Positions 1-64,000 of a DNA stretch of 64,000 bases are shown here, piece by piece. Under the pieces are notes generated by a model, which was given only the letters and a program-made list of their open reading frames with translations, was not told where the DNA came from and made no database searches. The position numbers were made by a program, and so were the translations under genes. Location of the stretch: the NCBI GenBank assembly GCA_964426725.1, contig CAYRRV010000015.1, forward strand, positions 7,765 to 71,764, written 5' to 3'. This stretch comes from an uncultured Bacteroidales bacterium (lineage in GTDB: Bacteria; Bacteroidota; Bacteroidia; Bacteroidales; CAYRRV01). How positions within the stretch are numbered: position 1 is the stretch's first letter; the number at the start of each line of letters is the position of its first letter.

Positions 1-1
1 C

Positions 2-211
2 AGGGTCTTCTATGAATATTCATCACAGGCAATAATGAGCCTGAAATATGAAGCCGGAGAAGATATGATTGTACTCGATCATTTATCACCCATCGAACCC
101 CAGTTAAAAGGTAATTACAAGTTCTACGGGCCTGATTTTATTTACGATGCCTTCCGTTTCGAAAAAGGGGAATGGGTATATTATCATGATGTGGACATAA
201 CCAACCAGTGA
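2..211 (+). CDS. C-terminal fragment of a hypothetical protein (5' end outside window)
   Basis: Frame 2 is open from the window edge to TGA at 209-211 (ends ...NYKFYGPDFIYDAFRFEKGEWVYYHDVDITNQ). It is absent from the ORF track because it has no start in the window. No family recognised. Confidence 0.35.
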   Translation, partial: RVFYEYSSQAIMSLKYEAGEDMIVLDHLSPIEPQLKGNYKFYGPDFIYDAFRFEKGEWVYYHDVDITNQ

Positions 212-298
212 CGCCTCATATTTGATATTGCAGAAGGGATGACAATTCATTCAGGGCATGGCACAAGACAATCATCATTTTTTCCTCGACATGACACC
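206..298 (+). repeat. ~95-nt intergenic repeat family, copy 1 (5' palindrome degenerate)
   Basis: CAGTGACGCCTCAT-ATTTGATATTGCAGAAGG...ATGGCACAAGACAATCATCATTTTTTCCTCGACATGACACC. Aligns block by block with the copies at 26538 and 61637. The 5' end overlaps the stop codon of the upstream ORF and the 3' block points toward htpG. Confidence 0.7.
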
Positions 299-372
299 AT
301 TTGGTGGCTTGTTTTCAAAGAGACATGAGCCTGTCCATAAACTCATATTTCACATGCCGTTTTTACCTCCCG

Positions 373-410
373 CTGACAGTTAGCGTGACGATTTGTCACG
401 AACCTGTCAG
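373..410. promoter_or_regulatory. nested inverted repeat upstream of htpG (possible operator or leader hairpin)
   Basis: CTGACAG-ttag-CGTGAC-gattt-GTCACG-aac-CTGTCAG with 7+6 bp arms, ending about 58 nt before the htpG ATG. The inner arms share GTGAC/GTCAC with the repeat-family palindrome. Confidence 0.3.
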
Positions 411-467
411 GTGGCACAACCTTTGAAGATTATCGGCATAATATGTTTAATCAAAAATAATACAGAT

Positions 468-2519
468 ATGCACAAGGGTAAAATTGATGTTTCAACCGAG
501 AATATTTTTCCCATCATTAAAAAATTCCTTTACTCGGAACATGAAATCTTTTTGCGGGAAATCGTCTCCAATGCCGTGGATGCCACCCAAAAACTAAAAA
601 CACTTGCCAGGCTCGGTGAATACAAGGATGAACTGGGAGACCTTACTATCAGGGTTTCCATTGACAAAAAGAAAAAGGCCCTGGTAATATCCGACCGCGG
701 CATCGGGATGACAGGTGAGGAAATCGATAAGTATATCAACCAAATCGCGTTTTCAAGCGCGGAAGAATTCTTGGAAAAATATAAAAACAAAACTGATGCT
801 ATAATTGGACATTTTGGCCTTGGTTTTTATTCAGCTTTCATGGTTTCAGAAAAAGTTGAAATCGTTACAAAGTCACATAAGCCAGATTCAAAAGCCATGA
901 AGTGGAGCTGCGATGGCACACCAGAGTATGCACTGGAAGAAACCAATAAGGATGACCGGGGAACAGATATTTATCTCTATCTTGATAAAGACAGCCAAGA
1001 ATTCCTTGAAGAAAAAAGGGTTGAAGAAATATTAAAAAGATATTGCCGATACCTGCCCGTTGAAATTGCATTTGGTAAAGAAAAAGAATGGAAAGACGGA
1101 AAAGAAGTTGAAACAGGAAAAGACCGGGTAATCAATGATCCGAATCCCCTGTGGACAAAGATGCCTGCCGATCTGAAAGAAGAGGATTACCAGAATTTCT
1201 ATCGCGACTTGTATCCCATGCAGGAAGATCCGCTTTTCAACATCCATATCAATGTTGATTACCCGTTTAACCTGACAGGAATTCTTTATTTCCCGAAGAT
1301 TAAACATAACATAGACATTCATAAGAACAAGATTCAACTCTATTGTAATCAGGTTTTTGTTACCGATTCAGTTGAGGGAATTGTTCCGGAATTTCTTACT
1401 TTGCTGCACGGTGTTCTCGACTCTCCCGATATTCCATTAAATGTTTCAAGGAGTTATTTGCAGGGAGATCCCAACGTGAAAAAAATATCAAACCATATTA
1501 CCAAAAAGGTAGGTGACAGATTGACTGAAATTTTTAAGGAAGACCGGAAAAAATTCGAGGAAAAATGGGACTTCCTAAAACTCTTTATCGAGTATGGCAT
1601 GCTCACGGAAGAAAAATTTTATGAAAAGGCCAAAAATTTTGCGCTTTTCAAAAACGCGGACGGGAATTATTTCACCATGGAAGAATATGAAAAACTAATT
1701 AAAGAGAACCAGACTGATAAGGATAAAAACCTCATTTACCTTTATGCTACGAGCAAGGAAGAACAATACTCGTTTATCGATGCAGCAAAATCGAGAGGAT
1801 ACGACGTGTTGCTCATGGATGGTGATCTTGACGCGCATTATATCAACCACCTGGAACAAAAACTATCAAACTCAAGGTTTGTAAGGGTTGATTCAGACGT
1901 GGTAGATAAGCTAATCCTCAAGGAAGAAAAGAAAGAATCAAAACTTTCAGTTGATGACCAGGAAGATTTAAGGCACGTGTTCCAGTCTCATTTACCCGGG
2001 AATCCTAATTTCTTCGTTACTTTCGAAACTTTATCGGAAACCGATAATCCGGTATTGGTAACCCAGTCGGAGTTCATGCGCAGAATGAAAGACATGTCGA
2101 AATTGGGAGGTGGTGGAATGAGTTTCTATGGAGATTTACCCGATAGCTTTAACCTGGTAATCAATACCAATCACCCGCTTGTTGAAAAAATAGTGACCGA
2201 GAAAAACAAAAAGATCGGTGAAAAGATAAAAGAATTCAGGGAAAACATAAAACCCCTGAATGATGAAAAAAGCGCTCTCGAAAAAGCTCGTGAGAATAAG
2301 AAAGACGAGGAAATACCCCAGGCTGATAAGGACAAGCTTGAAGAAGTAAACAAGAAACTTGACAGTGAAAATAAAAAGAAAGAGAAAACGCTTAAAGAAT
2401 TCGGTCAGAAAAATAAAATTGTTAAACAACTTATAGACCTGGCGCTTTTATCCAACAACATGCTAAAAGGTGAGGAGTTAACCAAGTTTGTGAAACGAAG
2501 TGTCGAACTGATTAAATAA
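468..2519 (+). CDS. htpG: molecular chaperone HtpG (Hsp90 family)
   Basis: ORF 393-2519. The ATG at 468 gives MHKGKIDVSTENIFPIIKKFLYSEHEIFLREIVSNAVDA, the Hsp90 N-terminal GHKL signature. 683 aa, full-length HtpG architecture. Confidence 0.95.
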   Translation: MHKGKIDVSTENIFPIIKKFLYSEHEIFLREIVSNAVDATQKLKTLARLGEYKDELGDLTIRVSIDKKKKALVISDRGIGMTGEEIDKYINQIAFSSAEEFLEKYKNKTDAIIGHFGLGFYSAFMVSEKVEIVTKSHKPDSKAMKWSCDGTPEYALEETNKDDRGTDIYLYLDKDSQEFLEEKRVEEILKRYCRYLPVEIAFGKEKEWKDGKEVETGKDRVINDPNPLWTKMPADLKEEDYQNFYRDLYPMQEDPLFNIHINVDYPFNLTGILYFPKIKHNIDIHKNKIQLYCNQVFVTDSVEGIVPEFLTLLHGVLDSPDIPLNVSRSYLQGDPNVKKISNHITKKVGDRLTEIFKEDRKKFEEKWDFLKLFIEYGMLTEEKFYEKAKNFALFKNADGNYFTMEEYEKLIKENQTDKDKNLIYLYATSKEEQYSFIDAAKSRGYDVLLMDGDLDAHYINHLEQKLSNSRFVRVDSDVVDKLILKEEKKESKLSVDDQEDLRHVFQSHLPGNPNFFVTFETLSETDNPVLVTQSEFMRRMKDMSKLGGGGMSFYGDLPDSFNLVINTNHPLVEKIVTEKNKKIGEKIKEFRENIKPLNDEKSALEKARENKKDEEIPQADKDKLEEVNKKLDSENKKKEKTLKEFGQKNKIVKQLIDLALLSNNMLKGEELTKFVKRSVELIK

Positions 2520-2544
2520 TTGTTTGAAGAATAACCAAAAAAGG

Positions 2545-2571
2545 AAAAGGGGGAGTGAATCCCCCTTTTTT
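2545..2571 (+). terminator. rho-independent terminator after htpG
   Basis: AAAAGGGGGA-gtgaa-TCCCCCTTTT followed by a T-run, 26 nt after the htpG stop. Confidence 0.7.
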
Positions 2572-2687
2572 GTATCACCGGTATCAGTTATTGACAGTTT
2601 AACGGAGGCAAACTATGAATCATAGCATTCTTTGGAAAGTCACTGAATCATATGTTTACAATAACTTTACCGATGATAAAATCATTA

Positions 2688-3086
2688 TTAAGCCGGTGTT
2701 TTAAAATTCTCAAATACTCTTTTTATCGCATCCGTGTCAATTTCCTCTTTTGTAATATAATTATGAGCTCCCGCTTCAATCATTTGCTTGATATAGCTAA
2801 ACTCGGAATGAAAAGAGACAGCAATAATAACCAGGTAACGATATTTGCAGGTTAACTCCCTGGTAGCTTCAATCCCGCTCCTGATGGGCATATCAGCATC
2901 CATGAAAATCAAATCTGTTTTTCGCGTCTGTACCATCTGGATTGCCTCTTCTCCATTACAGGCTTCCCGCAATTCGCTGATCCTGTCAGAAAATGAATTT
3001 TCGATTAAAAAACGCAAGGCTTTTCTGAATTTAGCGTTATCATCAACAATAAGGACACTTAGTTTTTTCACGAGAATACAATTCAT
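2688..3086 (-). CDS. stand-alone response regulator receiver (CheY-like)
   Basis: 132 aa. VLIVDDN...DLIFMDADMP...K motif pattern of REC domains, with no output domain. Confidence 0.85.
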   Translation of the reverse strand: MNCILVKKLSVLIVDDNAKFRKALRFLIENSFSDRISELREACNGEEAIQMVQTRKTDLIFMDADMPIRSGIEATRELTCKYRYLVIIAVSFHSEFSYIKQMIEAGAHNYITKEEIDTDAIKRVFENFKTPA

Positions 3087-3461
3087 TTAATTCAATGGTC
3101 TTACAAAACTTTTCATTGTAGTTTACAATCTCTTCATAAACAGGATTGGGAAACTAAACCCGCGAACAGCTTTCTTTCAACCTAGCTATGCATCCAACTC
3201 CACACTGTCCGCGGGTATTCTTCCCCTCTACCTCTCCAAATCCTGCATAATACCCGCTCGAAAAATACAAACCAAAAAACCCAATTAACCCAAAACTCAT
3301 TTGCAGGTATTATTTCTAATTGTCAATTATACCTTTATCCATCCCTTCAATCTTTCCTAATCTATAAGGTACAATTTTCTTCGAGCCCACTCTTCAGATT
3401 GTCAAATATTACTGATACAAATATACAAGCGTAATTAATAGAATTTTTGAGGGATTTCCAT

Positions 3462-3503
3462 CAAAAAATCGAGGAAAATACTGTTTTTTCATGGGTGTTT
3501 TCC
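3462..3503 (-). terminator. candidate terminator downstream of receiver gene 3794-4174
   Basis: On the minus strand, GGAAAACAC-loop-GTATTTTCC (8 of 9 bp) is followed by TCGATTTTTTGA. Confidence 0.4.
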
Positions 3504-3680
3504 GCCAAAATTATCGCGGGAAAAGAATAGTACCCAAATTGAACGATTTACTTAATCGATAAAAATATTGCAAGTATTTCACAGTACTTCGTTTGTGAAA
3601 TTCAACAACCTCAATATCGGATAATCCTTCAACTGACAGAAAGCACTTGCTTGCTATTCTACAACTGCTCAACTCAGGTA

Positions 3681-3776
3681 GTAATGACAAGGCGCTTTTG
3701 ATATTGCAGAAAGGATGTGTATATATTTTGTAGAAATACCAGGGAACAACCGACACCTTTTAATCGATAAGACATC
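3681..3776 (+). repeat. ~95-nt intergenic repeat family, copy 2 (degenerate)
   Basis: GTAATGACAAGGCGC-TTTTGATATTGCAGAAAGGATGT...GGGAACAACCGACACCTTTTAATCGATAAGACATC. Blocks 2 and 3 are recognisable. The 3' block ends about 17 nt from the stop of the 3794-4174 gene. Confidence 0.55.
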
Positions 3777-3793
3777 AGAATGAATCAGGAAAG

Positions 3794-4174
3794 TCAGGAC
3801 ACCTTTAATATTCTTTTTATCCGGGCAATCACATCCGGTATATCAATAGGTTTAATAATGTAATCCAATGCCCCGAGTGCAAGTGCTTTTTGTTTGTCTC
3901 TTGAATTATTACGGGCAGTAAGCATCATGACAGGTATATTCATGGTTTTATTTTCCGTTTTCAGGTTTTCTAAAACCTCAAACCCATCAAGATCAGGCAT
4001 CATGATATCAAGAATTACCAGCACGGGAGATTTTTGCCTGATCATGGATAAGGCTTCTTTACCGCTTTCCACGGTTAATATAGTATAGCCTTCCTCCTCA
4101 AGTATATTTTGCATCAATAAATTATTCACCGATGAATCATCAACTACCAGAATAAAATCTTGTTTAGGAACCAT
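3794..4174 (-). CDS. stand-alone response regulator receiver (CheY-like)
   Basis: 126 aa. ILVVDDS...VILDIMMPDLDGFEVL...MLTA...KP REC motifs, with no output domain. Confidence 0.85.
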   Translation of the reverse strand: MVPKQDFILVVDDSSVNNLLMQNILEEEGYTILTVESGKEALSMIRQKSPVLVILDIMMPDLDGFEVLENLKTENKTMNIPVMMLTARNNSRDKQKALALGALDYIIKPIDIPDVIARIKRILKVS

Positions 4175-4227
4175 TTTAATAAATATATAACTGGTTTTTC
4201 AAATATATGATTTTTATTTATTTCTAG

Positions 4228-4319
4228 TATCATGTCCATGAAAAAATGTCGGTTGATCTGCGTCACAAACCGTAAATAAAGGACATCTTTTCTGTAATAT
4301 CAAGCGTAATGCGTCACTA
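4228..4319 (-). repeat. ~95-nt intergenic repeat family, copy 3
   Basis: Reverse complement reads TAGTGACGCATTAC-GCTTGATATTACAGAAAAGATGTCC...GTGACGCAGATCAACCGACATTTTTTCATGGACATGATAC. The 3' block ends about 55 nt upstream of the receiver gene start at 4174. Confidence 0.75.
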
Positions 4320-4514
4320 GAAGAGATATAACTATTTTTTTACTGTCAATTCATCTGTTAAGTTGAAAAAAATTATTATTTTCGGTACAGTATTTCTTAT
4401 TTCAGTACGCGATTTCATGAACGAAGAGAGCACACCCGTAAAACAGAATTAGCAACATATGTGTTTCCTGTTTGTCAAAAGGTATACATTATAACATTAA
4501 AAAATAATATTTCC

Positions 4515-5312
4515 ATGAAGAAAATTAGTTTCTTTCCATTTTTTAGCATTTTAACACTCATGGTAATGTCATCCTCATGTAAAAAAGAGGTGAATCTTTT
4601 TACCGTGAGTCAGGATATTGAATTCGGGATGCAGATGAAAGAAGAAATAGAAAGCAACCCGGATCAGTACAATGTTGTATATGAGAAAGATGCTCCCGAA
4701 GCATATGAACATTTAAACAGGGTGCGTGATAATATCCTTAACTCGGGAGAACTAAAATATGACGATCGTTTTACCTGGGAGGTCTACCTTATTGATAATG
4801 ATACTATTGTTAATGCCTTTGCATGTCCTGGTGGGTACATGTATTTTTATACCGGTCTTATTGATTTTTTGGATAATGAAGCTCAGTTCGCCGGTGTAGT
4901 CGCGCATGAAATGGCCCATGTTGATTTAAGGCACTCTACCAAATCTATGACAAAGCATTATAGCTATGCAATATTATTGAATGTTCTGCTGGGGAAGAAT
5001 CCTTCCAAAATGGCTGAAATAGCTGCAGACCTGGCCCTTGGCCTTGGCAACCTGCAGTTTTCCAGGACACACGAGTACCAGGCGGATGAGTACGCGGTTA
5101 AATACCTTTATAAGACTGCTTATAATGCTCCCTCTCTTGCCGATTTTTTCGAGAAGTTGGAAAGCAGCAAGCGCCCCCCGGAGTTTCTAAGCACTCATCC
5201 AAGTCCTGAAAACAGGTACGAAAACATCAACGAGGTTTTTCAGTCATTAGGCGGGGTTAACGGGGAATTATTTGAAAGCCGTTACCAGGAATTTATCAAC
5301 GCCTTACCATGA
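4515..5312 (+). CDS. M48-family zinc metallopeptidase, probable lipoprotein
   Basis: The ATG at 4515 gives MKKISFFPFFSILTLMVMSSSC (signal peptide with Cys). HEMAH zinc motif (VVAHEMAHVDLRH) and a downstream E/D ligand region. Confidence 0.85.
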   Translation: MKKISFFPFFSILTLMVMSSSCKKEVNLFTVSQDIEFGMQMKEEIESNPDQYNVVYEKDAPEAYEHLNRVRDNILNSGELKYDDRFTWEVYLIDNDTIVNAFACPGGYMYFYTGLIDFLDNEAQFAGVVAHEMAHVDLRHSTKSMTKHYSYAILLNVLLGKNPSKMAEIAADLALGLGNLQFSRTHEYQADEYAVKYLYKTAYNAPSLADFFEKLESSKRPPEFLSTHPSPENRYENINEVFQSLGGVNGELFESRYQEFINALP

Positions 5313-5322
5313 CATGCTTGGA

Positions 5323-5781
5323 CTATACACTCCTGTTGATATAATAACTATAATCCTTTACTTTTTTCTGATAGTTGTCGGCGAAAATTGGTGAAGATAT
5401 TAAAAAATCAGCGGTGGAACGATTACAGGCAGTTGGTACATTATAAAGCACGGTAATTCTCAACAATGCTTTCACGTCAACATCGTGAGGCTGAGGTTGC
5501 ATGGGATCCCAAAAGAAAATCATAATATCAATTTTATCTTCCGAAATCAAGGCTCCCAGTTGCTGATCACCGCCCAACGGCCCTGATTTTAATTTCGTAA
5601 TATTGATTTCAAGACCCGGGTTCTTCTTTTTTAATGACTCTTCTATCATTTTACCTGTAGTTCCGGTACAGATAAGCTGGTGCTTGTTTAATTTTTCATG
5701 GTTGAATTCAACCCACTCTATCAAGTCTTTTTTCCGGTTATCATGCGCTACCAGGGCCAGTCTTTTTATTTTATCCATCAT
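5323..5781 (-). CDS. mgsA: methylglyoxal synthase
   Basis: LALVAHDNRKKDLIEWV...CTGTTGKMIEE...GPLGGDQQLGALISEDKIDIMIFFWDP...PHDVDVKALLR matches the MgsA family signature along the whole length. Start set at the internal MM. Confidence 0.9.
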   Translation of the reverse strand: MMDKIKRLALVAHDNRKKDLIEWVEFNHEKLNKHQLICTGTTGKMIEESLKKKNPGLEINITKLKSGPLGGDQQLGALISEDKIDIMIFFWDPMQPQPHDVDVKALLRITVLYNVPTACNRSTADFLISSPIFADNYQKKVKDYSYYINRSV

Positions 5782-5856
5782 GCAAATTTTAGCTGTTGCA
5801 AATATAGGCAAATTAACAATTCATGATATCGTGAGTAACCGGGGTGAGTGAAAAAA

Positions 5857-6978
5857 CTAAAAGACGGTAACCGTGGAACCTAAAACATAGAAAGATATTT
5901 TATCATCGTGAGGAATAAAAGAATAATTAAGTTTAGTTGTACTTTCACGGGCAATGTCAATCAGGCCCAGGCCTGCACCTCCCTTATCGGTACCCTTGCC
6001 ATCCTTGAGGGTAACCTTGTACAACTCAACCAATTCTTCTTTATTAAGCTTGTTGAGTTTATCAATTTGGTTTTTTAAACTTTCGATCCTGAAGTTTTCA
6101 ATGAAATTACCGGTTGCAATGTTATAATCCGTATCATTTCTGCCCAGCACGAAGACACCCTCGTGGCGTCCGTTTATTTTATAAGAATGTTTACTCACGT
6201 TTTGCAAAATTTCCACCAACATGTGAAACGCTTTTTTTTTCATACGTGATTTTTCAAACTGCCTGTGGAGATTATTCTCTATCATTCGGAGTATAGGTAT
6301 AACCGAATTCTGAGAAAAATCACCCTTGTGTAAAACAATAACATTTTTTCCCTGTATCTCGTTATGCAATTTAATGGCATTTTTGATAGAAAACTGAACA
6401 TCATTCCCGGCTTTTTCAACTCCTTCAGTGGTTCCTTTCATGTTTAACTGCATGTAAAAGAAAGAATGCATATTATCTATTTTTTCAAAATCATATGCAA
6501 TTTTCTGCCCTGATTTTCTTGCCATTTCAATCAAACCCAAGCCGGCGCCTCCCTTTTCGGTGAACCCTTCATTATTTAAAACATCTATATAAAGTTTTTT
6601 TAATTCGTCTTTTCCAAGATTGTTTATTTCCTCCAGTTTATGGCTTAAAACATCAATATCACTGTTTGCAACGGGGTTTGCAGAGGTAATATAATAATTG
6701 TTCCCTATATGACGAGTAAGAAACAGACCTGTTTTTTTTACTTTTATTAACCGGAACATGGGTTCTTCACCATGCCTGACAATATTTTGAAAACACTCGG
6801 CCATCAGAAAGGAAAGCTTATTGGTTAGCCTGGCATGTTGTAAGGTTGAATTAATATTATACTCGTTCAGATCAATAATCTTATCTGTTATTTCATCACT
6901 AAACTCACCCTGGTAAAGAAAAGCAAGGGTATCATCTTTTAATTTCAGGTAGAAATCATATATATTTTCAAGCTCCAT
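5857..6978 (-). CDS. tandem-duplicated SiaB-like / GHKL-type putative protein kinase
   Basis: Two homologous halves each end in KGGAGLGLIEMARKSGQKIAYDF / KGGAGLGLIDIARESTTKLNYSF (G2-box-like). The ORF-track start at 7002 is TTG, so the ATG at 6978 (MELENIYDF) is preferred. Confidence 0.6.
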   Translation of the reverse strand: MELENIYDFYLKLKDDTLAFLYQGEFSDEITDKIIDLNEYNINSTLQHARLTNKLSFLMAECFQNIVRHGEEPMFRLIKVKKTGLFLTRHIGNNYYITSANPVANSDIDVLSHKLEEINNLGKDELKKLYIDVLNNEGFTEKGGAGLGLIEMARKSGQKIAYDFEKIDNMHSFFYMQLNMKGTTEGVEKAGNDVQFSIKNAIKLHNEIQGKNVIVLHKGDFSQNSVIPILRMIENNLHRQFEKSRMKKKAFHMLVEILQNVSKHSYKINGRHEGVFVLGRNDTDYNIATGNFIENFRIESLKNQIDKLNKLNKEELVELYKVTLKDGKGTDKGGAGLGLIDIARESTTKLNYSFIPHDDKISFYVLGSTVTVF

Positions 6979-7138
6979 CTGCCGTGGTATCAAAATCACC
7001 AAATATTATCCATAAATATATAAAAAATATTATACAGTATAGTTTTACCGTTCAATAATTTCAAAAAATAATATACTATACGAAAAATTGTAATTTAATA
7101 CTTATTTTGACGTTATAAAAAAATAAATTTCATTCTGC

Positions 7139-8209
7139 ATGGTGAAGAAAAAGAAAAGGATAAACAAAAAAACCAGAAAGTTACTTCTCATCGTACAATT
7201 ATTAGCGATCGGGCTACTGATAATATTTGGAATTCAATTTTTCAATATCTACAAGCAAGTCTACAAACCAAATGTGATATTACCGGATTCTCAGGCTGAA
7301 CTTTATATTCCTACAGGCTCTTCATTGGAAGATGTAAGCCGGATTCTATACAAACAAAACTTCATTACAGATAGAAATTCTTTTGAATGGTTGGCCGAGA
7401 AGAAAAATTATTCTAATCTAATCAAGCCTGGTTGTTATATAATTAAAGACGGTATGAGCAACAACGACCTCATTAATCTGCTTCGTTCTGGCAGGCAAAC
7501 ACCGGTAAAAGTAATGTTTCATAATGTACGCTCAACATCTCAACTGGCGGGCATCATTGCTGCCCAACTCGAGTTGGATTCTGTTTCTCTCGTGAGATTA
7601 TTGAGTAACAATAAATTTCTCACTGAAAAAGGATTCAACCTGCAGACCATTCCTGCCATGTTTATCCCCAATACATACGAGTTTTACTGGAACACCGATG
7701 AAAAAGCGTTCTTAACAAGGATGTATACTGAGTATGAAAAATTCTGGAATAAAAAAAGAAAGAAAAAGGCGGAAAAAATAGGACTTACCCCTGTTGAAGT
7801 TAGCACGCTGGCCAGTATTGTTGATGAAGAAACACTTTTTGATGATGAACTGAAACGGGTAGCCGGCACTTACATGAACCGCCTGCAAAAGAACATGCGT
7901 TTACAGGCAGATCCAACCATTCGTTTTGCCATGGGAGATTTTACTATCCAACGGATATTACACAAGCATCTTGCCTTCGATTCCCCTTACAACACCTACA
8001 AACACGGTGGACTGCCACCTGGCCCCATAACAATTCCTTCAGTAGCTGCTATTGATGCCGTGCTGGATCATGAAGATCACGATTATCTCTATTTTTGCGC
8101 GAGGGATGATTTTTCCGGATACCACCATTTTTCCAAAACACTTGCACAACATAACCGGTACGCGGCAAAATACAGGATGGCACTGAATAGAAAAAGAATC
8201 TACAAGTAA
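7139..8209 (+). CDS. mltG: endolytic murein transglycosylase MltG (YceG family)
   Basis: N-terminal TM helix and YceG-like core (ASIVDEET, RVAGTYMNRL, LQADPT, YNTY...GLPPGPI). Confidence 0.9.
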   Translation: MVKKKKRINKKTRKLLLIVQLLAIGLLIIFGIQFFNIYKQVYKPNVILPDSQAELYIPTGSSLEDVSRILYKQNFITDRNSFEWLAEKKNYSNLIKPGCYIIKDGMSNNDLINLLRSGRQTPVKVMFHNVRSTSQLAGIIAAQLELDSVSLVRLLSNNKFLTEKGFNLQTIPAMFIPNTYEFYWNTDEKAFLTRMYTEYEKFWNKKRKKKAEKIGLTPVEVSTLASIVDEETLFDDELKRVAGTYMNRLQKNMRLQADPTIRFAMGDFTIQRILHKHLAFDSPYNTYKHGGLPPGPITIPSVAAIDAVLDHEDHDYLYFCARDDFSGYHHFSKTLAQHNRYAAKYRMALNRKRIYK

Positions 8210-8213
8210 TTTG

Positions 8214-9233
8214 TTAATTCCCGATGATATTTACCTCGGGTTCAAGATAAATATTAAATTTTCGATTTACATCGTCCTGAATCCTCCCGGCGAATTCGAT
8301 AATATCTTTGCCGGAAGCTTTGCCATGATTCACCAAAACCAGGGGTTGATTTTCGTGTACCCCGGCATCACCATCTTGTTTTCCTTTCCAACCTGATTTT
8401 TCAATGAGCCAGGCAGCGGGTATTTTCATCTTATTGCCTGGCAAATTATATGATGGAATAGACGGATATTGAACGACCAGTTTTTCGAACAATTCTTTTG
8501 TTACAACAGGATTTTTAAAGAAACTCCCTGCATTTCCAAGCTTTTCAGGATTCGGAAGCTTTTTTTCCCGAATATCAATTATGGTTTTTCTAATCAACTC
8601 CTGACTGATTTTACCTGATTTTTCAATTGCTTCCTTAACCGGAGCGTAATTAATATTATAAACCGGTTTTTTACTCAACCGGAATACAACGCTCGTGATG
8701 ATCACTCTTCCTTTTAGCTTTGATTTAAATATACTGTCACGGTAGGAAAATTCACATTCCGGGTTCTGAAATCTCCTGACTTGAAGATTACCCAGGTTGA
8801 TAGCTCTTACCTCCTCGATAACTTCACTCACTTCAACACCATAAGCGCCAATATTTTGCACCGGTGAAGTCCCCACGAAACCCGGTATCAAGGATAAATT
8901 CTCAATGCCATGGTACCGGCTTCTAACAGTATACTCAACGAAATCATCCCAATCCTCCCCGGCCATGACCTCCAGCCAGATATTTTTTTCATCTTCCTTT
9001 ATTGTTGAAATTCCTTTCATAAGCGGGTGAAGCACCATACCCGGGTAATTATTGACAAACAAAACATTACTGCCCCCGCTAAGAACCAGCAAATCCAGGC
9101 TGTTTTGTCGCGTGAATTTCAGGGTACCTGTAATATCGTCTATTGATTGACAGATCGAAAAATATTTGGCGCTAACATCGATACCAAAAGTATTGAATTT
9201 TTTAAGTGATATATTTTGTTGTATGTCGGGCAT
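8214..9233 (-). CDS. murB: UDP-N-acetylenolpyruvoylglucosamine reductase
   Basis: The start at ATG 9233 gives MPDIQQNISLKKFNTFGI. FAD-binding (GGGSNVLF-like GGSNVLF) and MurB C-terminal motifs (GNAGSFFKNP, AAWLIE). Confidence 0.9.
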   Translation of the reverse strand: MPDIQQNISLKKFNTFGIDVSAKYFSICQSIDDITGTLKFTRQNSLDLLVLSGGSNVLFVNNYPGMVLHPLMKGISTIKEDEKNIWLEVMAGEDWDDFVEYTVRSRYHGIENLSLIPGFVGTSPVQNIGAYGVEVSEVIEEVRAINLGNLQVRRFQNPECEFSYRDSIFKSKLKGRVIITSVVFRLSKKPVYNINYAPVKEAIEKSGKISQELIRKTIIDIREKKLPNPEKLGNAGSFFKNPVVTKELFEKLVVQYPSIPSYNLPGNKMKIPAAWLIEKSGWKGKQDGDAGVHENQPLVLVNHGKASGKDIIEFAGRIQDDVNRKFNIYLEPEVNIIGN

Positions 9234-9385
9234 AATGATTAATTTGGCCAAAGATAATACAATATTAACGGCCGGGATAATGTTTTTTTGAACATCCCGG
9301 GACATGAAACATTCCATGATTGACATGTCTTTTAAGTTACATGGTATGATTAGAATGAGTACTACATTTTAAAAAAAATAATGGT

Positions 9386-10501
9386 TTGAAGAGAATAATT
9401 CTCGCGGTAATTAACGACATTGCAACAGATCAACGCCTGTATAGAATGGCGGGCAGCCTTGCCAAATCGGGTGCTGAAATCACCCTGGCAGGAAGAATCC
9501 TTCGCGGAAGCCCTGAAATACAGGGATTACCTTTCAGGATTGTTCGTTTTCGCCTGCCGGTAAACAAGGGATTTCTATTTTACGGTATATATAACATCAG
9601 GTTGTTCTTTTATCTCTTATTGAACAGGTACGATATCATCGTGTCCAATGACCTGGATACTTTACCAGCTTGCTTTTTTGCTTCCGTGTTTAGTAAGAGT
9701 AAACTCGTGTTTGATAGTCATGAACTTTTCACAGAGGTGCCTGAACTTGAAGGCAGGCAACTGGTTAAAAAAACGTGGCTTTTTTTAGAACGTATGATCC
9801 TGCCCCGCGTAAAACATGCTATCACTGTTTCCGATAGTGTGGCAAAAGAATATGAAAAGCGGTATAACATAGAAATGACAGTAATTCGAAACCTCCCCCT
9901 GACCCGGGAGACAGGTATCCCGAAAATACCTGAACTTGAAAAGATTACAAACAGGATCATTCTCTACCAGGGTGCGGTTAATAAGGGAAGAGGTCTTGAA
10001 AGGTTAACAGAAGCCATGGCCTATTTGAAGGACTATTATCTTATTATAGCTGGAGATGGGGATATAATGCAGGAATTAAAAGAGAGAGTACACAACCTGG
10101 AATTAACAAAACAGGTGATTTTTACAGGAAGACTACTTCCCGATGAATTAAAAAAGTATACTGCCTATGCTACAATTGGTGTCTCTTTGGAAGAAAGTTA
10201 CAGCCTTAATTATTATTACTCATTACCCAATAAATTATTCTCCTACATTCATGCTGGCGTGCCCTGCCTGGTGTCCCCCTTTCCAGAGATGCAAAAAATC
10301 ATTGAACAATATGACGTTGGTAAAGTCTCCGGGGCAAAAAATCCTGAAGAGCTGGCCAATGAATTATCAAATATGCTAAAAGATAAGACCGCACACGCGG
10401 CATGGAAACAAAACTGCCTGAAAGCCAGAAAAATGCTTTGCTGGGAGAAAGAAGAAGAAAAAGTTTTCAAAGTTTACAATCAGCTTGGTCTGAATTTTTA
10501 A
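9386..10501 (+). CDS. glycosyltransferase family 4/1
   Basis: 371 aa with a TTG start. C-terminal GT1 fold signature (ILYQGAVNKGRG...GDG...E-x7-E-like region). Confidence 0.75.
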   Translation: MKRIILAVINDIATDQRLYRMAGSLAKSGAEITLAGRILRGSPEIQGLPFRIVRFRLPVNKGFLFYGIYNIRLFFYLLLNRYDIIVSNDLDTLPACFFASVFSKSKLVFDSHELFTEVPELEGRQLVKKTWLFLERMILPRVKHAITVSDSVAKEYEKRYNIEMTVIRNLPLTRETGIPKIPELEKITNRIILYQGAVNKGRGLERLTEAMAYLKDYYLIIAGDGDIMQELKERVHNLELTKQVIFTGRLLPDELKKYTAYATIGVSLEESYSLNYYYSLPNKLFSYIHAGVPCLVSPFPEMQKIIEQYDVGKVSGAKNPEELANELSNMLKDKTAHAAWKQNCLKARKMLCWEKEEEKVFKVYNQLGLNF

Positions 10502-10509
10502 GTTTTTGT

Positions 10510-11079
10510 TCATCCTCTGTTTTTATAAGTATTATAATAAAGAATCTCATTCATAGATTTTCTTTTCTTTTCTACTACCCTTTCATCAGCAGGATATCCC
10601 AGGGTAATGATTAGCAGAACTCTTTTAGAGGCAGGTACACCCAGTAATTGCTTGACATTTTTCTCATTGAACCACCCAAGCATGCATGTTCCAAGCCCTT
10701 CTGCCGCGGCCTGAAGACAAAAATGCACGGCGGCAATACCAATATCCATCCAAGGAAATACCTTATCTCTTATGGTTTGTCCGAGGCGCGAAGTAATATT
10801 TGCTTTTTCCTGCACCACAGCTACATGTACCGGTGCCTGTCGGGTAAAATGATTCAGTGGAAGTAAACGGTTCGATGTTTGCTCGGCCACCTTGTTTTTG
10901 AGCTCTTCATCATCGATCACGATAAAAGACCAGGGCTGTGCGTTGCAGGCTGAAGGAGCCAGACGGGCAGCTTCAATGCATCTGAATATTTTATCCTTTT
11001 CCACTGCTTTCGAGCGGTAATTCCTAACACTCCGCCTGATTTTCACGAGGTTAAGAAATATTTCACCTGACTTATTCAT
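10510..11079 (-). CDS. nitroreductase family protein
   Basis: RRSVRNY...AARLAPSACNAQPW nitroreductase signature. 189 aa. Confidence 0.85.
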   Translation of the reverse strand: MNKSGEIFLNLVKIRRSVRNYRSKAVEKDKIFRCIEAARLAPSACNAQPWSFIVIDDEELKNKVAEQTSNRLLPLNHFTRQAPVHVAVVQEKANITSRLGQTIRDKVFPWMDIGIAAVHFCLQAAAEGLGTCMLGWFNEKNVKQLLGVPASKRVLLIITLGYPADERVVEKKRKSMNEILYYNTYKNRG

Positions 11080-11090
11080 TTTCTCGGTAT

Positions 11091-11186
11091 TAGTGACGCG
11101 TTACATTTACAATTATATAGAATGAATGTTCGTCATTTTGAACAACTATCACAGATCAGCCAACATTTTTTTCATTGACAATACAT
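11091..11186 (+). repeat. ~95-nt intergenic repeat family, copy 4
   Basis: TAGTGACGCGTTAC...CTATCACAGATCAGCCAACATTTTTTTCATTGACAATACAT. The palindrome starts 12 nt from the divergent nitroreductase start and the 3' block points to the CNNM gene. Confidence 0.7.
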
Positions 11187-11298
11187 TAGAGCAAAAACCA
11201 ATGATTATGAAAATCTTCATTTTTTCCATTATAAATAAAAAGTTTTTTGATTTGACTCGACAAAATTAATTATTTTTACACGCGAGAACCCGATTTTT

Positions 11299-12345
11299 AT
11301 GGTAATACTATTTTTTTATCTTTTTATCGCGCTTTTTTTTTCATTTATTTGTTCCATGCTCGAGGCCGCCCTACTTAGCATCACTCCATCTTATATTAAC
11401 TACGAGCTAAACAAGGGTACTCGCAAGGGAAAACTCCTGAGCCGCTATAAAAAAAATATTGATTTACCATTGGCGGCAATTTTAACCCTCAACACTTTTG
11501 CGCACACGATAGGTGCTTCTGGAGTAGGCGCGCAGGCGCAACAAATTTGGGGAAATGCCTATGTAACTGCCACTTCTATCATTTTAACCATTATTATTCT
11601 CGTTTTTTCAGAAATCATTCCCAAAACCATTGGAGCCATATTCTGGAAACCCTTATCAGGTTTTACCGCCACGTCTTTAACTATTCTTATCTATTCCCCG
11701 CTTTACCCATTTGTTATTCTCAGTCAACAAGTTACACGCATTTTTAGAAAAAAAGGTGATACTTCCTCCGTGCTTTCAAGAGATGAATTTCATGCGCTTG
11801 CCGAACTTGGTATCAGCGAGGGAATCTTTAGAGAGGAAGAATCATCCGTGTTACGAAATATCATGAAATTCAGCACTATAATGGCCAGAAGTATCATGAC
11901 TCCCCGGGTGGTTGTAAAGGCTGCTGATGAAAAAGAAATAATTGAAGAATTTTACGAGACAAACAAGAATCTTCGTTTTTCAAGAATACCCGTTTACGAG
12001 AATTCAATCGATCAGATTACCGGGTTTGTTCTCAAAGATGATATCCTGAAAAATATAATAGAGAATAATGGTTATAAACCATTGAAAAGCATTAAACGTG
12101 AAATTCCTTATGTTCATGAACAAATGACGCTGGTAAAGCTATTTAACCTGTTAATAGCGTCAAAGGTTCAACTGGCAGCAGTTGTAGGAGAATACGGGGA
12201 GTTCATGGGTGTTGTGAGCATGGAAGATATTATTGAAACCTTAACAGGGCTGGAAATCATGGACGAGATGGACCGGGTAGAAGATCTTCAGGAACTGGCA
12301 CGGAAAAACTGGGAACAACGTGCCCGGAGAATGGGTCTTATCTGA
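11299..12345 (+). CDS. CNNM / HlyC-CorC family transporter (DUF21 + CBS pair)
   Basis: N-terminal multi-TM DUF21 region (SMLEAALLS), then a CBS pair (IMTPRVVV..., VVGEYGEFMGVVSMEDIIE). Confidence 0.85.
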   Translation: MVILFFYLFIALFFSFICSMLEAALLSITPSYINYELNKGTRKGKLLSRYKKNIDLPLAAILTLNTFAHTIGASGVGAQAQQIWGNAYVTATSIILTIIILVFSEIIPKTIGAIFWKPLSGFTATSLTILIYSPLYPFVILSQQVTRIFRKKGDTSSVLSRDEFHALAELGISEGIFREEESSVLRNIMKFSTIMARSIMTPRVVVKAADEKEIIEEFYETNKNLRFSRIPVYENSIDQITGFVLKDDILKNIIENNGYKPLKSIKREIPYVHEQMTLVKLFNLLIASKVQLAAVVGEYGEFMGVVSMEDIIETLTGLEIMDEMDRVEDLQELARKNWEQRARRMGLI

Positions 12346-12354
12346 CTTTTCAGG

Positions 12355-12972
12355 TTACTCGCAACACATGTTAATCTTGTATGAGATGCCAATCCTCCCC
12401 GCGAAACCGTATCCACCATTTTCATTATGAACACCGAGGTGCTCCATCTGCTTCAAATCCTTGTTAATCGACCCCATGTAGATTCCACCTCCTGCTGCTG
12501 CATCAAGATACAACCCTCCAAACATTTTTAATGAAAAACCAAACCCTGCAAAATGTTCGAGGGAGGAAATAATGGCATTCTCGTTTACCGGAAAAGCAGA
12601 CCCTGATATATTTTCCGGTTCAGCTATAAAATTTGGTCCCGAGCTCCTGTAGATAAAGTTATAGTATAAGTATGGATTAATTATTCTTTGCCCGATAGCT
12701 TGATTTTTTTTGCCTAAAAAGACACGGTATTGCATCTCTGCACCGGTAAATTTTTGATGTTCCATCTCGTAAATAGCACCCAGCAGCATTTCCCGGCGGT
12801 TATTATGCATGCTCATTGCCATGTTCATGGCATGACCATGACCGCTGCAAGTTACGGCTTCCGAGAAATGCAGCCCAAAACTTCTAACGGCCAAACCTTC
12901 CACTGTTTGTCCTGTCATGTTCTCTAAACTTGCTATGCAAAAAATTATCGCTACTAATTTCAACTTCTTCAT
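12355..12972 (-). CDS. hypothetical outer-membrane beta-barrel-like protein
   Basis: Signal peptide MKKLKLVAIIFCIASL and a Gly/aromatic-rich alternating pattern toward the C-terminus. No specific family recognised. Confidence 0.45.
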   Translation of the reverse strand: MKKLKLVAIIFCIASLENMTGQTVEGLAVRSFGLHFSEAVTCSGHGHAMNMAMSMHNNRREMLLGAIYEMEHQKFTGAEMQYRVFLGKKNQAIGQRIINPYLYYNFIYRSSGPNFIAEPENISGSAFPVNENAIISSLEHFAGFGFSLKMFGGLYLDAAAGGGIYMGSINKDLKQMEHLGVHNENGGYGFAGRIGISYKINMCCE

Positions 12973-13081
12973 TGCCCTGGTTCTTGGTTCTATAATTATT
13001 TACGGGATGCCTGTCTCCCGGTTAGCCTGTCGGCAATGAGATAAGTCAGCAGTATAAATGATTTTTGTTATTAATACAAGG

Positions 13082-13116
13082 AATAAAAATAACCGGTCTC
13101 AAATGACACCGGTTAT
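13082..13116 (-). terminator. rho-independent terminator of the 2-oxoacid oxidoreductase operon
   Basis: ATAACCGGT-10 nt loop-ACCGGTTAT. On the minus strand it is followed by TTTTTATT. Confidence 0.6.
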
Positions 13117-13181
13117 AATAAAATGATGATACAAATCAATATTATTTCAGACTTCTTTGAATATCAGCTATTTTTATTCTA

Positions 13182-13733
13182 TTAAGCAGGAGATTTTTCT
13201 TTCACAATGCTCATTCCTCTCTTGAGGGCTTCTTCATTTAGAGGAATGAGGTGATGATGGCGTTCTGGAAGTGACTCGCGCAAACCCTTTATTACATTTT
13301 CGAGATCTACCAGGGGTTTTATCTTCAGGTAAGCCCCCAACACTATCATGTTGAATGTTTTGGTGGAACCCATTTTCGCGGCTTCAGACACGGCGTCAAC
13401 CATGTAGATGTTAAGATCATCACGCTCGGGATGTTTTGTAATACCGTTATTATCATATAACAATAACCCACCCTTTTTTATCATGGGTTCAAATTTATCA
13501 AGTGATTGCTGATTCAAAAGAATAGCTGTATCATATTGATTAAGCACGGGAGAACTTACCCGCTCATCCGAGAGTATCACGGTTACATTAGCTGTCCCCC
13601 CGCGCATCTCGGGCCCGTAGGAAGGCATCCAACTCACCTCCTTGTTCTGCATAATTCCGGAATAGGCCAGTATTTTTCCCATGGAAAGAACACCTTGCCC
13701 ACCAAATCCAGCGATAATAATTTCTTCAGTCAT
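13182..13733 (-). CDS. 2-oxoacid:ferredoxin oxidoreductase, gamma subunit
   Basis: IIAGFGGQGVLSMGKILA...PSYGPEMRGG signature of POR/KOR/VOR gamma subunits. Confidence 0.9.
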   Translation of the reverse strand: MTEEIIIAGFGGQGVLSMGKILAYSGIMQNKEVSWMPSYGPEMRGGTANVTVILSDERVSSPVLNQYDTAILLNQQSLDKFEPMIKKGGLLLYDNNGITKHPERDDLNIYMVDAVSEAAKMGSTKTFNMIVLGAYLKIKPLVDLENVIKGLRESLPERHHHLIPLNEEALKRGMSIVKEKSPA

Positions 13734-13752
13734 GACTTGAATATTTTACCAT

Positions 13753-14544
13753 TTATGCTTTGCTACTTTTTTCGACAATTTCTCCATTTACCTTTAAATC
13801 ACCCAGTGGATAAACCGGAAACATATTTTCCTCCATCCATTTATTGGCTTGGACAGGTGTCATTTTCCATCCGGAATTACAATTGGAAACTATTTCAATC
13901 ATAGAAAGACCTTTCTTTAGTTTTTGATTTTCAAAACCCATTCTGATTGCCTTCCTGGCTTTCCTGACATTACCGGGGGTGTGTACAGAATGCCGGCTTA
14001 CAAAATAGGTGCCGGGCAATTGAGCAACCATATCCGTAATTAAAAGTGGATTTCCCATGGTAGCCACGTCTCGTCCATAGGGGGAAGTAGATGATTTCAT
14101 TCCCGGCAGGGTTGTTGGAGCCATCTGCCCCCCTGTCATCCCGTAAATACCATTGTTGATATAGATAATTGTAATATTCTCTCCCCTGTTACAGGCATGA
14201 ATAGTTTCTGCTGTTCCAATGGCTGCCAAATCACCATCTCCCTGGTATGTAAAAACGAATTTATCGGGCCAGCATCTTTTTATACCCGTGGCAACAGCGG
14301 GTGCCCGCCCGTGTGCTGCCTGCGCCATGTCAATATCCATGAACTCGTAAGCCATAACACTGCATCCTACTGGAGCTATCCCGATGGTATCCTGTTGTAT
14401 GCCCATATCCTCTATTACTTCCATGATAATCCTGTGAGTAGTTCCATGTCCACAACCCGGGCAATAAGATAAAGTTTTGTCCGTGAGTAATCCTGTTTTC
14501 TTGTAAACAAGATTCTCGTCTGATATTATTTCATTTACATTCAT
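13753..14544 (-). CDS. 2-oxoacid:ferredoxin oxidoreductase, beta (TPP-binding) subunit
   Basis: CPGCGH and the GDGD...N TPP-binding motif (YQGDGDLAAIG...INNGIYGMTGGQ). Confidence 0.9.
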   Translation of the reverse strand: MNVNEIISDENLVYKKTGLLTDKTLSYCPGCGHGTTHRIIMEVIEDMGIQQDTIGIAPVGCSVMAYEFMDIDMAQAAHGRAPAVATGIKRCWPDKFVFTYQGDGDLAAIGTAETIHACNRGENITIIYINNGIYGMTGGQMAPTTLPGMKSSTSPYGRDVATMGNPLLITDMVAQLPGTYFVSRHSVHTPGNVRKARKAIRMGFENQKLKKGLSMIEIVSNCNSGWKMTPVQANKWMEENMFPVYPLGDLKVNGEIVEKSSKA

Positions 14545-14546
14545 GA

Positions 14547-15617
14547 TTAACCTCCGATAATTTTTTGTTCAAGGGCTTTAACTACTTCTTCGGGAGAATG
14601 AATCATGCCCCCGAAACGTCCAAAATGTTCTACCTTTACTTTACCTTCAACAGCCAGCTTTACATCCTCTACCATCTGTCCCGTGCTCAATTCAACCGAG
14701 AGTATACCTTTTACCTTGCCGCTGAGATCGGCGATTTCTTTCCCAGGAAAGGGAAACAAGGTCATCGGTCTCAACAATCCGGCACGTATATTTTTCTCTC
14801 TCGCCAGTTGTACGGCTTTTTGACAAATTCTAGCGCTTGATCCGTAAGCCACGAGAAGATATTCTGCATCGTCACAGGCAATTTTCTCAAAGCGTACTTC
14901 TTTTTCCTTGATCGTGTTGTACTTCTTAATCAGTTTTTGGTTATGAATTTCCTGCTCGGCGGGATCAAGATTGAGCGAAGTCACGATATTTCTTTCCCTG
15001 TCAGGTGTTTTTCCAGTTATCACCCAGCTCTGATCAAACTCATTTGTCCGGGGAACTGATTCGAACAACTCCACTTTTTCCATCATTTGCCCAATTAATC
15101 CATCGGAAAGAATCATGGCCGGGTTCCGGTATTTGAATGCCAAATCAAAGCCTAGTTTAACAAAATCGGCCATTTCCTGTACCGAAGCGGGAGCAAGAAC
15201 GATCAAGCGGTAATCACCATGTCCCCCACCCTTGGTTGCCTGAAAATAATCGGCTTGTGAAGGCTGGATTGTCCCTAAACCCGGACCTCCCCTGACCACG
15301 TTCACGATCAAGCAGGGTAGTTCTGCCCCTGCAATATAGGAAATACCTTCCTGTTTGAGGCTAATACCGGGTGAGGAGGAAGAAGTCATGACCTTCTTAC
15401 CCGTGCTGGCAGCTCCATATACCATGTTAATCGCGGCAATTTCACTTTCGGCCTGTAAAACGACCATACCAGTTCGTTCTTCCGGCTTTTCAGCCATCAG
15501 GTATTCAAGAATCTCTGATTGAGGGGTAATCGGATAACCGAAATATGCATCGCAACCCGAGCGGATTGCCGCTTCGGCTATTGCCTCATTACCCTTCATT
15601 AATCTAAGTTCTCCCAT
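14547..15617 (-). CDS. 2-oxoacid:ferredoxin oxidoreductase, alpha subunit
   Basis: MKGNEAIAEAAIRSGCDAYFGYPITPQSEI typical N-terminus. 3-nt gap to the beta subunit. Confidence 0.9.
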   Translation of the reverse strand: MGELRLMKGNEAIAEAAIRSGCDAYFGYPITPQSEILEYLMAEKPEERTGMVVLQAESEIAAINMVYGAASTGKKVMTSSSSPGISLKQEGISYIAGAELPCLIVNVVRGGPGLGTIQPSQADYFQATKGGGHGDYRLIVLAPASVQEMADFVKLGFDLAFKYRNPAMILSDGLIGQMMEKVELFESVPRTNEFDQSWVITGKTPDRERNIVTSLNLDPAEQEIHNQKLIKKYNTIKEKEVRFEKIACDDAEYLLVAYGSSARICQKAVQLAREKNIRAGLLRPMTLFPFPGKEIADLSGKVKGILSVELSTGQMVEDVKLAVEGKVKVEHFGRFGGMIHSPEEVVKALEQKIIGG

Positions 15618-15627
15618 TGATAATGTT

Positions 15628-15867
15628 TTATGATTTTACCATTTCCTTCTTTAACCTGTACACGCTGATAACGCCGTCAGGACATACTATTGCGCAATTT
15701 GAGCAACCGATACAATTCTCGGGATATTCCATGTAGGCAAAATGATAACCTTTCCCGTTAACTTCACTGCTCATTTTTATCACGTTCGTAGGACAAGAAA
15801 CCACGCAAAGCTCACAACCTTTGCATCCTTCAATATCCACTACAATAGCTCCTCTTGCTTTTGCCAT
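15628..15867 (-). CDS. 4Fe-4S dicluster ferredoxin (delta subunit of the oxidoreductase)
   Basis: Two CxxCxxCxxxCP motifs (CKGCELCVVSCP, CIGCSNCAIVCP) in 79 aa. Confidence 0.9.
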   Translation of the reverse strand: MAKARGAIVVDIEGCKGCELCVVSCPTNVIKMSSEVNGKGYHFAYMEYPENCIGCSNCAIVCPDGVISVYRLKKEMVKS

Positions 15868-16024
15868 AATATATATTTTTTTTTATTTTCAATAATCAAA
15901 GTTAATGAATCTGGATTAAAATGTCCGGAAAAACAGGCATGATAATTGACATGCCAGTAGATGTTATATAAAATAGGTCTTTTCAATATTTAACGTTTTA
16001 ATAATAACATTATTATCAAAAAAA

Positions 16025-17344
16025 CTAAGGTACAGGGTGATCTTCCCTGAATTTACGCAAACGATCTTCTAAATCCGGGAATTGATCCTGTCCTACCTGA
16101 GAAACACATGCTCTTAAGCCTTCTTTTCTAGAACTGCCAGTTATTTCCAGGGAAATCGCGCTTATACCATAATACAACATTTCTTGGAGCAAATCAGCCC
16201 CATTGAAACCCGGGTAAGCAATTGTGAAGTAAAAACCATCGGCCACTGGTTCATCAATATCCTTATCATAAACAACATGAAATCCATTCTCGGTAAAAAG
16301 CTGTTTCATCACCGTTGCTCTCTTCTCGTATTCCCTCACACCATCCACGAAATTATAATTTCCATCATTCACTGCCTTAAGCATGGCGTGCAAAGCGTAT
16401 TGAGCCGAATGAGATGTTCCGGCCGACAAGGAGTATAATGCCCCGTAAATGGTCGCGTGCCCGAAAATATCAGACGTGAAAAAGCGTTTAAGCCCGGTAT
16501 ATTTCTTGGGGAATAAATCATCTGATATCAGGAGAGATGATATCCTCTGCCCTGCATAACTAAAGGCTTTGGAGCTGGATATCAGCAGGATATAATCGCT
16601 GGTATAATTCGCTACAGACGGCTGATAAGGTGGCTTCCCGGGGATGCCATAGTTTTTCCTGAAGTCCATCCCAAAATAAGCCAGGTCTTCAATCACGATT
16701 ACACCGTACTTTTGTGCCAGGCTTCCTATAATTTCCAGTTCCTCCGGTGTAAAACAAATCCAGGAGGGATTATTTGGATTAGAATAAATTACCGATGAAA
16801 TATTACCTCGTGAAAAATAAGATTCTATTTTATCTCTAAGTTTTTCACCACGGTAATCATAAACATCAAATGTCTCGTATTTTAATCCCAGGACATGATG
16901 CTGTTGTTTCTGCACCGGAAAACCGGGATCGATAAAGAGGGTAGTATCCTTGACCGGATCACATCTTCCGGCCACCATGAATGCCGCCATCGCTCCCTGC
17001 ATGGAACCAACAGTTGGGATACAATTCACGGGATTTACATCAATATTCAAGAAAAGTTTCGCGAACCTGGCAATTTCCGTTTTAAGAACAGGTATACCCT
17101 CGATCATGGGATAAATGGAAGCCACGTCGTTTTTCAAGGCTTCAATTTCCGCTTCAACACCTACCTGATTGGGTTTTAAGCCCGGTACCCCCATTTCCAT
17201 CCTGACAAATTTTATCCCGGTTGCCTCTTCGATATTGCTGACAAGTCTTACCAGTTCCCGTATTGAAGCTCTTCCCACTGAAGGAAAACCTGATTGCTTA
17301 ATTAAATTACTGACTATTTTGCTGTTAACAGGTGTATTTTTCAT
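16025..17344 (-). CDS. PLP-dependent aminotransferase (class I/II)
   Basis: 439 aa. NPNNPS and SSSKAFSYAGQR (Lys-PLP region) motifs. Confidence 0.8.
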   Translation of the reverse strand: MKNTPVNSKIVSNLIKQSGFPSVGRASIRELVRLVSNIEEATGIKFVRMEMGVPGLKPNQVGVEAEIEALKNDVASIYPMIEGIPVLKTEIARFAKLFLNIDVNPVNCIPTVGSMQGAMAAFMVAGRCDPVKDTTLFIDPGFPVQKQQHHVLGLKYETFDVYDYRGEKLRDKIESYFSRGNISSVIYSNPNNPSWICFTPEELEIIGSLAQKYGVIVIEDLAYFGMDFRKNYGIPGKPPYQPSVANYTSDYILLISSSKAFSYAGQRISSLLISDDLFPKKYTGLKRFFTSDIFGHATIYGALYSLSAGTSHSAQYALHAMLKAVNDGNYNFVDGVREYEKRATVMKQLFTENGFHVVYDKDIDEPVADGFYFTIAYPGFNGADLLQEMLYYGISAISLEITGSSRKEGLRACVSQVGQDQFPDLEDRLRKFREDHPVP

Positions 17345-17422
17345 TCATTATTAAATTTTGGAACCCCAATTTAAGAATATCATGGGTGAAAAAACCGGAA
17401 ACCAACATGTTTAGAAACAACC

Positions 17423-18724
17423 TTACCGGATATTCCGCTTATCAATTACTCTTTTGGATTTACCCTCACTTCTTTCAATGGTTTTGGGCTCGACCAGTTT
17501 CACTTCAACATTAATTCCCAGGGTACTTTCCAGGTTATGCTGTATTTTTTTTCTCAGGTCTTGCAACTGGCTGATTCGGTCCAGGAAGAAAGCCTCCTCT
17601 ACCTCAACAAGTACCTGCATCATATCCAGGTTATTTACCCGGTCCACGATTATCAGGTAGTGTGGCTTGGTTTCACTTATCTCCAGCAACACGGTCTCGA
17701 TCTGGGAAGGAAAAATATTTACACCCCTGATAATCAACATGTCATCACTTCGACCCATGCACTTGGCCATCCGTACCAACGTACGGCCACATCTGCATTT
17801 ATGTGTAGTGAGCGTTGTTAAATCACTCGTCCGGTAACGAACAAGCGGCAAGCCTTCTTTTGTAAGGGTAGTAAAAACAAGCTCTCCTTTCTCTCCTTCC
17901 TTCAAAGGCTCGAGGGTAACTGGGTCAATTATCTCGGGTAAAAAATGATCTTCATTGATATGCAGGCCATCCTGATATTCACACTCGCTGGCCACTCCGG
18001 GACCGATAATCTCACTCAGTCCATAAATATCAATTGCACGAATATTCAGCTTATTTTCAATTTCATGCCGCATGTTATCGGTCCAGGGTTCTGCTCCAAA
18101 AACTCCAACTTTCAATCTCAATGTATCTTTGCTCATACCAATTTCTTCCATGGCCTCGGCCAGGTAGAGTGCATATGACGGAGTACAGGCAATAGCGGTA
18201 CTACCAAAATCCCGCATAAGCTGAAGCTGTCGTTTGGTATTGCCTCCTGAGACTGGTATAACAACGGCTCCAATTTTCTCTCCCCCGTAATGAATACCCA
18301 GACCTCCCGTGAAAAGTCCATACCCGTAGGCGATCTGAATGAAATCGTTTCTTTCAATTCCCGCGCATGTCAGGGTTCTGGCAACAACCTCCGACCATGT
18401 CGCCAAGTCTTTACGGGTATATCCCACGACAGTTGGCCTCCCTGTTGTTCCTGAGGAGGCATGCAGACGCACTATTTCACTCAGTGGACTGGCAAAAAGA
18501 CCGAAAGGATAGTGCTCCCGTAAATCATCTTTGGTAGTAAAAGGCAACCGAGTTAACCCGTCGGTAGTTTGAATATCCTCGGGATTTATACCTGCTTTCT
18601 GCATCCTGTCCCTGTAAAAGGGAACATTAAAATATACTCTTTCGACAAGTTCCCTAAGCCTTTCACCCTGAATTATTTTCATCTCATCCCGCGACATGCA
18701 TTCTGCAGTAATATTCCAAATCAT
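17423..18724 (-). CDS. paaK: phenylacetate-CoA ligase family (PaaK-like aryl/acyl-CoA ligase)
   Basis: 433 aa. [12 protein letters not shown]-binding motif and a PaaK-type N-terminus ([17 protein letters not shown]). Confidence 0.85.
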
Positions 18725-18735
18725 CGGTAAAATAT

Positions 18736-19161
18736 TTACAAGTTATTTAATTCTTTCGCGTTTAGTAATTCCATGTTATTTTCCTGAATGGCGCTGATAG
18801 CCGTGTCAGTATCTTCCGTTCGCATAACCAGGGCAGCTTTGTCGCCAATCGAGAATGCATACATGTATTCAATACTGATATTTTTATCGGACAGAATCTT
18901 CAAAGCCTTGGCAAAAGAACCTGATTCACAAGGCGTAGCAATCATCAACACGTCTGTCAGGTTTACACTGAATTCTTTATTTTTTAGTATTCTATATGCT
19001 TTATCGGGTTCTGATACCAGCATTCTCAGTATCCCGAACTCAGAAGTATCGGCCACGGTGAGTGCTTTGATATTGATAGTTTCGTCACCCAGTGCACTTA
19101 GCACTTCTGTTATCCGCCCGGACTTATTTTCCAGGAAAACAGATAATTGTTTAATTAACAT
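18736..19161 (-). CDS. ACT domain-containing protein
   Basis: 141 aa. [17 protein letters not shown] tandem ACT pattern, a usual partner of PaaK-like ligases. Confidence 0.8.
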
Positions 19162-19386
19162 GATATTCTCCTTTCCTTTTTAGTATATTGTATAACACAA
19201 CATTTTTTAAAAGACAAACTCAAAATGTGACTCAAGCAAAATCTAAAATTTAAATTAGACTGATGTAATCAGTTTAAAAGTAGCGAAAATTATAGAAAAT
19301 TATTGAGAATGGAAAATACAACTATCATTCCATGAAAAATCATGGGCAAAAAAATAACAAAACGTGACAGGAAATGAAGCAGATAT

Positions 19387-21444
19387 CTATTTTTCAATTT
19401 TTATTCTCGCGTCGACAACACGAATGGTATCACCGGTGCCAATTAACGGGTTTAAATCCATTTCTTTGATCTCGGTGGCGTACCTGAGCATGGTTGACAA
19501 CCTGACCATGATTCCCGCGAGGATATCTTCATTCACTCCTTTTTTTCCGCGGGCTCCTTTAATGATCTTGTAACTTTTGATTGAACGCAACATGGAATAG
19601 GCCTCGGGGTATGTAAGTGGGGCCAGGCCGGAAGAAACATCCTTTAAAACTTCAACAAAAATTCCACCCAGCCCGCAAAGTATCACGTGGCCAAAAGCAG
19701 GTTCATACTTGGCTCCCAAAAACAGTTCAATTCCCGAGATCATGGACTGAAGCAAAACCCCTTCGGCCCCGTCAATTTCCATTAACCGGGCATATTCTGC
19801 AATCAGGTGTTTCTCGGTATTGACATTTAACACGACCCCGTTTACATCCGATTTATGAACAGGACCTATAACTTTCATGGCCAGTGGATACCCTATTTTT
19901 TCAGCAATTTCTGTTAATTTCACTGGACTTTTCACGAATGCTTCGTCAACCGTTATAATACTGGCGGCATCCAATAAAGCCCGGATAGTATCAGGGTCCG
20001 CGTAACCAGTTTTTGCCTTGTCAATAATACGCCTGACAGCTTTAATATCAACTCCTTCTTCTTCGATTTTCTCCTCTGCCGGAAAAGGAGTATTGTAAAC
20101 CTTGGCCACTGCACGTCCCAGGAGAACTTCATCTGGAAAATTAACGTGTCCCTGGGATAGAAAAAAATCAAGTTCTTTTCTGGCTGTATTGAGTGAAGGT
20201 AAAATAGGGAATATGGGTATGGAGGAATTTTTCATTTTTTCATGCAATACCTCGTAGGCATCAAAAACCTCTGTAAGACCGGTACTGCCAAAGATGACCA
20301 TGATGGCATCGACGTTTTCAAATTTTTTCTCACAATAATCAATGACGACAGCCAGTTGCCGGGCGGTACCGGTAGCCAGCAGATCAATCGGGTTACTGAC
20401 GGATGCTCCCTCGTTTAACTGTCCCAGCAACTCTTCTGCAGGAGCTCCCCCGAGCCTTGGAATTTTCAGGCCCCCATGCGAAAGTGCATCGGTAAGCATA
20501 ACGGCTGGCCCACCCGCGTGGGTAACAATCGCGATGTTTTCCCCTTTTATTTCAGGATGCATCAAAACGGAGGCCACGGTTATGAGTTCCTCTCTCCCGT
20601 AACACCTGATAATCCCAGCCTTCCTGAAGAGTGCATCCACCGCCAGATCGGAACTGGCAAGAGCTCCTGTATGAGATGAAGCTGCCCTGCTGCCCGCCTC
20701 TGAACCACCAGACTTAATGGCAGCAATCCTGCAACCTTTCCTTACCAGGGAAGAAGAATGCTTCAATAGCTTGTCCGGATTATCAATTTTCTCAATGTAC
20801 AATAATTTTACCCGTGAACTTTTTCCAGGATCGAAATGTTCATCCATGTACTCCAGGATGTCCTCAACGCCTGTTTGCGCGCTATTCCCCACGGAATATA
20901 CCGCGGAGAAGGTCAAACCCTTGGGAATTCCAGATTCCATGATAAAAACTGCCGTGGCTCCCGAAGCTGAAATAAAATCACAACCCCCGGGATCCAACCT
21001 GGGAACAGGAGTGGTAAATACACCGCTGTAGGTTGTATTAATTACTCCAATACAATTCGGACCAATAAGACACGCATCATATTTATTTACAATGTCAACA
21101 ATTTCTTCTTCCAGTTGTCTGCCTTCTTCTGATTCTTCACTGAAACCTGCTGAAATGATGACAAAAGCCCTGGTATTTTTCTCGCGGGCCAGAAAATCAA
21201 CAGATTCGGGGCAGAATTGAGCCGGTATCACCAGGAAGGCAAGTTCTGTTTCCGGGATATGATTGATAAACCGATAAGATTTAACACCCTGAACTTCATC
21301 TTCTTTCGGATTTACCACGTACAATTCTCCCGTGTAACCATTATCGATGATATTCCGGAGTAGTTTCCCGCCAGGCTTATGTACATTATTGGAACCTCCC
21401 ACTACAACAATAGATGAAGGATTCAGAAGCTGCCTGTTGATCAT
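19387..21444 (-). CDS. ADP-forming acetyl/acyl-CoA synthetase (fused alpha-beta; acetate--CoA ligase family)
   Basis: 685 aa. CoA-binding N-terminus (IVVVGGSNN..KPGG), a succinyl-CoA-synthetase-like His region (SHTGALA) and a C-terminal ATP-grasp. Confidence 0.85.
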   Translation of the reverse strand: MINRQLLNPSSIVVVGGSNNVHKPGGKLLRNIIDNGYTGELYVVNPKEDEVQGVKSYRFINHIPETELAFLVIPAQFCPESVDFLAREKNTRAFVIISAGFSEESEEGRQLEEEIVDIVNKYDACLIGPNCIGVINTTYSGVFTTPVPRLDPGGCDFISASGATAVFIMESGIPKGLTFSAVYSVGNSAQTGVEDILEYMDEHFDPGKSSRVKLLYIEKIDNPDKLLKHSSSLVRKGCRIAAIKSGGSEAGSRAASSHTGALASSDLAVDALFRKAGIIRCYGREELITVASVLMHPEIKGENIAIVTHAGGPAVMLTDALSHGGLKIPRLGGAPAEELLGQLNEGASVSNPIDLLATGTARQLAVVIDYCEKKFENVDAIMVIFGSTGLTEVFDAYEVLHEKMKNSSIPIFPILPSLNTARKELDFFLSQGHVNFPDEVLLGRAVAKVYNTPFPAEEKIEEEGVDIKAVRRIIDKAKTGYADPDTIRALLDAASIITVDEAFVKSPVKLTEIAEKIGYPLAMKVIGPVHKSDVNGVVLNVNTEKHLIAEYARLMEIDGAEGVLLQSMISGIELFLGAKYEPAFGHVILCGLGGIFVEVLKDVSSGLAPLTYPEAYSMLRSIKSYKIIKGARGKKGVNEDILAGIMVRLSTMLRYATEIKEMDLNPLIGTGDTIRVVDARIKIEK

Positions 21445-21543
21445 TTTTGTTAAGATTTTAATTCATGAACAAAAATAATATATATGGATTAATCGGGAGT
21501 TGTTATAGAAAATATATTCATGAAAACCGGGATTGTTATTAAA

Positions 21544-21619
21544 CATGTCACACGAAAGAACCCGGGAATAAAAATTTCCGGGTTCTTTAAGCTGTTAAAT
21601 CCCTGGTGACGCGTCACTC
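21544..21619 (-). repeat. partial/hybrid copy of the intergenic repeat (perfect palindrome plus strong hairpin)
   Basis: Reverse complement reads GAGTGACGCGTCAC...AAAGAACCCGG-12 nt-CCGGGTTCTTT-CGTGTGACATG. An 11-bp hairpin (21555-21588) replaces the middle blocks. Lies between the MCP stop and the ACS start. Confidence 0.5.
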
Positions 21620-21675
21620 GGATACATGGTACAAATCAAATATCATTTATTCATTGATATGACATTAGCAATTTA

Positions 21676-23718
21676 TTATGTTTCATTTTCTGCTTTTTCT
21701 TCCTTCATGGAATCTTCCATTTCATTTTCCATATTTATATCAAATTTTTGAAGTACTTCACCTCTCACGGGAGAATCATTCATCATTTTCTCGATTTGCA
21801 CGTGCCCCGAACTATCAACTTTAAAGAAACTAATTAATTCTTTTAATTCTTCAGCCTGGCTGGCCAATTCCTCTGAACTGGTTGCCATTTCCTCGGAAGC
21901 TGCTGCATTTTGCTGCGTAACTTTGGATAGTTCCTGAATGGAAATATTTATTTGATCGGCGCCATTTCTTTGTTCCAGGCTGGCTGCAGAAATTTCCTGG
22001 ATAAGGCTCGCTGTTTTTTCAATTTCAGGAACAATTTTTTCGAGCCGATCACCTGATTCCCGTGCTTTTTCATAACCTGACTTTGCAAGCTGAATAATCT
22101 CGTTTGCCGCGTCACGGCTATGCTCGGCGAGTTTCCTAACCTCAGAAGCCACCACGGCAAAACCCTTACCGTGTTCTCCGGCCCTGGCAGCCTCAACGGC
22201 AGCATTCAACGCCAAAAGATTAGTTTGAAAAGCAATATCGTTAATAACCGTGATTTTCTCTGAAATATCGTGCATGGAATCGAGTGAAATTTTGGCCGAT
22301 TCGTTTGCTGCCCTAATGGCATCTGTGGCAGCCCTGGATATTTTTTCAGTTTGTTGTGCATTATCTGAATTCTGTTCAATATTCGCGGCCATTTCTTCTA
22401 TCGCGGACGAGACCTCTTCAGCGGAAGCTGCCTGCTCGGAGGCACCCTGAGACATTTGCTGTGATCCACTACTAAACTGAAGGCTGGCCTGGGAAATATT
22501 CTCGGATGCATAGGAAATGTTATGCACGATATCCTTTAACCGAAATACCATGTTATTCAAAGCAGTGGATAATCTGCCGATTTCATCCTTCTGATCCACT
22601 TCAAGGGTGGATGTAAGATCGCCTCCTGCAATATTCTCCGCGAAAGTAACCCCCTTATTCACTGCCCTCTTTATTGATAAACTTATGAGATTCACGACCA
22701 AAAATACAACTGCAAGCGCTATCAATGCCGAAATAAAGACACCGGCCCTGATCTGATTGAGCTGCTGTAACAGTGCATTTTCATAAAAGGATGCTGACAC
22801 GTAAGAATCGATTGGCTCAACATATTTAAAATACTGGTACTTCCATTCGCCTTCACTTGTTTCCGGCCACTGGTAATAGGTTTTCCCCATACTTTTACCA
22901 GCGCGAATGATTTGCTGGAAGAAAGTCTTATCGGCCGCGTTTTCACCTTCCTGGGTAGGATGAATTATAAAATCTCCCTCGCTGTCAACAAGAAAAGGGT
23001 ATCCATTTTCAAAGTATTTAATATTATCAAAAACCTCCTTGATCAATTTGATATCTTTTTCCTTATTGCCAACGTAGAGAATCCCCTGTATTTCCCCATC
23101 AATATCAAAAGGCTGATATGCAGTAAGGTACCAGTCATCAACCACGAAAGCCCTGCCCATGTATGTTTCTCCACTTTCAACGGATTTTACCACCGGAGAA
23201 GAATTGGGAATATATGTGCCTGTTGCTCGTTCCCCTGATTTGTTTCGCACGTTGGTAGATATTCTCAGGTAACCCTGGGGTATCTTCTGGAAGATCGTGG
23301 CTGTACCACCTGTTAATTCGGATACCAAATCAACAAAATTATTATCCCCGTGCAGGGAACGCCCATTCAATATCCATGGATGAACCCGGATAATGCTCGT
23401 TTCACCGGTAATCTGGTTTACAGCTTCTACCTCCTTCATTTCTTCACCAGACCTTATTACTCCTCCCTGTTCCGTAAACAGGTGATCTGCCACTTCAATG
23501 GAACGGCTCACAACGGACTGACTGGATTTAACCTGCAATTCAATAATTGTAGCGAGATCTTCCACCTGCTTATACATCCACTCATCTGTTTGTTCAATTA
23601 GTTCCTTTTTCTGATGATTATAAATGTAAAATCCCATTCCCATGAATACCACGAGCAAAACCAAACCTATAATCAGGTTTAACCTAACATTAATGTTAAA
23701 ATCATTAATCGACTTCAT
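21676..23718 (-). CDS. methyl-accepting chemotaxis protein (Cache-type sensor, HAMP, MCP signalling domain)
   Basis: 680 aa with TM1, a periplasmic Cache-like region (ATGTYIP..., YLTAYQP), TM2, HAMP and the highly conserved hairpin region [38 protein letters not shown]. Confidence 0.9.
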
Positions 23719-23729
23719 AAATCAAAAAT

Positions 23730-24113
23730 TTAGCTTTTATTAACTTCACAAAACACTTCTTCAACAATATCATATAACTGATTTACTACCAATGGCTTGG
23801 CGATAAAACGATTGGCCCCCAGCATTTTCACCAAGGCTTTATCTTCAGAACCTGATAAGGCTGACAAAACGATAACAGGAATATCTCTGTAACCCGAATG
23901 AGATTTCAAAATTTTTAGAAATTCAAAACCATCCATACCCGGTAAAATAATATCCAGAATAATCAGGTCGGGAAGTCCTTTCTCTAGCAGCATGAAAGCA
24001 TCCCTGGCATCAAAAGCAGACCATACCTTGTAATTTGAGCGATCCAGAAGCTCGGTAATTAAAAATCGATTTTGGTAAGAATCATCAACAATCAGAATAG
24101 TTTTCTCTTTCAT
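23730..24113 (-). CDS. stand-alone response regulator receiver (CheY-like), 11 nt upstream of the MCP gene
   Basis: ILIVDDS...DLIILDIILPGMDGFEFL...LSA...KP REC motifs. The ATG at 24113 is preferred over the TTG at 24119. Confidence 0.85.
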   Translation of the reverse strand: MKEKTILIVDDSYQNRFLITELLDRSNYKVWSAFDARDAFMLLEKGLPDLIILDIILPGMDGFEFLKILKSHSGYRDIPVIVLSALSGSEDKALVKMLGANRFIAKPLVVNQLYDIVEEVFCEVNKS

Positions 24114-24393
24114 ACACAACCCACCTTATCTTTAAAATTCTGTATAAACAAATATACGTTACCATTGATTAGATGTACAAGGGTGAAAATACGGGAAACA
24201 TGAAATTCGGGTAATTCCACGCGGGATTTTTCCTACCCTGAATTAAAACAAAGCATTAATTTTCAAATCTTTACAAAAAAGACATACTATGTTACCCAGA
24301 TTAGAAATCGTTAAAAACAAGTATAAATACCCCGTGGGAAATCAGAAAAGTTAAGGTGTAAATGATCGTGAATGCAGGTAATTTTACTCGGAA

Positions 24394-25050
24394 TTATATT
24401 TTTATCAGACGGTTCTTAATAGCAAACATGACAAGGCTCACGGAGTTTTTGGTCCCGGTTTTCTGGATAAGATTAGCCCTGTGCCCGTCGACAGTGCGAG
24501 GACTGATATTTAAAATATCGGCAATTTCATTATTGGTCAATCCCTTGCATATATAATCCAGTACTTCAATCTCGCGCCGTGTAAGTGAAATTTCTTCTTC
24601 CTTCTTACCTTGTTGGAATTTAAAAACCAAATCTCTCTTCTCGGACACCTTGGAAAGCAACTCGGGAGTAATATAAGTATCACCGGACATAACCTTGTAA
24701 ATGGCTTCTTCCAGATCTCTGTTTTCCGAACTTTTAAGAAGAAACCCATGGGCTCCGGCTTCAATCATATGATGAAAGTACTCCTCATCACCCATCATGG
24801 AAAGGGCTATTACTTTAATATCCGGATGTACTTCAAGTACTTTCCGTGTAGCTTCAATTCCATCCATGCCCGGCATCCTGATATCCATGAAAATCATATC
24901 CGGTTTTTTATCTTTAACGAGTTCAAGAAGTTCATTTCCCTCAGCTGCCTCCCCGATAACTTTGATGTTATGAATTGAATTCAGGAAAGTGATTAATCCT
25001 TTCCTGAAAAAATAATGATCATCGACAACAATTACCTGAATTATTTTCAT
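24394..25050 (-). CDS. LuxR/NarL-family response regulator
   Basis: REC domain (VIVVDDH, DMIFMDIRMPGMDG) plus a LuxR HTH (LTRREIEVLDYICKGLTNNEIADILNISPRTVDGHRANL). Confidence 0.9.
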   Translation of the reverse strand: MKIIQVIVVDDHYFFRKGLITFLNSIHNIKVIGEAAEGNELLELVKDKKPDMIFMDIRMPGMDGIEATRKVLEVHPDIKVIALSMMGDEEYFHHMIEAGAHGFLLKSSENRDLEEAIYKVMSGDTYITPELLSKVSEKRDLVFKFQQGKKEEEISLTRREIEVLDYICKGLTNNEIADILNISPRTVDGHRANLIQKTGTKNSVSLVMFAIKNRLIKI

Positions 25051-25126
25051 AAAGGCTAATATATATGTAAAAAGTTATATTTCAAAATCGTTTTAACAAG
25101 TAAAATGGTTTTACCATCAAATAAAT

Positions 25127-26509
25127 TTAGGAAGAAATTTTAATTTTTACATCCATTCCCCTGCCGGGTGCTGAATTAATTATTATGTTTCCCCCGACAG
25201 ATTTTACCCTGGTAATTATGTTTTGCAATCCGGAACCGGGCTTGCTTTTCATTACCAGGTCATGATCGAAACCAATGCCGTTATCCTTGTAAGAAATGTC
25301 AATAAAATCAATATTTTTTATAATTTTCAATTTAATAAAACTGGCAGAAGCGTATTTTAAAGTGTTATTTAATAATTCAGAAATAATCCTGTACAACATC
25401 AATTCGATCTCCTTTGAATATCTTTGCTTTCCAATGTTTTCATCAAATTCAACCTTGATAGTCTGCATGAAGGAGATTTTCTCGATCAGGGCCCTAACAG
25501 CAGATGCAAGACCGTAATCACGTAAAATATAGGGCATTAGATTTTTAGATATCTCACTTGTGGCATTAATGGCCTGCCGGATTAAATCAAGCGCTTCACT
25601 ACCTAACTTTTCTTTATCTTTTTCAGAAAAATTAGAAGACAGCAACATGCTCACGTACATTTTAATACTGGATAACAATGGACCCAATCCATCATGCAAG
25701 TCCTCGGAGAATCTTTTTCTTTCTTTCTGTTCTGTTTCAAGTATGGTCGCGAATATTCTTCTTTCAAAATAGGTGCGCTCTGTTACATCTCTCACCACTA
25801 CAAGGATAGCATCTTTATTGTGGTACTTTATAATCTTAGTCTTGGATTCCACGGGTATCGTTTTACCCGTTCTTGATCGCAAGGCGGAACTAAAAAACAA
25901 TTGTTCCGATTGTCGCAACTGTTCATATTGCATTTCAAAGGATTCAGCCTCCCCTGTTGATAACATTTCCCGCTTAACAGAAACATCAGCCGGGGTCAAT
26001 TGCAGAAGTTCGTCTTTACTATACCCGAGTATATTGCAGGCATAATTATTAACCTCAAGCATATTACCATTAAAATCAAGAATAAAAATGGCATCCTGTA
26101 ATGAATTAAAGATAGATCTGAATTGCAAATCATCATCGTTAATCTGTAATGCTTCAGGTTTTGTTTGATCTTCCTCAAGAATGGAACAACTTAATATATT
26201 ATCTCCATGAAAAGAAAAAACAAGAACAGCATCATGCACTGGGACAGGCTCCAGGGCAACGTTATTCTCAATGGCAGTTTTAAGCTCACCGGGAGAAATA
26301 ATCCGGTTCAGACACATTTGCATGAAACTGATTATTTTATGCCTGGTGCTTAAATTCAACTTTTGCTTGAATTGCTGGCTCACATGCAATATTTCCCTTA
26401 ATTTCAGTTCATTATTGATCAAATGATAGTTGGCCACGACAATACCAACAGGCAAAGTTTTCAATATCTTTTGTGCTATATTAGCTGTAAATACACTCTT
26501 TTTTTTCAA
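25127..26509 (-). CDS. sensor histidine kinase (PAS + HisKA_3 + HATPase_c)
   Basis: PAS-like region (FRSIFNSLQDAIFILD), H-box RFSEDLHDGLGPLL typical of the NarX/DegS-type HisKA_3, and a C-terminal ATPase (DNGIGF, GSGLQNI). TTG start. Confidence 0.85.
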   Translation of the reverse strand: MKKKSVFTANIAQKILKTLPVGIVVANYHLINNELKLREILHVSQQFKQKLNLSTRHKIISFMQMCLNRIISPGELKTAIENNVALEPVPVHDAVLVFSFHGDNILSCSILEEDQTKPEALQINDDDLQFRSIFNSLQDAIFILDFNGNMLEVNNYACNILGYSKDELLQLTPADVSVKREMLSTGEAESFEMQYEQLRQSEQLFFSSALRSRTGKTIPVESKTKIIKYHNKDAILVVVRDVTERTYFERRIFATILETEQKERKRFSEDLHDGLGPLLSSIKMYVSMLLSSNFSEKDKEKLGSEALDLIRQAINATSEISKNLMPYILRDYGLASAVRALIEKISFMQTIKVEFDENIGKQRYSKEIELMLYRIISELLNNTLKYASASFIKLKIIKNIDFIDISYKDNGIGFDHDLVMKSKPGSGLQNIITRVKSVGGNIIINSAPGRGMDVKIKISS

Positions 26510-26537
26510 CCTGTAAAAAATTTATATATTTATAAGT

Positions 26538-26625
26538 TAGTGACGCGTCACACTTGATATTACAGAAAATAAATCCTATATATAGCACGTGTCACGGATC
26601 AACCGACATTTTTTCATTGACACAG
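26538..26625 (+). repeat. ~95-nt intergenic repeat family, copy 5 (best exemplar)
   Basis: TAGTGACGCGTCAC-A-CTTGATATTACAGAAAA-TAAATCCTATATATAGCAC-GTGTCACGGATCAACCGACATTTTTTCATTGACACAG. Carries the perfect 12-bp palindrome GTGACGCGTCAC at 26540-26551. Confidence 0.8.
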
Positions 26626-26847
26626 TATTAATAAAAAACCAGAAATAATATAAAATTAAAATTAGTACAATTTACTAACTTATACCCAAATGATAAAGAC
26701 ACGTGATTTATATAGTGCCGCCAACAAATTAACAAACTTAATTTCGGGCGATGACGATTTCGCCATAGATGAATGTTATGTTCCAACTTCAACGGAGGAA
26801 GTTATCCTTAAGAAAATTGATTGTTCGCTTCTCTCCAATCGCTCAAC

Positions 26848-27600
26848 TTAGGTGTAAATCATTTTCCTGGTCATCCCGCCATCAACTATGAAATTCTGTC
26901 CAGTGATAAATGAATTTTCGGGTTTCATCAGAAACGATACCATGGATGCAATATCTGGGGGTTCTCCCACCCTTCCAGCGGGATGCTGTGTATGATCTTC
27001 CCGTGTGAGTTCGGATTTTTCACGCTTCGATGATTTTTTCCAGCCGGATACATCGATCCAACCAGGGCTGATACAATTGACCCGTACATCCGGTCCTAAA
27101 CTGATGGCCAATGCATGAGTAAGGGCAACAATTCCTCCCTTGGAGGCCGAATAGGCTTCAGTGCCTGGTTCAGACATCAATGCACGAGTGCTGGCTATAT
27201 TAATGATCGCACCCTTGTTTTCACGCAATTGAGACTCGAAATATTTAGAAAACAGGAAAACAGAAGTAAGATTGATCCCGATTATCCTGTTCCAGTCATC
27301 CAAGGACATTTCCTGCAATGACATGAATTCAGAGACCCCGGCATTGTTTATGAGGCAAGAAATGGACTGGTCAATTCCCGAGATCTTCCGGTGAATTTTT
27401 TTTACATCTTCCTCGTTTGAAACATCACCGTGTATAAAGTGAATTTTTCCTGATTTATCCAGCTCCGTGGCGGTTTCGTTACCGGCGATTTCGTCAATAT
27501 CAACAATAAAAACAGGGAACCCTTCCTTACAAAGCCGGGTAGCAATGCCCTTGCCAATACCCTGAGCACCACCGGTAACGAGTACTGATGAATTTTTCAT
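26848..27600 (-). CDS. SDR-family oxidoreductase
   Basis: TGGAQGIGKGIA Rossmann motif, NAG and YSASKGG (YxxxK). 250 aa. Confidence 0.85.
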   Translation of the reverse strand: MKNSSVLVTGGAQGIGKGIATRLCKEGFPVFIVDIDEIAGNETATELDKSGKIHFIHGDVSNEEDVKKIHRKISGIDQSISCLINNAGVSEFMSLQEMSLDDWNRIIGINLTSVFLFSKYFESQLRENKGAIINIASTRALMSEPGTEAYSASKGGIVALTHALAISLGPDVRVNCISPGWIDVSGWKKSSKREKSELTREDHTQHPAGRVGEPPDIASMVSFLMKPENSFITGQNFIVDGGMTRKMIYT

Positions 27601-27612
27601 GTCGTGTATTTT

Positions 27613-28767
27613 TCATGATAATCTTTTCTTGTAATCATTGTACCCGAATTCCCTTACCAGCATAAAACCCTTTTGGTCGTTCCAAATACCGATAGAGGGA
27701 TGTTGAACACCATTAAAAGTGGTAGTTTTCACCATCGTGTAATGGATCATGTCATCGAAAATGATCTTATCGCCTCTTTTCAATTCCCTGTCGAAAGACC
27801 AGTTGCCCATGAAATCGCCTGAGAGACAACTATTTCCTCCCATGCGATAAGTAGGCTTCCCGGGAGTTTCATCGTAAGCGCCCAGTATTTTCGGCTTGTA
27901 GGGCATCTCAAGGCAATCAGGCATATGGGCAGTGAAGGACACATCCAGTATGGCTGTTCTTATACCATTCCTTTCCACGATATCTATAACTGTTGACAAC
28001 AGGTAGCCGGTTTTCCAGGCAAAAGCACTCCCGGGCTCAAGAATAATCTCCAAACCGTGTTTCTCTTTAAAGTTTTTGATAATGCTTATCAGGTGTTCAG
28101 TATCGTAATTTGCACCCGTTATAAGGTGCCCACCTCCCATGTTCACCCATTTAATATCCTGAAAAAATTTTCCAAATTTCTTTTCAAAAACATCCAGCAA
28201 TGCTTCCAGTTGACGTGAATCTGATTCGAACAACGCGTGAAAGTGAAGCCCTTCGACACTGGGAGGTAAATCATTGCCCAGTTCACCTGCTGTTATACCC
28301 AGCCGGCTACCCGGCATGGCCGGGTTATAAATATCTGTTGCAATCTCCGAGTACCCGGGATTTACGCGAAGCCCGGGAGAAATTTTTCGCTCGTGCCGCA
28401 TTATCGCCGGACAAAACTTGTAAAACTGGGCCAGGGAATTAAAAGTTACATGACTGCTGTATTTTAATATTTCATTGAATTCCTGCTTTTTATAAGCCGG
28501 GGAATAGGTGTGTACCAGTGTTTCCATTTCCTCGTAACCCAACCGGGCTTCATGCAGGCTGCTAGCCGAGGCTCCCTTTATATATTCCTTTACCACGGGG
28601 AATATGCTCCATTGGGCAAAACCTTTAAAAGCAAGAAGAATCTCAATTCCGGCCCTGTTGGCAGTATCCTTAATTATCTCTAAGTTGTTTCTCAATAATT
28701 GTTCATCCAACACGTAACAGGGTGAAGGTATTTTACTAAAATCTACTGGCATTTTCTTATATTTCAA
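27613..28767 (-). CDS. nspC: carboxynorspermidine/carboxyspermidine decarboxylase
   Basis: 384 aa. The N-terminal PSPCYVLDEQLLRNNLE and the overall alanine-racemase-fold decarboxylase pattern are typical of NspC. Adjacent to the dehydrogenase gene. Confidence 0.85.
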   Translation of the reverse strand: MKYKKMPVDFSKIPSPCYVLDEQLLRNNLEIIKDTANRAGIEILLAFKGFAQWSIFPVVKEYIKGASASSLHEARLGYEEMETLVHTYSPAYKKQEFNEILKYSSHVTFNSLAQFYKFCPAIMRHERKISPGLRVNPGYSEIATDIYNPAMPGSRLGITAGELGNDLPPSVEGLHFHALFESDSRQLEALLDVFEKKFGKFFQDIKWVNMGGGHLITGANYDTEHLISIIKNFKEKHGLEIILEPGSAFAWKTGYLLSTVIDIVERNGIRTAILDVSFTAHMPDCLEMPYKPKILGAYDETPGKPTYRMGGNSCLSGDFMGNWSFDRELKRGDKIIFDDMIHYTMVKTTTFNGVQHPSIGIWNDQKGFMLVREFGYNDYKKRLS

Positions 28768-28777
28768 GGTTTACTTA

Positions 28778-29971
28778 TCATAACTCGAGATCAACATCAT
28801 GTTTCTCATGCCATGGCAATCCATGCTTATTGAGCATGTCCATGAATGGATCCGGGTTAAATTCTTCCACGTTAAAAACACCCGGCTTTTTCCAAATCTC
28901 TTTCAGGTACATCATGGCTCCAATCATGGCTGGAACTCCTGTCGTGTACGAAACAGCCTGTGTACCTGTTTCCCTGTATGCCTCCTCGTGGGAGCAATTA
29001 TTATAAATGTAATAAGTTTTCTCTTTCCCGTCTTTCACCCCCCTGATACGACAACCAATAGAAGTCCATCCGGTATAATTCTCTCCTAAATCCCCTGGAT
29101 CAGGCAAAACAGCTTTTAAAAACTGGATGGGTACAATTTCCTTTCCCTCGTAAACAACGGGTTCTATACCGGCCATGCCAATATTCTGAATTACCCTGAG
29201 ATGAGTCAGGTATTCCTGGCCAAAAGTCATCCAAAAACGAGCTCTCCTGAGAGTTGGAAAATTTTTCACCAACGATTCCAGCTCTTCGTGATAAATCAGG
29301 TAGCTCTCTCTCGGGCCAATTTCGGGATAATGAAGTGGTTTATGTATCGCGTGTGGTTCGGTTTCAATCCATTTTCCATTTTCCCAGAATTTTCCTTTTT
29401 GACTTACTTCCCTTATATTGATCTCCGGATTAAAATTTGTGGCAAATGGTTTTCCATGTTCCCCGGCATTACAGTCAACAATATCCAGGTAATGAATTTC
29501 ATCAAAATGATGCTTTGCAGCATAGGCAGTAAAAATACTGGTCACACCAGGATCAAAACCGCAACCCAAAATACCAGTAATCCCTTCTTTTTTAAAATCA
29601 TCATTATAAGCCCACTGCCACTTGTACTCGAATTTAGCCTCTTCCTTTGGTTCATAATTCGCTGTATCAAGATAGCTGGTTCCGGTTTCCAGACAGGCAT
29701 CCATGATGGTAAGATCCTGATAGGGTAAGGCCACGTTAACTACCAAATCCGGATTATACTCACGAATCAGTTGAACCAGTTCGGGAACATTTTCGGCATC
29801 TACCCGTGCTGTTTGTATCCTGTTTCCCCCAATTCGGGCGGCAATATCATCACATTTTTTCTTTGTCCTGCTGGCCAGCATGATACCTGAAAATACTTCA
29901 GGTAATCCTGCCATCTTGTGAGCAACCACGGTGCCCACGCCACCTGCTCCTATGATCAATACTTTTCCCAT
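28778..29971 (-). CDS. carboxynorspermidine synthase/dehydrogenase (saccharopine dehydrogenase family)
   Basis: MGKVLIIGAGGVG Rossmann start. 397 aa, a size and context (10 nt upstream of nspC) typical of CANSDH. Confidence 0.8.
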   Translation of the reverse strand: MGKVLIIGAGGVGTVVAHKMAGLPEVFSGIMLASRTKKKCDDIAARIGGNRIQTARVDAENVPELVQLIREYNPDLVVNVALPYQDLTIMDACLETGTSYLDTANYEPKEEAKFEYKWQWAYNDDFKKEGITGILGCGFDPGVTSIFTAYAAKHHFDEIHYLDIVDCNAGEHGKPFATNFNPEINIREVSQKGKFWENGKWIETEPHAIHKPLHYPEIGPRESYLIYHEELESLVKNFPTLRRARFWMTFGQEYLTHLRVIQNIGMAGIEPVVYEGKEIVPIQFLKAVLPDPGDLGENYTGWTSIGCRIRGVKDGKEKTYYIYNNCSHEEAYRETGTQAVSYTTGVPAMIGAMMYLKEIWKKPGVFNVEEFNPDPFMDMLNKHGLPWHEKHDVDLEL

Positions 29972-30164
29972 TTCTTTTAAATCATTTAATATTTATTTTT
30001 TTTCAAATAAAAGGATTTTTCGACACTTAAAATAATAAAAATTGTAAATTGTTGAAAATTAAATTATGTTACACAAAACATTTGCCACAATTCAGTCGTA
30101 AGGTTTACGTTATTCTTTCTTAAAAGGAAAAATGTTCCTGAATTAAAAAGTAAAAATGTATTCT

Positions 30165-30269
30165 GGTGTCATGTCAATGAAAAAAAATGGCGGTTGATCT
30201 GTGCTACATGTCTTAAAATAACGGGACATTTCTTCCGCAATAATAAATAATAAATGTGCCTCGTCACTG
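30165..30269 (-). repeat. ~95-nt intergenic repeat family, copy 6 (about 105 nt)
   Basis: Reverse complement reads CAGTGACGAGGCAC...ATTATTGCGGAAGAAATGTCCCGTTATTTTAAGACAT-GTAGCACAGATCAACCGCCATTTTTTTTCATTGACATGACACC. The 3' block points toward the polyamine operon. Confidence 0.75.
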
Positions 30270-30285
30270 GCAAAAAATTTGAGTT

Positions 30286-32448
30286 ATGCGTGCAGGTTTA
30301 TGGATTTCACTCGTATTTGTTCTTTTTTTGAAAGGAATTGCTCATTCTCAAAACAACACGTCTGATTATATTCGCGACATCGTGTTGAAAGTCGATACTA
30401 GCCAATACTCCCTAAAGGAAAATATCATCATGCACAATGATGAGGAACACCTTTATTTTAATTATGACCAGGAAGATGAAGTTTGTGAGGTTAAAATTTA
30501 TCCTGGTGACAGCCTGACTAAATTATCCTTATTGCCATCAAAAGATTTCATAGTTGTTGATTCTCTAATTAACATGAATGGGGAATATTACAAATTCAAG
30601 GTGCGTTTTCAAGCCCTTACCACCACGCGGTTCCTAAATTTTACATTCGCTTTTAGAAGCAAGAATGACACTATTGATTACATGCAGGAGGTAAAATTGT
30701 TGCCTTATACTTATACCACTATTGATTTTCAACCCGTTAATGAAGAACTATTTATAGGGGAAGAAAAGGTTTTTGACCTGGTATCAAATAATGTAAATAA
30801 TATCCGGCTGGTAAATGAATGGAAAACTTACAACAATATTGATTACAGGATAACCAGGAAGCAAGGTGAACTAAGACTTCATATCCTGCCACACGAGCTA
30901 GGTAACAAAAACTTTTCCATACAACTGTCGACCATTAAACCATTCATTAATGAAAATGAAGAACTTATTTATGATATGCCCGGTATTAATTATCAGTTTT
31001 ATATAAAATCGAGCAGGCTGGTTTTTTTAAACATCGACAAAAAAGAGGTAACCCTCGATGATAAGGCCCGCGAGGAGGGTATTGAGATACAGCTCGATGA
31101 TCACCGGAATTTGGAACTTCAAAAGACATACAGGGTGGAAAACCAGGAACAAAAAGGAGGCACCCTTATCGCGGAAGTATTCACGAGAAATAAGCTGGCT
31201 ACCAACAAGGTACTATGTCAGCTTCGATTATATAACTATCACCGCAAATCAGATGGATACCTCTATATTAAAGATGGAGATGAACCTAAATTCATCACGA
31301 ATTTAAGTATTACCCCGCGCACTACCATAGAGAAAATCAGCGTACTTCACGAGGGTGAAGACTGGACAAATAACCTGAACATTTATCCCGGTGAGACCAT
31401 AGATGTGAAAATTGAAGGAAAAGCCCTGCACAAGGCAAATTTTGTATTTGAAGATCTTTTGAACCTGACCCCGGATTCAAGCATCAGGAGTGAAAATACA
31501 GCCCTTTATAAACTGGAGGTACCTCTAACCATCATGAAAAGGAAGGTGAATATTTACAATCATAATGAAAGTACCGGCTTCTCACTCACTGTGAAAGAAT
31601 ATCAAAAACCAAGGCAGTTTGACTATATTCAGATCAATTACGGGGATATAGACAGAACTTTATCTTTATTAAAAAGTCCTGTTTTATGGGATAAAACCAT
31701 CAAAGACCTGACGTTCGAATTTATTCCAAGACGCATTGATGATGGCAAGATATTGTATGGCAAGCAATACCTTAATATTGATGTAAAAATAACCGGACCA
31801 CGGAATCAATTGATGGAAGTTAAATCCATTGAGAATGTCGTGGTTTGCCCCGGGAAAAATTCTCCACGGTTTGCGTATTACAATGATAAAAATTGTCAAT
31901 TGGAACCTCTTTCACTAAACCAACATCTTTCTACCAAGACTTATGATCTCGATGACTGGTCTAAAATTGAACTGACTGTTAAAAACGATGACGATAAGTA
32001 CGAGGAAGAAGGATACTCTAAAAAAATGGATATATACCTCAGCAAAAGATATACTTTCGATATTGATGTTTCATTTCCTGCCGGGTTACTCACCATCGGT
32101 AAGGAAGAAAGAGTGCCAATTGCGGAGAATAGCAATGATACCATCACCATTGGTGGTTTTGGAAATCTATCGGGTATCAGTATGGCCATGATAGCACAAT
32201 TTAGTTTTTATTACCCTGACAGAATCGCCAAATTAAAGCCTTATAAAATAGGTGCCGGCTTCCTGGCATTGAATGCTTTCAATTTTAACAGTCAAAATCA
32301 GGATCTGGGAATAGTTGTTTTAGGCAGTCTCTACCCTACCTCGAAAAACTCCAAGCTATCCTTCCCGCTCTACGTTGGTGGAGGATATTTCCTGAAATAC
32401 AGCAAGTGGTTTTTCCTGATTGGACCAGGCATCAGGGTTAGGTTGTAA
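30286..32448 (+). CDS. hypothetical secreted/outer-membrane protein (720 aa)
   Basis: Signal peptide MRAGLWISLVFVLFLKGIAHS and a long beta-rich body. The last ~110 aa are hydrophobic/aromatic alternating (possible membrane anchor or barrel). No family recognised. Confidence 0.6.
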   Translation: MRAGLWISLVFVLFLKGIAHSQNNTSDYIRDIVLKVDTSQYSLKENIIMHNDEEHLYFNYDQEDEVCEVKIYPGDSLTKLSLLPSKDFIVVDSLINMNGEYYKFKVRFQALTTTRFLNFTFAFRSKNDTIDYMQEVKLLPYTYTTIDFQPVNEELFIGEEKVFDLVSNNVNNIRLVNEWKTYNNIDYRITRKQGELRLHILPHELGNKNFSIQLSTIKPFINENEELIYDMPGINYQFYIKSSRLVFLNIDKKEVTLDDKAREEGIEIQLDDHRNLELQKTYRVENQEQKGGTLIAEVFTRNKLATNKVLCQLRLYNYHRKSDGYLYIKDGDEPKFITNLSITPRTTIEKISVLHEGEDWTNNLNIYPGETIDVKIEGKALHKANFVFEDLLNLTPDSSIRSENTALYKLEVPLTIMKRKVNIYNHNESTGFSLTVKEYQKPRQFDYIQINYGDIDRTLSLLKSPVLWDKTIKDLTFEFIPRRIDDGKILYGKQYLNIDVKITGPRNQLMEVKSIENVVVCPGKNSPRFAYYNDKNCQLEPLSLNQHLSTKTYDLDDWSKIELTVKNDDDKYEEEGYSKKMDIYLSKRYTFDIDVSFPAGLLTIGKEERVPIAENSNDTITIGGFGNLSGISMAMIAQFSFYYPDRIAKLKPYKIGAGFLALNAFNFNSQNQDLGIVVLGSLYPTSKNSKLSFPLYVGGGYFLKYSKWFFLIGPGIRVRL

Positions 32449-32557
32449 AAAAAATTTATATTTTTTTAAAAAAAAACCTGAAAATATTTTGAATTTCGGA
32501 CTTTAATGTCTTATTTTGTTCTGAATTTCAATTACGCCAAGGTACAATCGTGATTGA

Positions 32558-32664
32558 TTTATAAAGAAGAGGCGAGAGAACAGGCTCATTGACCCTCTGG
32601 CAACCTCTTCCTCCAAGGAAAAAGGTGCCAATTCCTGATTCGCCGGCTGGCGAATAAATATAAA
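32558..32664 (+). promoter_or_regulatory. SAM-I (S-box) riboswitch upstream of metY
   Basis: TTTATAAAGAAGAGGCGAGAGAACAGGCTCATTGACCCTCTGGCAACC...AAGGTGCCAATTCCTG-ATTCGCCggctGGCGAAT-AAATATAAA. Shows the conserved GAGGNNAGNG / GGCAACC / GGTGCYAATTCC blocks, a P4 hairpin and P1 closing (TTTATA/TATAAA). Confidence 0.8.
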
Positions 32665-32734
32665 TTAATAAGATTATGGAAAAACAAGCACGTATTTTTT
32701 CTAAAGTGAATTTTCAGGACAACAAATGTCTTAA

Positions 32735-34204
<1,470 letters not shown>

Positions 34205-34214
34205 TGATATAAAA

Positions 34215-34256
34215 AAACCGCGGGTTTTCAATAAGAAGCTTGAAAGCCCGTGGTTT
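34215..34256. terminator. long hairpin between convergent metY and hypB (terminator candidate)
   Basis: AAACCGCGGG-t-TTTCAA-taagaagc-TTGAAA-g-CCCGTGGTTT (about 16 bp). The preceding A7 run gives a U-run on the minus-strand (hypB) transcript. Confidence 0.5.
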
Positions 34257-35079
34257 ACTTCAAGCTTTGCACTTGGGCTTTTAACCAGTTATACCATTGT
34301 TCCATCCCCTCTCCCGTTTTCACAGAAAGTTCCAGGAAAGACAAGTGGTGATTCACCCGGAGTGCATATTCACGGCATTTTTTCATGTCAAAATCCACGT
34401 GGGGCAACAAATCAATTTTATTAATAATACACAAATCGGCAGACTGAAACATGTGAGGATACTTGATAGGTTTATCATCACCCTCGGTAACACTGATAAT
34501 GACAACCCGTTTAGCTTCTCCTAAATCGAAAAGAGCCGGACAAACCAGGTTGCCAACGTTTTCAATAAACAGGATGCTGTTGTTCTCGGGATTAAGTTCC
34601 TTGGCTGCCCGGTTAATCATGTCGGCATCCAAATGACAACCGGTTCCTGTATTCACCTGGATAACAGGTGCTCCTGCCTTTTCAATCCGTTCTGCATCAT
34701 TCATGGTTTGCTGATCACCCTCAATAATGGCCAGTTTTAATTCCGGCAATATTTCCCTGATAGTTTTCTCCAAAAGAAATGTTTTACCTGATCCTGGTGA
34801 ACTAACAAGGTTCAAAGTAAATATCGACTTAGCCTCGAAATAACCCCGGTTCCGTTGCGCCATCAGGTTGTTTTTCTGTAAAACATCCTGCTCGACGATA
34901 ATCTCACGCCCGTGCGAGTGATCGTGATGGTGATGATGAGCATGTTCATGATCAGGGTCATTATGATGATGTCCATGCTCTTTATCTCGATCTTCATGAT
35001 GATGATGGTGGTGCAAGGCATCACCTGGTTTTCTTATAGAAATTTTGTTACCTTCTCCGCATCCACAAGTGTCACACAT
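34255..35079 (-). CDS. hypB: hydrogenase nickel incorporation GTPase HypB
   Basis: MCDTCGCG N-terminal metal site, a His-rich stretch (HHHHHHEDRDKEHGHHHNDPDHEHAHHHHHDHSH) and a P-loop SPGSGKT. Confidence 0.95.
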   Translation of the reverse strand: MCDTCGCGEGNKISIRKPGDALHHHHHHEDRDKEHGHHHNDPDHEHAHHHHHDHSHGREIIVEQDVLQKNNLMAQRNRGYFEAKSIFTLNLVSSPGSGKTFLLEKTIREILPELKLAIIEGDQQTMNDAERIEKAGAPVIQVNTGTGCHLDADMINRAAKELNPENNSILFIENVGNLVCPALFDLGEAKRVVIISVTEGDDKPIKYPHMFQSADLCIINKIDLLPHVDFDMKKCREYALRVNHHLSFLELSVKTGEGMEQWYNWLKAQVQSLK

Positions 35080-35183
35080 ATACTTTGTTTTTATTACAAA
35101 ATTAATAATTTTATAAACAGTATTTATCCATTATTTACGATATCTTCATTATGCTCCTTCTCAATTCTTTTTTTCAATACGCC

Positions 35184-35528
35184 TCACCGATCAATTTTCA
35201 ATGATTTGATTTTCAAATCCTTGCCTTCAATAATCAAAGGATTAAATGAGCCACAAGAAGGGCAAGGAGAAAACAGGTCATTTGTTACAAACCCGGTTCC
35301 GCAATTTTCACATTTCGCTTTTCCCTCGATCAGGTTAATAATGATCCCCGCGTCCTGCAATTTTGAATTTTTAACTGCTGAATCCAAGGCCATTTGCAAT
35401 GCTTCGGGTATTATTCCACTTAATAACCCAACATCGAGCTCAAGTTCGTCAACTTTTATCGCTCCCTCCTTTTCGGCAATTTCATCAACCATTTCAACGA
35501 TATTGCAGGCAATAGAGAATTCGTGCAT
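35184..35528 (-). CDS. hypA: hydrogenase maturation nickel metallochaperone HypA
   Basis: The ATG at 35528 gives MHEFSIACNIVEMV (MHE metal-binding N-terminus). Zn site CENCG...CPSCGS. 114 aa. Confidence 0.9.
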   Translation of the reverse strand: MHEFSIACNIVEMVDEIAEKEGAIKVDELELDVGLLSGIIPEALQMALDSAVKNSKLQDAGIIINLIEGKAKCENCGTGFVTNDLFSPCPSCGSFNPLIIEGKDLKIKSLKIDR

Positions 35529-35742
35529 ATCTTTAACATTAGTCAATAAGTAACCACGTGTTAAAGATAAACGATAAAAACCGGTAAACAAGATACTTAT
35601 TCTCATGTTTTATAAAATAACACCTGAAAAACTTGACTTTCGAATACAGTATTCGTATATTTTAGGTTAATTCTTGCTAAAAACCAACCGCCATGACACA
35701 TGAGATTTCATTATATAATGTCCAATATGCAAAAATTCGCTT

Positions 35743-36102
35743 ATGGATCATACCCGCTATTTGAACTCTAAACCTAGTATTAAACTGAATATTGAAATTG
35801 GAGGGAAAAAGGGTACAATTAATCTTTGTTCCACTTACGGGTGTTTTGATCATGCCAGTTCTGTTGATATAATTCCGGACGACATGGGTACATTTTCATG
35901 TCCCTCTTGTAAAACTGAACTGAAAGGAACGGATACATGTAATATTTGCTCGGCCCCAATGATTGACATGAGCCTGGATAAGGGAGGCAAAGTGAGTATC
36001 TGCTCAAGAGCAGGGTGCAAAAAACACTACATTGCTTTCGAGGATATTTCAGATGCCATTAATAACCTATACAGGGATTATAATTACGGTGGAGGTCTAT
36101 AA
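35743..36102 (+). CDS. small cysteine-rich hypothetical protein (zinc-ribbon-like)
   Basis: 119 aa with paired cysteines: C-x4-C, CPSC, CNIC, C-x4-C. Divergent from hypA. No family recognised. Confidence 0.5.
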   Translation: MDHTRYLNSKPSIKLNIEIGGKKGTINLCSTYGCFDHASSVDIIPDDMGTFSCPSCKTELKGTDTCNICSAPMIDMSLDKGGKVSICSRAGCKKHYIAFEDISDAINNLYRDYNYGGGL

Positions 36103-36115
36103 TACCCCGGTTTAT

Positions 36116-37003
36116 TTACTCTCGGATTTTTAAGAGTACTTTATCCAGTACCTGGTTAAATAGCAATTCGTCTTCACACATGGGAAAATGCCCGGTTTGT
36201 CCGGTAGTATAAAGTTCGAAAGAATAGGGGCACAATTTTGTAAGAGATTGAGTAAAAGTGGGTGTGATTTCATTGTTTATCAGGTAAAGCTTATAGGGTA
36301 ACTCTTGTAAAAGTTTTATTTTCTCGTTTCCGAAATCATTTACTGATTTAAAGGCAAGTAGTGCAACTTCAGGGTTGGCAGTTACGAAATCACTTTTCAC
36401 GCGTTCCTTAAAGTTATCCGGGGTAGAAGAGGAAAATAAATTACCTGCCGCGTAGGCAGGAGCGATATTTCTAAAATCATCTTTCAATAACTGCATTAAT
36501 GATTGTAAATGCCTGTTTTCTTCAGGATTATTTGTTAGTCCCACATTTTTGAAACTCTCAACACCGATCAAGCCAATGACATTCTTCGGTTCATTAACCG
36601 CCACCTGCAATGCAATATCGCCCGACATGGCATGGCCAATTAATATTACATTTTTAAGGCGAAGCCTTCGGATAAACCCAGAAATATCTTCACCATAGGT
36701 GGCAATGCTCCAGTCTTTTCTTGCTAAATTTATTGATTCCCCAAACCCGGGCAGATCAGGAGCAATCACACGATAATTTGCACAATAATGCATTAACTGA
36801 GAATTCCAGTAATCTTTATTAAGGCACCAGCCATGCAAAAACAAAAGTGTTGTATCGCCTCTTCCTCCAAAATAATATTCTATTTCAGTTTTTCCTGTCT
36901 GGAGAACAGAAACCTGGATTTTACATGGATCATCTACCCGAGGTACCTGATGTTTACAGGCAGAACTAAGAATTAACGTTAATATGAAAAGGTATTTATA
37001 CAT
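36116..37003 (-). CDS. alpha/beta hydrolase, probable lipoprotein
   Basis: Lipobox-like LILSSAC, HGW oxyanion region and nucleophile elbow GHAMSG. 295 aa. Confidence 0.8.
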   Translation of the reverse strand: MYKYLFILTLILSSACKHQVPRVDDPCKIQVSVLQTGKTEIEYYFGGRGDTTLLFLHGWCLNKDYWNSQLMHYCANYRVIAPDLPGFGESINLARKDWSIATYGEDISGFIRRLRLKNVILIGHAMSGDIALQVAVNEPKNVIGLIGVESFKNVGLTNNPEENRHLQSLMQLLKDDFRNIAPAYAAGNLFSSSTPDNFKERVKSDFVTANPEVALLAFKSVNDFGNEKIKLLQELPYKLYLINNEITPTFTQSLTKLCPYSFELYTTGQTGHFPMCEDELLFNQVLDKVLLKIRE

Positions 37004-37174
37004 CTACAATAAAGAAATAATCATAAATATATAGAATTTAGATGACATTGTGAAATTAACCGGGTAAAAACTCTATTTTAATCAATCAACTAACAAATAA
37101 CAGATACCTCTTGTTCAAGAAAATAGATTTTTTGTAATCAAAATCTTTGATGGAAAAATACTATACTATTGCTT

Positions 37175-37273
37175 GTACATATAAAAAGGTAGTTAATTTG
37201 TGCCACATGCCCTAAAAATAAAGGGATATACCTGCTGCAATATTAATTATCACCTTAATGTCACGCGTCACTA
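37175..37273 (-). repeat. ~95-nt intergenic repeat family, copy 7 (3' block degenerate)
   Basis: Reverse complement reads TAGTGACGCGTGAC...TTAATATTGCAGCAGGTATATCCCTTTATTTTTAGGGCAT-GTGGCACAAATTAACTACC. The palindrome abuts the hypE stop codon (37271-37273). Confidence 0.6.
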
Positions 37274-38284
37274 ACATATCCTGGGTAATTGCTCCCCGGC
37301 CAGCATGTCCACGATTCTCGATCCTCCTATGGTAGTTCTCATTAATACTTTTCGGGGATTTTCACTGGTCACCGAACCAATTATAGAAGCATCTTTTCCC
37401 AATGGATTGTTTTGTAGTATACTGATTATCTTGTCGCTATCTTTTGGATCAACGATTATTACAACTTTTCCCTCGTTGGCAACATACAGGGGATCAAACC
37501 CAAATATTTCACACGCTCCTCTAACGCCTTCACGGATGGGTATTTGGGTTTCGTCAATATTTATTCCAAGGTTCCGGTACTGCACCAGTTCATTGAGCAC
37601 GGAAGCAAGTCCTCCCCTGGTAGCATCCCGCATGAATTTGATATGGCAACCGGCATCTGTCAACTCTTTAATCATGTAATATAAGCTGGCACAATCTGAA
37701 TGGATTTCAGATTCAAAATGAAGCGATTCTCTTGCAGCCATAACGGAGATTCCATGATCACCCAGTGTTCCGTTAACAAGCACCATATCACCGGGCTGAA
37801 TTTTATTTCCTGTTATAACTGCCTCATAACCTTCAATAGCAGTACCTATTCCGGTTGTATTGATAAAAATTTTATCGCATTTGCCCTTGTTCACCACTTT
37901 TGTATCGCCGGTAACAATTTTCACCCCGGCATTCATTGCTTCCGCGGCCATGGATATCACGATCTTTTCCAGGTCTTTTAGAGGAAATCCTTCCTCAATG
38001 ATAAATGCCACGCTTATATACAAGGGTTTACCACCACTTACGGCAATATCATTCACGGTACCACAAACCGCGAGTTTACCAATATCTCCTCCCGGGAAAA
38101 AAATGGGATCAACCACGAAAGAATCGGTGGTAAAAAGAACATTTTTACCAATGTTATCCAAAAGTGCAGCATCACCCTGGACCATCAGTTTATCATTACC
38201 AAAATGTTTATAAAAAAGATTCTGGATAAGGTCATGGGTCAACTTACCACCGCTCCCGTGCCCGAGTAATACTTTATTTTCCAT
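37271..38284 (-). CDS. hypE: hydrogenase expression/formation protein HypE
   Basis: LLGHGSGGKLTHDLI N-terminus, PurM-like fold and the C-terminal PRIC motif. Confidence 0.95.
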   Translation of the reverse strand: MENKVLLGHGSGGKLTHDLIQNLFYKHFGNDKLMVQGDAALLDNIGKNVLFTTDSFVVDPIFFPGGDIGKLAVCGTVNDIAVSGGKPLYISVAFIIEEGFPLKDLEKIVISMAAEAMNAGVKIVTGDTKVVNKGKCDKIFINTTGIGTAIEGYEAVITGNKIQPGDMVLVNGTLGDHGISVMAARESLHFESEIHSDCASLYYMIKELTDAGCHIKFMRDATRGGLASVLNELVQYRNLGINIDETQIPIREGVRGACEIFGFDPLYVANEGKVVIIVDPKDSDKIISILQNNPLGKDASIIGSVTSENPRKVLMRTTIGGSRIVDMLAGEQLPRIC

Positions 38285-38285
38285 T

Positions 38286-39380
38286 TCAAGTGTTCCTGTT
38301 ATATCTATACCAAGCCTGACAAGCTCCCTCGTTGGAAACCATACATGAACCGACCGGGTTCACAGGTGTACATTCTTTTGCAAAAAGTCTGCAATCGGAA
38401 GGTGATTTTATTCCTTTTAACACGGCCCCACAGATGCATCCCCGGGGTTCTAAAGTTTCACCTGGTTGTATGGGTATCATTGCCTCCGCGCTAAACAGGC
38501 GGTACTTTTCTCTGATTTTCATTCCGCTGGCAGGTAGTATGCCCAGTCCTCTCCACCAATCATCCTGTAATTCAAACACTTCATCCAATATTGCCCTGGC
38601 TTTTTGATTTCCAGACTCAGTAACGGCTCTTTTATATTGGATTTCAACAGCAGGCTGGCTACTTTCTACCTGATTAACAAGCATGTATATTCCCTGTAAA
38701 ATATCAATGGGCTCGAACCCGGTAACCACCACACCAAGTCCATACTTGGAGGCTATTTGATGATACATACTTGTACCCGTGATGGTAGTAACATGACCTG
38801 GAGCCAGGTAGCCGTCCAGTTGCACGCCCTCGTCAACCAAGGCTGTCATCGCTGGTGGCATTATCTTGTGTGAACTCAACAGAAAAAAGTTATCCAACCC
38901 CATTTTTGAGGCCTGAATGACTGCCACAGCAGAACCCGGTGCCGTTGTTTCAAACCCAATTCCAAGAAAAACTACTTTCTTATTCACATTATCGCGTGCA
39001 ATCTGAATGGCTTCAAGTGAAGACTGCACCATGCGGACATCGGCCCCGTTTGCTTTTTCTTTTTCGAGAGTTGAACGTGATCCCGGAACTCTTATTAAAT
39101 CACCGAAAGTGGTTACAATAACATCATCTAAATGACTGTAAGCTATTGCTTTATCAATAAAACCCCTGCCCGTAACGCAAACCGGACAGCCGGGGCCAGA
39201 TAATAGTCGAATATTAGAAGGTAACAAAGATGGGATTCCAAACTTGTGAATGGCCATGGTATGGCCACCACATATCTCCATAAAGGCAACCTTTCTCCGG
39301 GATACTTCATTGATTTTATGCACCAGTTTTTTTACCAGGGTGGCATCCCTGTACTCATCCATGTATTTTACAGGGGCCAT
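38286..39380 (-). CDS. hypD: hydrogenase formation protein HypD
   Basis: CGGHT, GPGCPVCV and GFETT motifs. 364 aa. Confidence 0.95.
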   Translation of the reverse strand: MAPVKYMDEYRDATLVKKLVHKINEVSRRKVAFMEICGGHTMAIHKFGIPSLLPSNIRLLSGPGCPVCVTGRGFIDKAIAYSHLDDVIVTTFGDLIRVPGSRSTLEKEKANGADVRMVQSSLEAIQIARDNVNKKVVFLGIGFETTAPGSAVAVIQASKMGLDNFFLLSSHKIMPPAMTALVDEGVQLDGYLAPGHVTTITGTSMYHQIASKYGLGVVVTGFEPIDILQGIYMLVNQVESSQPAVEIQYKRAVTESGNQKARAILDEVFELQDDWWRGLGILPASGMKIREKYRLFSAEAMIPIQPGETLEPRGCICGAVLKGIKSPSDCRLFAKECTPVNPVGSCMVSNEGACQAWYRYNRNT

Positions 39381-39631
39381 TATTCTTCCCCGGTTTTTGG
39401 CAATTCATTATCCCAGGGATTTTCTTCCAGTTCCTTTATAAGCTGAAGGGTTTCCTTGGCTTCTTCTTCACTTATTTTTTGCAGGGCAAAACCCGTGTGC
39501 ACCAGTATGTAGTCTCCCACTTGCACGTCATCCACGAGTTGCAGTCCTGCAGTAACAACAGTTCCCCCGATAGATGCTTTCGCTGTTTCTCCTTCTATGG
39601 AAATAATTTTTGCCGGTATACTTAAACACAT
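39380..39631 (-). CDS. hypC: HypC/HybG/HupF family hydrogenase chaperone
   Basis: MCLSIPAKII N-terminal Cys motif. 83 aa. Overlaps hypD by 1 nt and hypF by 10 nt. Confidence 0.9.
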   Translation of the reverse strand: MCLSIPAKIISIEGETAKASIGGTVVTAGLQLVDDVQVGDYILVHTGFALQKISEEEAKETLQLIKELEENPWDNELPKTGEE

Positions 39632-41943
39632 AATTCTTCTCTTTTTTTTGCTGCAATTACTAATTGTCCTAATGCTATACCCCCGTCATTGGAAGGTACA
39701 GTACCATGGGTAAGTACCCTGAAACCATTCTCCTCCAAAAGTGGTTCGGTTTTCCCCAACAGGTACCTGTTCTGAAATGTACCCCCGGAAAGAACAACGG
39801 TATTAATACCATGTATTTCCCGGATTTTTTTCGTCACTGTAAAAATAACCGAAATGATTGTATTATGAAATCTTGTAGCAATGTTTTGTATATCTTCGTT
39901 TCGTGAAATATCATCCATAATAGCTCGTGTAGTTGATTTAAATGAAATCACGTTTTTTTGAAAATCAAAAGGATATTCTCCCCTGATACCAGGATTTATT
40001 GCTGCCTCCAACCTCATGGGAGCCTCGGCATGAAAACCGCTGTTCAAACAAAGGCCTGTAATGGCAGCAATACCATCAAATAACCGTCCTGCACTGGAAC
40101 TCAAGGGTGAATTGATATTTTTTTCAATGGCCTGTATTATAAGATTAATTTTCCCGGGATCAATTTTTTGCAATAAATTCATATCAACATGAAAAATATC
40201 TTTCCCGAATGTATGATACAGGTAACTCAGGCCTGTACGCCAAGGTTGTTTTGTTGCTACATCCCCTCCCGGTACCGGGATGTACTCAAAATGAGCTTCT
40301 CTTGAATATCCTGACAAATCAGCAACCAAAAACTCTCCTCCCCAGATATGACCATCGTCACCTAAACCAGTGCCATCAAAGCACACCCCGATTACTTTTT
40401 CATAATGCCCATGTTCGGCCATGCAAGAGGCCAAATGGGCATGATGATGTTGGATTTTTACCTGAGGTAGTCCTGTTTCAGCGGCGTATGAACTTGAAAG
40501 ATAATCAGGATGCAAATCCCGGGCAACAAGTGAAGGCTGAAACCGGAATAATTTTTTATACCTTTTGATTGATTCCGTGTAAAAAGAATAAGTTTCATAA
40601 TTCTTTAAATCCCCAATATACTGACTTAAGATAGCCTGATTCTCCCTGCCAATAGCAAAACAATTCACCAGCTCGGCCCCGGTAGCCAATATGCCTTCAA
40701 CATTTAAACTTGTTAACACGGGTGATGGTGCAAATCCTCTTGATCGCCTGATTAACCTTTGCTTCTTATTCACTGAAAATGCAACAGAATCGTCTACCCG
40801 GTTATTAATGTCACGGTTATGTTCAACTATAGCATCAACCCTGCTGCCAAAACATTTTTCTGCTTTTTTATTATCAATAATAATAGGTTCATCAGAAATA
40901 TTACCGCTGGTTAAAACAATGGCCGGCGATTCCAGCTTAGCAAGTAACTGGTAATGAAAAGGCATGTAGGGTAATAGCACACCAAGAGTTGGAAATCCGT
41001 TAGAAACAGCCTGTACAGGAAATTTGTCCGATTGAAGGATTACAACCGGTCTCTGCCAGGATTCAAGTATTTGTTGCTCATTTTTATCCACAGAAACATA
41101 TGATTGGAGGGATAAAATATCACGGAACATAACGGCAAAGGGTTTGGCTTCCCTTTGCTTAATTTGTCTTAGCCTTTCAACAGCCCTGTTACTGAAAGCA
41201 TCGCACATGAGATGGTATCCACCGATACCTCGTACCGCAATAATTTTCTCTTCTTTAATCAGCATGGTAATCCTCTCCAGGATTGCATCAATTCCATTTA
41301 GTAAATTACCTCCCTCGATCAACTGGTAATTCGGTCCACAGGAATTACATGCCACGGGTTGGGCGTGAAATCGGCGATCGAGAATATCATGGTATTCTCG
41401 TGCACAATCAGCGCACATTGCAAATTCAGACATGGTTGTATTTTCCCGGTCATAAGGCAAATCCCGGGTTATGCTGAAGCGCGGACCACAATTGGTGCAG
41501 TTGGTAAAAGGATAATCCAACCGATGCGACTGATGTTTCATATCGCGTATACAATCCGGACACACGGCAATATCAGGACTCACCCATGTAATTCCTTCTA
41601 CATCTGATTCACTTGATTTTATGGTAAAAGAACTGACATGTTTTGTTTTCGTTTCCAATATTTCGATAGATTCAATGGTTGCCGCGAGAGGAGCTTCACG
41701 TTGAATATCAGCGATGAAGTTTTGAATCGATCCATTCAGTCCTTCCACGTGTAAAGTAACCCCGTGAAGGTTATTGGTAACCCACCCGGAGAGGTCATGT
41801 TTCAAGGCCAGCCTGTAAATGAAAGGCCTGAACCCTACCCCCTGCACTAAACCATTTATTGTAATCTTTCTCGCTTTCAAATATTTTCGATAGTTATTAC
41901 CACAAAACGATAAGTTTAAGGTAAAAATTTCGTCCTGGTTCAT
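39622..41943 (-). CDS. hypF: carbamoyltransferase HypF
   Basis: Acylphosphatase domain (INGLVQGVGFRPFIYRLA), two CxxC-x18-CxxC zinc fingers (CPDC...CTNCGPR, CADC...CNSCGP), and YrdC and Kae1-like domains. 773 aa. Confidence 0.95.
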   Translation of the reverse strand: MNQDEIFTLNLSFCGNNYRKYLKARKITINGLVQGVGFRPFIYRLALKHDLSGWVTNNLHGVTLHVEGLNGSIQNFIADIQREAPLAATIESIEILETKTKHVSSFTIKSSESDVEGITWVSPDIAVCPDCIRDMKHQSHRLDYPFTNCTNCGPRFSITRDLPYDRENTTMSEFAMCADCAREYHDILDRRFHAQPVACNSCGPNYQLIEGGNLLNGIDAILERITMLIKEEKIIAVRGIGGYHLMCDAFSNRAVERLRQIKQREAKPFAVMFRDILSLQSYVSVDKNEQQILESWQRPVVILQSDKFPVQAVSNGFPTLGVLLPYMPFHYQLLAKLESPAIVLTSGNISDEPIIIDNKKAEKCFGSRVDAIVEHNRDINNRVDDSVAFSVNKKQRLIRRSRGFAPSPVLTSLNVEGILATGAELVNCFAIGRENQAILSQYIGDLKNYETYSFYTESIKRYKKLFRFQPSLVARDLHPDYLSSSYAAETGLPQVKIQHHHAHLASCMAEHGHYEKVIGVCFDGTGLGDDGHIWGGEFLVADLSGYSREAHFEYIPVPGGDVATKQPWRTGLSYLYHTFGKDIFHVDMNLLQKIDPGKINLIIQAIEKNINSPLSSSAGRLFDGIAAITGLCLNSGFHAEAPMRLEAAINPGIRGEYPFDFQKNVISFKSTTRAIMDDISRNEDIQNIATRFHNTIISVIFTVTKKIREIHGINTVVLSGGTFQNRYLLGKTEPLLEENGFRVLTHGTVPSNDGGIALGQLVIAAKKREELCV

Positions 41944-44287
41944 GTTTTATAAATCCCCTGTACGTGCTAAGGTGATTTTTATAGGAACGGTCAAAAATAT
42001 TTTCAATCCCACCGAATAACTGAACCCGGGAAGACCCGAAATTAATTCTTTGGGAATGAATATCAAAATTATATATAGCATAACCGCTCGTCGCTGGTTC
42101 ATTTTCAGCCAATCTTTCCTTGTCAGCAAATAATATAACATTTGTTTCAGCATTTAGCCAGCCCGGCAACCGGTACCTGATACCTACCTGACCATTCACG
42201 GGTGGAATTCCAACCAGCGGTTCACCCGTGCTTACATCCTGACCATAAACATAAGAAGCCCGAGATGACAGGACAAAATTCCTGGCGAAGTTATATTCCC
42301 CAAAAAAATCAAAACCCCACAAAGTAGCCTCGTTAATATTCATATTAACCAGGGCCGGCAATGTATCGGGCACCCCGCCTGTAGTGTACTCTTTCACGAA
42401 TATACCGGGTTCCTGGTAAATCAGGTTATCCAAAGTATTGAAAAACACGTTGGTTTTCCAGTTAAACCGGTTACCCCAGTAACGGGTTCCCAGGTCAAAA
42501 AAATACCCTTGTTCAGGTTCAAGGTCGGGGTTACCAAGATCCACGTATGCCCCGAGATCAATGTACTTGTATCGCTCCTCGAGAGAGGGACTCCTGAACG
42601 AACGAGCGAGATTCAGCGTTATATCCAAATCACTGGTTGCCTTATAAAGTAAACCAGCGTTAGCACTCCACGAGACGTTCGTTACATTGCCTTCACTAAA
42701 AGTTACTTTCTGGTTTGGAGGTGTTTCGTTTCTAACTCCATCGATAATAATATAATAGGGGTCAACTGCTTCTTTATTCATCACCTGAATATAATCGAAC
42801 CGCCCTCCAAGAGAAACCTTCAATTTGTTATTCAGGGTGAAGAAATTATCCTGAACAAAGAATCCAATATCAGAGAATGAACTTTCGGGAATCGGGATTT
42901 CACCAATTATTCTGTTTTGATATCCCACGGTTGTCCCACTGGTATCCTGGATTGGAATGGTCTGGTTTTTTTCCCGGCTGGTAGATAATTGTCTTTGCCA
43001 GGCCTCAATTCCACCTGTTACTTCATGATTGCTAAAAAAGCGCCAATTGGTCTGTAATGATAATCCGTTGGTAAGATGCTTTCCGGCGGGGGTTATTCTG
43101 ACATTTGGATTAGGCTGAAGAAGAACATCCCTTAAAATATACTGGTTAAAATATTTTAATGTAAGTTTGTTGAGGCTAGGTAACAAACCCGTGGCATGAT
43201 AAGATATGCTTGTCAGGTCGCGCTTCTCAATTGGATAAGTAGCGGTTGCATTGGGCGGAAATGCAGCCCCTCCTGGTATCCCTACATCCTCGGCCCTGAA
43301 ACGGTTCATTAAGATTTCCACTTCATGGTTTTTCGCGATTTTAGCACCTCCCCGAAAAGATAAATTGTAATCGGTAAACTGACTATTGGGTAACTCTCCT
43401 TCCGGTGTAATTACGTCATCTGCATCGCGATACGACAAATTAAGCCGACCATGAAAATTTTTACTACCGGCACGAATCATCGTGTTCCCTGCATACATGG
43501 AATTTGCAGTATGATAAGAACCCGCTACCCTGCCATTCAGGTATGGTTTGTTATTATAATACCCTGACCCGGTAATCACGTTAACAATACCACCCATGGC
43601 GCCCGTGCCATAAATGGATGATGCTGCACCTTTGATAACTTCAATTCTTTCAATATCAAAAGGATCGATCATTGACAATGCCGCGGATAAATCGGTGGCT
43701 GTCTCGAGCCTGTTGCCATCAATCATGGTAATTAACCGCTGTTCAGACAGCCCACGAATATTTACTGAAGTACCCCACATGCCATCTCGCGATAGCACAA
43801 CCCCAGGTTCTTTTGCCAGCAAATCGGGTATGGTATATACCGAGTGACGAAAAACGTCCTTTTTATCAATAATACCGACAGGGAGCGGAACCTGTCTTAT
43901 ATTATTTTCAGCACGAAGGCTCAAAACAATGACTTCCCCGAGAGATAATATCTTTTCTTCCAGGTGGAGGGTAACATCATTCATTACTTCTTCTAAATCA
44001 ACCGTTTTCTGATAATTGATATAGCCTACACCCGAAGTTTTTAAGATATAAGAATCACTTGGTATACCTGAAATAGAAAATTGCCCTTTTTTGTCGGTAA
44101 CCGCGAAAAATACAGGTTCTCCTGTGGTATCAGGATATGCATGTAATAACACGTGTACAGCGGGTAGCGGTTTCCCTGTCTCCTTTTCCAAAACTTTCCC
44201 CTTCAGGGAGACCTGTCCGAATAGTCCGTTAGTAATTAGAATGAAAGAAAAGAATCCAACTACAAATTTACTTGTTTTCATCATCAA
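41897..44287 (-). CDS. TonB-dependent receptor with CarboxypepD_reg-like N-terminal domain
   Basis: Signal peptide, the LKGKVLEKETGKPLPAVHVLL fold motif, a plug (VIKGAASSIYGTGAMGGIVNV) and a beta-barrel ending in aromatic W. 3' end overlaps the hypF start by 47 nt. 5' end overlaps the TM1266-like gene by 20 nt. Confidence 0.9.
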   Translation of the reverse strand: MMMKTSKFVVGFFSFILITNGLFGQVSLKGKVLEKETGKPLPAVHVLLHAYPDTTGEPVFFAVTDKKGQFSISGIPSDSYILKTSGVGYINYQKTVDLEEVMNDVTLHLEEKILSLGEVIVLSLRAENNIRQVPLPVGIIDKKDVFRHSVYTIPDLLAKEPGVVLSRDGMWGTSVNIRGLSEQRLITMIDGNRLETATDLSAALSMIDPFDIERIEVIKGAASSIYGTGAMGGIVNVITGSGYYNNKPYLNGRVAGSYHTANSMYAGNTMIRAGSKNFHGRLNLSYRDADDVITPEGELPNSQFTDYNLSFRGGAKIAKNHEVEILMNRFRAEDVGIPGGAAFPPNATATYPIEKRDLTSISYHATGLLPSLNKLTLKYFNQYILRDVLLQPNPNVRITPAGKHLTNGLSLQTNWRFFSNHEVTGGIEAWQRQLSTSREKNQTIPIQDTSGTTVGYQNRIIGEIPIPESSFSDIGFFVQDNFFTLNNKLKVSLGGRFDYIQVMNKEAVDPYYIIIDGVRNETPPNQKVTFSEGNVTNVSWSANAGLLYKATSDLDITLNLARSFRSPSLEERYKYIDLGAYVDLGNPDLEPEQGYFFDLGTRYWGNRFNWKTNVFFNTLDNLIYQEPGIFVKEYTTGGVPDTLPALVNMNINEATLWGFDFFGEYNFARNFVLSSRASYVYGQDVSTGEPLVGIPPVNGQVGIRYRLPGWLNAETNVILFADKERLAENEPATSGYAIYNFDIHSQRINFGSSRVQLFGGIENIFDRSYKNHLSTYRGFIKHEPGRNFYLKLIVLW

Positions 44288-44534
44288 AATTGTTCTTTAT
44301 TAGTACTGATTTAACCTTCACGCCCTTTAACCTGCCTAATTTTCCGGTAAGAGACCCGATTTCGTCAGTATTTCCCTCTAGAACAATTGAAATAACAGAT
44401 ATCCCGCGATCACGCAACGGAATTCCCTGCCGGCCAATAATAATTTGACCATGCGCTGAAAGAATCTCGTTAATTTTCGTCGTGTTATTGGATTCTTTAA
44501 CAATTACAAGTACTGATCCAATTCTCTTTTCCAT
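44268..44534 (-). CDS. TM1266-family ACT/NikR-C-like protein (putative iron-only hydrogenase system regulator family)
   Basis: 88 aa. MEKRIGSVLVIV...GISVISIVLEGNTDEIGSLTGKLGRLKGVKVKSV matches my recollection of the TM1266 / TIGR03959-type pattern. Strong SD (GGAGGA) 6 nt upstream. Confidence 0.7.
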   Translation of the reverse strand: MEKRIGSVLVIVKESNNTTKINEILSAHGQIIIGRQGIPLRDRGISVISIVLEGNTDEIGSLTGKLGRLKGVKVKSVLIKNNFDDENK

Positions 44535-44660
44535 CAGATTTCCTCCGGATTAGATGCTGTTCAGAAACCTTGAAACGGATAAAATCCGATCCTCAGTTAA
44601 TAAAAGCAGTTTTATTAATTGACAGCAAAAATAACAATATATTTTGAAAGAAAAACACTA

Positions 44661-44678
44661 TTGTTATCAAAATAACAA
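44661..44678. promoter_or_regulatory. Rex-operator-like palindrome upstream of the TM1266-like/TonB-receptor/hypFCDE operon
   Basis: TTGTTAT-CAAA-ATAACAA, 18 bp, the same core as the two boxes at 52350-52384. About 127 nt upstream of the 44534 start. An extra inverted repeat ATAACAATA (44631-44639) / TATTGTTAT (44659-44667) is present. Confidence 0.5.
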
Positions 44679-44841
44679 GAGAAGCTACCTCATGGGGCTC
44701 ACGAATTCTATGCATGGGTGTGCATGTCCATCGATTATTTAAAGACATAAATTCACATGAAGATATACAAAATATCAAAGATAAAAAAGACATTAGTTTT
44801 ATGCCTTCAAAAGCTGAAAAAGAAACACGAGTACAGGAATA

Positions 44842-45060
44842 CTAACGCATTGATCTCCGGATTGCTTTCTTGGTAGCTTTCCTGTATGTTTTGTGCGATT
44901 TTTTGAGTTTCGCGTTGTACTTTTTACTGTTCATAATGGCATTTCTGGGCAGTTCCCTGGTATCCAGCAACATCAAGCCTCTCTTTGAACTAAAGGACTT
45001 GCTTGATGAACTGCAACCGAAACACGCGAATACAAATAATATGATTACAATTCTCATCAT
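44842..45060 (-). CDS. small basic hypothetical protein with signal peptide
   Basis: 72 aa. MMRIVIILFVFACFGCSSS, then a Lys/Arg-rich tail. Weak support; no family recognised. Confidence 0.3.
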   Translation of the reverse strand: MMRIVIILFVFACFGCSSSSKSFSSKRGLMLLDTRELPRNAIMNSKKYNAKLKKSHKTYRKATKKAIRRSMR

Positions 45061-45302
45061 AGCAATTGATTTTTACTTGATGATACGGCAATAATCTATA
45101 TTGGTTGCATTATTTCACAAAAATTCTCCTAATAGTTGAAGTTAGAGAAAAAAGCATATCTTACAGCACTATAAATCATATCAATTGTTAGTCAGGTAGA
45201 ATTATCTTACATATAAATACGGTTTTATTCTATTTTTAAAATTAGTATGTACAACCCGCTTATTTAAAGAGAGACGGCTGGATTTTTTAAACATTAGCTA
45301 TT

Positions 45303-45336
45303 AAAAAAAAGAGGTTATCTTTTTTAAGATAACCTC
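45303..45336 (-). terminator. rho-independent terminator ending the rex-hox operon
   Basis: GAGGTTATCTT-tttt-AAGATAACCTC. On the minus strand it is followed by T8, 23 nt after the DHOD-like stop. Confidence 0.8.
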
Positions 45337-45358
45337 CTCATGTAAATTTATAAATCTC

Positions 45359-46342
45359 TCAATCTATTTTTCCGATAGTTTTTTTCATGAACTGAACTCT
45401 TTCAAAGGCCGCTGAACTTTGTTCATCTTTCACGGCTATTCCCCGGCAGTCATCCAATGAATTATAGCCCTGACGATTCATCCAAGCCTCAAATTCCCGG
45501 AGCATAGTACCGGCATAACTAATTCCGTTCTTGTAAAGAGTAGAACAGACCTGCACGGTGGTGGCTCCAGCAAGAATTTGCCTGGCCATGCCCGTGAAAT
45601 CATGGATACCGGTAGAAGCCGCTATATTACAACCTGCTTTGGCTGACATGAGTGCCACCCAACGCAAAGGGATGGTAATTTCCTCCGGTGAACTATATCG
45701 ATTTCTGGCAACAACCGCCACGTTATCAATATCTATATCAGGACGAAAAAACCTGTTAAATAATATTATGGCACCAATACCTGCATTACTCAGTTTATGA
45801 ATAAACCGGGCAGGATTTGTAAAATGAAATCCTATTTTTACCGCGATGGGTAACCCTGTATTTTTCTTCACCTCCTTAATAATATCAAAATAGGTATCTT
45901 CTATTCTCGAGGGAGGATAATTCATATCCGCAGGAGAAATACTTACGTTTAATTCCAGCCCATCGGCACCGGATTTTTCAATTTCTGAGGCAAAAACTGG
46001 CCATTCCCGCGGTGTAATGCAGTTAATGCTGGCGATAACCGGAATACTGGTTTCCTTTTTTGCCGCTGCAATAAGATTCAAGTAGGCATCTACACCATCT
46101 TCACGACTAAACTCATTAAGGTAATCAATAGCTTCGGGGTACCAGAAATACATGTCGTCCTGGGTCATCAAGCGGTCTTTGTCTACAAGAATTTGCTCCT
46201 CGAAAAGAGATTTAAGAACAACGGCACCAACGCCGGCTTCCTCGCACTTCTTAACTTTTTCCACCGAGTTGGTCAGCTCAGAACTACTTACAATCAAGGG
46301 ATTTTTTAGTTTCAAGCCCATGTAGTTTGTTGATAAATCCAT
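45359..46342 (-). CDS. dihydroorotate dehydrogenase-like (class 1 DHOD/DPD-fold) flavoprotein
   Basis: 327 aa. TIM-barrel FMN-binding pattern (NPLIVSSS..., GADGLELN.S.P, final GG.. region). Last gene of the hox transcription unit. Confidence 0.7.
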   Translation of the reverse strand: MDLSTNYMGLKLKNPLIVSSSELTNSVEKVKKCEEAGVGAVVLKSLFEEQILVDKDRLMTQDDMYFWYPEAIDYLNEFSREDGVDAYLNLIAAAKKETSIPVIASINCITPREWPVFASEIEKSGADGLELNVSISPADMNYPPSRIEDTYFDIIKEVKKNTGLPIAVKIGFHFTNPARFIHKLSNAGIGAIILFNRFFRPDIDIDNVAVVARNRYSSPEEITIPLRWVALMSAKAGCNIAASTGIHDFTGMARQILAGATTVQVCSTLYKNGISYAGTMLREFEAWMNRQGYNSLDDCRGIAVKDEQSSAAFERVQFMKKTIGKID

Positions 46343-46375
46343 AATCGTGTTGTTTTAAAGGGTTTATTGGTATTT

Positions 46376-46864
46376 TTATTCATTTACTGTTTCAGCCAAA
46401 CGCTCAGGACACTTCAGATAACTGGTCAGGAATTCAAAAGCCGCTTCCAGGTTTATTTTAGCCTTTCTCGTGAGTGATTCTTTAAGCTCCCACTCGTATC
46501 CCCTGATATGCATAAGATAACATGCAGGAACTTTGCCGTAAATCTGTCTACATAAATTCACCACGAAACCAGGGCTGACCGAGTGCATGGTAAATTCAAC
46601 CTTCGGGGAAGGCTCTACCTCTGTCATGCAATGGCCGGGAATATCTTCCATGGAAGCATCTGCAAAAACCACGACGTCACTGTTTGAAATTTCAGCAGCA
46701 TCTTCAATATTGAGCTGATAATTAGAATCCGTGATGATATTTGTAAAATGATTATTTCTTGCCCACTTTTCAATCTTTTCAGCCAAAAGAACCCCGAGGC
46801 CATCATCCTGACGGCCCGGGTTACCGTATCCATAGACAAGTATCTTTGGAGTTGCTTGCATCAT
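46376..46864 (-). CDS. hoxW: [NiFe] hydrogenase maturation endopeptidase (HoxW/HycI family)
   Basis: ILVYGYGNPGRQDDGLG signature. 162 aa. Start overlaps the hoxH stop by 4 nt. Confidence 0.9.
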   Translation of the reverse strand: MMQATPKILVYGYGNPGRQDDGLGVLLAEKIEKWARNNHFTNIITDSNYQLNIEDAAEISNSDVVVFADASMEDIPGHCMTEVEPSPKVEFTMHSVSPGFVVNLCRQIYGKVPACYLMHIRGYEWELKESLTRKAKINLEAAFEFLTSYLKCPERLAETVNE

Positions 46865-48312
46865 GAAATATACTTGTCAATTAATTTATCATCTTCACCA
46901 ACCAAAGTAATCTCGAGTGGCATTTTGCCAAGCGCGTGGGTAGCACAGCTCAAACAGGGATCGTATGCTCTAATTGCTACTTCCACAGCATTTTTCATAC
47001 CCTCTGTAATTTCGGATTTGCCGGTAAATTGTGCTTTAGCAACCTGGTTTACAGCAACGTTCATGGGTTCGTTATTATTAGTGGTAGAAACAATTAGGTT
47101 AGCCATTTCAATCTGATCATTATGGTTAACGCGATAATGATGGAACAATGTTCCCCTGGGAGCCTCGAGTAATCCGATACCCTCCAGTTTTTTCTCACCT
47201 TTGGTAACCAGGTCACCTTTCAGTAGATCCGGGTCATTCAGGAGTTCCTTCATCATCTCTGCACTGTGGAGTGTTTCTATTAACCGGCACCAGTGCATGT
47301 GCATGGCACTGTTACTGGGTTTTTCCTTCGTGTAATTCTTGTAGTATTCAAATTCCTTCTGTGCCATTGGGGTAGGAATAAACTCGGCAGTGTTCAGTCT
47401 TGCCAGTGGTCCTACCGTGTACCAACCATTCTTTTTACCCAGTTCTTTCAGGTAAGGAAACTTCATGTAGCTCCATGAGCGTACCTCTTCATCAATATAT
47501 TGGAGATAATCCTGGTACTTTATATCGTTCAGTATCTTGTTACCATCCTTATCGACTGCCCTTAACACTCCATGATATAAATCAAGTGCACCATCCGCGC
47601 GAACCAAACTCAGGTAATTGGAAGGAAATGTTACAAATTTATCGATAAGATCAACATTCTTCGTGTGGTAATCTTTAAAGAAATCGAGAGCTGCCTGGGC
47701 CCATTCTATCATCTTGTCAATGTTCAGCGGGTCTGGTCCCTTGAGAAATTCATCTCGTTCTTCGATGGTAAGATGCTTATTAATTCCGCCGGGAATTGCA
47801 CCGGTACCATGGATTTTTTTACCTGCAGTAGCCCGGATAACCTCCTGTCCGAATTTTCTCATCATCACTCCCTGAACAGCAAGATCCTTGTATTCCTGAG
47901 CCACGCCAATCACGTTTCGGACAACGGGATCTGCATCAACGCCAAAAAGAAGATCAGGTGATGCCAGGTGGAAAAAATGAAGGGCGTGCGACTGGAACAT
48001 CTGGCCATAATGCATCAGGCGACGCATTTTTTCGCCAGTTGGTGTTAAACCGTCACCGGTTCCTGCTCCCACGATTTCATCCATCGCCTTGGCAGATGCC
48101 AGGTGGTGGCTCACGGGACATATTCCACAAAGACGTTGAACCAGTACCGGTGCTTCCCAGTAGGGACGTCCCTGAACAAATCTCTCAAACCCCCTGAATT
48201 CAACGATATGTAATCTTGTTTGTGTAACATTACCGGCATTATCAAGATGAACTGTCACCTTCCCATGTCCTTCAACCCTGGTTACCGGTTCTATTGTTAT
48301 TTTTTGTGCCAT
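46861..48312 (-). CDS. hoxH: NAD-linked bidirectional [NiFe] hydrogenase large subunit (group 3d-like)
   Basis: RVEGHG, the N-terminal RLCGICPVSH and the C-terminal DPCLSCATH Ni-Fe ligand motifs, with a 24-aa tail after His for proteolytic maturation. Confidence 0.9.
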   Translation of the reverse strand: MAQKITIEPVTRVEGHGKVTVHLDNAGNVTQTRLHIVEFRGFERFVQGRPYWEAPVLVQRLCGICPVSHHLASAKAMDEIVGAGTGDGLTPTGEKMRRLMHYGQMFQSHALHFFHLASPDLLFGVDADPVVRNVIGVAQEYKDLAVQGVMMRKFGQEVIRATAGKKIHGTGAIPGGINKHLTIEERDEFLKGPDPLNIDKMIEWAQAALDFFKDYHTKNVDLIDKFVTFPSNYLSLVRADGALDLYHGVLRAVDKDGNKILNDIKYQDYLQYIDEEVRSWSYMKFPYLKELGKKNGWYTVGPLARLNTAEFIPTPMAQKEFEYYKNYTKEKPSNSAMHMHWCRLIETLHSAEMMKELLNDPDLLKGDLVTKGEKKLEGIGLLEAPRGTLFHHYRVNHNDQIEMANLIVSTTNNNEPMNVAVNQVAKAQFTGKSEITEGMKNAVEVAIRAYDPCLSCATHALGKMPLEITLVGEDDKLIDKYIS

Positions 48313-48324
48313 TTTTCTAAAATT

Positions 48325-48873
48325 TTAATCAAATTTAACAACTTCATAAGGTAAATTCATTTCTTCACCCTTTATAAGAGCGACAAGGGCATTCCAGATC
48401 AAGTCAGCTCTCGGTGGACAACCCGGCAGGTAATAATCAATCTTAACTACCTCGTGACAAGGATATACTTTATCAAGCAAGATGGGTAGTTCCTCGTCGT
48501 TTGGAATGATTTTATCGTCATTTGCTACAACTGAAGGTGACTTAAGGTAGGCTTCCTCAAGACATTCCTGCACGGGCAGACCGTTTCTCATGGCGGGTAA
48601 TCCACCCATGATCGCGCACTCGCCAACAGAAATAAGAATCTTGCATTGTTTCCTGAATTCCCGCAGAACTTCCACGTTCTCGGAATTACAACATCCACCC
48701 TCGATTAATCCAATATCACATTCCTTGGTGAACTCCTTTATATCATTTATTGGTGATTTATTGAATTCCACCAGTTCGATGAGATCCAATATTCTTTCAT
48801 CGATATCCAGGATCGACATGTGGCAGCCAAAACATCCTGCCAATGAAGTTGTTGCAACTACTGGTTTACTCAT
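48325..48873 (-). CDS. hoxY: [NiFe] hydrogenase small subunit (NuoB-like, HoxY)
   Basis: The ATG at 48873 gives MSKPVVATTSLAGCFGCHMS. Proximal-cluster cysteines (GCFGC..., GECA..GG, PGCPP). 182 aa. Confidence 0.9.
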   Translation of the reverse strand: MSKPVVATTSLAGCFGCHMSILDIDERILDLIELVEFNKSPINDIKEFTKECDIGLIEGGCCNSENVEVLREFRKQCKILISVGECAIMGGLPAMRNGLPVQECLEEAYLKSPSVVANDDKIIPNDEELPILLDKVYPCHEVVKIDYYLPGCPPRADLIWNALVALIKGEEMNLPYEVVKFD

Positions 48874-48880
48874 TTTTTTA

Positions 48881-49597
48881 TCAATTTTTATTTGTTTTTT
48901 CCATTTTTTCAATTTCACTACCAATCGGGCGATTATCAAATTTATGTGCCCCGATAGGTGTATCAAATCCTTTACCCCTTCTCATCAAAGCGCCAACAGG
49001 GCAAATAGCAACCGCTTCATCTGCTAATTCATCAGTAATTTTACCTACCAAATCGGGATCGATATTGATTTCAACCTGATGTCCGCGCTTTTTGAATGCA
49101 AAAATACTCTTGCCATTTTCATCCTTAATCCCGCGGATGCACCGTTTACATAAAATGCACCGGTTATGATCTTTCACGATCTTAGGATTATTGGCTTCCA
49201 CGTTTCTTGGATTAAACTTGTAAGGAAAACGCGGAACCATCATCTGAAACCTGTAACCCAGCGCCTGTAATTCACAGTCTCCGCTTTTCTCACACGCGGG
49301 ACAAAAATGATTACCCTCGACGAATAGTAATTCAACAATAGATTTTCTGATGTCTTGTATTTCTGCTGTTTCAGTCTCGATTTCCATTCCATCAGTAACG
49401 GGAGTGGTGCAGGATGTCATGGGACGACCATTCACGAGTACCGTGCATATGCGGCAAGCTCCCCTGGGTTTTACTCCCGGTATATTACACAAGGTAGGAA
49501 TGTAAATACCATTTTCTTTAGCAGCTTCCACGATGTAATGACCTTTCTCGGCCATGCATTCTTTTCCGTTTATAGTGAATTTTACGATTTTATTCAT
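48881..49597 (-). CDS. hoxU: diaphorase subunit HoxU (2Fe-2S plus 4Fe-4S, NuoG N-terminal-like)
   Basis: CNIPGVKPRGACRICTV 2Fe-2S motif, His-ligated cluster region (GNHFCPACEKSGDCELQ) and CILCKRCIR. Confidence 0.9.
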   Translation of the reverse strand: MNKIVKFTINGKECMAEKGHYIVEAAKENGIYIPTLCNIPGVKPRGACRICTVLVNGRPMTSCTTPVTDGMEIETETAEIQDIRKSIVELLFVEGNHFCPACEKSGDCELQALGYRFQMMVPRFPYKFNPRNVEANNPKIVKDHNRCILCKRCIRGIKDENGKSIFAFKKRGHQVEINIDPDLVGKITDELADEAVAICPVGALMRRGKGFDTPIGAHKFDNRPIGSEIEKMEKTNKN

Positions 49598-49610
49598 GAG
49601 TTTTTAACAT

Positions 49611-51425
49611 TTAATGGGTTTCAACAAATGGTTTTCTACCGGTTGCTTTAGCTGCAGCCTGAGAAGCGGAAGTAAGGTCAAAACCGGTATCAAAATCTTT
49701 TTCTTTTTGAACAAGGGAATTATAGAGCCCCCTGAAATTCCTGATGCTGGTAAGAATCGGGTTGCCCGCTGTCTGTCCGAGACCACAACGGTTTACCTTT
49801 AGCATCTTTCCCCATTCGAGCAAATCGTCTATATCAGAAGTGACCCCTTTGCCTTCCAGGATTTTTATTAATTTATCTCTCATGAGCACGGGTAATGCCC
49901 TGCAGGGAACACATGATCCACAAGATTCATCAATAAAGAAATCGGTAAAATTAAGGACGATATCTCTTAATAAATCCCGTTTTTTGCCAACAACAATTAG
50001 TGAGCCCCCGGTCGCCAGGTCCTCGTATCCCAAGGTACGACTAAAATCATTTGAACTTATGATCGAACCGGAAGGACCTCCAACCTGCACGCCCTGAACA
50101 CTATCAACATCCGCACCCACCATTTCGAGGATATCATTCACGTTGAATCCCCATTCAACCTCGTAAACGCCGGGATACTTGCAATCACCGGAAATACTAA
50201 GGAGTTTTGTTCCGGTTGACTCGGGAGTTCCGAATGATTTATACCATTCCCCGCCATTAAGCATGACTTTAACCACGCTACAGAATGTTTCAACATTGTT
50301 CACCACTGTAGGCATTTCCAGGTAACCTTTTTCCACCGGGAAAGGGGGACGGTCGCGGGGCTCGCCTCTTTTTCCTTCAGCCGATTCGATAAGCGCTGAT
50401 TCTTCACCACACACGTAAGCACCTGCACCAAACTGAATGCGTATATCGAAATTAAATCCTTTAATACCACCAATATCCTTGCCCAGGAGATTCCTGTCGC
50501 GTGCACCTTGCAAAATATTTTCAAGGTAGTTTTGCAGGTACTTGTACTCGTGACGAACATAGAGTATACCCTCGGTAGCGCCTACTGCATACGCTGCAAT
50601 TACCATACCTTCAAATAGTAACTTAGGACGTTCCGTTAGGATAACCCTGTCTTTAAAAGTACCGGGTTCACCTTCATCTGCATTACAGAAAATATATTTT
50701 TTATCTCCTTCAGCCTTTCTGCAAAATTCCCATTTTAAACCTGTCGGGAAACCAGCCCCGCCACGCCCGCGGATATTGGACGACTTAACCTCCTCAATCA
50801 CCTCCTCGGGCGACATGGTAGGCAGTTTCTTCCATACAACAATACCGGGAGTATATTCTTCTGAAAGTACCGGGCCTTTTTTGCGAATATTATTAAAAAC
50901 CATTGACTTAATTAGTTCCGTATTGTTTTTTCCATCCCCGTAGGATTCAACAATTAAATCATGCTCGGTTTTGCCATCCTTGATATCTTTCACGATTTCC
51001 TTGGCCCTGTAAGGAGTAATCTTTGTAAATACAACCCCGTTTATGATGGCTGCCGGCTCCTGATCGTTCATGCCAATGCATGCTGTATCATACAACCCAA
51101 TCAATCCATCTTCACTGACAGAACCAAAAGAACAGCCTGCCTCTTCCTCGAAGGCTTTCGCCACATCTTCCCGGCCCATCATATTAGCCACTGCGCTATT
51201 GTTCAGGTAAATGTTGAATTTACCGGTTGGTTGCATGCTAAAGAAATGGTAAAAAGAGATGGTCTGTTCCACGTCCACCTTCGAAATATCCAACTCAGCA
51301 GCGATTTCTGAAACAGCTTCATCCGAAATAAAGCCAAGTTCAGACTGTACATCAATAAGGATATCCATCAACCTGGTCTTATCCTTATTGTAATTCTCGA
51401 TAATCGATTTCACGTTTGTTGCCAT
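49611..51425 (-). CDS. hoxF: diaphorase subunit HoxF (NuoF-like with N-terminal NuoE-like domain)
   Basis: RGRGGAGFPTGLKWE, GAGAYVCGEESALIESAEG and ESCGSCVPCR NuoF motifs. The N-terminal NuoE-like domain lacks the 2Fe-2S cysteines (IYLNNSAVANMMG versus ICTGTACYVRG in HydC). Confidence 0.9.
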   Translation of the reverse strand: MATNVKSIIENYNKDKTRLMDILIDVQSELGFISDEAVSEIAAELDISKVDVEQTISFYHFFSMQPTGKFNIYLNNSAVANMMGREDVAKAFEEEAGCSFGSVSEDGLIGLYDTACIGMNDQEPAAIINGVVFTKITPYRAKEIVKDIKDGKTEHDLIVESYGDGKNNTELIKSMVFNNIRKKGPVLSEEYTPGIVVWKKLPTMSPEEVIEEVKSSNIRGRGGAGFPTGLKWEFCRKAEGDKKYIFCNADEGEPGTFKDRVILTERPKLLFEGMVIAAYAVGATEGILYVRHEYKYLQNYLENILQGARDRNLLGKDIGGIKGFNFDIRIQFGAGAYVCGEESALIESAEGKRGEPRDRPPFPVEKGYLEMPTVVNNVETFCSVVKVMLNGGEWYKSFGTPESTGTKLLSISGDCKYPGVYEVEWGFNVNDILEMVGADVDSVQGVQVGGPSGSIISSNDFSRTLGYEDLATGGSLIVVGKKRDLLRDIVLNFTDFFIDESCGSCVPCRALPVLMRDKLIKILEGKGVTSDIDDLLEWGKMLKVNRCGLGQTAGNPILTSIRNFRGLYNSLVQKEKDFDTGFDLTSASQAAAKATGRKPFVETH

Positions 51426-51436
51426 AGATCCTTAAA

Positions 51437-52084
51437 TTATTTTTTATTACTTATTGTATATTTATTTGGTTTTTCTGTATTATTAATAAAATACACGAGA
51501 TTAGTAAGCTCATGTTCAATATTGATGTTACGCACGTGCACCGCATCATTCCCCTTCAATATAACCGGAGTGAAATTTAAAACACCTTTTATGCCTGCCC
51601 TTTTTAAATTTTCAAAAGTTTCAACCGCAACGAGAGCAGGTACTGCTAATACGGCCAATCGAATGTCATTACCCGATACGAATTCTTCCAGAAGATCCAT
51701 GTGATAAACCGGCACTGAAGATTTTTCATCAATTTTTTTACTGTCAATATCAAAACCTGCCACGATAAATATGGAATCTTCCTGGAATTGCTTAAAATGC
51801 ATCAATGCTTGTCCGATTCTGCCGGTTCCGATAATAATTATCCTTTGTGGTTCTTTTAACCCGATTATCCTGTCAATTTTTTCAATAATACCATCAATAT
51901 GGTATCCTCCTTTCTGAATACCGGTTATGCCAAACAAACTAAAATCTTTTCTTACCAGGGATGATGAAATATCAAGGGCCTCGGCAATGTTATCCGAAAA
52001 AACCCGAATAAATCCCATGGCTTTAAATCTGGTTAGCAAAGATTTATATGAAGTTAACCGTAATATTCTTTCCTTCTCACTCAT
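51437..52084 (-). CDS. rex: redox-sensing transcriptional repressor Rex
   Basis: RLTSYKSLL..., winged-helix region SDNIAEALDISSSLVRKDFSLFG and Rossmann IIGTGRIGQAL. 11 nt upstream of hoxF. Confidence 0.9.
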   Translation of the reverse strand: MSEKERILRLTSYKSLLTRFKAMGFIRVFSDNIAEALDISSSLVRKDFSLFGITGIQKGGYHIDGIIEKIDRIIGLKEPQRIIIIGTGRIGQALMHFKQFQEDSIFIVAGFDIDSKKIDEKSSVPVYHMDLLEEFVSGNDIRLAVLAVPALVAVETFENLKRAGIKGVLNFTPVILKGNDAVHVRNINIEHELTNLVYFINNTEKPNKYTISNKK

Positions 52085-52349
52085 TATTTGTTACGATAAT
52101 AACTTTTTATCATGTTTTTGTAACTTATTTTAAGCTTTTTGGTCAAATTTAATTTATTGGCATAACATATTTTCAAAAAGCTTCTTTAGAATGATTTTAA
52201 ATTTTATCCATAAAAAAAAAGAAATATTCGTTTTACCTGAAATGTAAAAAAAAACCCATAATTTTGTTTTTTATTTTTCATTTAAATTCCTAAATAACAG
52301 AATCATAACCAAAGATAGCTATTGATTAATTTAGAATGATATTAAATTA

Positions 52350-52384
52350 TTGTTATTTTAATAACAATGTTATTTTAATAACAA
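52350..52384. promoter_or_regulatory. two tandem Rex-operator-like palindromes between rex-hox and the hyd cluster
   Basis: TTGTTATTTTAATAACAA (52350-52367) and ATGTTATTTTAATAACAA (52367-52384). Each matches the TTGTTAA-N4-TTAACAA type in 12 or 11 of 14 specified positions. They lie about 75-105 nt upstream of the first hyd-cluster gene. Confidence 0.55.
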
Positions 52385-52462
52385 TAAATTATTTATCTTT
52401 GTGTTAATATTATGTGCAGGTAAATAATCAATTTTCTGTTATAATTTTAACACAACTTGAAG

Positions 52463-52807
52463 ATGAAGGTAGAAGATGTAATTAATGTGCTGAATGCCAA
52501 AATTATTTGTGGAGAAGAAAATCTTGGGCAGGAAGTGCAGGCAGCTTTTGCATCAGATTTAATGAGTGATGTGTTAACACTTGAAAACGGGAATATCCTG
52601 CTTATTACCGGACTGGCAAATACGCAAGCCATCAGAACGGCTGAAATGTCAGATATTAAGCATATTGTCATAGTGCGAAATAAAAAAGCAACAGGAGAAA
52701 TGATTGAACTTGCCAGGGAAAATGGAATGACCTTGCTGGAATGTCACGGGACCATGTTCAAAGCATCGGGACTTTTGTTTTGTGCTGGTTTAAAACCTGT
52801 TTACTGA
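52463..52807 (+). CDS. DRTGG domain protein (copy 1)
   Basis: 114 aa from the ATG at 52463 (the track starts at TTG 52457). MKVEDVINVLNAKIICGEENL...ASDLMSDVL...LLITGL is paralogous to the 54601 gene. Confidence 0.8.
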   Translation: MKVEDVINVLNAKIICGEENLGQEVQAAFASDLMSDVLTLENGNILLITGLANTQAIRTAEMSDIKHIVIVRNKKATGEMIELARENGMTLLECHGTMFKASGLLFCAGLKPVY

Positions 52808-52813
52808 TTAGGA

Positions 52814-53236
52814 ATGCATTTTGAATATAAAGTTGAAGGCGGAAATTTCACGGAAGCGGGTAAAGCATCCAGCGAGATTAAAAAGGTTTTAAAAAAACTG
52901 AATGTAAATGGCACCATCATAAAAAAAACCGTGGTGGCACTTTACGAGGCTGAAGTAAATATTGTCGCCCATGCTTACAAGGGAACCATCAAGGTAGATA
53001 TCAGTACTGATATGATAACAATGGTATTGCAAGATGAGGGACCAGGTATAGCAGATATTGAACAGGCCATGCAGGAAGGATACTCGACAGCTTCAGAGGA
53101 AGTAAGAGAGATGGGATTTGGAGCAGGAATGGGACTTCCAAATATCAAGAAAAATGCAGATTCACTTGAAATCCAAAGTGATGTTGATGTTGGTACGATA
53201 GTAAAAATTGAAATAAAACTTACAAGAAATGCATAA
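52814..53236 (+). CDS. small GHKL ATPase (anti-sigma-factor/Ser-Thr-kinase-like, RsbW/SpoIIAB-type)
   Basis: 140 aa. N-box EAEVNIVAHA, G1 DEGPGI, G2 GFGAGMGLPNI. No DHp/His domain. Confidence 0.8.
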   Translation: MHFEYKVEGGNFTEAGKASSEIKKVLKKLNVNGTIIKKTVVALYEAEVNIVAHAYKGTIKVDISTDMITMVLQDEGPGIADIEQAMQEGYSTASEEVREMGFGAGMGLPNIKKNADSLEIQSDVDVGTIVKIEIKLTRNA

Positions 53237-54614
53237 TGCAAACAATACCACGGTTCCTTTTTATCACGCGCTTAGCGTGTTGGAAGAGGTGTGTATTGGT
53301 TGTTCCAGGTGCATGAGGGTTTGTCCGACTGAAGCGATAAGAGTTAAAGATGGGAAAGCCAGGATAAATGCCAATAAATGCGTGGATTGTGGTGAATGCT
53401 ACAAAGTATGTCCCGTGTCAGCTATCGTGGTTAAACAAGATGATCTGGATCAGATTTTTAATTACAAACGCAAAGTTGCACTGATACCAGCCGTTTTCAC
53501 CGCGCAATTTCCTGAAAATATAAACAGGGACCTTATATACGCGGCACTGAAAGAAATCGGATTTACAGATATATACGAGGTTGAAAACGCTGTAGCAACA
53601 ATTATCAGGGCTAATCAGGAATTGAATGCAGAAAGCAGACAAGATAACCCTGCCTTTATCTCTGCTTTTTGTCCGGCAGTTGTTCGTCTGATTCAGGTTA
53701 AATTTCCTGATCTGGTTGACAAAATTATACCAGTAAAACCACCTGTTGATATTGCTGCTTTACAGGTGAAAAAATTACTGCAAAAAGAAGGTGTACAAGG
53801 CATTGACATAGGTCTTTTCTACTTCACTCCATGCGCCGCGAAAATTGCAGCTGTGAAAACTCCTGTTGGAGATGATGCAACCAGGGTCAATGGTGTGATT
53901 AACATGGATCTCATGTACAATAAGGTTTTAAGAATCTTGAAACATTCAGGGACAGAAGATAATTTGAATCAAACTGAATTCAAGGGATGTCACGGGGCAG
54001 AATGGAGTCTTACAAAGGGTGAGTCTTCATATTTCGAAGGGAGATGCCTTTCTATTGATGGAATAAATAATGTCATCGAATTTCTTGAAAAAGTTGAAGA
54101 TGGCGATATGAACCAAATTGATTACCTGGAACTCAGGGCATGTGACGAGAGTTGTGCCGGTGGAATCCTGGTTTCCGAAAACAGGTTTCTCACAACTGAA
54201 AGACTAAGGGAAAAAGTTAAAGCTCAAAAAGAAAAAGAAATAAGATCGATCACGGAAGATGAAAAATACTTTGCTGAACATGCCAGGTTAAAACCGATAA
54301 AACCCCGCTCCATTGATCCCCTGGATGAAGATATCGCGGTGGCCATGGAAAAAATGAAGAAGATAAGAAAAATTCTTTGTTTCCTGCCCGGATTTGACTG
54401 TGGAGCATGTGGCGCTCCCGGATGTCAGGCATTAGCCGAAGATATCGTGAATAATGAAGCTAATTTGTCCCATTGTATTTTCATGCAAAAAGTTATGGAG
54501 AAAAATAAAAAACTGAGCCCCGAGCACAGCTTGAATATCATTGAAAAAATTTGGGGTAAAGACAGGTTGGATAAAAATTGTAATAAAAAAGGTGCAGGAG
54601 ATGACAGTTTCTGA
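53229..54614 (+). CDS. [FeFe]-hydrogenase-like protein, putative sensory (HydS-like) with C-terminal Fe-S domain
   Basis: 2x CxxCxxCxxxCP. H-domain-like motifs SAFCPAV / TPCAAK / ELRACDESCAGG (cluster Cys kept, proton-relay Cys lost). C-terminal CFLPGFDCGACGAPGC (C-x6-C-x2-C-x4-C). Confidence 0.8.
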   Translation: MHNANNTTVPFYHALSVLEEVCIGCSRCMRVCPTEAIRVKDGKARINANKCVDCGECYKVCPVSAIVVKQDDLDQIFNYKRKVALIPAVFTAQFPENINRDLIYAALKEIGFTDIYEVENAVATIIRANQELNAESRQDNPAFISAFCPAVVRLIQVKFPDLVDKIIPVKPPVDIAALQVKKLLQKEGVQGIDIGLFYFTPCAAKIAAVKTPVGDDATRVNGVINMDLMYNKVLRILKHSGTEDNLNQTEFKGCHGAEWSLTKGESSYFEGRCLSIDGINNVIEFLEKVEDGDMNQIDYLELRACDESCAGGILVSENRFLTTERLREKVKAQKEKEIRSITEDEKYFAEHARLKPIKPRSIDPLDEDIAVAMEKMKKIRKILCFLPGFDCGACGAPGCQALAEDIVNNEANLSHCIFMQKVMEKNKKLSPEHSLNIIEKIWGKDRLDKNCNKKGAGDDSF

Positions 54615-54945
54615 TATAGTAAAAGAATTGAGATTAAAAGTTCTGGCGGGCGCTAACGGACTGGATAAGGAAATCACTGGCGGGTACGCGTCCGATTTAC
54701 TTAGTGATGTCATGGGAAACGCGGATGCCGGCAAGATATGGATCACGTTGCAAACGCATAAGAACGTGATAGCAGTCGCCTCATTAAAAGATTTAAGTGG
54801 TGTGCTCCTCGTGAATGGATTAAAACCCAATAGCGACATGGCCCAAAAAAGCAACGAGGAAAAAATCCCGGTATTAGGTACAAATGCAGGTGCTTTTGAA
54901 ATTGCCGGTGAATTTTATAAATTGCTGGAAGAAAGGAAAAAATGA
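54601..54945 (+). CDS. DRTGG domain protein (copy 2)
   Basis: The ATG at 54601 gives MTVSDIVKELRLKVLAGANGL...ASDLLSDVMG. 114 aa. Overlaps the previous gene by 14 nt. Confidence 0.8.
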   Translation: MTVSDIVKELRLKVLAGANGLDKEITGGYASDLLSDVMGNADAGKIWITLQTHKNVIAVASLKDLSGVLLVNGLKPNSDMAQKSNEEKIPVLGTNAGAFEIAGEFYKLLEERKK

Positions 54946-55685
54946 AAAAATACAGGGCTGATTTACATATTCACACGGTGCTCTCGCCCTGCGGGTCACT
55001 TGAAATGTCACCAGCCCGGATCGTTGAAAAGGCAGCAGAAAAAGGACTGGATATCATCGGGATAACCGATCACAACAGCACACTGCACTGCAAGTTAATT
55101 GAGACGATAGCCCTGGAAAAAGGCATTATGGTACTGAAAGGTGCCGAAGTAGCAACAAAAGAAGAGGTTCATTGCCTGGTGTTCTTTGAAAAAGATGAAG
55201 AATTGAATGCTTTTCAGCAGTTCATGGAAAAAAAAATGCCAGGGATCCGTAATAATCCAAGATTATTCGGATACCAGGTAGTAGTCGATCGAGAAGAGAA
55301 TATCCATAAAGAAGTGGATAATTTACTTATCGCCGGTTTAAAAGCAGGTATAGATGAAATCTCGGAGGTGGTGAAATCTTTGAATGGGATGTTTATTCCG
55401 GCTCACGTGAACCGGGAAAAAAACAGCATTATCAGTCAGATGGGATTTATCCCTGATGATTTATTTTACGATGCCTTGGAACTTTCCAGGCACATTACCG
55501 TAAACGAGTTCATCAGGCTTCACCCTGAACTGGCTGACAGCACGTTTATCCGTAGTTCGGATGCACATTATCCTGATGATATAGGATATGCATTTACCTG
55601 CTTCGAGATGGAAGACAGATCATTCAGCGAAATTCGAATGGCTTTACATGAAACGGAAAACAGGAGGGTAATAACGGATGAATAA
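54942..55685 (+). CDS. PHP-domain phosphoesterase
   Basis: ADLHIHTVLSPCG...GITDHNS...PAHV...SDAH metal-ligand pattern of PHP domains. ATGA overlap with the upstream gene. Confidence 0.85.
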   Translation: MKKYRADLHIHTVLSPCGSLEMSPARIVEKAAEKGLDIIGITDHNSTLHCKLIETIALEKGIMVLKGAEVATKEEVHCLVFFEKDEELNAFQQFMEKKMPGIRNNPRLFGYQVVVDREENIHKEVDNLLIAGLKAGIDEISEVVKSLNGMFIPAHVNREKNSIISQMGFIPDDLFYDALELSRHITVNEFIRLHPELADSTFIRSSDAHYPDDIGYAFTCFEMEDRSFSEIRMALHETENRRVITDE

Positions 55686-56226
55686 CCTGGCTTTACATAT
55701 CCTGGATATCGTGCAAAATTCAATTACGGCTTCTGCCAGCGAAGTGCAAATACTGATCAAGGAAAGTGCAAGGGAAAATATTTACAGGATAACCATTATC
55801 GACAACGGGAGGGGAATGAAAAAAGAATGGGCTGAGTTAGTAACTGATCCCTACACGACAAGCAGGAAAACAAGAAAAGTCGGGTTAGGTTTACCCCTTT
55901 TAAAACAGAATGCTGAAAGCACGGGTGGATTTCTCCGGGTTGAATCAGCGGAAGGAAAAGGTACCAGGGTCGTGGCCGAGTTTAAAAAAGATCATATCGA
56001 CAGACCCCCAGCGGGCGATTTGCCAGGTATCCTTAAAATTATCGTTGCCGGAAACCCGGGTTTGAATCTTGTATACAAACATACCACGGGAAAGGGTACA
56101 TACATGTTTGATACAGACGGGGTAAAAAAAATGCTTGATAATGTCCCGATTAATGAACCTAAAATTCTTCAGGCTTTGAAAGAAATGATAAAAGTAAACC
56201 TGCAGGAAATAAATGCAGAAGAATGA
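55678..56226 (+). CDS. GHKL ATPase domain protein (second, 182 aa)
   Basis: HILDIVQNS (N-box), DNGRGM (G1) and GLGLPLL (G2), followed by an ~80-aa extension. No His-phosphotransfer domain. Confidence 0.8.
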   Translation: MNNLALHILDIVQNSITASASEVQILIKESARENIYRITIIDNGRGMKKEWAELVTDPYTTSRKTRKVGLGLPLLKQNAESTGGFLRVESAEGKGTRVVAEFKKDHIDRPPAGDLPGILKIIVAGNPGLNLVYKHTTGKGTYMFDTDGVKKMLDNVPINEPKILQALKEMIKVNLQEINAEE

Positions 56227-56277
56227 TAGAAAAGACTGTTAAAATAATGATAAATATATTAAAAAGTAAAAATTAAA

Positions 56278-56676
56278 ATGGCAAAAGTTAAATCACTGGA
56301 AGATTTAAAAAAACTTCAGGGAGAATTGCAGAAGAAGGTGCAACTAAGAGAAAATAGTGACCATCCTGAAAATGTAGTTCAGGTAAAGGTTGCTATGGCG
56401 ACTTGCGGTATTGCGTCAGGCGCGAAAGATACCATGGAGTATCTGATTGACGAACTGGATAAAAGAAATATTGAAGCAGTGGTTACACAAACCGGTTGCA
56501 TGGGATATTGCTATGCTGAACCCACTGTTGAAATTACACTTCCCGGGAAAGATCCAATTGTTTATGGAAATGTTGATACCCGAAAAGCAGATGAATTAAT
56601 TGAAAAGTACATCAAGAACGGGGAGTTGGTAGACGGTATTATACCTGATAATTACGAAACCATTGATTCAAAATAA
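56278..56676 (+). CDS. thioredoxin-like [2Fe-2S] ferredoxin
   Basis: 132 aa. VAMATCGIASGA...TGCMGYCYAEP cysteine pattern of (2Fe-2S) ferredoxin-domain proteins found in hydrogenase operons. Confidence 0.8.
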   Translation: MAKVKSLEDLKKLQGELQKKVQLRENSDHPENVVQVKVAMATCGIASGAKDTMEYLIDELDKRNIEAVVTQTGCMGYCYAEPTVEITLPGKDPIVYGNVDTRKADELIEKYIKNGELVDGIIPDNYETIDSK

Positions 56677-56695
56677 AAACAGGAGGATTTCAGAA

Positions 56696-58489
56696 ATGAC
56701 AAAATATAAAATGCACTTGATGGTTTGTGCTGGAACGGGCTGCAGGGCATCCGAGAGTCAAGCAATTGTAGATAACCTGAACACGATTCTCGAGGACAAA
56801 AACCTGCAGGATGAAGTACAGGTTGTTTCCACGGGTTGTTTTGGCTTTTGTGAAAAGGGGCCTATCGTGAAGGTTTTGCCCGACAATACCTTTTACACGG
56901 AAGTAAAACCCGAAGATGCCAGAAACATCATTGATGAGCACGTGGTAAAGGGCAGAATAGTAAACAAGCTTCTCTATAAAGATCCCGTGAACAAAGAAGA
57001 AATAAGCGATTCCAAGCACATGGGGTTCTACAAGAAACAAATCAGGATTGCCCTCAGGAATTGCGGATTCATCAACCCCGAGAATATTGACGAGTATATT
57101 GCACGAGATGGATACATGGCACTGGGTAAGGTTCTCAATGATTATTCCCCGAGGGAAGCTATTGATATTATTAAAGCTTCCGGTTTGCGCGGTAGAGGTG
57201 GCGGAGGCTTCTCGACCGGCCTCAAGTGGGAAATCACATATAACAGCAAGGCCGACATGAAATACGTGGTATGTAACGCTGACGAGGGAGACCCGGGTGC
57301 TTTTATGGACCGCTCTATTCTCGAGGGAGACCCCCACTCAGTAATTGAAGCCATGGCAATTTGCGGATTCTGCATTGGTTCTTCCAAGGGACTTATATAC
57401 ATAAGGGCAGAATACCCGCTGGCCATTAATCGCTTGAAAATTGCCATTGCCCAGGCCAGGGAATTAGGCTTGCTGGGTAATGATATCATGGGAACCGGAT
57501 TTGATTTTGATGTTGAACTTCGATATGGTGCAGGTGCATTTGTTTGTGGTGAAGAAACCGCGCTCATTCACTCGATGGAAGGCAGTCGTGGTGAACCAAC
57601 ATTCAAACCTCCTTTCCCTTCAGAAGAAGGTTACCTGGGTAAGCCCACCAACGTGAATAACGTGGAAACTTTTGCCAACGTGCCGGTTATTATAAATAAG
57701 GGTTCCGAATGGTTCGCTTCAATTGGAACAGAAAAATCAAAAGGAACCAAAGTTTTCGCCCTTGCCGGGAAAATTAATAACGTGGGACTGATTGAAGTAC
57801 CGATGGGAACCACTCTCCGCGAGGTTATTTTCGAAATTGGAGGTGGTATTAAAAACGGGAAAAAATTCAAGGCGGTGCAAACGGGTGGTCCCTCGGGTGG
57901 TTGTCTAACTGAAAAACACCTCGATACGCCAATTGATTATGATAACCTGCTTGCATGTGGATCCATGATGGGTTCCGGTGGCATGATCGTGATGGACGAA
58001 GATGATTGTATGGTTTCTGTAGCCAAGTATTATCTTGACTTCACGGTTGAAGAATCTTGTGGAAAATGTGCTCCATGCCGGATAGGTAACAAACGTCTTT
58101 ATGAAATGCTCGATAAAATCACCAAGGGTAACGGAACAGACGAGGATTTGGATCTTCTTAAAAACCTAAGTAATGTTATCAAGGATACATCACTCTGCGG
58201 GCTGGGTCAGACAGCTCCCAACCCGGTGCTTTCCACCATGGATAATTTCTGGGAAGAATACATTGAACACGTGACTGATAAAAAATGTAGAGCCGGTTCC
58301 TGTCGCTCACTCGTTAAATATATGATCAGTGAAGAGAATTGCGTCGGTTGCACAGCATGCGCGAGAGCATGCCCCGTGAATGCCATTGCCGGTGAAAGGA
58401 AACAACTGCATACCATTGATCAGTCAATCTGTATCAAATGTGGTGCCTGTTTGGAGAAATGTAAATTTGATGCCGTTTATATTAGCTAA
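56696..58489 (+). CDS. hydB: NADH-binding flavoprotein subunit of bifurcating-type [FeFe] hydrogenase (NuoF-like HydB)
   Basis: The ATG at 56696 is preceded by AGGAGG. N-terminal 2Fe-2S domain (VCAGTGC...GCFGFC), RGRGGGGFSTGLKWE, GAGAFVCGEETALIHSMEG, ESCGKCAPCR and a C-terminal 2x[4Fe-4S]. Confidence 0.9.
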   Translation: MTKYKMHLMVCAGTGCRASESQAIVDNLNTILEDKNLQDEVQVVSTGCFGFCEKGPIVKVLPDNTFYTEVKPEDARNIIDEHVVKGRIVNKLLYKDPVNKEEISDSKHMGFYKKQIRIALRNCGFINPENIDEYIARDGYMALGKVLNDYSPREAIDIIKASGLRGRGGGGFSTGLKWEITYNSKADMKYVVCNADEGDPGAFMDRSILEGDPHSVIEAMAICGFCIGSSKGLIYIRAEYPLAINRLKIAIAQARELGLLGNDIMGTGFDFDVELRYGAGAFVCGEETALIHSMEGSRGEPTFKPPFPSEEGYLGKPTNVNNVETFANVPVIINKGSEWFASIGTEKSKGTKVFALAGKINNVGLIEVPMGTTLREVIFEIGGGIKNGKKFKAVQTGGPSGGCLTEKHLDTPIDYDNLLACGSMMGSGGMIVMDEDDCMVSVAKYYLDFTVEESCGKCAPCRIGNKRLYEMLDKITKGNGTDEDLDLLKNLSNVIKDTSLCGLGQTAPNPVLSTMDNFWEEYIEHVTDKKCRAGSCRSLVKYMISEENCVGCTACARACPVNAIAGERKQLHTIDQSICIKCGACLEKCKFDAVYIS

Positions 58490-58513
58490 CAATAATAAGG
58501 AATTGAAAGAATA

Positions 58514-60286
58514 ATGGAAAAGTTAAAGATAACTATTGACAATAAAACACTGGAAGTCGAAAAAGGAACGAGTATCCTTGAAGCAGCCAGATCCGTGGGG
58601 GTGAATATCCCCACGCTGTGTCATTTGAAGTTGCACGACCTGAACATCGAGAATAAACCCGGTGGATGCCGCGTTTGCTCGGTAGAGGTAGTCGGGAGAA
58701 GAAACCTGGCTCCAGCCTGCGCAACCGAGTGCATGGATGGAATGACCATAAACACGCATAACATCAGGGTTCTGAACGCGAGAAAAACAGTGCTCGAATT
58801 AATCCTGAGCGATCACCCGTTTGATTGCCTGGTTTGTGCTAAAAATGGTCATTGCGATTTACAGTCACTTGCCCAGGAAATGGGAATTCGCAAATTACAT
58901 TACACGGGAGAGCAATCCCATTACAGGGAAGATACATCTCCATCAATCATTCGTGAAATGGATAAGTGTATCATGTGCCGGAAATGTGAAACCATGTGTA
59001 ATGATTTCCAGACCGTGGGTGCACTCTCTGCCGTTAACAGGGGATTCGAAGCTGTTGTGGCCCCTGCTTTCGAGATGAACCTGGAACACTCACCCTGTAC
59101 TTATTGTGGGCAATGCGTGGCTGTTTGTCCCACGGGTGCATTAACCGAGGTTGATCACACGAATGCTGTTATCAGGGCACTGGCTGATCCCGGGAAAAAA
59201 GTGATCGTCCAAACCGCTCCTGCTGTAAGAGCAGCACTTGGAGAAGAATTTGGCCTTGAGCCAGGCACGAGAGTTACTGGCAAGATGGTATCGGCGTTAA
59301 GGAGCCTGGGCTTCGACTACGTGTTTGATACCGATTTCGCGGCCGACCTAACCATCATGGAAGAAGGTACCGAGTTACTCGGTCGTTTAAACGACTTCCT
59401 TGCAGGGAATAAAGATGTACAATTACCTATCTTAACCTCTTGCTGTCCGGCATGGGTCAACTTCTTTGAGCATCATTTTCCCGATTTAAAAGATGTTCCT
59501 TCTACAGCACGTTCGCCCCAACAGATGTTTGGTAGCATTGCAAAAACTTATTTTGCAGATACAATTGAAACGAAGAGGGAAGATATGGTTGTTGTTTCCA
59601 TCATGCCATGTTTGGCCAAAAAATACGAGTGCCAGCGTGAAGAATTCAGCGTGGATGGAAACCCGGATGTTGATTTTGCTCTTTCAACCCGCGAACTGGC
59701 CAACCTGATCAAACAATCAAATATCGATTTTAACTCCCTGATTAATGATGATTTCGACAAACCGCTGGGCGAATCAACCGGTGCAGCCGTGATCTTTGGA
59801 ACAACGGGTGGTGTGATAGAAGCAGCCGTTAGAACTGCATACGAGCTGCATACAAAAAAAACACTTGAAAATGTCGATTTCAAAGAACTCAGGGGTATGG
59901 AAGGTGTTCGTGAAGCCACTATTAATTTTGACGGACTGGAATTAAAAATCGGGATCGCGCATGGTCTTGGCAATGCCAGAAAGCTCTTAGAAGACGTTAG
60001 AGCGGGGAAATCTCTGTTTCACGCGATTGAAATCATGGCATGTCCCGGCGGATGTATCGGCGGGGGCGGGCAACCCCTTCATCACGGTGATTCTAGTATT
60101 ATCAAGGCTCGGCACAAGGCTATTTACGAGGAAGATGAAGCCAAATCTCTCAGGAAATCTCACGAAAACCCTTACATTGAAAAGTTATACACCGAGTTCC
60201 TGGGCAAGCCAATGAGTGAAAAAGCACATCATCTGCTGCACACGCATTATTTCGACCGGAGTAAGAGATATTTAATTAAAGGTTAG
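58514..60286 (+). CDS. hydA: [FeFe] hydrogenase catalytic subunit (group A, multimeric/bifurcating type)
   Basis: N-terminal 2Fe-2S and ferredoxin clusters plus canonical H-cluster motifs TSCCPAWV, MPCLAKKYE and EIMACPGGCIGGGGQP. Confidence 0.95.
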   Translation: MEKLKITIDNKTLEVEKGTSILEAARSVGVNIPTLCHLKLHDLNIENKPGGCRVCSVEVVGRRNLAPACATECMDGMTINTHNIRVLNARKTVLELILSDHPFDCLVCAKNGHCDLQSLAQEMGIRKLHYTGEQSHYREDTSPSIIREMDKCIMCRKCETMCNDFQTVGALSAVNRGFEAVVAPAFEMNLEHSPCTYCGQCVAVCPTGALTEVDHTNAVIRALADPGKKVIVQTAPAVRAALGEEFGLEPGTRVTGKMVSALRSLGFDYVFDTDFAADLTIMEEGTELLGRLNDFLAGNKDVQLPILTSCCPAWVNFFEHHFPDLKDVPSTARSPQQMFGSIAKTYFADTIETKREDMVVVSIMPCLAKKYECQREEFSVDGNPDVDFALSTRELANLIKQSNIDFNSLINDDFDKPLGESTGAAVIFGTTGGVIEAAVRTAYELHTKKTLENVDFKELRGMEGVREATINFDGLELKIGIAHGLGNARKLLEDVRAGKSLFHAIEIMACPGGCIGGGGQPLHHGDSSIIKARHKAIYEEDEAKSLRKSHENPYIEKLYTEFLGKPMSEKAHHLLHTHYFDRSKRYLIKG

Positions 60287-60323
60287 TTGAAAAATAATTA
60301 GTAAAAAATAAAACATTTTCGTT

Positions 60324-60809
60324 ATGTCAAGCGTTAAATTAGAACTGAAGCAGAAGGATGTTGATAAAATAAAAGAAATCTGTAAAGCATTTAACAATAA
60401 ACCAGGTGAACTTATCAACGTTCTTCACCAGGCGCAGCAAGAGTTTGGATATCTTCCCGCGGAGGTTCAGGAAGTGGTAGCTGAACAAATGAATGTTTCG
60501 GTTGCCAAAGTTTACGGAGTAGTTACTTTTTATAGCTTCTTCTCCATGATTCCGAAAGGAAAATTTCCAATCTCAATTTGCACTGGCACAGCGTGTTACG
60601 TGAGAGGTGCAGAAAAAGTTTTGGAAGAATTCAAAAAAAGTCTTAATATTGAAGTCGGGGAGACAACATCGGATGGAAAGTTTTCATTAAGTTGTTTACG
60701 TTGTGTTGGTGCATGTGGACTTGCACCTGTTGTAATGGTTGGAGATAAAGTATACGGAAGAGTCGCACCCGAGGGTGTTAAAGATATCCTCATGGAATAT
60801 GAGGATTAA
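60324..60809 (+). CDS. hydC: NuoE-like [2Fe-2S] subunit of the hydrogenase
   Basis: 161 aa. ICTGTACYVRG...CLRCVGACGLAP (C-x4-C...C-x3-C). Confidence 0.9.
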   Translation: MSSVKLELKQKDVDKIKEICKAFNNKPGELINVLHQAQQEFGYLPAEVQEVVAEQMNVSVAKVYGVVTFYSFFSMIPKGKFPISICTGTACYVRGAEKVLEEFKKSLNIEVGETTSDGKFSLSCLRCVGACGLAPVVMVGDKVYGRVAPEGVKDILMEYED

Positions 60810-60858
60810 ATCATACTGCTTTATGGCTTTATGGTTTTTAGGTTTTAGGTTTGGTAAG

Positions 60859-60893
60859 GCCTTCCGGGGTGGTTCCCGGAAGGCTTTTTTTTT
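60859..60893 (+). terminator. rho-independent terminator after hydC
   Basis: GCCTTCCGGG-gtggtt-CCCGGAAGGC followed by T9. Confidence 0.85.
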
Positions 60894-60938
60894 CTAAGGT
60901 TTTAGATTTGGTTTGATTTAGGTTTTAGGTCTGGTAAA

Positions 60939-60971
60939 ATCTCCTGATTATAATAGCAGGAGATGTTTTTT
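60939..60971 (+). terminator. second (backup) terminator
   Basis: ATCTCCTG-10 nt loop-CAGGAGAT followed by GTTTTTT. Preceded by the same GGTTTTAGGTYTGGTAA motif as the first terminator. Confidence 0.6.
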
Positions 60972-61302
60972 AGGTTCAAATTTCGAACCTAAACCCGTGT
61001 CTTTCCTTTTATTTTCTATTCACGAGCTTGCAAAATTTGTAACTCGCTCTCATACATGCTTCTGCAATATTTATTCAAGACTCTCCGTAACTAACTGCTT
61101 TAATTTTTTCATCTCATGTTTGTGGAATCTCATACTGTTCCTGGGTAATCTATTCCCCAAACGACAGTAACCGGTTAAGCACTTCAAATCGATTATTTCT
61201 TATTAGTCAGCAACTTAACCTCGCAAATCGATTTGTATTCCTTCTGCTATACTTCCACGTGGCACATTTTTTTCCATTCTTAAAATTATAAATTAGCTAA
61301 TT

Positions 61303-61638
61303 ATGGCAAAGAAAATATCAAAAGAAGACCTACAGAAGAAACTTGAACGTAACAACGAGCAGTTTCACCTTGTAGAAGTTTTAAAACCGGATGAATATTC
61401 TAACCTGCACATCAAAGGTGCCATCAACATTCCCCTCGAGAGCATAAGTAAAGAATCAAGAGCAAAATTCAGCAATGATGATGAAATCGTGGTGTATTGC
61501 TCCGACAGTTCATGCACGGCAAGTCCAAAAGCGGCTGAAAAGCTGGAAAAACTGGGATTTAAAAACGTGTATCATTTCAAGGGGGGCAAAAAGGAATGGA
61601 TAGAAGCAGGATTACCGACCGAATCAGGACAAAACTAA
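61303..61638 (+). CDS. rhodanese-like domain protein
   Basis: 111 aa. HIKGAINIP and an active-site loop region VVYCSDSSCTAS. Confidence 0.8.
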   Translation: MAKKISKEDLQKKLERNNEQFHLVEVLKPDEYSNLHIKGAINIPLESISKESRAKFSNDDEIVVYCSDSSCTASPKAAEKLEKLGFKNVYHFKGGKKEWIEAGLPTESGQN

Positions 61639-61727
61639 TGACGCGTCACGTGTAACATTGAAGAAGTAATATCCTTTTTACGACATATGGCACAGATCAA
61701 CCGTCATTTTTTCATTGACATGACACC
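61637..61727 (+). repeat. ~95-nt intergenic repeat family, copy 8
   Basis: TAATGACGCGTCAC...ATGGCACAGATCAACCGTCATTTTTTCATTGACATGACACC. The palindrome overlaps the rhodanese stop codon and the 3' block ends 23 nt before the aceE ATG. Confidence 0.8.
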
Positions 61728-61750
61728 AAATTAAAAAAGAAAACCTTATA

Positions 61751-64000
61751 ATGACCGAAAAAGAAAAACAAAGAATACACGAGGCTGAAAACAAGGAATG
61801 GCTTGATTCATTGGAATATATTATAAATAATGAAGCCCCGGAAAGAGTACAGGAAATACTCAACCTTTTGCACAACAGGGCCGCTGAAGAAGGAATTCAT
61901 TATGCCTGTCCTGCTACCTCCCCGTATATCAACACGATTCCGGCCAGCCAACAAAAGCCTTACCCTGGTAGCCGCGATATTGAAAGAAAAATCAAAAGCA
62001 TCATCCGCTGGAACGCGATGGCCATGGTTGTCAGGGCCAACAGGGAATCTACAGGTATTGGAGGTCACATATCAACCTATGCCTCGGCAGCTACCTTGTA
62101 TGAAGTAGGTTTTAACCACTTTTTCCGGGGTACTGAAAACGGGAATGCTGACATGGTCTACTTTCAGGGACATGCTTCACCGGGTGTATACGCCCGTTCT
62201 TTCCTGGAAGGCCGACTTACAAAGAAAGATTTGCACAATTTCCGTCAGGAACTGCGTAAGGAAGGTGGCTTATCATCTTACCCTCATCCCAGGTTAATGC
62301 CGGGATATTGGCAATTCCCAACAGTTTCGATGGGTCTAACTCCCATTATGGCCATTTATCAGGCCAGGTTCAACCGGTACCTTGAAGATCGCGGGTTAAT
62401 AGACAAATCAGATCAAAAAGTGTGGGCGATGCTGGGTGATGGTGAAATGGACGAACCGGAATCCATGGGTGCAATCACGCTCGCCTCAAGGGAAAATCTT
62501 GATAATCTTGTTTTCGTGGTAAATTGTAATCTCCAGCGACTGGATGGTCCGGTAAGAGGAAATTCAAAAATCATTCAGGAACTTGAAGCCGCTTTCAAAG
62601 GTGCACGCTGGAATGTTATCAAGGTCATCTGGGGCAGCGACTGGGACCCTCTCTTAGAAAAAGACAAGGATGGAGTACTTGTTTCACGCATGAATGAAAC
62701 CGTTGACGGGCAATTTCAAAAATTTTCTATTTCAAAAGGTTCCTATATTAGGGAAAATTTCTTTGGAAAAGATGAACGTTTGCTTAAAATGGTAGAAAAC
62801 TACTCCGATGAACAACTCGAAAAAATGAGAAGAGGAGGACACGATCCCGTTAAAGTTTTTAATGCATACAATGCCGCGATGGAACATAAGGGCACGCCTA
62901 CAGTAATTTTAGCTCAAACCATTAAAGGGTATGGTTTAGGTGAGGCCGGGGAAGGCAGGAACGTTACCCACCAGCAAAAGAAACTCAACGAAGAAGAATT
63001 AAGACAGTTCAGGGGCCGGTTTGGTATTCCCATATCGGATAAAGAAGTTGCAGAAGCTCCTTTTTACAAGCCCGATGAAGAAAGCGAGGAAATGAAATAC
63101 CTTCAAAAACAAAGGAAAAAACTGGGAGGATTCATCCCCGTGAGAAAAAAAGAAAATTTTCAGCAAATAAAGATGCCCAATCCAAAAATATGGGAAGAAT
63201 ACCTGAAAAGTTCACGTGACCGGGAGGTCGCTACAACCATGGTTATAGTTCAAATCATATCCAACCTTCTTAAAGACAAAGAAACAGGCAAATATATTGT
63301 GCCGATTGTACCAGATGAATCACGAACATTTGGCATGGACACGCTTTTCAGGCAAGTAGGGATATACTCCCACGTGGGTCAGCTATACGAACCCGTTGAC
63401 AGGGAAAGCCTGCTTTATTACAAGGAAACAAAAAGCGGTGCAATCCTGGAAGAAGGTATCACTGAAGCCGGGAGCATGTCTTCATTTATAGCTGCCGGAA
63501 CAGCAGGCGTTACACATGGTGTACCAACAGTACCTTTTTTCATTTTTTATTCCATGTTTGGTTTTCAAAGAGTGGGTGATCTTATTTGGGCAGCAGCCGA
63601 TATAAGGGCCAAAGGATTCATGATCGGGGGTACTTCAGGCCGGACTACCCTCCCCGGCGAGGGTCTCCAACATGCCGATGGAAACAGTCACCTGATGGCC
63701 TTCACTGTCCCAAATCTCAAAGCGTACGACCCAACCTATGCTTATGAAGTGGCCGTTATCGTGAAGGAAGGCCTCAGGAGAATGTATGTTGAAAATGAAG
63801 ATCTAATATACTACATCACCGTGATGAACGAGAAATATACCATGCCGGAGATGCCTAAAAATGTTGAAGAGGGAATCCTGAGAGGCATGTATCCTATCAG
63901 GAAATCAAGGAAAAGGAAAGAAGACCAAAAGGCAATATTACTGGGAAGTGGTGCCATTTTAAGAGAAGCATTGGATGCTGCCACTATTCTTGAAGATAAA
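61751..64000 (+). CDS. aceE: pyruvate dehydrogenase E1 component, homodimeric type (3' end outside window)
   Basis: Hand translation from the ATG at 61751 gives MTEKEKQRIHEAENKEWLDSLEYIINNE...YINTIPASQQKPYPGSRDIERKIKSIIRWNAMAMVVRANRESTGIGGHISTYASAATLYEVGFNHFFRG. Open to the window edge (750 codons). Not in the ORF track because no stop is reached. Confidence 0.9.
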   Translation, partial: MTEKEKQRIHEAENKEWLDSLEYIINNEAPERVQEILNLLHNRAAEEGIHYACPATSPYINTIPASQQKPYPGSRDIERKIKSIIRWNAMAMVVRANRESTGIGGHISTYASAATLYEVGFNHFFRGTENGNADMVYFQGHASPGVYARSFLEGRLTKKDLHNFRQELRKEGGLSSYPHPRLMPGYWQFPTVSMGLTPIMAIYQARFNRYLEDRGLIDKSDQKVWAMLGDGEMDEPESMGAITLASRENLDNLVFVVNCNLQRLDGPVRGNSKIIQELEAAFKGARWNVIKVIWGSDWDPLLEKDKDGVLVSRMNETVDGQFQKFSISKGSYIRENFFGKDERLLKMVENYSDEQLEKMRRGGHDPVKVFNAYNAAMEHKGTPTVILAQTIKGYGLGEAGEGRNVTHQQKKLNEEELRQFRGRFGIPISDKEVAEAPFYKPDEESEEMKYLQKQRKKLGGFIPVRKKENFQQIKMPNPKIWEEYLKSSRDREVATTMVIVQIISNLLKDKETGKYIVPIVPDESRTFGMDTLFRQVGIYSHVGQLYEPVDRESLLYYKETKSGAILEEGITEAGSMSSFIAAGTAGVTHGVPTVPFFIFYSMFGFQRVGDLIWAAADIRAKGFMIGGTSGRTTLPGEGLQHADGNSHLMAFTVPNLKAYDPTYAYEVAVIVKEGLRRMYVENEDLIYYITVMNEKYTMPEMPKNVEEGILRGMYPIRKSRKRKEDQKAILLGSGAILREALDAATILEDK

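Follow-up and report, generated by a model that had tools for sequence, protein, structure and literature searches.

The question raised by this locus is what the repeats of about 90 bases are that stand between the genes of an uncultured Bacteroidales species, one of which, at 26538-26625 (+), had been described in a first-pass annotation as a member of a ~95-nt family. The window referred to below is the whole stretch of DNA that was analysed (64 kb). Three parts of the repeat are distinguished, namely block 1 (containing a 12-bp palindrome, at the left end), block 2 and, beyond a variable middle, block 3 at the right end. The ~90-nt repeats are a real family and an ordinary kind of genomic feature; they look like an apparently undescribed family of miniature non-coding transposable elements, belonging to one uncultured Bacteroidales species. 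One protein encoded in the window shares at least 90% identity with a protein annotated from a Bacteroidales MAG.

An HMM was derived from an alignment of the eight full copies that had been claimed and was searched against the window using nhmmer. Exactly those eight full copies were returned (E-values of 1e-19 to 1e-28), together with one 58-nt copy carrying an internal deletion, and the rest of the window was at noise level. An independent repeat finder recovered the same family as the sole sizeable dispersed repeat in the window. The copy at 26538-26625 is genuine (E 4e-25). With two further copies found outside the window, the density is 11 copies per ~79 kb, or one per ~7 kb (9 in the window, 1 in assembly L029 and 1 in L003/L026). 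The copies are as follows, with coordinates of the window unless otherwise stated and flanks given as left/right 4-mers.

209..296 (+): full copy, 88 nt; nhmmer E 4e-24; flanks CCAG (205-208) / CCAT (297-300); CAAGACAATCATCAT subfamily in block 3, with htpG downstream.
3685..3774 (+): full copy, the most degenerate, 90 nt; nhmmer E 4e-22; flanks GTAA / TCAG; 3' of a receiver gene (3794-4174, -) and in opposite orientation to that gene.
4228..4316 (-): full copy, 89 nt; nhmmer E 1e-27; flanks CTAG / CTAG, which form a perfect direct repeat of 4 bp; located 5' of the receiver gene.
11094..11185 (+): full copy, 92 nt; nhmmer E 6e-22; flanks TTAG / TTAG; divergent region between a nitroreductase gene (start 11079) and a CNNM transporter gene.
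21607..21664 (+): short copy, 58 nt; nhmmer match to HMM positions 57-107, E 1.3e-4; flanks CTGG / TTAG.
26541..26624 (+): the copy named at the outset; nhmmer E 4e-25; left flank TTAG; blocks 1 and 2 perfect; right terminus short, as if one TGACA unit had been lost, the right boundary being defined to within a few bases.
30167..30266 (-): full copy, 100 nt; nhmmer E 1e-25; flanks CCAG / CCAG; insertion in block 2 and a T8 run; divergent region between a polyamine operon and a gene for 720 aa.
37170..37270 (-): full copy with a degenerate right end; nhmmer E 3e-19; flanks TTAG / ATAG; the TAG of the left flank is the native hypE stop codon.
61639..61725 (+): full copy, 87 nt; block 3 as in the consensus; nhmmer E 6e-27; flanks CTAA / CCAA; the TAA of the left flank is the stop codon of a rhodanese gene.
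16669-16758 of L029 (-): full copy beyond the window, ~6 kb past the window start; flanks ATAG / ATAG.

Most of the architecture proposed in the first-pass annotation was recovered: the palindrome GTGACGCGTCAC is perfect in two copies (at 21606 and 26540), block 2 is exact in four, and the block 3 consensus occurs exactly at 61689-61727. With up to two mismatches, this 12-mer has 9 occurrences in the window against 0.7 expected, and 8 of the 9 lie inside copies. Two subfamilies can be separated by block 3 (GATCAACCGNCAT versus CAAGWCAATCATCAT), and the flanking 4-mers differ between their members. It was also borne out that all copies are intergenic. Two points had to be corrected. The element reported as a minus-strand hybrid at 21544-21619 is really the short plus-strand copy 21607-21664, in which the HMM match begins directly after the perfect palindrome; block 3 thus follows the left terminus and palindrome at once, block 2 and the middle being absent; its sequence reads as an internal-deletion derivative keeping both termini exactly. 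The decayed fragments suggested at 35684-35703 (no match) and 61020-61115 (E 9.9) were unsupported by the HMM search. To the left of the short copy, at 21556-21592, a perfect stem of ~12 bp (AAAGAACCCGG...CCGGGTTCTTT) with the appearance of a terminator lies between the chemotaxis-receptor and acyl-CoA synthetase genes; it is unrelated to the repeat, with which it had been merged.

The family is non-coding and dispersed, with units of 58-100 bp; this size and the 11 copies in ~79 kb agree with what is required of a MITE (below ~300 bp, non-coding, with many dispersed copies). No ORF is kept across the copies in the alignments, where a variable base on the reverse strand gives Cys, Trp or a stop and the length of the T-run shifts the frame. 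A small reverse-strand peptide (MSMKKCRLICATC) was considered and rejected, being interrupted by a stop at the variable base in copy 61639 and by the frame shift due to T-run length.

The boundaries of the element proper were set where similarity among copies begins (TGAC) and stops (...GACA). The unit thus starts with TGACGCGTCAC, ends with TTGACATGACA, has the form 5'-TG...CA-3' and measures 87-100 nt. The triplet to the left of TGAC is flank and not element, because the conserved C-terminal end of HypE (...PRIC) is followed by TAG and then by TGAC, while the rhodanese gene ends in TAA-TGAC and the SpoU methylase gene in TAG-TGA. In three copies the upstream gene terminates on the TAG or TAA of the left flank, as hypE does with its native stop (...PRIC*). 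The statement that block 1 abuts an upstream stop codon at 206, 37273 and 61637 is correct; at copy 209..296 the upstream ORF reads ...CAG up to the element's own TGA, the first three bases of the element serving as its stop (...DITNQ*).

The two ends had been described as imperfect inverted repeats of each other. The terminal 10-mers TGACGCGTCA and TGTCATGTCA (the right end as reverse complement) are identical at 7/10 positions (binomial ~0.006 at a fixed register), but the two halves of the element, when freely aligned as inverted repeats, do not score above shuffles. The putative terminal inverted repeat is thus short as well as imperfect. Conservation along the element is uneven, with a mean pairwise identity of 0.78 in block 1, 0.75 in block 2, 0.47 in the middle and 0.68 in block 3. 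Block 3 is identical over 39/39 positions in copy 61639-61725 and in the L003 copy, the left halves of which are strongly divergent; such identity across divergent copies could possibly reflect constraint in active master copies, gene conversion or a host function.

The flanks were then compared within each copy, target-site duplication having been one of the checks proposed. Four copies have perfect pairs of 4-mers, of four different sequences (CTAG/CTAG, TTAG/TTAG, CCAG/CCAG and ATAG/ATAG), and two copies have pairs with one mismatch (CCAG/CCAT and CTAA/CCAA), again what is looked for in a MITE; left/right similarity ends after 4 bases. Exact permutation of the flanks of the 8 copies with unambiguous ends (40,320 re-pairings) reached the observed total of matches with p=0.0014 and the four perfect pairs with p=0.0024; the value was p=0.006 when all 10 copies were used, including the two with ambiguous right ends; these values refer to a sample of 8-10 copies with boundaries set after inspection of the data. 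The 4-mers are not element sequence, since four different perfect repeats would need parallel mutations at both ends, and the subfamily structure does not explain the matches, since the two CAAGWCAATCATCAT members have CCAG and ATAG. The matching flanks indicate a 4-bp target-site duplication at an nTAG (NYAG) target.

These features argue for a MITE-like non-autonomous element that is moved by a transposase acting in trans and duplicates 4 bp when it inserts at nTAG, which we consider the likely explanation. It had been one of three candidates in the first-pass annotation and is favoured here by the target-site duplications, the conserved termini, the deletion form that keeps both ends, the occurrence in one species and the random orientation, although no empty site was found. 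We infer the transposase, transposition by cut and paste, and mobility itself; the enzyme, encoded at another place in the genome, would bind both ends (TGACGCGTCA / TGACATGACA), and insertion at nTAG (NYAG) with a 4-bp staggered cut would duplicate four bases. Sites tolerant of insertion that contain TAG would often be stop codons, which would explain why several copies coincide exactly with the stop codon that ends the preceding gene. Copies would persist only between genes, in either orientation, and effects on neighbours, such as the stop codon supplied at 209 or the position as promoter or leader at aceE, would be a by-product. Present-day mobility of the element is putative. Also speaking against a MITE are the short and imperfect inverted repeat, the lack of the long stem-loop that most described bacterial MITEs form, and the uneven conservation. 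No transposase and no longer parent element with matching ends was found among the genes scanned or annotated in ~79 kb.

The response-regulator gene at 3794-4174 (-, 126 aa) is bracketed by two inverted copies with their right ends facing the gene (window 3685-4316). A composite transposon around this gene was rejected, copy 4228-4316 having its own CTAG/CTAG duplication; copies 3685-3774 and 4228-4316 are probably two separate insertions.

A second candidate had been a family of structured 5' leaders or sRNAs, which can be widened to any structured RNA (cis-acting 5' leader, sRNA, terminator or mRNA-stabilising element of REP/BIME type). The copies are intergenic and most of them will be co-transcribed with their neighbours, block 3 contains a T-run, and copy 4228-4316 can pair GAAAAGAUGUC with GACAUUUUUUC. 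Against this, RNAalifold returned zero consensus base pairs for the eight copies, single-copy folds had z-scores of -0.9 to +2.1 relative to shuffled sequence, and Rfam gave no match to the element at gathering score or E<=1 over the whole window, nor for one copy alone. In the alignment, copies 26541 and 61639 carry uncompensated changes that disrupt the long-range pairing, the small hairpin proposed for the variable middle is no better than shuffles in 7/9 copies, and the sole palindrome, of 12 bp and loopless, is too short for a hairpin of REP type. The structured-RNA reading is largely refuted by these results, and is very unlikely. In another part of the window, Rfam identified a SAM-I riboswitch (RF00162, 80.5 bits) at 32556-32666 (+), upstream of a gene for a PLP enzyme of Cys/Met metabolism (32777-34204).

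The third candidate, a dispersed promoter or operator cassette, requires the position of the copies relative to genes to be considered. Block 1 does lie close to a divergent start codon at 11091, 26538 and 30269, at a distance of 11-28 nt. Block 3 had been said to point at the start of the next gene in 7/9 copies; the count is really 6/9, and 3 of the 6 are in divergent regions, where either orientation points at a gene. Within co-directional intergenic regions, the element has the same orientation as the genes five times (209, 37170, 61639, L029 and L003) and the opposite one three times (3685, 21607 and 26541). There is no orientation bias relative to genes. In the eight copies that point at a start codon, the distance from the element end is 25, 53, ~125, 149, 166, ~170, 171 and 195 nt (23 to 194 nt when counted from the end of block 3 as first drawn).

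The Bacteroidetes promoter has TAnnTTTG at -7, with or without TTTG at -33, and the 5' UTR in Bacteroides is usually 23-32 nt (PMC7366714). TAnnTTTG is enriched ~3.7-fold in the intergenic DNA of the window (18/54 matches in the 12% that is non-coding) and occurs 25-67 nt before several genes. No window copy contains it in perfect form, near matches being confined to the variable middle. The receiver gene has its own perfect TATATTTG box, at 4207, between the element and its start codon, and in the window the GTGACGCGTCAC palindrome is never found on its own outside the element. Because of the distances, the separate box of the receiver gene, the lack of TAnnTTTG and the palindrome never standing alone, the element does not in general act as promoter for the gene towards which it is directed.

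The region upstream of aceE is a particular case. It measures 112 nt and is almost wholly element, and the end of copy 61639..61725 is 25 nt from the aceE ATG (61751), or 23 nt from 61727, the end of block 3 as first drawn. Since the usual 5' UTR of 23-32 nt compares with a gap of 25 nt, the predicted promoter or transcription start of aceE should fall inside the element, provided that aceE does not share a transcript with the rhodanese gene upstream. The three genes with divergent starts 11-28 nt from copies are transcribed either across the element or from within it. A sigma-54 promoter (GG-N10-GC, TGGCAC-N5-TTGC) was rejected, TGGCAC being present in just 5/11 copies and the -12 position reading AACC and not TTGC; a scan for sigma-70-type promoters, which are not of this phylum's type, was uninformative.

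With these data the regulatory explanation can be weighed. It would see the repeat as a portable cassette kept by the host, in which GTGACGCGTCAC is the operator of a dimeric regulator and the promoter is either block 2 with the T-rich middle or the T-run with CATTG in block 3; unrelated genes (htpG, aceE, polyamine synthesis, response regulators) would share one control input. The cassette may have spread by transposition and now be maintained for its function. The position 25 nt before aceE in a region that the element nearly fills, the three copies 11-28 nt from a divergent start codon, the greater conservation of blocks 1-3 than of the middle, the identity of block 3 despite divergent left halves, and an arrangement of TTTG, 20-22 nt and a T-rich box resembling the -33/-7 layout all fit such a cassette. 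However, no copy has a perfect TAnnTTTG in spite of its intergenic enrichment, the TTTG of block 2 is kept in 2/8 full window copies and its TTG core in 4/8, and the palindrome never occurs alone. Orientation is without bias (5 to 3), three copies face the 3' end of a convergent gene, the start codon lies 53-195 nt past the element in 7/8 of the copies that point at a gene, and the receiver gene has its own box. One site per 7 kb before functionally unrelated genes is unlike a specific regulon, and the family is absent from relatives. A cassette kept by the host is thus unlikely, and the promoter/operator proposal is weakened as a primary role by the 5:3 orientation, the lack of TAnnTTTG and the palindrome never alone, a side effect as at aceE being compatible with the data. 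A control module spread by transposition, and so more than selfish DNA, in which a host regulator binds GTGACGCGTCAC and the highly conserved block 3 or an alternative sigma factor recognises them, is put forward with considerable doubt; if it were true, scattered stress and energy genes (htpG, aceE, polyamine synthesis and several response regulators) would form a regulon built by a mobile element, in a lineage with otherwise TAnnTTTG-type promoters.

For insertion polymorphism, the copies were compared with other assemblies of the species (L001, L002, L007, L008 and L029-L032), which are 99.7-99.98% identical. In five other assemblies, every covered copy occupies the same site with unchanged orientation, copy 30167-30266 being found in place in four of the species' other assemblies, so that no empty site, and no difference of presence/absence or inversion, was observed among these five; the contrast between filled and empty sites that is looked for in a MITE is therefore lacking in this set. 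In a strain comparison over ~20 kb, just two differences fell in or next to a copy, both affecting the 4-mers that flank copy 30167-30266, namely C>G at 30267 (three assemblies) and G>T at 30165 (one assembly). The k-mer assemblies L026, L030 and L031 break inside the element, the Logan contigs L030 and L031 doing so inside copy 61639..61725, because an exact multi-copy repeat disrupts k-mer assemblies.

The same comparison bears on whether the unit is an inverton, that is, a phase-variable invertible promoter, or a recombinase target site copied around the genome. Its ends share inverted TGAC-type motifs, it occurs in both orientations relative to genes, and Bacteroidales are rich in invertons. 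But no copy is flipped in any of the five other assemblies that cover it, the unit is much shorter than known invertons with inverted repeats of just ~10 bp that are imperfect, and direct 4-bp flanking repeats mark transposition and not inversion. An inverton or recombinase site is accordingly regarded as extremely improbable.

The distribution of the family was then explored in databases and relatives, as had been proposed in order to obtain copy number. A block-3 pattern searched for in 185,579 species genomes had four matches, of which three were chance and one genuine. The latter (L003) is JBKHIH010000101.1, a contig of 12 kb with 33% G+C labelled 'MAG: Thiohalospira sp. D1M13_4'. Its proteins, including a GT39, have Bacteroidales relatives, and it is 99.8% identical to a contig from SRR11308339, a run that also holds the species of the window; L003 is most likely a piece of the window organism's genome mis-binned into a gammaproteobacterial MAG. 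To judge from the accession neighbourhood, MAGs and read sets of the host lineage are deposited alongside halophile bins. The same pattern had 13 matches in JGI metagenomes, all of them chance, and none in viral contigs, and blastn of one copy against plasmids and phages gave no match. Zero copies were present in the nearest relatives (AceE 79% and 77% identity, GT39 60%) over 22.7 + 22.7 + 16.4 kb (~62 kb), where ~8 copies would be expected at the density of the window; these relatives differ in aceE synteny and are too distant for an orthologous comparison of intergenic regions in search of empty sites. Within the reach of these data, the family is restricted to a single species, and the statement that it resembles no described element holds against all the databases searched. 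A literature search for the GTGACGCGTCAC palindrome found no paper.

In the two nearest relatives, the region upstream of aceE (L022 9720-10000 and L023 9755-10000) shares ATGGCAY followed by a T-run, and downstream of these ATTTTTTCA is found ~22-24 nt before the aceE ATG; this second motif resembles CATTTTTTCA in block 3 of the element, a likeness that may be coincidence in A+T-rich DNA.

The MITE-like element can be set against known systems. The bacterial MITEs, such as Correia/NEMIS of Neisseria, RUP of S. pneumoniae and ERIC/IRU of enterobacteria, are reviewed in PMC2229807 and have terminal inverted repeats of 7-24 bp; like them (PMC2229807), the present repeats are ~100 bp, non-coding, A+T-rich and dispersed as intergenic copies near gene ends and starts. 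Further common traits are target-site duplications, putative terminal repeats of small size, and length variants with preserved ends, comparable to the 107-bp and 155-bp Correia forms. Unlike those MITEs, the present element has a 4-bp duplication at nTAG, where theirs is typically the dinucleotide TA, has TG...CA termini, is asymmetric (its left end carries a 12-bp palindrome, its right end a TGACA-TGACA direct repeat), and differs from nearly all of them in being without a long stem-loop. It has no sequence similarity to anything searched. Correia elements have a density of roughly one per 7-8 kb, like the present element. Few MITE descriptions were found for the Bacteroidetes phylum in the literature search.

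Among insertion sequences, the IS3 family (IS3/IS407) has 5'-TG...CA-3' termini and 3-4-bp duplications, resembling those seen here, and a preference for CTAG or YTAR targets, found in IS5 (YTAR), IS481 and IS630 (CTAG), resembles the present TAG targets. To our knowledge, the terminal sequence of the element resembles no IS3/IS407, IS481, IS5 or IS630 ends, and no transposase gene is linked to it; the resemblances to IS3, IS5, IS481 and IS630 may be taken as leads only. Mobile promoters are homologous intergenic segments upstream of unrelated genes, and the present ~90-bp segment is likewise found upstream of unrelated genes, but it shows no preferred orientation towards genes and lacks a canonical promoter box. 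REPs, which RAYT transposases mobilise (PMC3733652), are hairpins of 20-40 nt headed by GTAG or CGTC, and they do not duplicate their target. The present family is, like REP/BIME, a high-copy intergenic repeat with a palindrome, but its unit is ~90 bp, with a loopless 12-bp palindrome and 4-bp flanking duplications, and neither a stable fold nor a conserved GTAG/CGTC head was seen in the alignment.

The family is of practical value for annotation, because it accounts for the points at which assemblies of this organism break. Three stop codons and one gene end that looks truncated can be tied to the element, which also flags intergenic regions, aceE above all, in which the native control DNA has been replaced or displaced by the element. 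As a probable family of MITE type, it unusually combines a 4-bp nTAG duplication, TG...CA ends and no stem-loop; the understanding of such elements is unchanged, unless block 3 or the palindrome has a host function.

Several features of the surrounding DNA were recorded. Downstream of copy 26541-26624, an ORF of 52 codons (MIKTRDLYSAANKL..., 26690-26848, +) precedes a short-chain dehydrogenase gene and is uncalled in other assemblies too. The interval 44535-45358 (824 nt) has no ORF of at least 80 aa and no Rfam match and carries two TAnnTTTG boxes on the minus strand (44633 and 44783); it could hold small genes or an RNA. Chemotaxis-type signalling genes are not known to be common in Bacteroidales; at 21676-26509 the window encodes a methyl-accepting chemotaxis protein (Cache + HAMP), two receivers, a GerE-type regulator and a PAS histidine kinase. 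A dense neighbourhood of hydrogen metabolism occupies 37271-44287 and 45359-60809, with hypF, hypC, hypD, hypE, hypA and cobW, an operon like those for [NiFe]-hydrogenases that includes a Rex-type regulator (51437-52084), and an operon for a [FeFe]-hydrogenase of HydABC type (52457-60809).

Follow-up and report, generated by a model that had tools for sequence, protein, structure and literature searches.

A TM1266-family protein and a TonB-dependent receptor linked to [FeFe] hydrogenases without HydG and HydF in Bacteroidota: a possible uptake route for a cofactor precursor

A gene coding for a small TM1266-family protein and a gene coding for a TonB-dependent receptor overlap in the window, i.e. 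the whole 64-kb stretch of DNA analysed here. They belong to a conserved module which is associated with [FeFe] hydrogenases of organisms without HydG and HydF. The module probably imports something needed for the [FeFe]-hydrogenase cofactor, and not nickel. The more specific proposal, to which an even chance is given, is that both proteins make up the outer-membrane arm of an importer within the [FeFe]-hydrogenase maturation regulon, serving as uptake route for a cofactor precursor. The presence of active [FeFe] hydrogenases in organisms devoid of HydE, HydF and HydG is an acknowledged unsolved problem, and a synthetic [2Fe] cofactor is able to mature the apo-enzyme without maturases (PMC11216029). 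The question of the H-cluster origin without these maturases has been raised for archaea, Giardia, Entamoeba and 'a few' bacteria (PMC11216029; PMC3226654). Among the papers listed in literature searches, none dealt with HydG together with TonB-dependent receptors, with maturase-less Bacteroidota or with the function of TM1266. The relevant features of the window are the following.

30286-34204, plus strand: gene of a 720-aa protein without assigned family, and O-acetylhomoserine sulfhydrylase gene
34255-37003, minus strand: alpha/beta hydrolase gene (36116-37003), hypA (35184-35606) and hypB (34255-35079)
37271-39631, minus strand: hypC (39380-39631), hypD (38286-39380) and hypE (37271-38284), all above the NCBIfam cut-offs
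39622-41943, minus strand: hypF, carbamoyltransferase (TIGR00143, 739 bits; alternative start TTG 41880)
41897-44284, minus strand: TonB-dependent outer-membrane receptor of a distinct [FeFe]-hydrogenase-linked family, with signal peptide, CarboxypepD_reg, Plug and barrel domains
44268-44534, minus strand: TM1266-family small ACT/NikR-C-like protein, 88 aa, cytoplasmic (TIGR03959 and PF21699), first gene of the operon
44532-44600, minus strand: conserved 5' leader of about 70 nt, made of CUGAG, a hairpin, CAAGG, a spacer and CUAAUCCGGAGG (including the Shine-Dalgarno sequence), up to the TM1266 ATG
44661-44678, no strand assigned: Rex-like palindromic operator TTGTTAT-N4-ATAACAA, 127-144 nt 5' of the TM1266 start codon
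45359-52084, minus strand: upstream operon with rex, fused hoxEF, hoxU, the [NiFe] small and large subunits, a maturation protease and a DHOD-like gene
53229-60809, plus strand: [FeFe] hydrogenase island with HydS-like sensor (53229-54614), PHP protein, HATPase protein, HydB (56663-58489), HydA (58514-60286) and HydC (60324-60809)

All minus-strand ORFs of the arrangement reported in the preliminary description, an 88-aa TM1266-type gene overlapping the receptor gene with hypFCDE tightly behind, were found as depicted there, while two junctions had to be revised in part. The TM1266 and receptor genes do overlap, but not by the 20 nt given initially: the most likely start codon of the receptor gene is ATG 44284 or 44281, and not TTG 44287 (ORF 41897-44287, 796 aa), which reduces the overlap to 17 or 14 nt, and -17 and -14 were also the commonest values in 41 related loci. 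Similarly, the 47-nt overlap between the receptor gene and hypF holds only with the hypF start at ATG 41943; in a near-identical relative hypF is annotated from the TTG equivalent to 41880, located 16 nt 3' of the receptor stop. A strong terminator (45308-45339) lies between the Hox and TM1266 operons. The cluster therefore consists of two transcription units, and its reading as a single operon was rejected.

The phyletic distribution of the receptor was analysed in a phylum sample of 401 genomes, 41 of which carry HydA and 17 HydG. A full-length ortholog was detected in all 24 genomes with HydA and without HydG, one in each, and in 4/17 of those possessing both. None of the 39 HydA-negative genomes tested contained it. 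For genomes with HypD and without HydA the count was 0/30, and 14 genomes carrying it have no HypD. The orthologs scored between 196 and 593 bits over their full length, the best paralogs at most 90 bits; within-family controls re-scored in full (n=16) did not exceed 90 bits either, with matches confined to the N-terminus. The Fisher p values of 1e-7 and 7e-12 obtained for this pattern are inflated by kinship, as the sampled genomes, many of them MAGs, are related to each other; the carriers belong to 10 families, and concordant within-family contrasts were seen in four. Among 54 genomes with the TM1266-receptor pair, HydA was present in every one, whereas HydG and HydF always went together, 11 genomes having both and 43 neither, so that these absences are not assembly noise. 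A HydE-family gene scored above cut-off in some maturase-poor carriers (G337, G101, G277), indicating that the missing maturation steps are not uniform. The functional tie between the pair and hydrogenase maturation that had been suspected is thus upheld, with HydG- and HydF-less [FeFe] hydrogenases as the link. As the receptor occurs in four HydG-containing genomes of the phylum sample and, in the order TM1266-receptor-HydG, in six loci, it does not strictly replace HydG.

Since Bacteroidota genomes encode dozens of TonB-dependent receptors each, an ordinary nutrient receptor could have come to sit in hydrogenase islands by chance. The ortholog counts already contradict this explanation, the ortholog being single-copy and restricted to genomes with HydA. 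The conserved translational coupling, a leader common with hydG operons and, in other families, a divergent orientation relative to hydCBA add to the case against it, and it is given almost no credence.

The genome to which the window belongs (99.2% complete) fits the pattern. Of its five HydA-type genes, two lie in the window, and the catalytic HydA displays canonical H-cluster motifs (TSCCPAW, MPCLAKKYE and EIMACPGGCIGG). The [FeFe] hydrogenase island at 53229-60809 had been overlooked in the preliminary description. The lack of hydEFG in the window had been pointed out correctly, and no HydE, HydF or HydG was detected in the whole genome either.

The 88-aa protein was assigned to the TM1266 family, as anticipated, with 102.1 bits against TIGR03959 (cut-off 60.8) and 95 bits against PF21699 (cut-off 27). 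The family profile including the window protein matched TM1266 of Thermotoga maritima (PDB 2nzc_A) over 80 positions with E = 8.4e-29, and both proteins have the RxGxP and D-x-IGAL-GKLG motifs in common. Weak TIGR03959 matches in other genomes were rejected as receptor-linked TM1266 proteins and represent a separate small-protein family (c15). The family carries the label 'putative iron-only hydrogenase system regulator', and close orthologs of the window protein (64% identity) are encoded immediately 5' of hydG. Its context proved broader than a position beside hydEFG, in line with what had been proposed: in 83 related loci the gene following TM1266 is this receptor in 45 and HydG in 25. In contrast to T. 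maritima TM1266, the window gene thus precedes a receptor, in genomes mostly devoid of HydG and HydF. TM1266-HydG and TM1266-receptor occupy one common slot after HydABC-Rex-RibF, and HydG-linked and receptor-linked rows are interleaved in the TM1266 tree with about 8 switches.

Nickel was the cargo initially favoured, imported by the receptor for [NiFe] (Hox) assembly and sensed by a nickel-binding protein resembling the C-terminal domain of NikR. The receptor gene is indeed tightly joined to hypFCDE in the window, and the likeness to NikR exists: a marginal match to NikR_C (PF08753; 22.9 bits, cut-off 22), PDB NikR chains at E of about 0.1, and a predicted beta-alpha-beta-beta-alpha-beta layout as in the nickel-binding domain. 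However, the window protein has no N-terminal ribbon-helix-helix DNA-binding domain, and no NikR-type His/Cys nickel ligands were found in it or in the family alignment. It possesses a single, non-conserved His and no Cys, and the family invariants (R35, G37, P39, I48, D57, G60, G64, G67 and K75) include neither residue. The nickel transporters NiCoT, CbiM/NikM and HupE/UreJ were not found in the genome, which has been counted in favour of nickel; their lack leaves nickel entry unexplained and does not point to the receptor. The failure to find the receptor in any of 30 HypD-positive genomes without HydA, and its presence in 14 carriers without HypD, argue against this cargo and likewise against a dedicated [NiFe] maturation arm, another suggestion of the preliminary description that was not supported. 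The fusion of the receptor to hyp genes is limited to near-identical relatives. In the next relatives the TM1266-receptor pair is followed directly by the sulfhydrylase gene; the 720-aa gene and the sulfhydrylase gene, lying directly 3' of the receptor in relatives, therefore mark the hyp insertion site. The order alpha/beta hydrolase-hypA-hypB is retained in relatives L146 and L147. The downstream hypFCDE genes are a recent lineage-specific insertion borrowing a hydrogenase-responsive promoter. Altogether, nickel import is considered very improbable.

The operator motif TTGTTAT-N4-ATAACAA has three matches in the window, where chance alone would give 0.18. The two other matches are in tandem (52350-52384) within the rex/hydrogenase promoter region, and by its likeness to the Rex consensus the palindrome is a putative Rex site. 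The leader scored 56 bits with the covariance model built for it (R1), and compensatory changes were observed in 4/7 predicted pairs. The motif occurs once per locus, abutting the TM1266 start, in 75/85 related loci, with no further copy in 1.2 Mb, and it is common to TM1266-hydG and TM1266-receptor operons. When the window, contig C53, distant-clade loci and loci without TM1266 were searched with R1, the window's own site alone was matched; the leader therefore does not extend beyond the close TM1266 clade. A search of positions 34000-53500 against Rfam (E <= 1) yielded no match to the leader and no riboswitch, the sole match being a chance miRNA. Within the leader, CUGA...AAGG is present twice, and the second copy overlaps the ribosome-binding site. 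The position of the TM1266 gene, directly after a conserved leader in which short motifs are repeated, resembles that of PyrR on pyr leaders and TRAP on trp leaders, where a small oligomeric ligand-binding protein is paired with a repeated-motif leader. TM1266 is not homologous to either protein, however, and no terminator hairpin was identified in the window leader. By analogy, TM1266 might conceivably bind the leader; it could be a ligand sensor acting on this RNA or a carrier of the cargo.

The receptor clearly belongs to the TonB-dependent superfamily (Plug 85.5 bits, barrel 118 bits) and its N-terminus, MMKTSKFVVGFFSFILITNGLFGQ, is signal-peptide-like. Every specific NCBIfam receptor model, including those for haem, siderophore, B12 and copper, gave a score below cut-off: TIGR01785 (haem/haemoglobin) 231.8 bits against 316.85, TIGR01783 (siderophore) 119.5 against 223.5 and TIGR01779 (BtuB) 108.5 against 599.7. 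It could therefore not be assigned to characterised siderophore or B12 receptors, an assignment that would have spoken against a hydrogenase-related role. PDB matches covered only the plug domain (CirA, PhuR, ShuA and BtuB), and no characterised receptor proved to be close to it. The family is defined by a single full-length ortholog per genome, exclusively in genomes with HydA, adjoining an inner-membrane importer and/or TM1266.

One explanation that takes up these matches is that the receptor imports iron, as Fe chelate or haem, for Fe-S-rich hydrogenases, with TM1266 as regulator and maturation without HydEFG achieved by an unrelated pathway. The best sub-threshold NCBIfam matches are indeed haem/haemoglobin and siderophore subfamilies, the plug matches to CirA, PhuR and ShuA point in the same direction, and both hydrogenase types are rich in iron. 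FeoAB is encoded upstream in one locus. All specific models are nevertheless far below cut-off, and the TM1266 family has no conserved metal ligands. Iron demand leaves the contrast between HydG-containing and HydG-less genomes unexplained, and does not account for the failure to find the receptor in any of the 30 genomes with HypD and without HydA, although Fe-S-rich [NiFe] hydrogenases are made there too. Iron is regarded as an unlikely cargo.

Across relatives, the receptor is paired at the inner membrane either with an EamA permease or with an ABC system. The ABC partner in the genome of the window is of the NitT/TauT type and is encoded apart from the receptor gene, on contig C53, beside ribF, a second rex and a hydA gene. 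In other lineages an EamA permease gene is located directly 3' of the receptor gene, and in those without TM1266 the receptor-EamA pair is divergent from hydCBA; no hidden TM1266-like ORF was found 5' of receptor-EamA in these loci, even among six-frame small ORFs. In a further alternative, an organic precursor or cofactor would be taken up by the module for an endogenous HydEFG-independent maturation pathway or for the hydrogenase complex. Candidates are a flavin for HydB/HoxF or a compound donating sulfur or amine to the dithiomethylamine bridge. The NitT/TauT family is sulfonate/taurine/nitrate-like, and riboflavin is carried by some EamA and NMT1-type importers. The ribF gene adjoins the module in 18 loci, as well as being found on contig C53, one locus (L092) displays an FMN riboswitch and a second receptor beside the ABC genes, and HydE is kept by some carriers. 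On the other side, no riboswitch was found ahead of the module, either in the window or in 23 related loci scanned with Rfam; matches in the latter comprised tRNAs, SAM riboswitches 5' of the sulfhydrylase gene and a single FMN riboswitch 5' of another receptor gene. A need for flavin would not anticorrelate with HydG and HydF, and no candidate alternative maturase was identified. An organic cargo of this kind is judged rather unlikely.

The module, its conservation, its phyletic link to maturase-less [FeFe] hydrogenases and the leader in common with TM1266-hydG operons are observed here, whereas the direction in which the functional link runs, the compound transported and the function of TM1266 are inferred. 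A single transcript would be produced under the Rex-like operator and the conserved leader RNA, cytoplasmic TM1266 being translated first and the receptor by translational coupling to it. A scarce compound would then cross the outer membrane via the receptor and be brought into the cytoplasm by the inner-membrane partner, here the NitT/TauT-type ABC system and elsewhere the EamA permease, where it would allow apo-HydA to become active without HydE, HydF and HydG. The most likely cargo would be an H-cluster precursor of the iron-carbonyl-cyanide type taken from outside the cell, or else the [2Fe] subcluster as such. In its full form the proposal is tentative and possible rather than probable: Bacteroidota without HydEFG may pirate a preformed precursor ([2Fe] subcluster or HydG-type Fe(CO)2(CN) synthon) from the anaerobic community through the receptor and the inner-membrane importer, with TM1266 as cytoplasmic sensor or carrier both here and in classical hydG operons. 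The proposed uptake of such a precursor is weakened by the oxygen lability of organometallic H-cluster precursors, none of which, to our knowledge, is a natural extracellular metabolite. Import of another nutrient combined with an unrecognised endogenous maturation pathway would produce the same phyletic pattern.

The proposed cofactor-precursor uptake has known counterparts in TonB-dependent salvage systems (BtuB-BtuFCD for B12, ShuA/PhuR for haem, FrpB4 for nickel), which also combine an outer-membrane receptor with an inner-membrane importer. The replacement of a biosynthetic gene by a salvage transporter under one control element is likewise a classic pattern of vitamin regulons. In contrast to the B12 and haem-type systems, the receptor scores below the subfamily cut-offs and is not accompanied by a cobalamin or other known riboswitch; from FrpB4-type nickel receptors it is set apart by its genome co-occurrence, which shows no link to [NiFe] genomes. 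The inferred cargo class is without precedent among these systems. With the HydE/HydF/HydG system the module has the regulon signals (leader, Rex-like operator) and the hydG operon slot in common. It shows no sequence relationship to these maturases, consists of transport functions instead of biosynthetic enzymes, and has a distribution largely complementary to that of HydG and HydF.

Within one phylum, the distribution of the module coincides almost exactly with that of maturase-less [FeFe] hydrogenases, and together with the locus it provides concrete targets for knock-out, namely the receptor, the inner-membrane partners, TM1266 and the leader RNA. If cofactor piracy is true, it would be the first case of natural uptake of a hydrogenase cofactor and would answer how maturase-less organisms obtain active [FeFe] hydrogenases. 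With an H-cluster precursor as cargo, hydrogen metabolism in gut and sediment would depend on cofactor cross-feeding, the annotation of TM1266 as 'putative regulator' would be due for revision, and synthetic cofactors could be brought into cells by way of the receptor. Even with a different cargo, the module points to a further requirement of hydrogenase assembly.

An [FeFe] hydrogenase island, which the preliminary description had not included, was identified on the plus strand of the window, divergent from rex:

53229-54614, plus strand: HydS-like sensor
plus strand, after the sensor: PHP protein and HATPase protein
56663-58489, plus strand: HydB
58514-60286, plus strand: HydA, the catalytic subunit
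60324-60809, plus strand: HydC

HydA displays the canonical H-cluster motifs TSCCPAW, MPCLAKKYE and EIMACPGGCIGG. The genome (99.2% complete, 92 contigs) encodes five Fe_hyd_lg_C genes, and a second hydrogenase island was found on its contig C53 (L145:3371-16811), with a NitT/TauT-type ABC importer, ribF, a second rex paralog (30% identity) and three HydA-type genes. The absence of hydEFG, noted earlier for the window, extends to the whole genome: HydG gave zero matches, HydE reached at most 19.7 bits, and HydF 81 bits (cut-off 326). Active [FeFe] hydrogenases without maturases are an acknowledged puzzle (PMC11216029; PMC3226654).

The minus strand carries two units, a rex-hox unit upstream and, about 800 nt after it, a TM1266-receptor-hyp unit:

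51437-52084, minus strand: rex, upstream unit
49611-51425, minus strand: fused hoxEF, upstream unit
minus strand, upstream unit: hoxU, small and large subunits of a group-3 [NiFe] hydrogenase, and its protease
45359-46342, minus strand: dihydroorotate-dehydrogenase-like gene (NF005741, 387 bits)
45308-45339, minus strand: strong terminator with a 14-bp stem, ending the rex-hox unit
44532-44600, minus strand: leader copy (covariance model, 56 bits)
44268-44534, minus strand: TM1266-family gene, start of the TM1266-receptor-hyp unit
41897-44287, minus strand: TonB-dependent receptor with CarboxypepD_reg, Plug and barrel domains
minus strand, in order after the receptor: hypF, hypC, hypD, hypE, alpha/beta hydrolase, hypA, hypB
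32777-34204: O-acetylhomoserine sulfhydrylase, neighbour common to window and relatives
30286-32448: family-less 720-aa gene, neighbour common to window and relatives

The proposed TM1266-type identity of the small protein was confirmed with TIGR03959 (102 bits, cut-off 60.8), and PF21699 was also passed. The TM1266, receptor and hyp genes were as first described, apart from two start sites. The overlap between the TM1266 gene and the receptor stands, but it is probably 17 or 14 nt long instead of 20, the likely receptor start being ATG 44284 or 44281, respectively. In place of the reported overlap of receptor and hypF, the latter may begin at TTG 41880, 16 nt past the receptor stop; this is the start given in the annotation of a near-identical relative.

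Several further features of this strand were recorded. HoxE and HoxF form a single 604-aa fusion, NuoE-like at the N-terminus and NuoF-like in the remainder. The dihydroorotate-dehydrogenase-like gene is the last of the rex-hox operon before the terminator and is kept in L146 and L147, two relatives with the same hyp gene order. The stretch from the terminator to the TM1266 promoter contains a 72-aa ORF (44842-45060) with a lipoprotein-like N-terminus (…FACFGCSSSS…) and no family match, called as a gene in L147 too. The alpha/beta-hydrolase gene (36116-37003), which is no standard hyp component, occupies the same position between hypE and hypA in L146 and L147. The 720-aa protein has no Pfam or NCBIfam match; it occurs at 50% identity near receptor and sulfhydrylase in nine Bacteroidales loci.

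TIGR03959 scored above cut-off in nine genomes of a 401-genome phylum sample. In all eight besides the window's own, a full-length receptor ortholog (35–41% identity) directly follows TM1266, and in seven an EamA permease comes next. A protein database search with the small protein yielded 1175 relatives; those nearest to it (55–76% identity) come almost entirely from Bacteroidales MAGs. Gene order was classified in 83 loci (80 from species genomes, 3 from metagenomes): the gene after TM1266 was the receptor in 45 and HydG in 25, and most TM1266/receptor junctions are overlaps of 8–17 nt. Typical arrangements are HydC-HydB-HydA ... Rex-RibF-TM1266-HydG; HydA-Rex-RibF with a divergent NitT/TauT-type ABC importer and TM1266-receptor; and TM1266-receptor followed by a convergent O-acetylhomoserine sulfhydrylase. 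Six loci show TM1266-receptor-HydG. The window represents the sulfhydrylase arrangement with inserted hyp genes, a fusion limited to near-identical relatives; in the next closest ones (71–72% identity) the receptor directly precedes the sulfhydrylase, with no hyp genes between. Receptor-linked and HydG-linked rows are intermixed in the TM1266 tree, with about eight context switches, and thus one orthologous group serves both contexts. The family matches 2nzc and has the invariant residues R35, G37, P39, I48, D57, G60, G64, G67 and K75, while His or Cys is conserved at no position.

In many loci, among them L095 (14503-14763) and L010-L021, HydG or the receptor is followed by a member of another small-protein family, 'c15' (about 86 aa; PF21699 matched weakly at 23 bits). 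This family occurs elsewhere in HydA-positive genomes too and accounts for all weak TIGR03959 matches in the phylum sample. A separate 891-aa TonB-dependent receptor, adjoining the module's ABC importer in L092, has an FMN riboswitch upstream (L092:6171-6303, 104 bits). In L054, L058, L078, L064 and L107, the genes for Rex, HoxF, HoxU, the [NiFe] small and large subunits and the protease continue into a response regulator, an unassigned 295-aa gene and a DUF6272 gene, followed by TM1266-HydG-HydG-like, joining a [NiFe] hydrogenase operon to [FeFe] maturase genes.

Nucleotide conservation extends over the 70 nt upstream of the TM1266 start, even between loci that share only about 60% protein identity. 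This leader comprises CUGAG, a hairpin, CAAGG, a spacer and CUGAUCCRRAGG, which holds the ribosome-binding site; compensatory changes occur in four of seven predicted pairs. Of 85 loci, 75 gave a single covariance-model match each, which ends at the ATG of TM1266; the rest of the 1.2 Mb searched had none. Loci of the HydG type and of the receptor type both carry the leader, many of them outside the training set, and no Rfam match was obtained. The palindrome TTGTTAT-N4-ATAACAA has three copies in the window (0.18 expected by chance), one at 44661-44678 and two in the promoter region of rex; it is read as a putative Rex-type operator.

HydA-type genes were present in all 54 genomes with TM1266-receptor, HydG in 11 and HydF in exactly the same 11; given this full concordance, the other 43 genomes genuinely lack both. 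In three genomes without HydG and HydF (G337, G101, G277) a HydE-family radical SAM gene scored above cut-off, an odd partial set; other carriers, including the window's genome, have no HydE. In the phylum sample, HydA was found in 41 genomes and HydG in 17, leaving 24 with HydA but without HydG. Eight of these have TM1266-receptor, and each of the remaining 16 has exactly one full-length receptor ortholog (196–587 bits), located 2–6 kb from hydA in eight, typically as receptor-EamA divergent from hydCBA, where no TM1266-like ORF was found. As controls, the receptor was detected in 4 of 17 HydA-positive HydG-positive genomes and in none of 39 HydA-negative genomes tested; full re-scoring of 16 within-family controls gave at most 90 bits, with N-terminal matches only. 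Fisher tests gave p = 1e-7 and 7e-12, values inflated by kinship. Carriers belong to ten families, and the within-family contrast was concordant in four (f26, f28, f37, f44).

As one possibility, the receptor had initially been linked to nickel or iron supply for hydrogenase assembly, as suggested by its position before the hyp genes. HypD is present in 30 of the HydA-negative controls, which have no receptor, and 14 carriers lack HypD; the receptor therefore does not track [NiFe] hydrogenases, and nickel import is unlikely. Chance adjacency of TM1266-receptor to hydrogenase genes is effectively excluded.

Biosynthetic hydG and a transporter gene alternate in one slot behind a shared control element, with complementary phyletic patterns, which is a classic signature of salvage in place of synthesis. 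The parts of the module, an outer-membrane receptor with an inner-membrane EamA permease or ABC system, are predicted to suffice for cytoplasmic uptake. On these grounds the receptor is read as the putative entry point of a compound that would substitute for the contribution of HydG and HydF. The simplest candidate cargo would be an organometallic H-cluster precursor; apo-hydrogenase can be matured without maturases by a synthetic [2Fe] cofactor (PMC11216029). Import of iron is a less probable alternative, as is import of another precursor feeding an unknown pathway. TM1266 may sense a ligand and act on the leader, or it may serve as a carrier.

Among the papers listed in literature searches, none dealt with TM1266 function, with a HydG-linked receptor or with Bacteroidota that lack maturases. 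What the window adds is the receptor arm in a Gram-negative setting, the exactness with which its phyletic distribution fits, and the fusion to hyp genes.

Follow-up and report, generated by a model that had tools for sequence, protein, structure and literature searches.

A run of ten plus-strand genes in the window, the 64,000-nt stretch of DNA analysed here, is very probably the Bacteroidota version of a conserved group D (M2e; HydDB C1) putative H2-sensing cassette, which precedes a tetrameric NADH-dependent, bifurcating-type hydrogenase, HydABCD. The gene order is DRTGG1-GHKL1-HydS-DRTGG2-PHP-GHKL2-HydD-HydB-HydA-HydC. These genes and the elements that flank them are as follows.

51437..52084, minus strand: Rex, redox-sensing transcriptional repressor (NF003996, 207.6 bits, cut-off 138; Put_DNA-bind_N and CoA_binding domains)
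52350..52384, no strand assigned: tandem Rex-type operator, two 18-bp palindromes at a 17-nt offset, TTGTTATTTTAATAACAA and ATGTTATTTTAATAACAA
52394..52401, plus strand: candidate -7 promoter box of the Bacteroidota type, TATCTTTG (TAnnTTTG), which follows the second Rex box at a distance of 10 bp
52463..52807, plus strand: DRTGG1, small protein of 114 aa with a DRTGG/HPr-kinase-N-like domain (Pfam DRTGG, 25.4 bits)
52814..53236, plus strand: GHKL1, 140 aa, SpoIIAB/RsbW-like serine-kinase-type ATPase (HATPase_c_2, 44.8 bits)
53229..54614, plus strand: HydS, 461 aa, putative sensory [FeFe] hydrogenase of group D (M2e; HydDB C1) (from domains, motifs and homologues)
54601..54945, plus strand: DRTGG2, 114 aa, DRTGG1 paralogue (Pfam DRTGG, 24.1 bits)
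54942..55685, plus strand: PHP-family metal-dependent phosphoesterase, 247 aa (Pfam PHP and PHP_C)
55678..56226, plus strand: GHKL2, 182 aa, stand-alone histidine-kinase-type catalytic (CA) domain with a conserved C-terminal extension of ~75 aa (HATPase_c, 59.5 bits)
56278..56676, plus strand: HydD-like [2Fe-2S] ferredoxin of thioredoxin type, 132 aa, the hydrogenase's fourth subunit (weak matches to 2Fe-2S_thioredx and to clostridial 2Fe-2S ferredoxin; position conserved in all loci)
56663..58489, plus strand: HydB, NuoF-like flavoprotein subunit (Complex1_51K, NADH_4Fe-4S, 2Fe-2S_thioredx, Fer4)
58514..60286, plus strand: HydA, catalytic group A [FeFe] hydrogenase (NF040763, 'NADH-dependent [FeFe] hydrogenase, group A6', 898.7 bits, cut-off 765)
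60324..60809, plus strand: HydC, NuoE-like [2Fe-2S] subunit (2Fe-2S_thioredx, 179.9 bits)
60856..60887, plus strand: intrinsic-terminator-like hairpin at the end of the ten-gene unit (14-bp stem with 8 GC pairs, T run)

A sequence-only reading of this DNA had described the first six ORFs as a module with overlapping junctions. All six ORFs were reproduced, as were the overlaps of 8 nt between GHKL1 and HydS (53229/53236), 14 nt between HydS and DRTGG2 (54601/54614), 4 nt between DRTGG2 and PHP (54942/54945) and 8 nt between PHP and GHKL2 (55678/55685); DRTGG1 and GHKL1 are separated by a 6-nt gap. Family alignments back the ATG starts chosen in that reading at 52463 and 54601. Whether HydB starts at the TTG at 56663 is uncertain; the family spacing agrees better with an ATG 33 nt downstream. 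Junctions among the first six genes are tight or overlapping throughout the family, the 14-nt overlap of HydS and DRTGG2 being the commonest state (37 of 78 relatives). The module had also been called 'welded' to the hydrogenase genes; the two do adjoin, but the word is slightly too strong because a 51-nt gap separates GHKL2 from the ferredoxin-like gene, HydD. Neither a terminator nor a TAnnTTTG box was found in this spacer in the window, and it is solely from the absence of these motifs that we infer co-transcription across it; a promoter-like box precedes HydD in 26 of 71 relatives. The hairpin at 60856..60887 is the sole strong terminator-like site on the plus strand from 52463 to 61400, and the whole ten-gene unit probably extends from one Rex-controlled promoter to one terminator.

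By sequence, HydS is a group D/M2e putative sensory [FeFe] hydrogenase of the TamHydS family and not a new protein type. It carries two Fer4 domains, Fe_hyd_lg_C and FeS (PF04060). The downstream HydA has the canonical TSCCP, MPCLAKKYE and EIMACPGGC motifs, and the active-site changes reported earlier for HydS were recovered, namely SAFCP versus TSCCP (Cys to Phe), ELRAC versus EIMAC (Met to Arg) and TPCAAKIAA versus MPCLAKKYE (Glu to Ala), together with one that had been missed, the Met of MPC to Thr. The extra C-terminal cysteine motif is present as C384-x6-C391-x2-C394-x4-C399; the ligand set in the literature, Cx2Cx4Cx16C, corresponds to C391, C394, C399 and C416. HydS aligns over its full length with the TamHydS coding sequence given in the supplement of the TamHydS paper. 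It shares 37% identity (281 bits) with the cluster representative P0150, which matches TamHydS at 12 of the 17 residues numbered in that paper, and 53% identity with the homologue from Anaerophaga thermohalophila, which figures in the published list for group D. The motifs and the group D match support the claim that this 461-aa protein belongs to the sensory-type [FeFe] hydrogenases and lacks a proton path. The implied novelty of the module did not hold, as it belongs instead to an established class, group D/M2e, 'C1 histidine-kinase-linked' in HydDB.

TamHydS shows slow turnover, high H2 affinity and shifts in secondary structure upon exposure to H2 (PMC8163306, PMC13104023). We regard it as very unlikely that HydS is instead an accessory or alternative catalytic hydrogenase with slow turnover, or senses redox state (ferredoxin) rather than H2, with the small proteins acting as assembly or stability factors for HydABCD. 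HydS does retain the electron-transfer F-domain, an older genome survey listed the gene as 'Fd-linked', group D was functionally undefined in a Cell 2024 survey, and TamHydS interconverts H+ and H2 reversibly, although its reported activity is low and its H2 affinity high (PMC8163306). However, the proton-relay Cys is missing throughout the HydS family, and HydS is invariably accompanied by two signalling-type ATPases, fused in some lineages. To our knowledge, the known maturases HydE, HydF and HydG are also unrelated to the module proteins.

A survey of orthologous gene neighbourhoods, a check proposed in the sequence-only reading, revealed a conserved order. The species-genome collection holds at least 584 candidate stretches that encode relatives, and the best 80, all from Bacteroidales or Marinilabiliales, were examined. 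The six module genes lie in identical order in 73 of these 80 loci, an arrangement far beyond chance given this recurrence; the remaining seven are explained by contig ends or by a single gene having been missed. All ten genes are in order in 61 of the 80, and none of the 80 is rearranged. Presence in Bacteroidota, which had been thought notable, is instead common; it is routine because the ten-gene order is constant in every complete locus among the best 80, and the published group D list already includes Bacteroidota members. The cassette also occurs in Clostridia, Cloacimonadota and one further lineage (1.59-Mb contig), with HydC moved, and the Clostridia loci confirm that in Firmicutes, too, these genes flank those of NADH-dependent hydrogenases. 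GHKL2 directly precedes HydD in all loci examined, in Bacteroidota and other phyla. Since GHKL2 travels with HydD-HydB-HydA in other phyla, and the five-gene core is also found alone, away from any hydABC, the unit is better read as a five-gene sensor core plus a five-gene hydrogenase block than as the 6+4 split proposed earlier.

Natural fusions point to the binding partners of HydS. Two 50%-identity clusters carry a DRTGG1-type domain fused to the N-terminus of HydS, one cluster (P0187, 607 aa, six contigs) has GHKL1 fused to the N-terminus, and nine 50%-identity clusters, as well as P0520, have a DRTGG2-type domain fused to the C-terminus. The fusions are paralogue-specific and recur at equal length on independent contigs, and the one fused lineage examined (L087) has no separate DRTGG2 gene. 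This suggests that DRTGG1, GHKL1 and DRTGG2 bind HydS, strengthening the idea that they act with it, and a HydS complex containing all three is probable given that the order in the fusions matches exactly. No fusion of PHP or GHKL2 to HydS was found among the fused clusters examined, and the pathway places of these two proteins are therefore taken from gene order alone.

A Pfam search reproduced the domain calls of the earlier reading (DRTGG, HATPase_c_2/HATPase_c, Fe_hyd_lg_C, FeS PF04060 and PHP). It gave no HisKA, receiver, PAS or DNA-binding match in any of the six module proteins, in agreement with the view that the GHKL proteins lack a His-phosphotransfer domain and the module a receiver or DNA-binding domain. 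The top NCBIfam match of GHKL1 is SpoIIAB (59.7 bits, under the cut-off of 135), and its family profile matches SpoIIAB structures (1.7e-12) and RsbW; no STAS, PP2C or sigma partner was found by Pfam and NCBIfam domain searches. The GHKL2 profile matches the CA domains of KinB, ZraS and WalK across residues 8-100. The ATP-binding residues of GHKL1 (N box E45/N49, G1 D74-G76-G78, G2 G101-G107) and GHKL2 (D10/N14, D42-G44-G46, R63, R66, G69, G71, D108, G113) are invariant, as is the PHP metal site (H9, H11, H44, E69, H77, H155, D207, H209), so all three proteins look catalytically competent. The DRTGG calls are marginal, as their scores lie close to the Pfam cut-off of 25.2 bits, but the two proteins are paralogues, as claimed (25% identity, E = 2e-14). 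An AF2 model of DRTGG2 (pLDDT 70) has TM-scores of 0.71-0.72 to the HPr kinase N-domain and the AF1212 DRTGG structure, which points to an HPr-kinase-N-like rather than a STAS fold. Invariant residues are D32-x-x-S35-D36-V37, T49-G50, R58-T59 and R72/K74 in DRTGG1, across Bacteroidota and Clostridia, and G28-Y29, D32, S35, W47 and T49 in DRTGG2. The Ser of D-x-x-S, in a low-confidence loop of the model, is retained in both paralogues and all fused variants; we know of no DRTGG domain that is phosphorylated.

The explanation that we somewhat favour overall is an H2-sensing cassette acting through a HydS complex, the GHKL proteins, the DRTGG proteins and PHP on HydABCD. H2 would bind HydS at an H-cluster that has lost a working proton path through the Cys-to-Phe change. 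DRTGG1 and the SpoIIAB-like GHKL1 would dock on the N-terminal side, and DRTGG2 beside the C-terminal [4Fe-4S] domain. The C-terminal cluster of TamHydS is not reduced by H2 (PMC13104023), making a redox relay through this domain to DRTGG2 unlikely; the signal would be conformational. Tentatively, the H2-dependent state of HydS may gate GHKL1, which might then phosphorylate a DRTGG protein at its invariant D-x-x-S loop or engage it there in partner switching. Resetting of the signal would fall to the PHP hydrolase, which is translationally coupled to DRTGG2 and would remove phosphate or destroy a nucleotide ligand, and GHKL2, always next to HydD, would relay the state to the HydABCD complex. 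The output could conceivably be post-translational or, slightly less likely, pass through an unlinked transcription factor. The statement that the signalling logic is uncharacterised agrees with the literature, in which Land 2020 (PMC8163306) asks by what means the signal is transduced and Schumann 2026 (PMC13104023) points out that knowledge of functional complexes is limited; full-text searching for 'DRTGG' with 'hydrogenase' returned nothing relevant.

The phospho-switch would set kinases against a PHP phosphatase. PHP is a phosphoesterase-family protein, as stated, but this opposition is weaker than first proposed because its closest solved relatives are Endonuclease Q (EndoQ, 1.6e-15), then RNase AM and nucleotide phosphatases, which act on nucleic acids or nucleotides; its profile and NCBIfam matches include no protein-phosphatase PHP enzymes. 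Quite unlikely, in our judgement, is a scheme in which the DRTGG proteins bind a small nucleotide or RNA that PHP degrades, with the GHKL proteins working as clamps or adaptors driven by ATP and not as protein kinases. It would suit the nearness of the PHP profile also to enzymes of the 3',5'-bisphosphate nucleotidase type and to the PHP heads of TrlF and Ppl, the 4-nt DRTGG2/PHP overlap (the commonest state in the family, 24 of 78) and the presence of DRTGG in nucleotide-regulated CBS pyrophosphatases, with the DRTGG2 model matching 3L2B/3L31. In these pyrophosphatases, however, nucleotides are known to bind the CBS domains and not DRTGG; moreover, GHKL1 is closest to the serine kinases SpoIIAB and RsbW, and the cassette contains neither a cyclase nor a synthetase that would make such a ligand.

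The Rex-type palindromes reported near the module were confirmed at 52350-52384. The motif TTGTKAW-N4-WTMACAA, with at most one mismatch, has only 3 matches in the window versus 0.59 expected. In 44 of 77 related loci it is located no more than 350 nt upstream of DRTGG1, often in tandem with the identical 17-nt offset, at a density of 2.30 per kb compared to 0.03 per kb elsewhere in the loci (~70-fold enrichment). Of 74 related loci, 56 have TAnnTTTG, the consensus of Bacteroides promoters, in the 150 nt upstream of DRTGG1 (5.3 per kb compared to 0.12-0.64 per kb inside genes). The tandem Rex operator appears to overlap a candidate Bacteroidota-type promoter upstream of the operon, with enrichment family-wide. 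The Rex gene is divergent from the DRTGG1 operon and shares its intergenic region. Under the favoured H2-sensing reading, Rex would provide NADH-dependent transcriptional control, to which the module adds H2-dependent control.

Rex could also be the target. A HydS/DRTGG/GHKL complex that senses H2 and modifies or sequesters Rex or an unlinked regulator, targeting gene expression and not the enzyme, is an unlikely alternative, modelled on the regulatory [NiFe] hydrogenase system HoxBC-HoxJ-HoxA. Within the window, Rex and its operators are neighbours of the module, C1 enzymes may, according to HydDB, regulate via kinases, and the occurrence of the core away from hydABC suggests action in trans. 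Yet Rex adjoins the module in only a few of the best 80 of the at least 584 candidate stretches (e.g. L054, L061 and L077), the conserved neighbours include no DNA-binding or receiver protein, neither GHKL protein has a His-phosphotransfer domain, and GHKL2 is embedded among the structural genes beside HydD in each phylum examined. A transcriptional regulator is reported beside TamHydS (Land 2020, PMC8163306), which favours the transcriptional alternative. Group C sensors have a PAS domain in the position that DRTGG2 takes in the proposed HydS complex.

The 461-aa protein encoded at 53229-54614 (HydS) is, on sequence, a putative sensory [FeFe] hydrogenase of group D (M2e; C1 in HydDB), and it has every sequence feature by which the literature recognises this group. 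Pfam matched Fer4 to its F-domain, which carries two [4Fe-4S] motifs (C22-C25-C28-C32P and C51-C54-C57-C61P), Fe_hyd_lg_C to its H-domain (79.1 bits) and the FeS family PF04060 to its C-terminus (46.5 bits); no PAS domain was matched in HydS by Pfam. The motifs were compared by alignment to the catalytic HydA of the window together with ten orthologue pairs. The H-cluster cysteines C148, C202, C305 and C309 are kept and align with those of HydA, and the three active-site substitutions named in the sequence-only reading were borne out. The proton-relay cysteine (Cys299 in CpI numbering) is lost (SAFCP in HydS, TSCCP in HydA), Thr200 occupies the position of Met353 (TPCAAK versus MPCLAK), and the third motif reads ELRACDESC where HydA has EIMACPGGC. 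Position 299 is Phe in 10/10 aligned Bacteroidales homologues and is variable (F/Y/A/S/T) over 128 HydS-family cluster representatives, and replacement of Met353 by Ser or Thr is well conserved in M2e (Land 2020, PMC8163306). The C-terminal Cx2Cx4Cx16C motif (C391, C394, C399 and C416) is invariant in A1. The genomic setting, upstream of a multimeric group A enzyme, also fits group D. The published sequence criteria include a 'histidine kinase-like ATPase' neighbour (PMC8163306), and HydDB labels such enzymes 'C1, histidine kinase-linked (putative)'.

Against P0150, a representative resembling TamHydS (the studied group D enzyme of Thermoanaerobacter mathranii) and having 12/17 of the residues numbered for TamHydS in the paper, HydS scored 281 bits with 37% identity. 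The scores were 62-85 bits against a 623-aa second sensor of Marinilabiliaceae and only 41 bits against HydA of the window. By these pairwise scores HydS appears to group with accepted group D members and not with group A or with PAS-bearing sensors. Residues 11-432 align with the TamHydS coding sequence from that paper's supplement; because the supplement's PDF text has OCR frameshifts, the identity is approximate and the comparison is at the level of motifs. Bacteroidota are already among the 70 group D enzymes of a published list, which names Parabacteroides, Odoribacter, Proteiniphilum, Alkaliflexus, Marinilabilia and Anaerophaga, and the homologue from Anaerophaga thermohalophila, a species on that list, is 53% identical to HydS.

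HydS is the third gene of the cassette DRTGG1-GHKL1-HydS-DRTGG2-PHP-GHKL2-HydD-HydB-HydA-HydC, on the plus strand from 52463. As the sequence-only reading had it, the first six ORFs are on that strand with overlaps of 8, 14, 4 and 8 nt (53229/53236, 54601/54614, 54942/54945 and 55678/55685); the DRTGG1-GHKL1 gap is 6 nt and that from GHKL2 to HydD 51 nt. Its domain calls were reproduced by Pfam, with DRTGG marginal, as HATPase_c_2, Fer4 twice with Fe_hyd_lg_C and FeS, PHP with PHP_C, and HATPase_c. Likewise, Pfam and NCBIfam gave no HisKA, receiver, PAS or DNA-binding domain in the six module proteins. Downstream, HydA matched NF040763 at 898.7 bits (cut-off 765), and domain matches show HydB to be NuoF-like, HydC NuoE-like and HydD a putative small ferredoxin. 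HydABCD is thus predicted to be a multimeric group A [FeFe] hydrogenase of the NADH-dependent or bifurcating type. The listed start of HydB is a TTG (56663-56696), which makes a 14-nt overlap with HydD. A start 33 nt further on, at an ATG (MTKYK...), would leave a gap of +19 nt, in better agreement with the +11 to +21 nt that relatives typically have. The HydD-like ferredoxin (56278-56676) has only three well-placed cysteines, C43, C74 and C78; the usual second Cys position is Ser or Gly, and neither C43 nor C74 is fully conserved between phyla.

Relatives were sought in one genome per species, giving at least 599 pattern matches and at least 584 loci encoding relatives. No close relative of the window was found among the matches listed from this collection. 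The best 80 of the at least 584 relatives, with 48-57% identity, all belong to Bacteroidales or Marinilabiliales; the sample is skewed to Bacteroidales because the best-scoring loci were taken. ORFs were called in these 80 loci, with a heuristic choice of starts, and matched to the window proteins with phmmer. The order DRTGG1-GHKL1-HydS-DRTGG2-PHP-GHKL2 was intact in 73/80 and the full ten-gene order in 61/80; each exception was a contig end or one missed gene, and no rearranged cassette was seen among the 80. Throughout this set the first six genes overlap or are separated by short gaps, and the only sizeable spacer is that between GHKL2 and HydD, commonly ~100 nt in relatives and 51 nt in the window. 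The window itself carries a Bacteroidota-like marker, a TonB-dependent receptor with a CarboxypepD_reg domain. The earlier remark that such a module is notable in a Bacteroidota-like genome is contradicted by these 80 relatives and by the Bacteroidota on the published list: the module is common in Bacteroidota species genomes, and the remark is therefore unsupported.

Outside this set, Clostridia (Oscillospiraceae, [Clostridium] cellulosi and Caproiciproducens) have the order DRTGG-GHKL1-HydS-DRTGG-PHP-HydC-GHKL2-HydD-HydB-HydA. A Cloacimonadota locus (L088) follows the Clostridial order up to HydB, and no HydA was detected in the usual position. Just 3' of the cassette in that locus (L088:15528-17504) lies a gene for a 658-aa fusion of SpoIIE (PP2C) and HATPase_c_2. 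In a Clostridial lineage from a human-associated metagenome (L086:8187-11365), DRTGG-GHKL1-HydS-DRTGG-PHP stands alone, with no hydABC or GHKL2 adjoining; linkage of the sensor core to its presumed target is thus not obligatory. Where GHKL2 is present, it directly precedes HydD in all phyla examined. Since GHKL2 always precedes HydD and the five-gene core stands alone in one Clostridial lineage, the cassette appears better read as a five-gene sensor core followed by a five-gene hydrogenase block that includes GHKL2. In Bacteroidota HydC has shifted to the operon end, and GHKL2 is now translationally coupled to PHP. In four Marinilabiliaceae loci (L013:5877-7748, and likewise L011, L018 and L074) we observed a second sensory-type HydS of ~620 aa, with Fer4, Fe_hyd_lg_C and FeS followed by a ~215-aa tail without a Pfam match. 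Accompanied by a separate HydC-HydB-HydA set, it immediately precedes the group D cassette, which makes a tandem of two sensor/hydrogenase pairs.

Schumann 2026 (PMC13104023) describes knowledge of the interactions that TamHydS makes with other proteins as scant. Natural fusions were surveyed in the best 149 representatives of HydS-family clusters at 50% identity, and the 19 longer than 470 aa were scanned with Pfam. Nine of the 19 have a C-terminal DRTGG domain fused to HydS, two an N-terminal DRTGG domain and one an N-terminal HATPase_c_2 domain. PAS was absent from 19/19, and neither PHP nor GHKL2 was fused to HydS in any of them. The fused domains were assigned to paralogues with profiles built from the window orthologues, with the following scores.

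Profile scores of domains fused to HydS
C-terminal DRTGG: DRTGG2 profile 74-139 bits; DRTGG1 profile 24-61 bits
N-terminal DRTGG: DRTGG1 profile 99-108 bits; DRTGG2 profile 39-47 bits
N-terminal ATPase: GHKL1 profile 139-143 bits; GHKL2 profile 14-15 bits

By these scores the fusions are paralogue-specific, and the domain order within them mirrors the gene order. Fused forms of identical length occur on independent contigs of up to 1.5 Mb, and one fused lineage is without a separate DRTGG2 gene while retaining DRTGG1, GHKL1, PHP, HydC, GHKL2, HydD and HydB. In the lineage of representative P0219, DRTGG2 starts some ten residues beyond the final cysteine of the C-terminal cluster, where PAS sits in group C. 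The structure model of a fused HydS-DRTGG2 relative had a pLDDT of 82 and a pTM of 0.78. We read the natural fusions as good indirect evidence that DRTGG1, GHKL1 and DRTGG2 bind HydS. These testable partner predictions stem from comparison across the family and not from peculiarities of the window. A further fused protein, P0520 (555 aa), consists of a Bacteroidota-type HydS fused in frame to a DRTGG2 that retains its own Met and is 54% identical to that of the window. It is on a single 19-kb contig and looks like either a very recent fusion or a sequencing frameshift.

DRTGG1 and DRTGG2 are paralogues, as had been proposed, with 25% identity (E = 2e-14). DRTGG1 scored 25.4 bits against PF07085, just above the cut-off of 25.2, and DRTGG2 24.1 bits, just below. 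A D-x-x-S motif ('SDL[ML]SDV') is invariant in both proteins and kept in all fused variants. The structure model of DRTGG2, built from a 10-row alignment and of modest pLDDT (70), places this motif in a low-confidence loop. Its best matches were the HPr kinase N-domain, AF1212 (Pfam DRTGG) and the DRTGG domain of a CBS-pyrophosphatase, at TM-scores of 0.57-0.72; the STAS fold was not among the best matches of this model. The CBS-pyrophosphatase domain aligns solely to the C-terminal half of DRTGG2, leaving the N-terminal half with D-x-x-S uncovered.

GHKL1 is a stand-alone HATPase_c_2 protein of ~140 aa in which the residues of the N, G1 and G2 boxes do not vary between phyla. Its family profile matches SpoIIAB (1.7e-12) and RsbW structures. 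Membership of the SpoIIAB/RsbW anti-sigma kinase family was rejected: GHKL1 scored 59.7 bits against the SpoIIAB equivalog, below the cut-off of 135, and Pfam and NCBIfam found no STAS antagonist, PP2C phosphatase or cognate sigma factor in the module. GHKL2 corresponds to the CA domain of histidine kinases over residues 8-104 (KinB, 2.2e-14) and has a conserved C-terminal extension; it was rejected as a two-component sensor kinase, having no DHp/HisKA domain and no receiver in the cassette. In PHP (PF02811, 36.4 bits) the metal site is invariant (H9, H11, H44, E69, H77, H155, D207 and H209). From these motifs GHKL1, GHKL2 and PHP are predicted to be catalytically competent.

The nearest solved relatives of PHP are Endonuclease Q (1.6e-15), a Bifidobacterium phosphoesterase, RNase AM and a 3',5'-bisphosphate nucleotidase, and its best NCBIfam match is the PHP head of TrlF-type ATPases. 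A defence-system reading was raised because of the resemblance to the PHP heads of TrlF and Ppl, and was dropped as PADLOC gave nothing meaningful. PHP protein phosphatases of the CpsB/YwqE type gave no match to PHP in Pfam, NCBIfam or PDB profile searches. The sequence-only reading had set kinase-like GHKL ATPases against a PHP phosphoesterase; homology to EndoQ, RNase AM and nucleotide enzymes counts against that part of it, and a protein phosphatase, which has no homology support, is kept just as a possibility. The same homology favours a rival explanation, in which PHP and DRTGG handle a nucleotide- or RNA-based signal; the likeness of GHKL1 to the serine kinases SpoIIAB and RsbW counts against it.

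The identity of the cassette, its conservation, the intact catalytic motifs, the fusions and the enrichment of operators are shown by the sequences; we infer all signal flow within the cassette. In the switch that we favour, HydS would report H2 via a conformational change: H2 alters the secondary structure of TamHydS, and the C-terminal cluster of that enzyme is not reduced by H2 (PMC13104023). One rival is that HydS has a non-sensory role. In the favoured switch, the change in HydS would gate bound, SpoIIAB-like GHKL1, which in its gated state would target the conserved Ser loop of a DRTGG protein. PHP might reset this state, and GHKL2, tied to HydD, would carry it to the HydABCD enzyme. No paper treating these accessory genes came up in a literature search on hydrogenase together with DRTGG or PHP. 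It is conceivable, though in our view rather doubtful, that the cassette encodes a previously undescribed device, an H2-gated switch in which a sensory hydrogenase works with two DRTGG proteins and a SpoIIAB-like kinase. In it DRTGG would stand in for PAS as transducer and for STAS as phospho-acceptor, PHP would stand in for PP2C, and the output would pass through GHKL2 onto HydABCD and not onto transcription. The cassette of the window is itself an ordinary member of a family that has been classified before and in part characterised, and adds no new class. Group D/C1 hydrogenases are common in anaerobes of gut, rumen, sediment and digesters, where their genes adjoin enzymes that set the H2, NADH and ferredoxin balance of fermentation. 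Should the switch act directly on the enzyme, H2 production would be controlled in a way not seen before.

Control of the cassette at the level of transcription was also considered. The classical Rex consensus TTGTGAA-N4-TTCACAA with at most three mismatches gave chance-level matches, none in the intergenic region, and a sigma-70 promoter scan of the window, unsuitable for Bacteroidota, was also at chance level. The degenerate motif TTGTKAW-N4-WTMACAA has three matches in the 64 kb, two of them a tandem pair upstream of DRTGG1. The features of this region and the operons it serves are as follows.

Features of the intergenic region and flanking operons
46376-52084, minus strand: divergent operon headed by Rex; the intergenic region between the two hydrogenase operons is common to it and the [FeFe] operon
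52350-52384: tandem pair of Rex motifs, offset by 17 nt
52394-52401: candidate Bacteroidota-type -7 box, TATCTTTG, 10 bp after the Rex pair
60856-60887: strong terminator-like hairpin after HydC, the sole useful result of the promoter/terminator scan

The first gene of the divergent operon encodes Rex (207.6 bits, cut-off 138). The operon also encodes a NuoE/NuoF fusion (604 aa), a HoxU-like protein (238 aa), a maturation protease (162 aa) and a group 3-type [NiFe] hydrogenase with a small subunit of 213 aa and a VhuA-like large subunit of 483 aa (398.7 bits). Because the intergenic region with the Rex boxes is common to the [FeFe] and [NiFe] operons, one regulator may control two different hydrogenases, and Rex probably represses both from this one region. 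A Rex motif lies within 350 nt upstream of DRTGG1 in 44/77 related loci, a density of 2.30/kb against 0.03/kb elsewhere (73-fold); it is often tandem, as in the window, and 95-135 nt before the start codon. Boxes of the -7 type were found upstream in 56/74 related loci. Together, a Rex above its cut-off, the operators at 52350-52384 and the 73-fold enrichment upstream of orthologous operons indicate that the whole cassette in Bacteroidales is likely to belong to the Rex regulon. We know of no description of a Rex regulon of this kind in Bacteroidales. The operators speak for a rival explanation in which the output of the switch is transcriptional, exerted via Rex itself or an unlinked factor; the module's lack of DNA-binding domains and the fixed place of GHKL2 before HydD count against it.

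No promoter box or terminator was found in the 51-nt spacer before HydD in the window, and the ten genes are likely co-transcribed there. In 26/71 Bacteroidales relatives (for example loci L005 and L036) the GHKL2-HydD spacer of ~100 nt holds a promoter-like TAnnTTTG box, and some relatives' spacers also contain a Rex-like half-palindrome. Because of these boxes and half-palindromes, a second, internal Rex-controlled promoter, absent from the window, is suggested for those relatives. The only further match to the degenerate motif in the 64 kb is a perfect palindrome, TTGTTATCAAAATAACAA, at 44661-44678, in a stretch of ~1 kb without an ORF of at least 150 aa, between a TonB-dependent receptor gene and a DHO_dh-like gene. 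The [NiFe] maturation carbamoyltransferase HypF is encoded at 39622-41943 on the minus strand, a few kb from the [NiFe] structural genes and separated from them by the receptor gene (41897-44287).

Among known systems, TamHydS is one of the closest. Both it and HydS of the window have a 2x[4Fe-4S] F-domain, an H-domain and the C-terminal Cx2Cx4Cx16C motif, in this order; both lack PAS and the proton-relay Cys, and both carry a hydroxyl residue in place of Met353. The Clostridial loci examined have the same ten genes as the window. The two proteins share about 30-37% identity and differ at position 299 (Phe in the window, conserved in Bacteroidales, and Ala in TamHydS) and at position 497 (Arg and Leu, respectively), and the C-terminal helix is longer in the window protein. 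HydC ends the operon in the window, whereas in the TamHydS operon it lies between PHP and GHKL2, and only the window unit is preceded by a Bacteroidota-type promoter and a tandem Rex operator. In group C (M2f, such as Thermotoga maritima HydS) a fused PAS follows the C-terminal cluster, whereas HydS of the window has none; the PAS position is taken by DRTGG2 in fused relatives. HydDB gives PP2C phosphatases, histidine kinases or chemotaxis proteins as the partners of group C. HoxBC-HoxJ-HoxA of Cupriavidus necator likewise uses a low-activity, H2-sensing hydrogenase with a kinase-type partner to control energy-conserving hydrogenases (PMC8163306). However, the metal centre and fold of HoxBC are unrelated to those of HydS, and HoxJ is a PAS-containing histidine kinase with a cognate response regulator, a pair that the cassette lacks.

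The cassette also recalls the SpoIIAB-SpoIIAA-SpoIIE and RsbW-RsbV-RsbU modules, in that GHKL1 has as its neighbours a small alpha/beta protein, whose Ser is invariant, and, nearby, a phosphoesterase. In the window, however, the predicted fold of the small proteins is DRTGG/HPr-kinase-N, PHP serves as the hydrolase, and there is no STAS protein, PP2C or sigma factor; the resemblance to partner switching is one of layout only. For Clostridia, Thermoanaerobacterales and Thermotogales, Ravcheev et al. reportedly described in 2012 a Rex regulon that takes in hydrogenase genes. The window resembles such a regulon in having Rex above its cut-off and 18-bp palindromes of the TTGTTAA-N4-TTAACAA type before hyd genes. 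It differs in that its operator consists of two palindromes in tandem, offset by 17 nt, overlaps a Bacteroidota-type promoter and is common to the divergent rex-[NiFe] operon.
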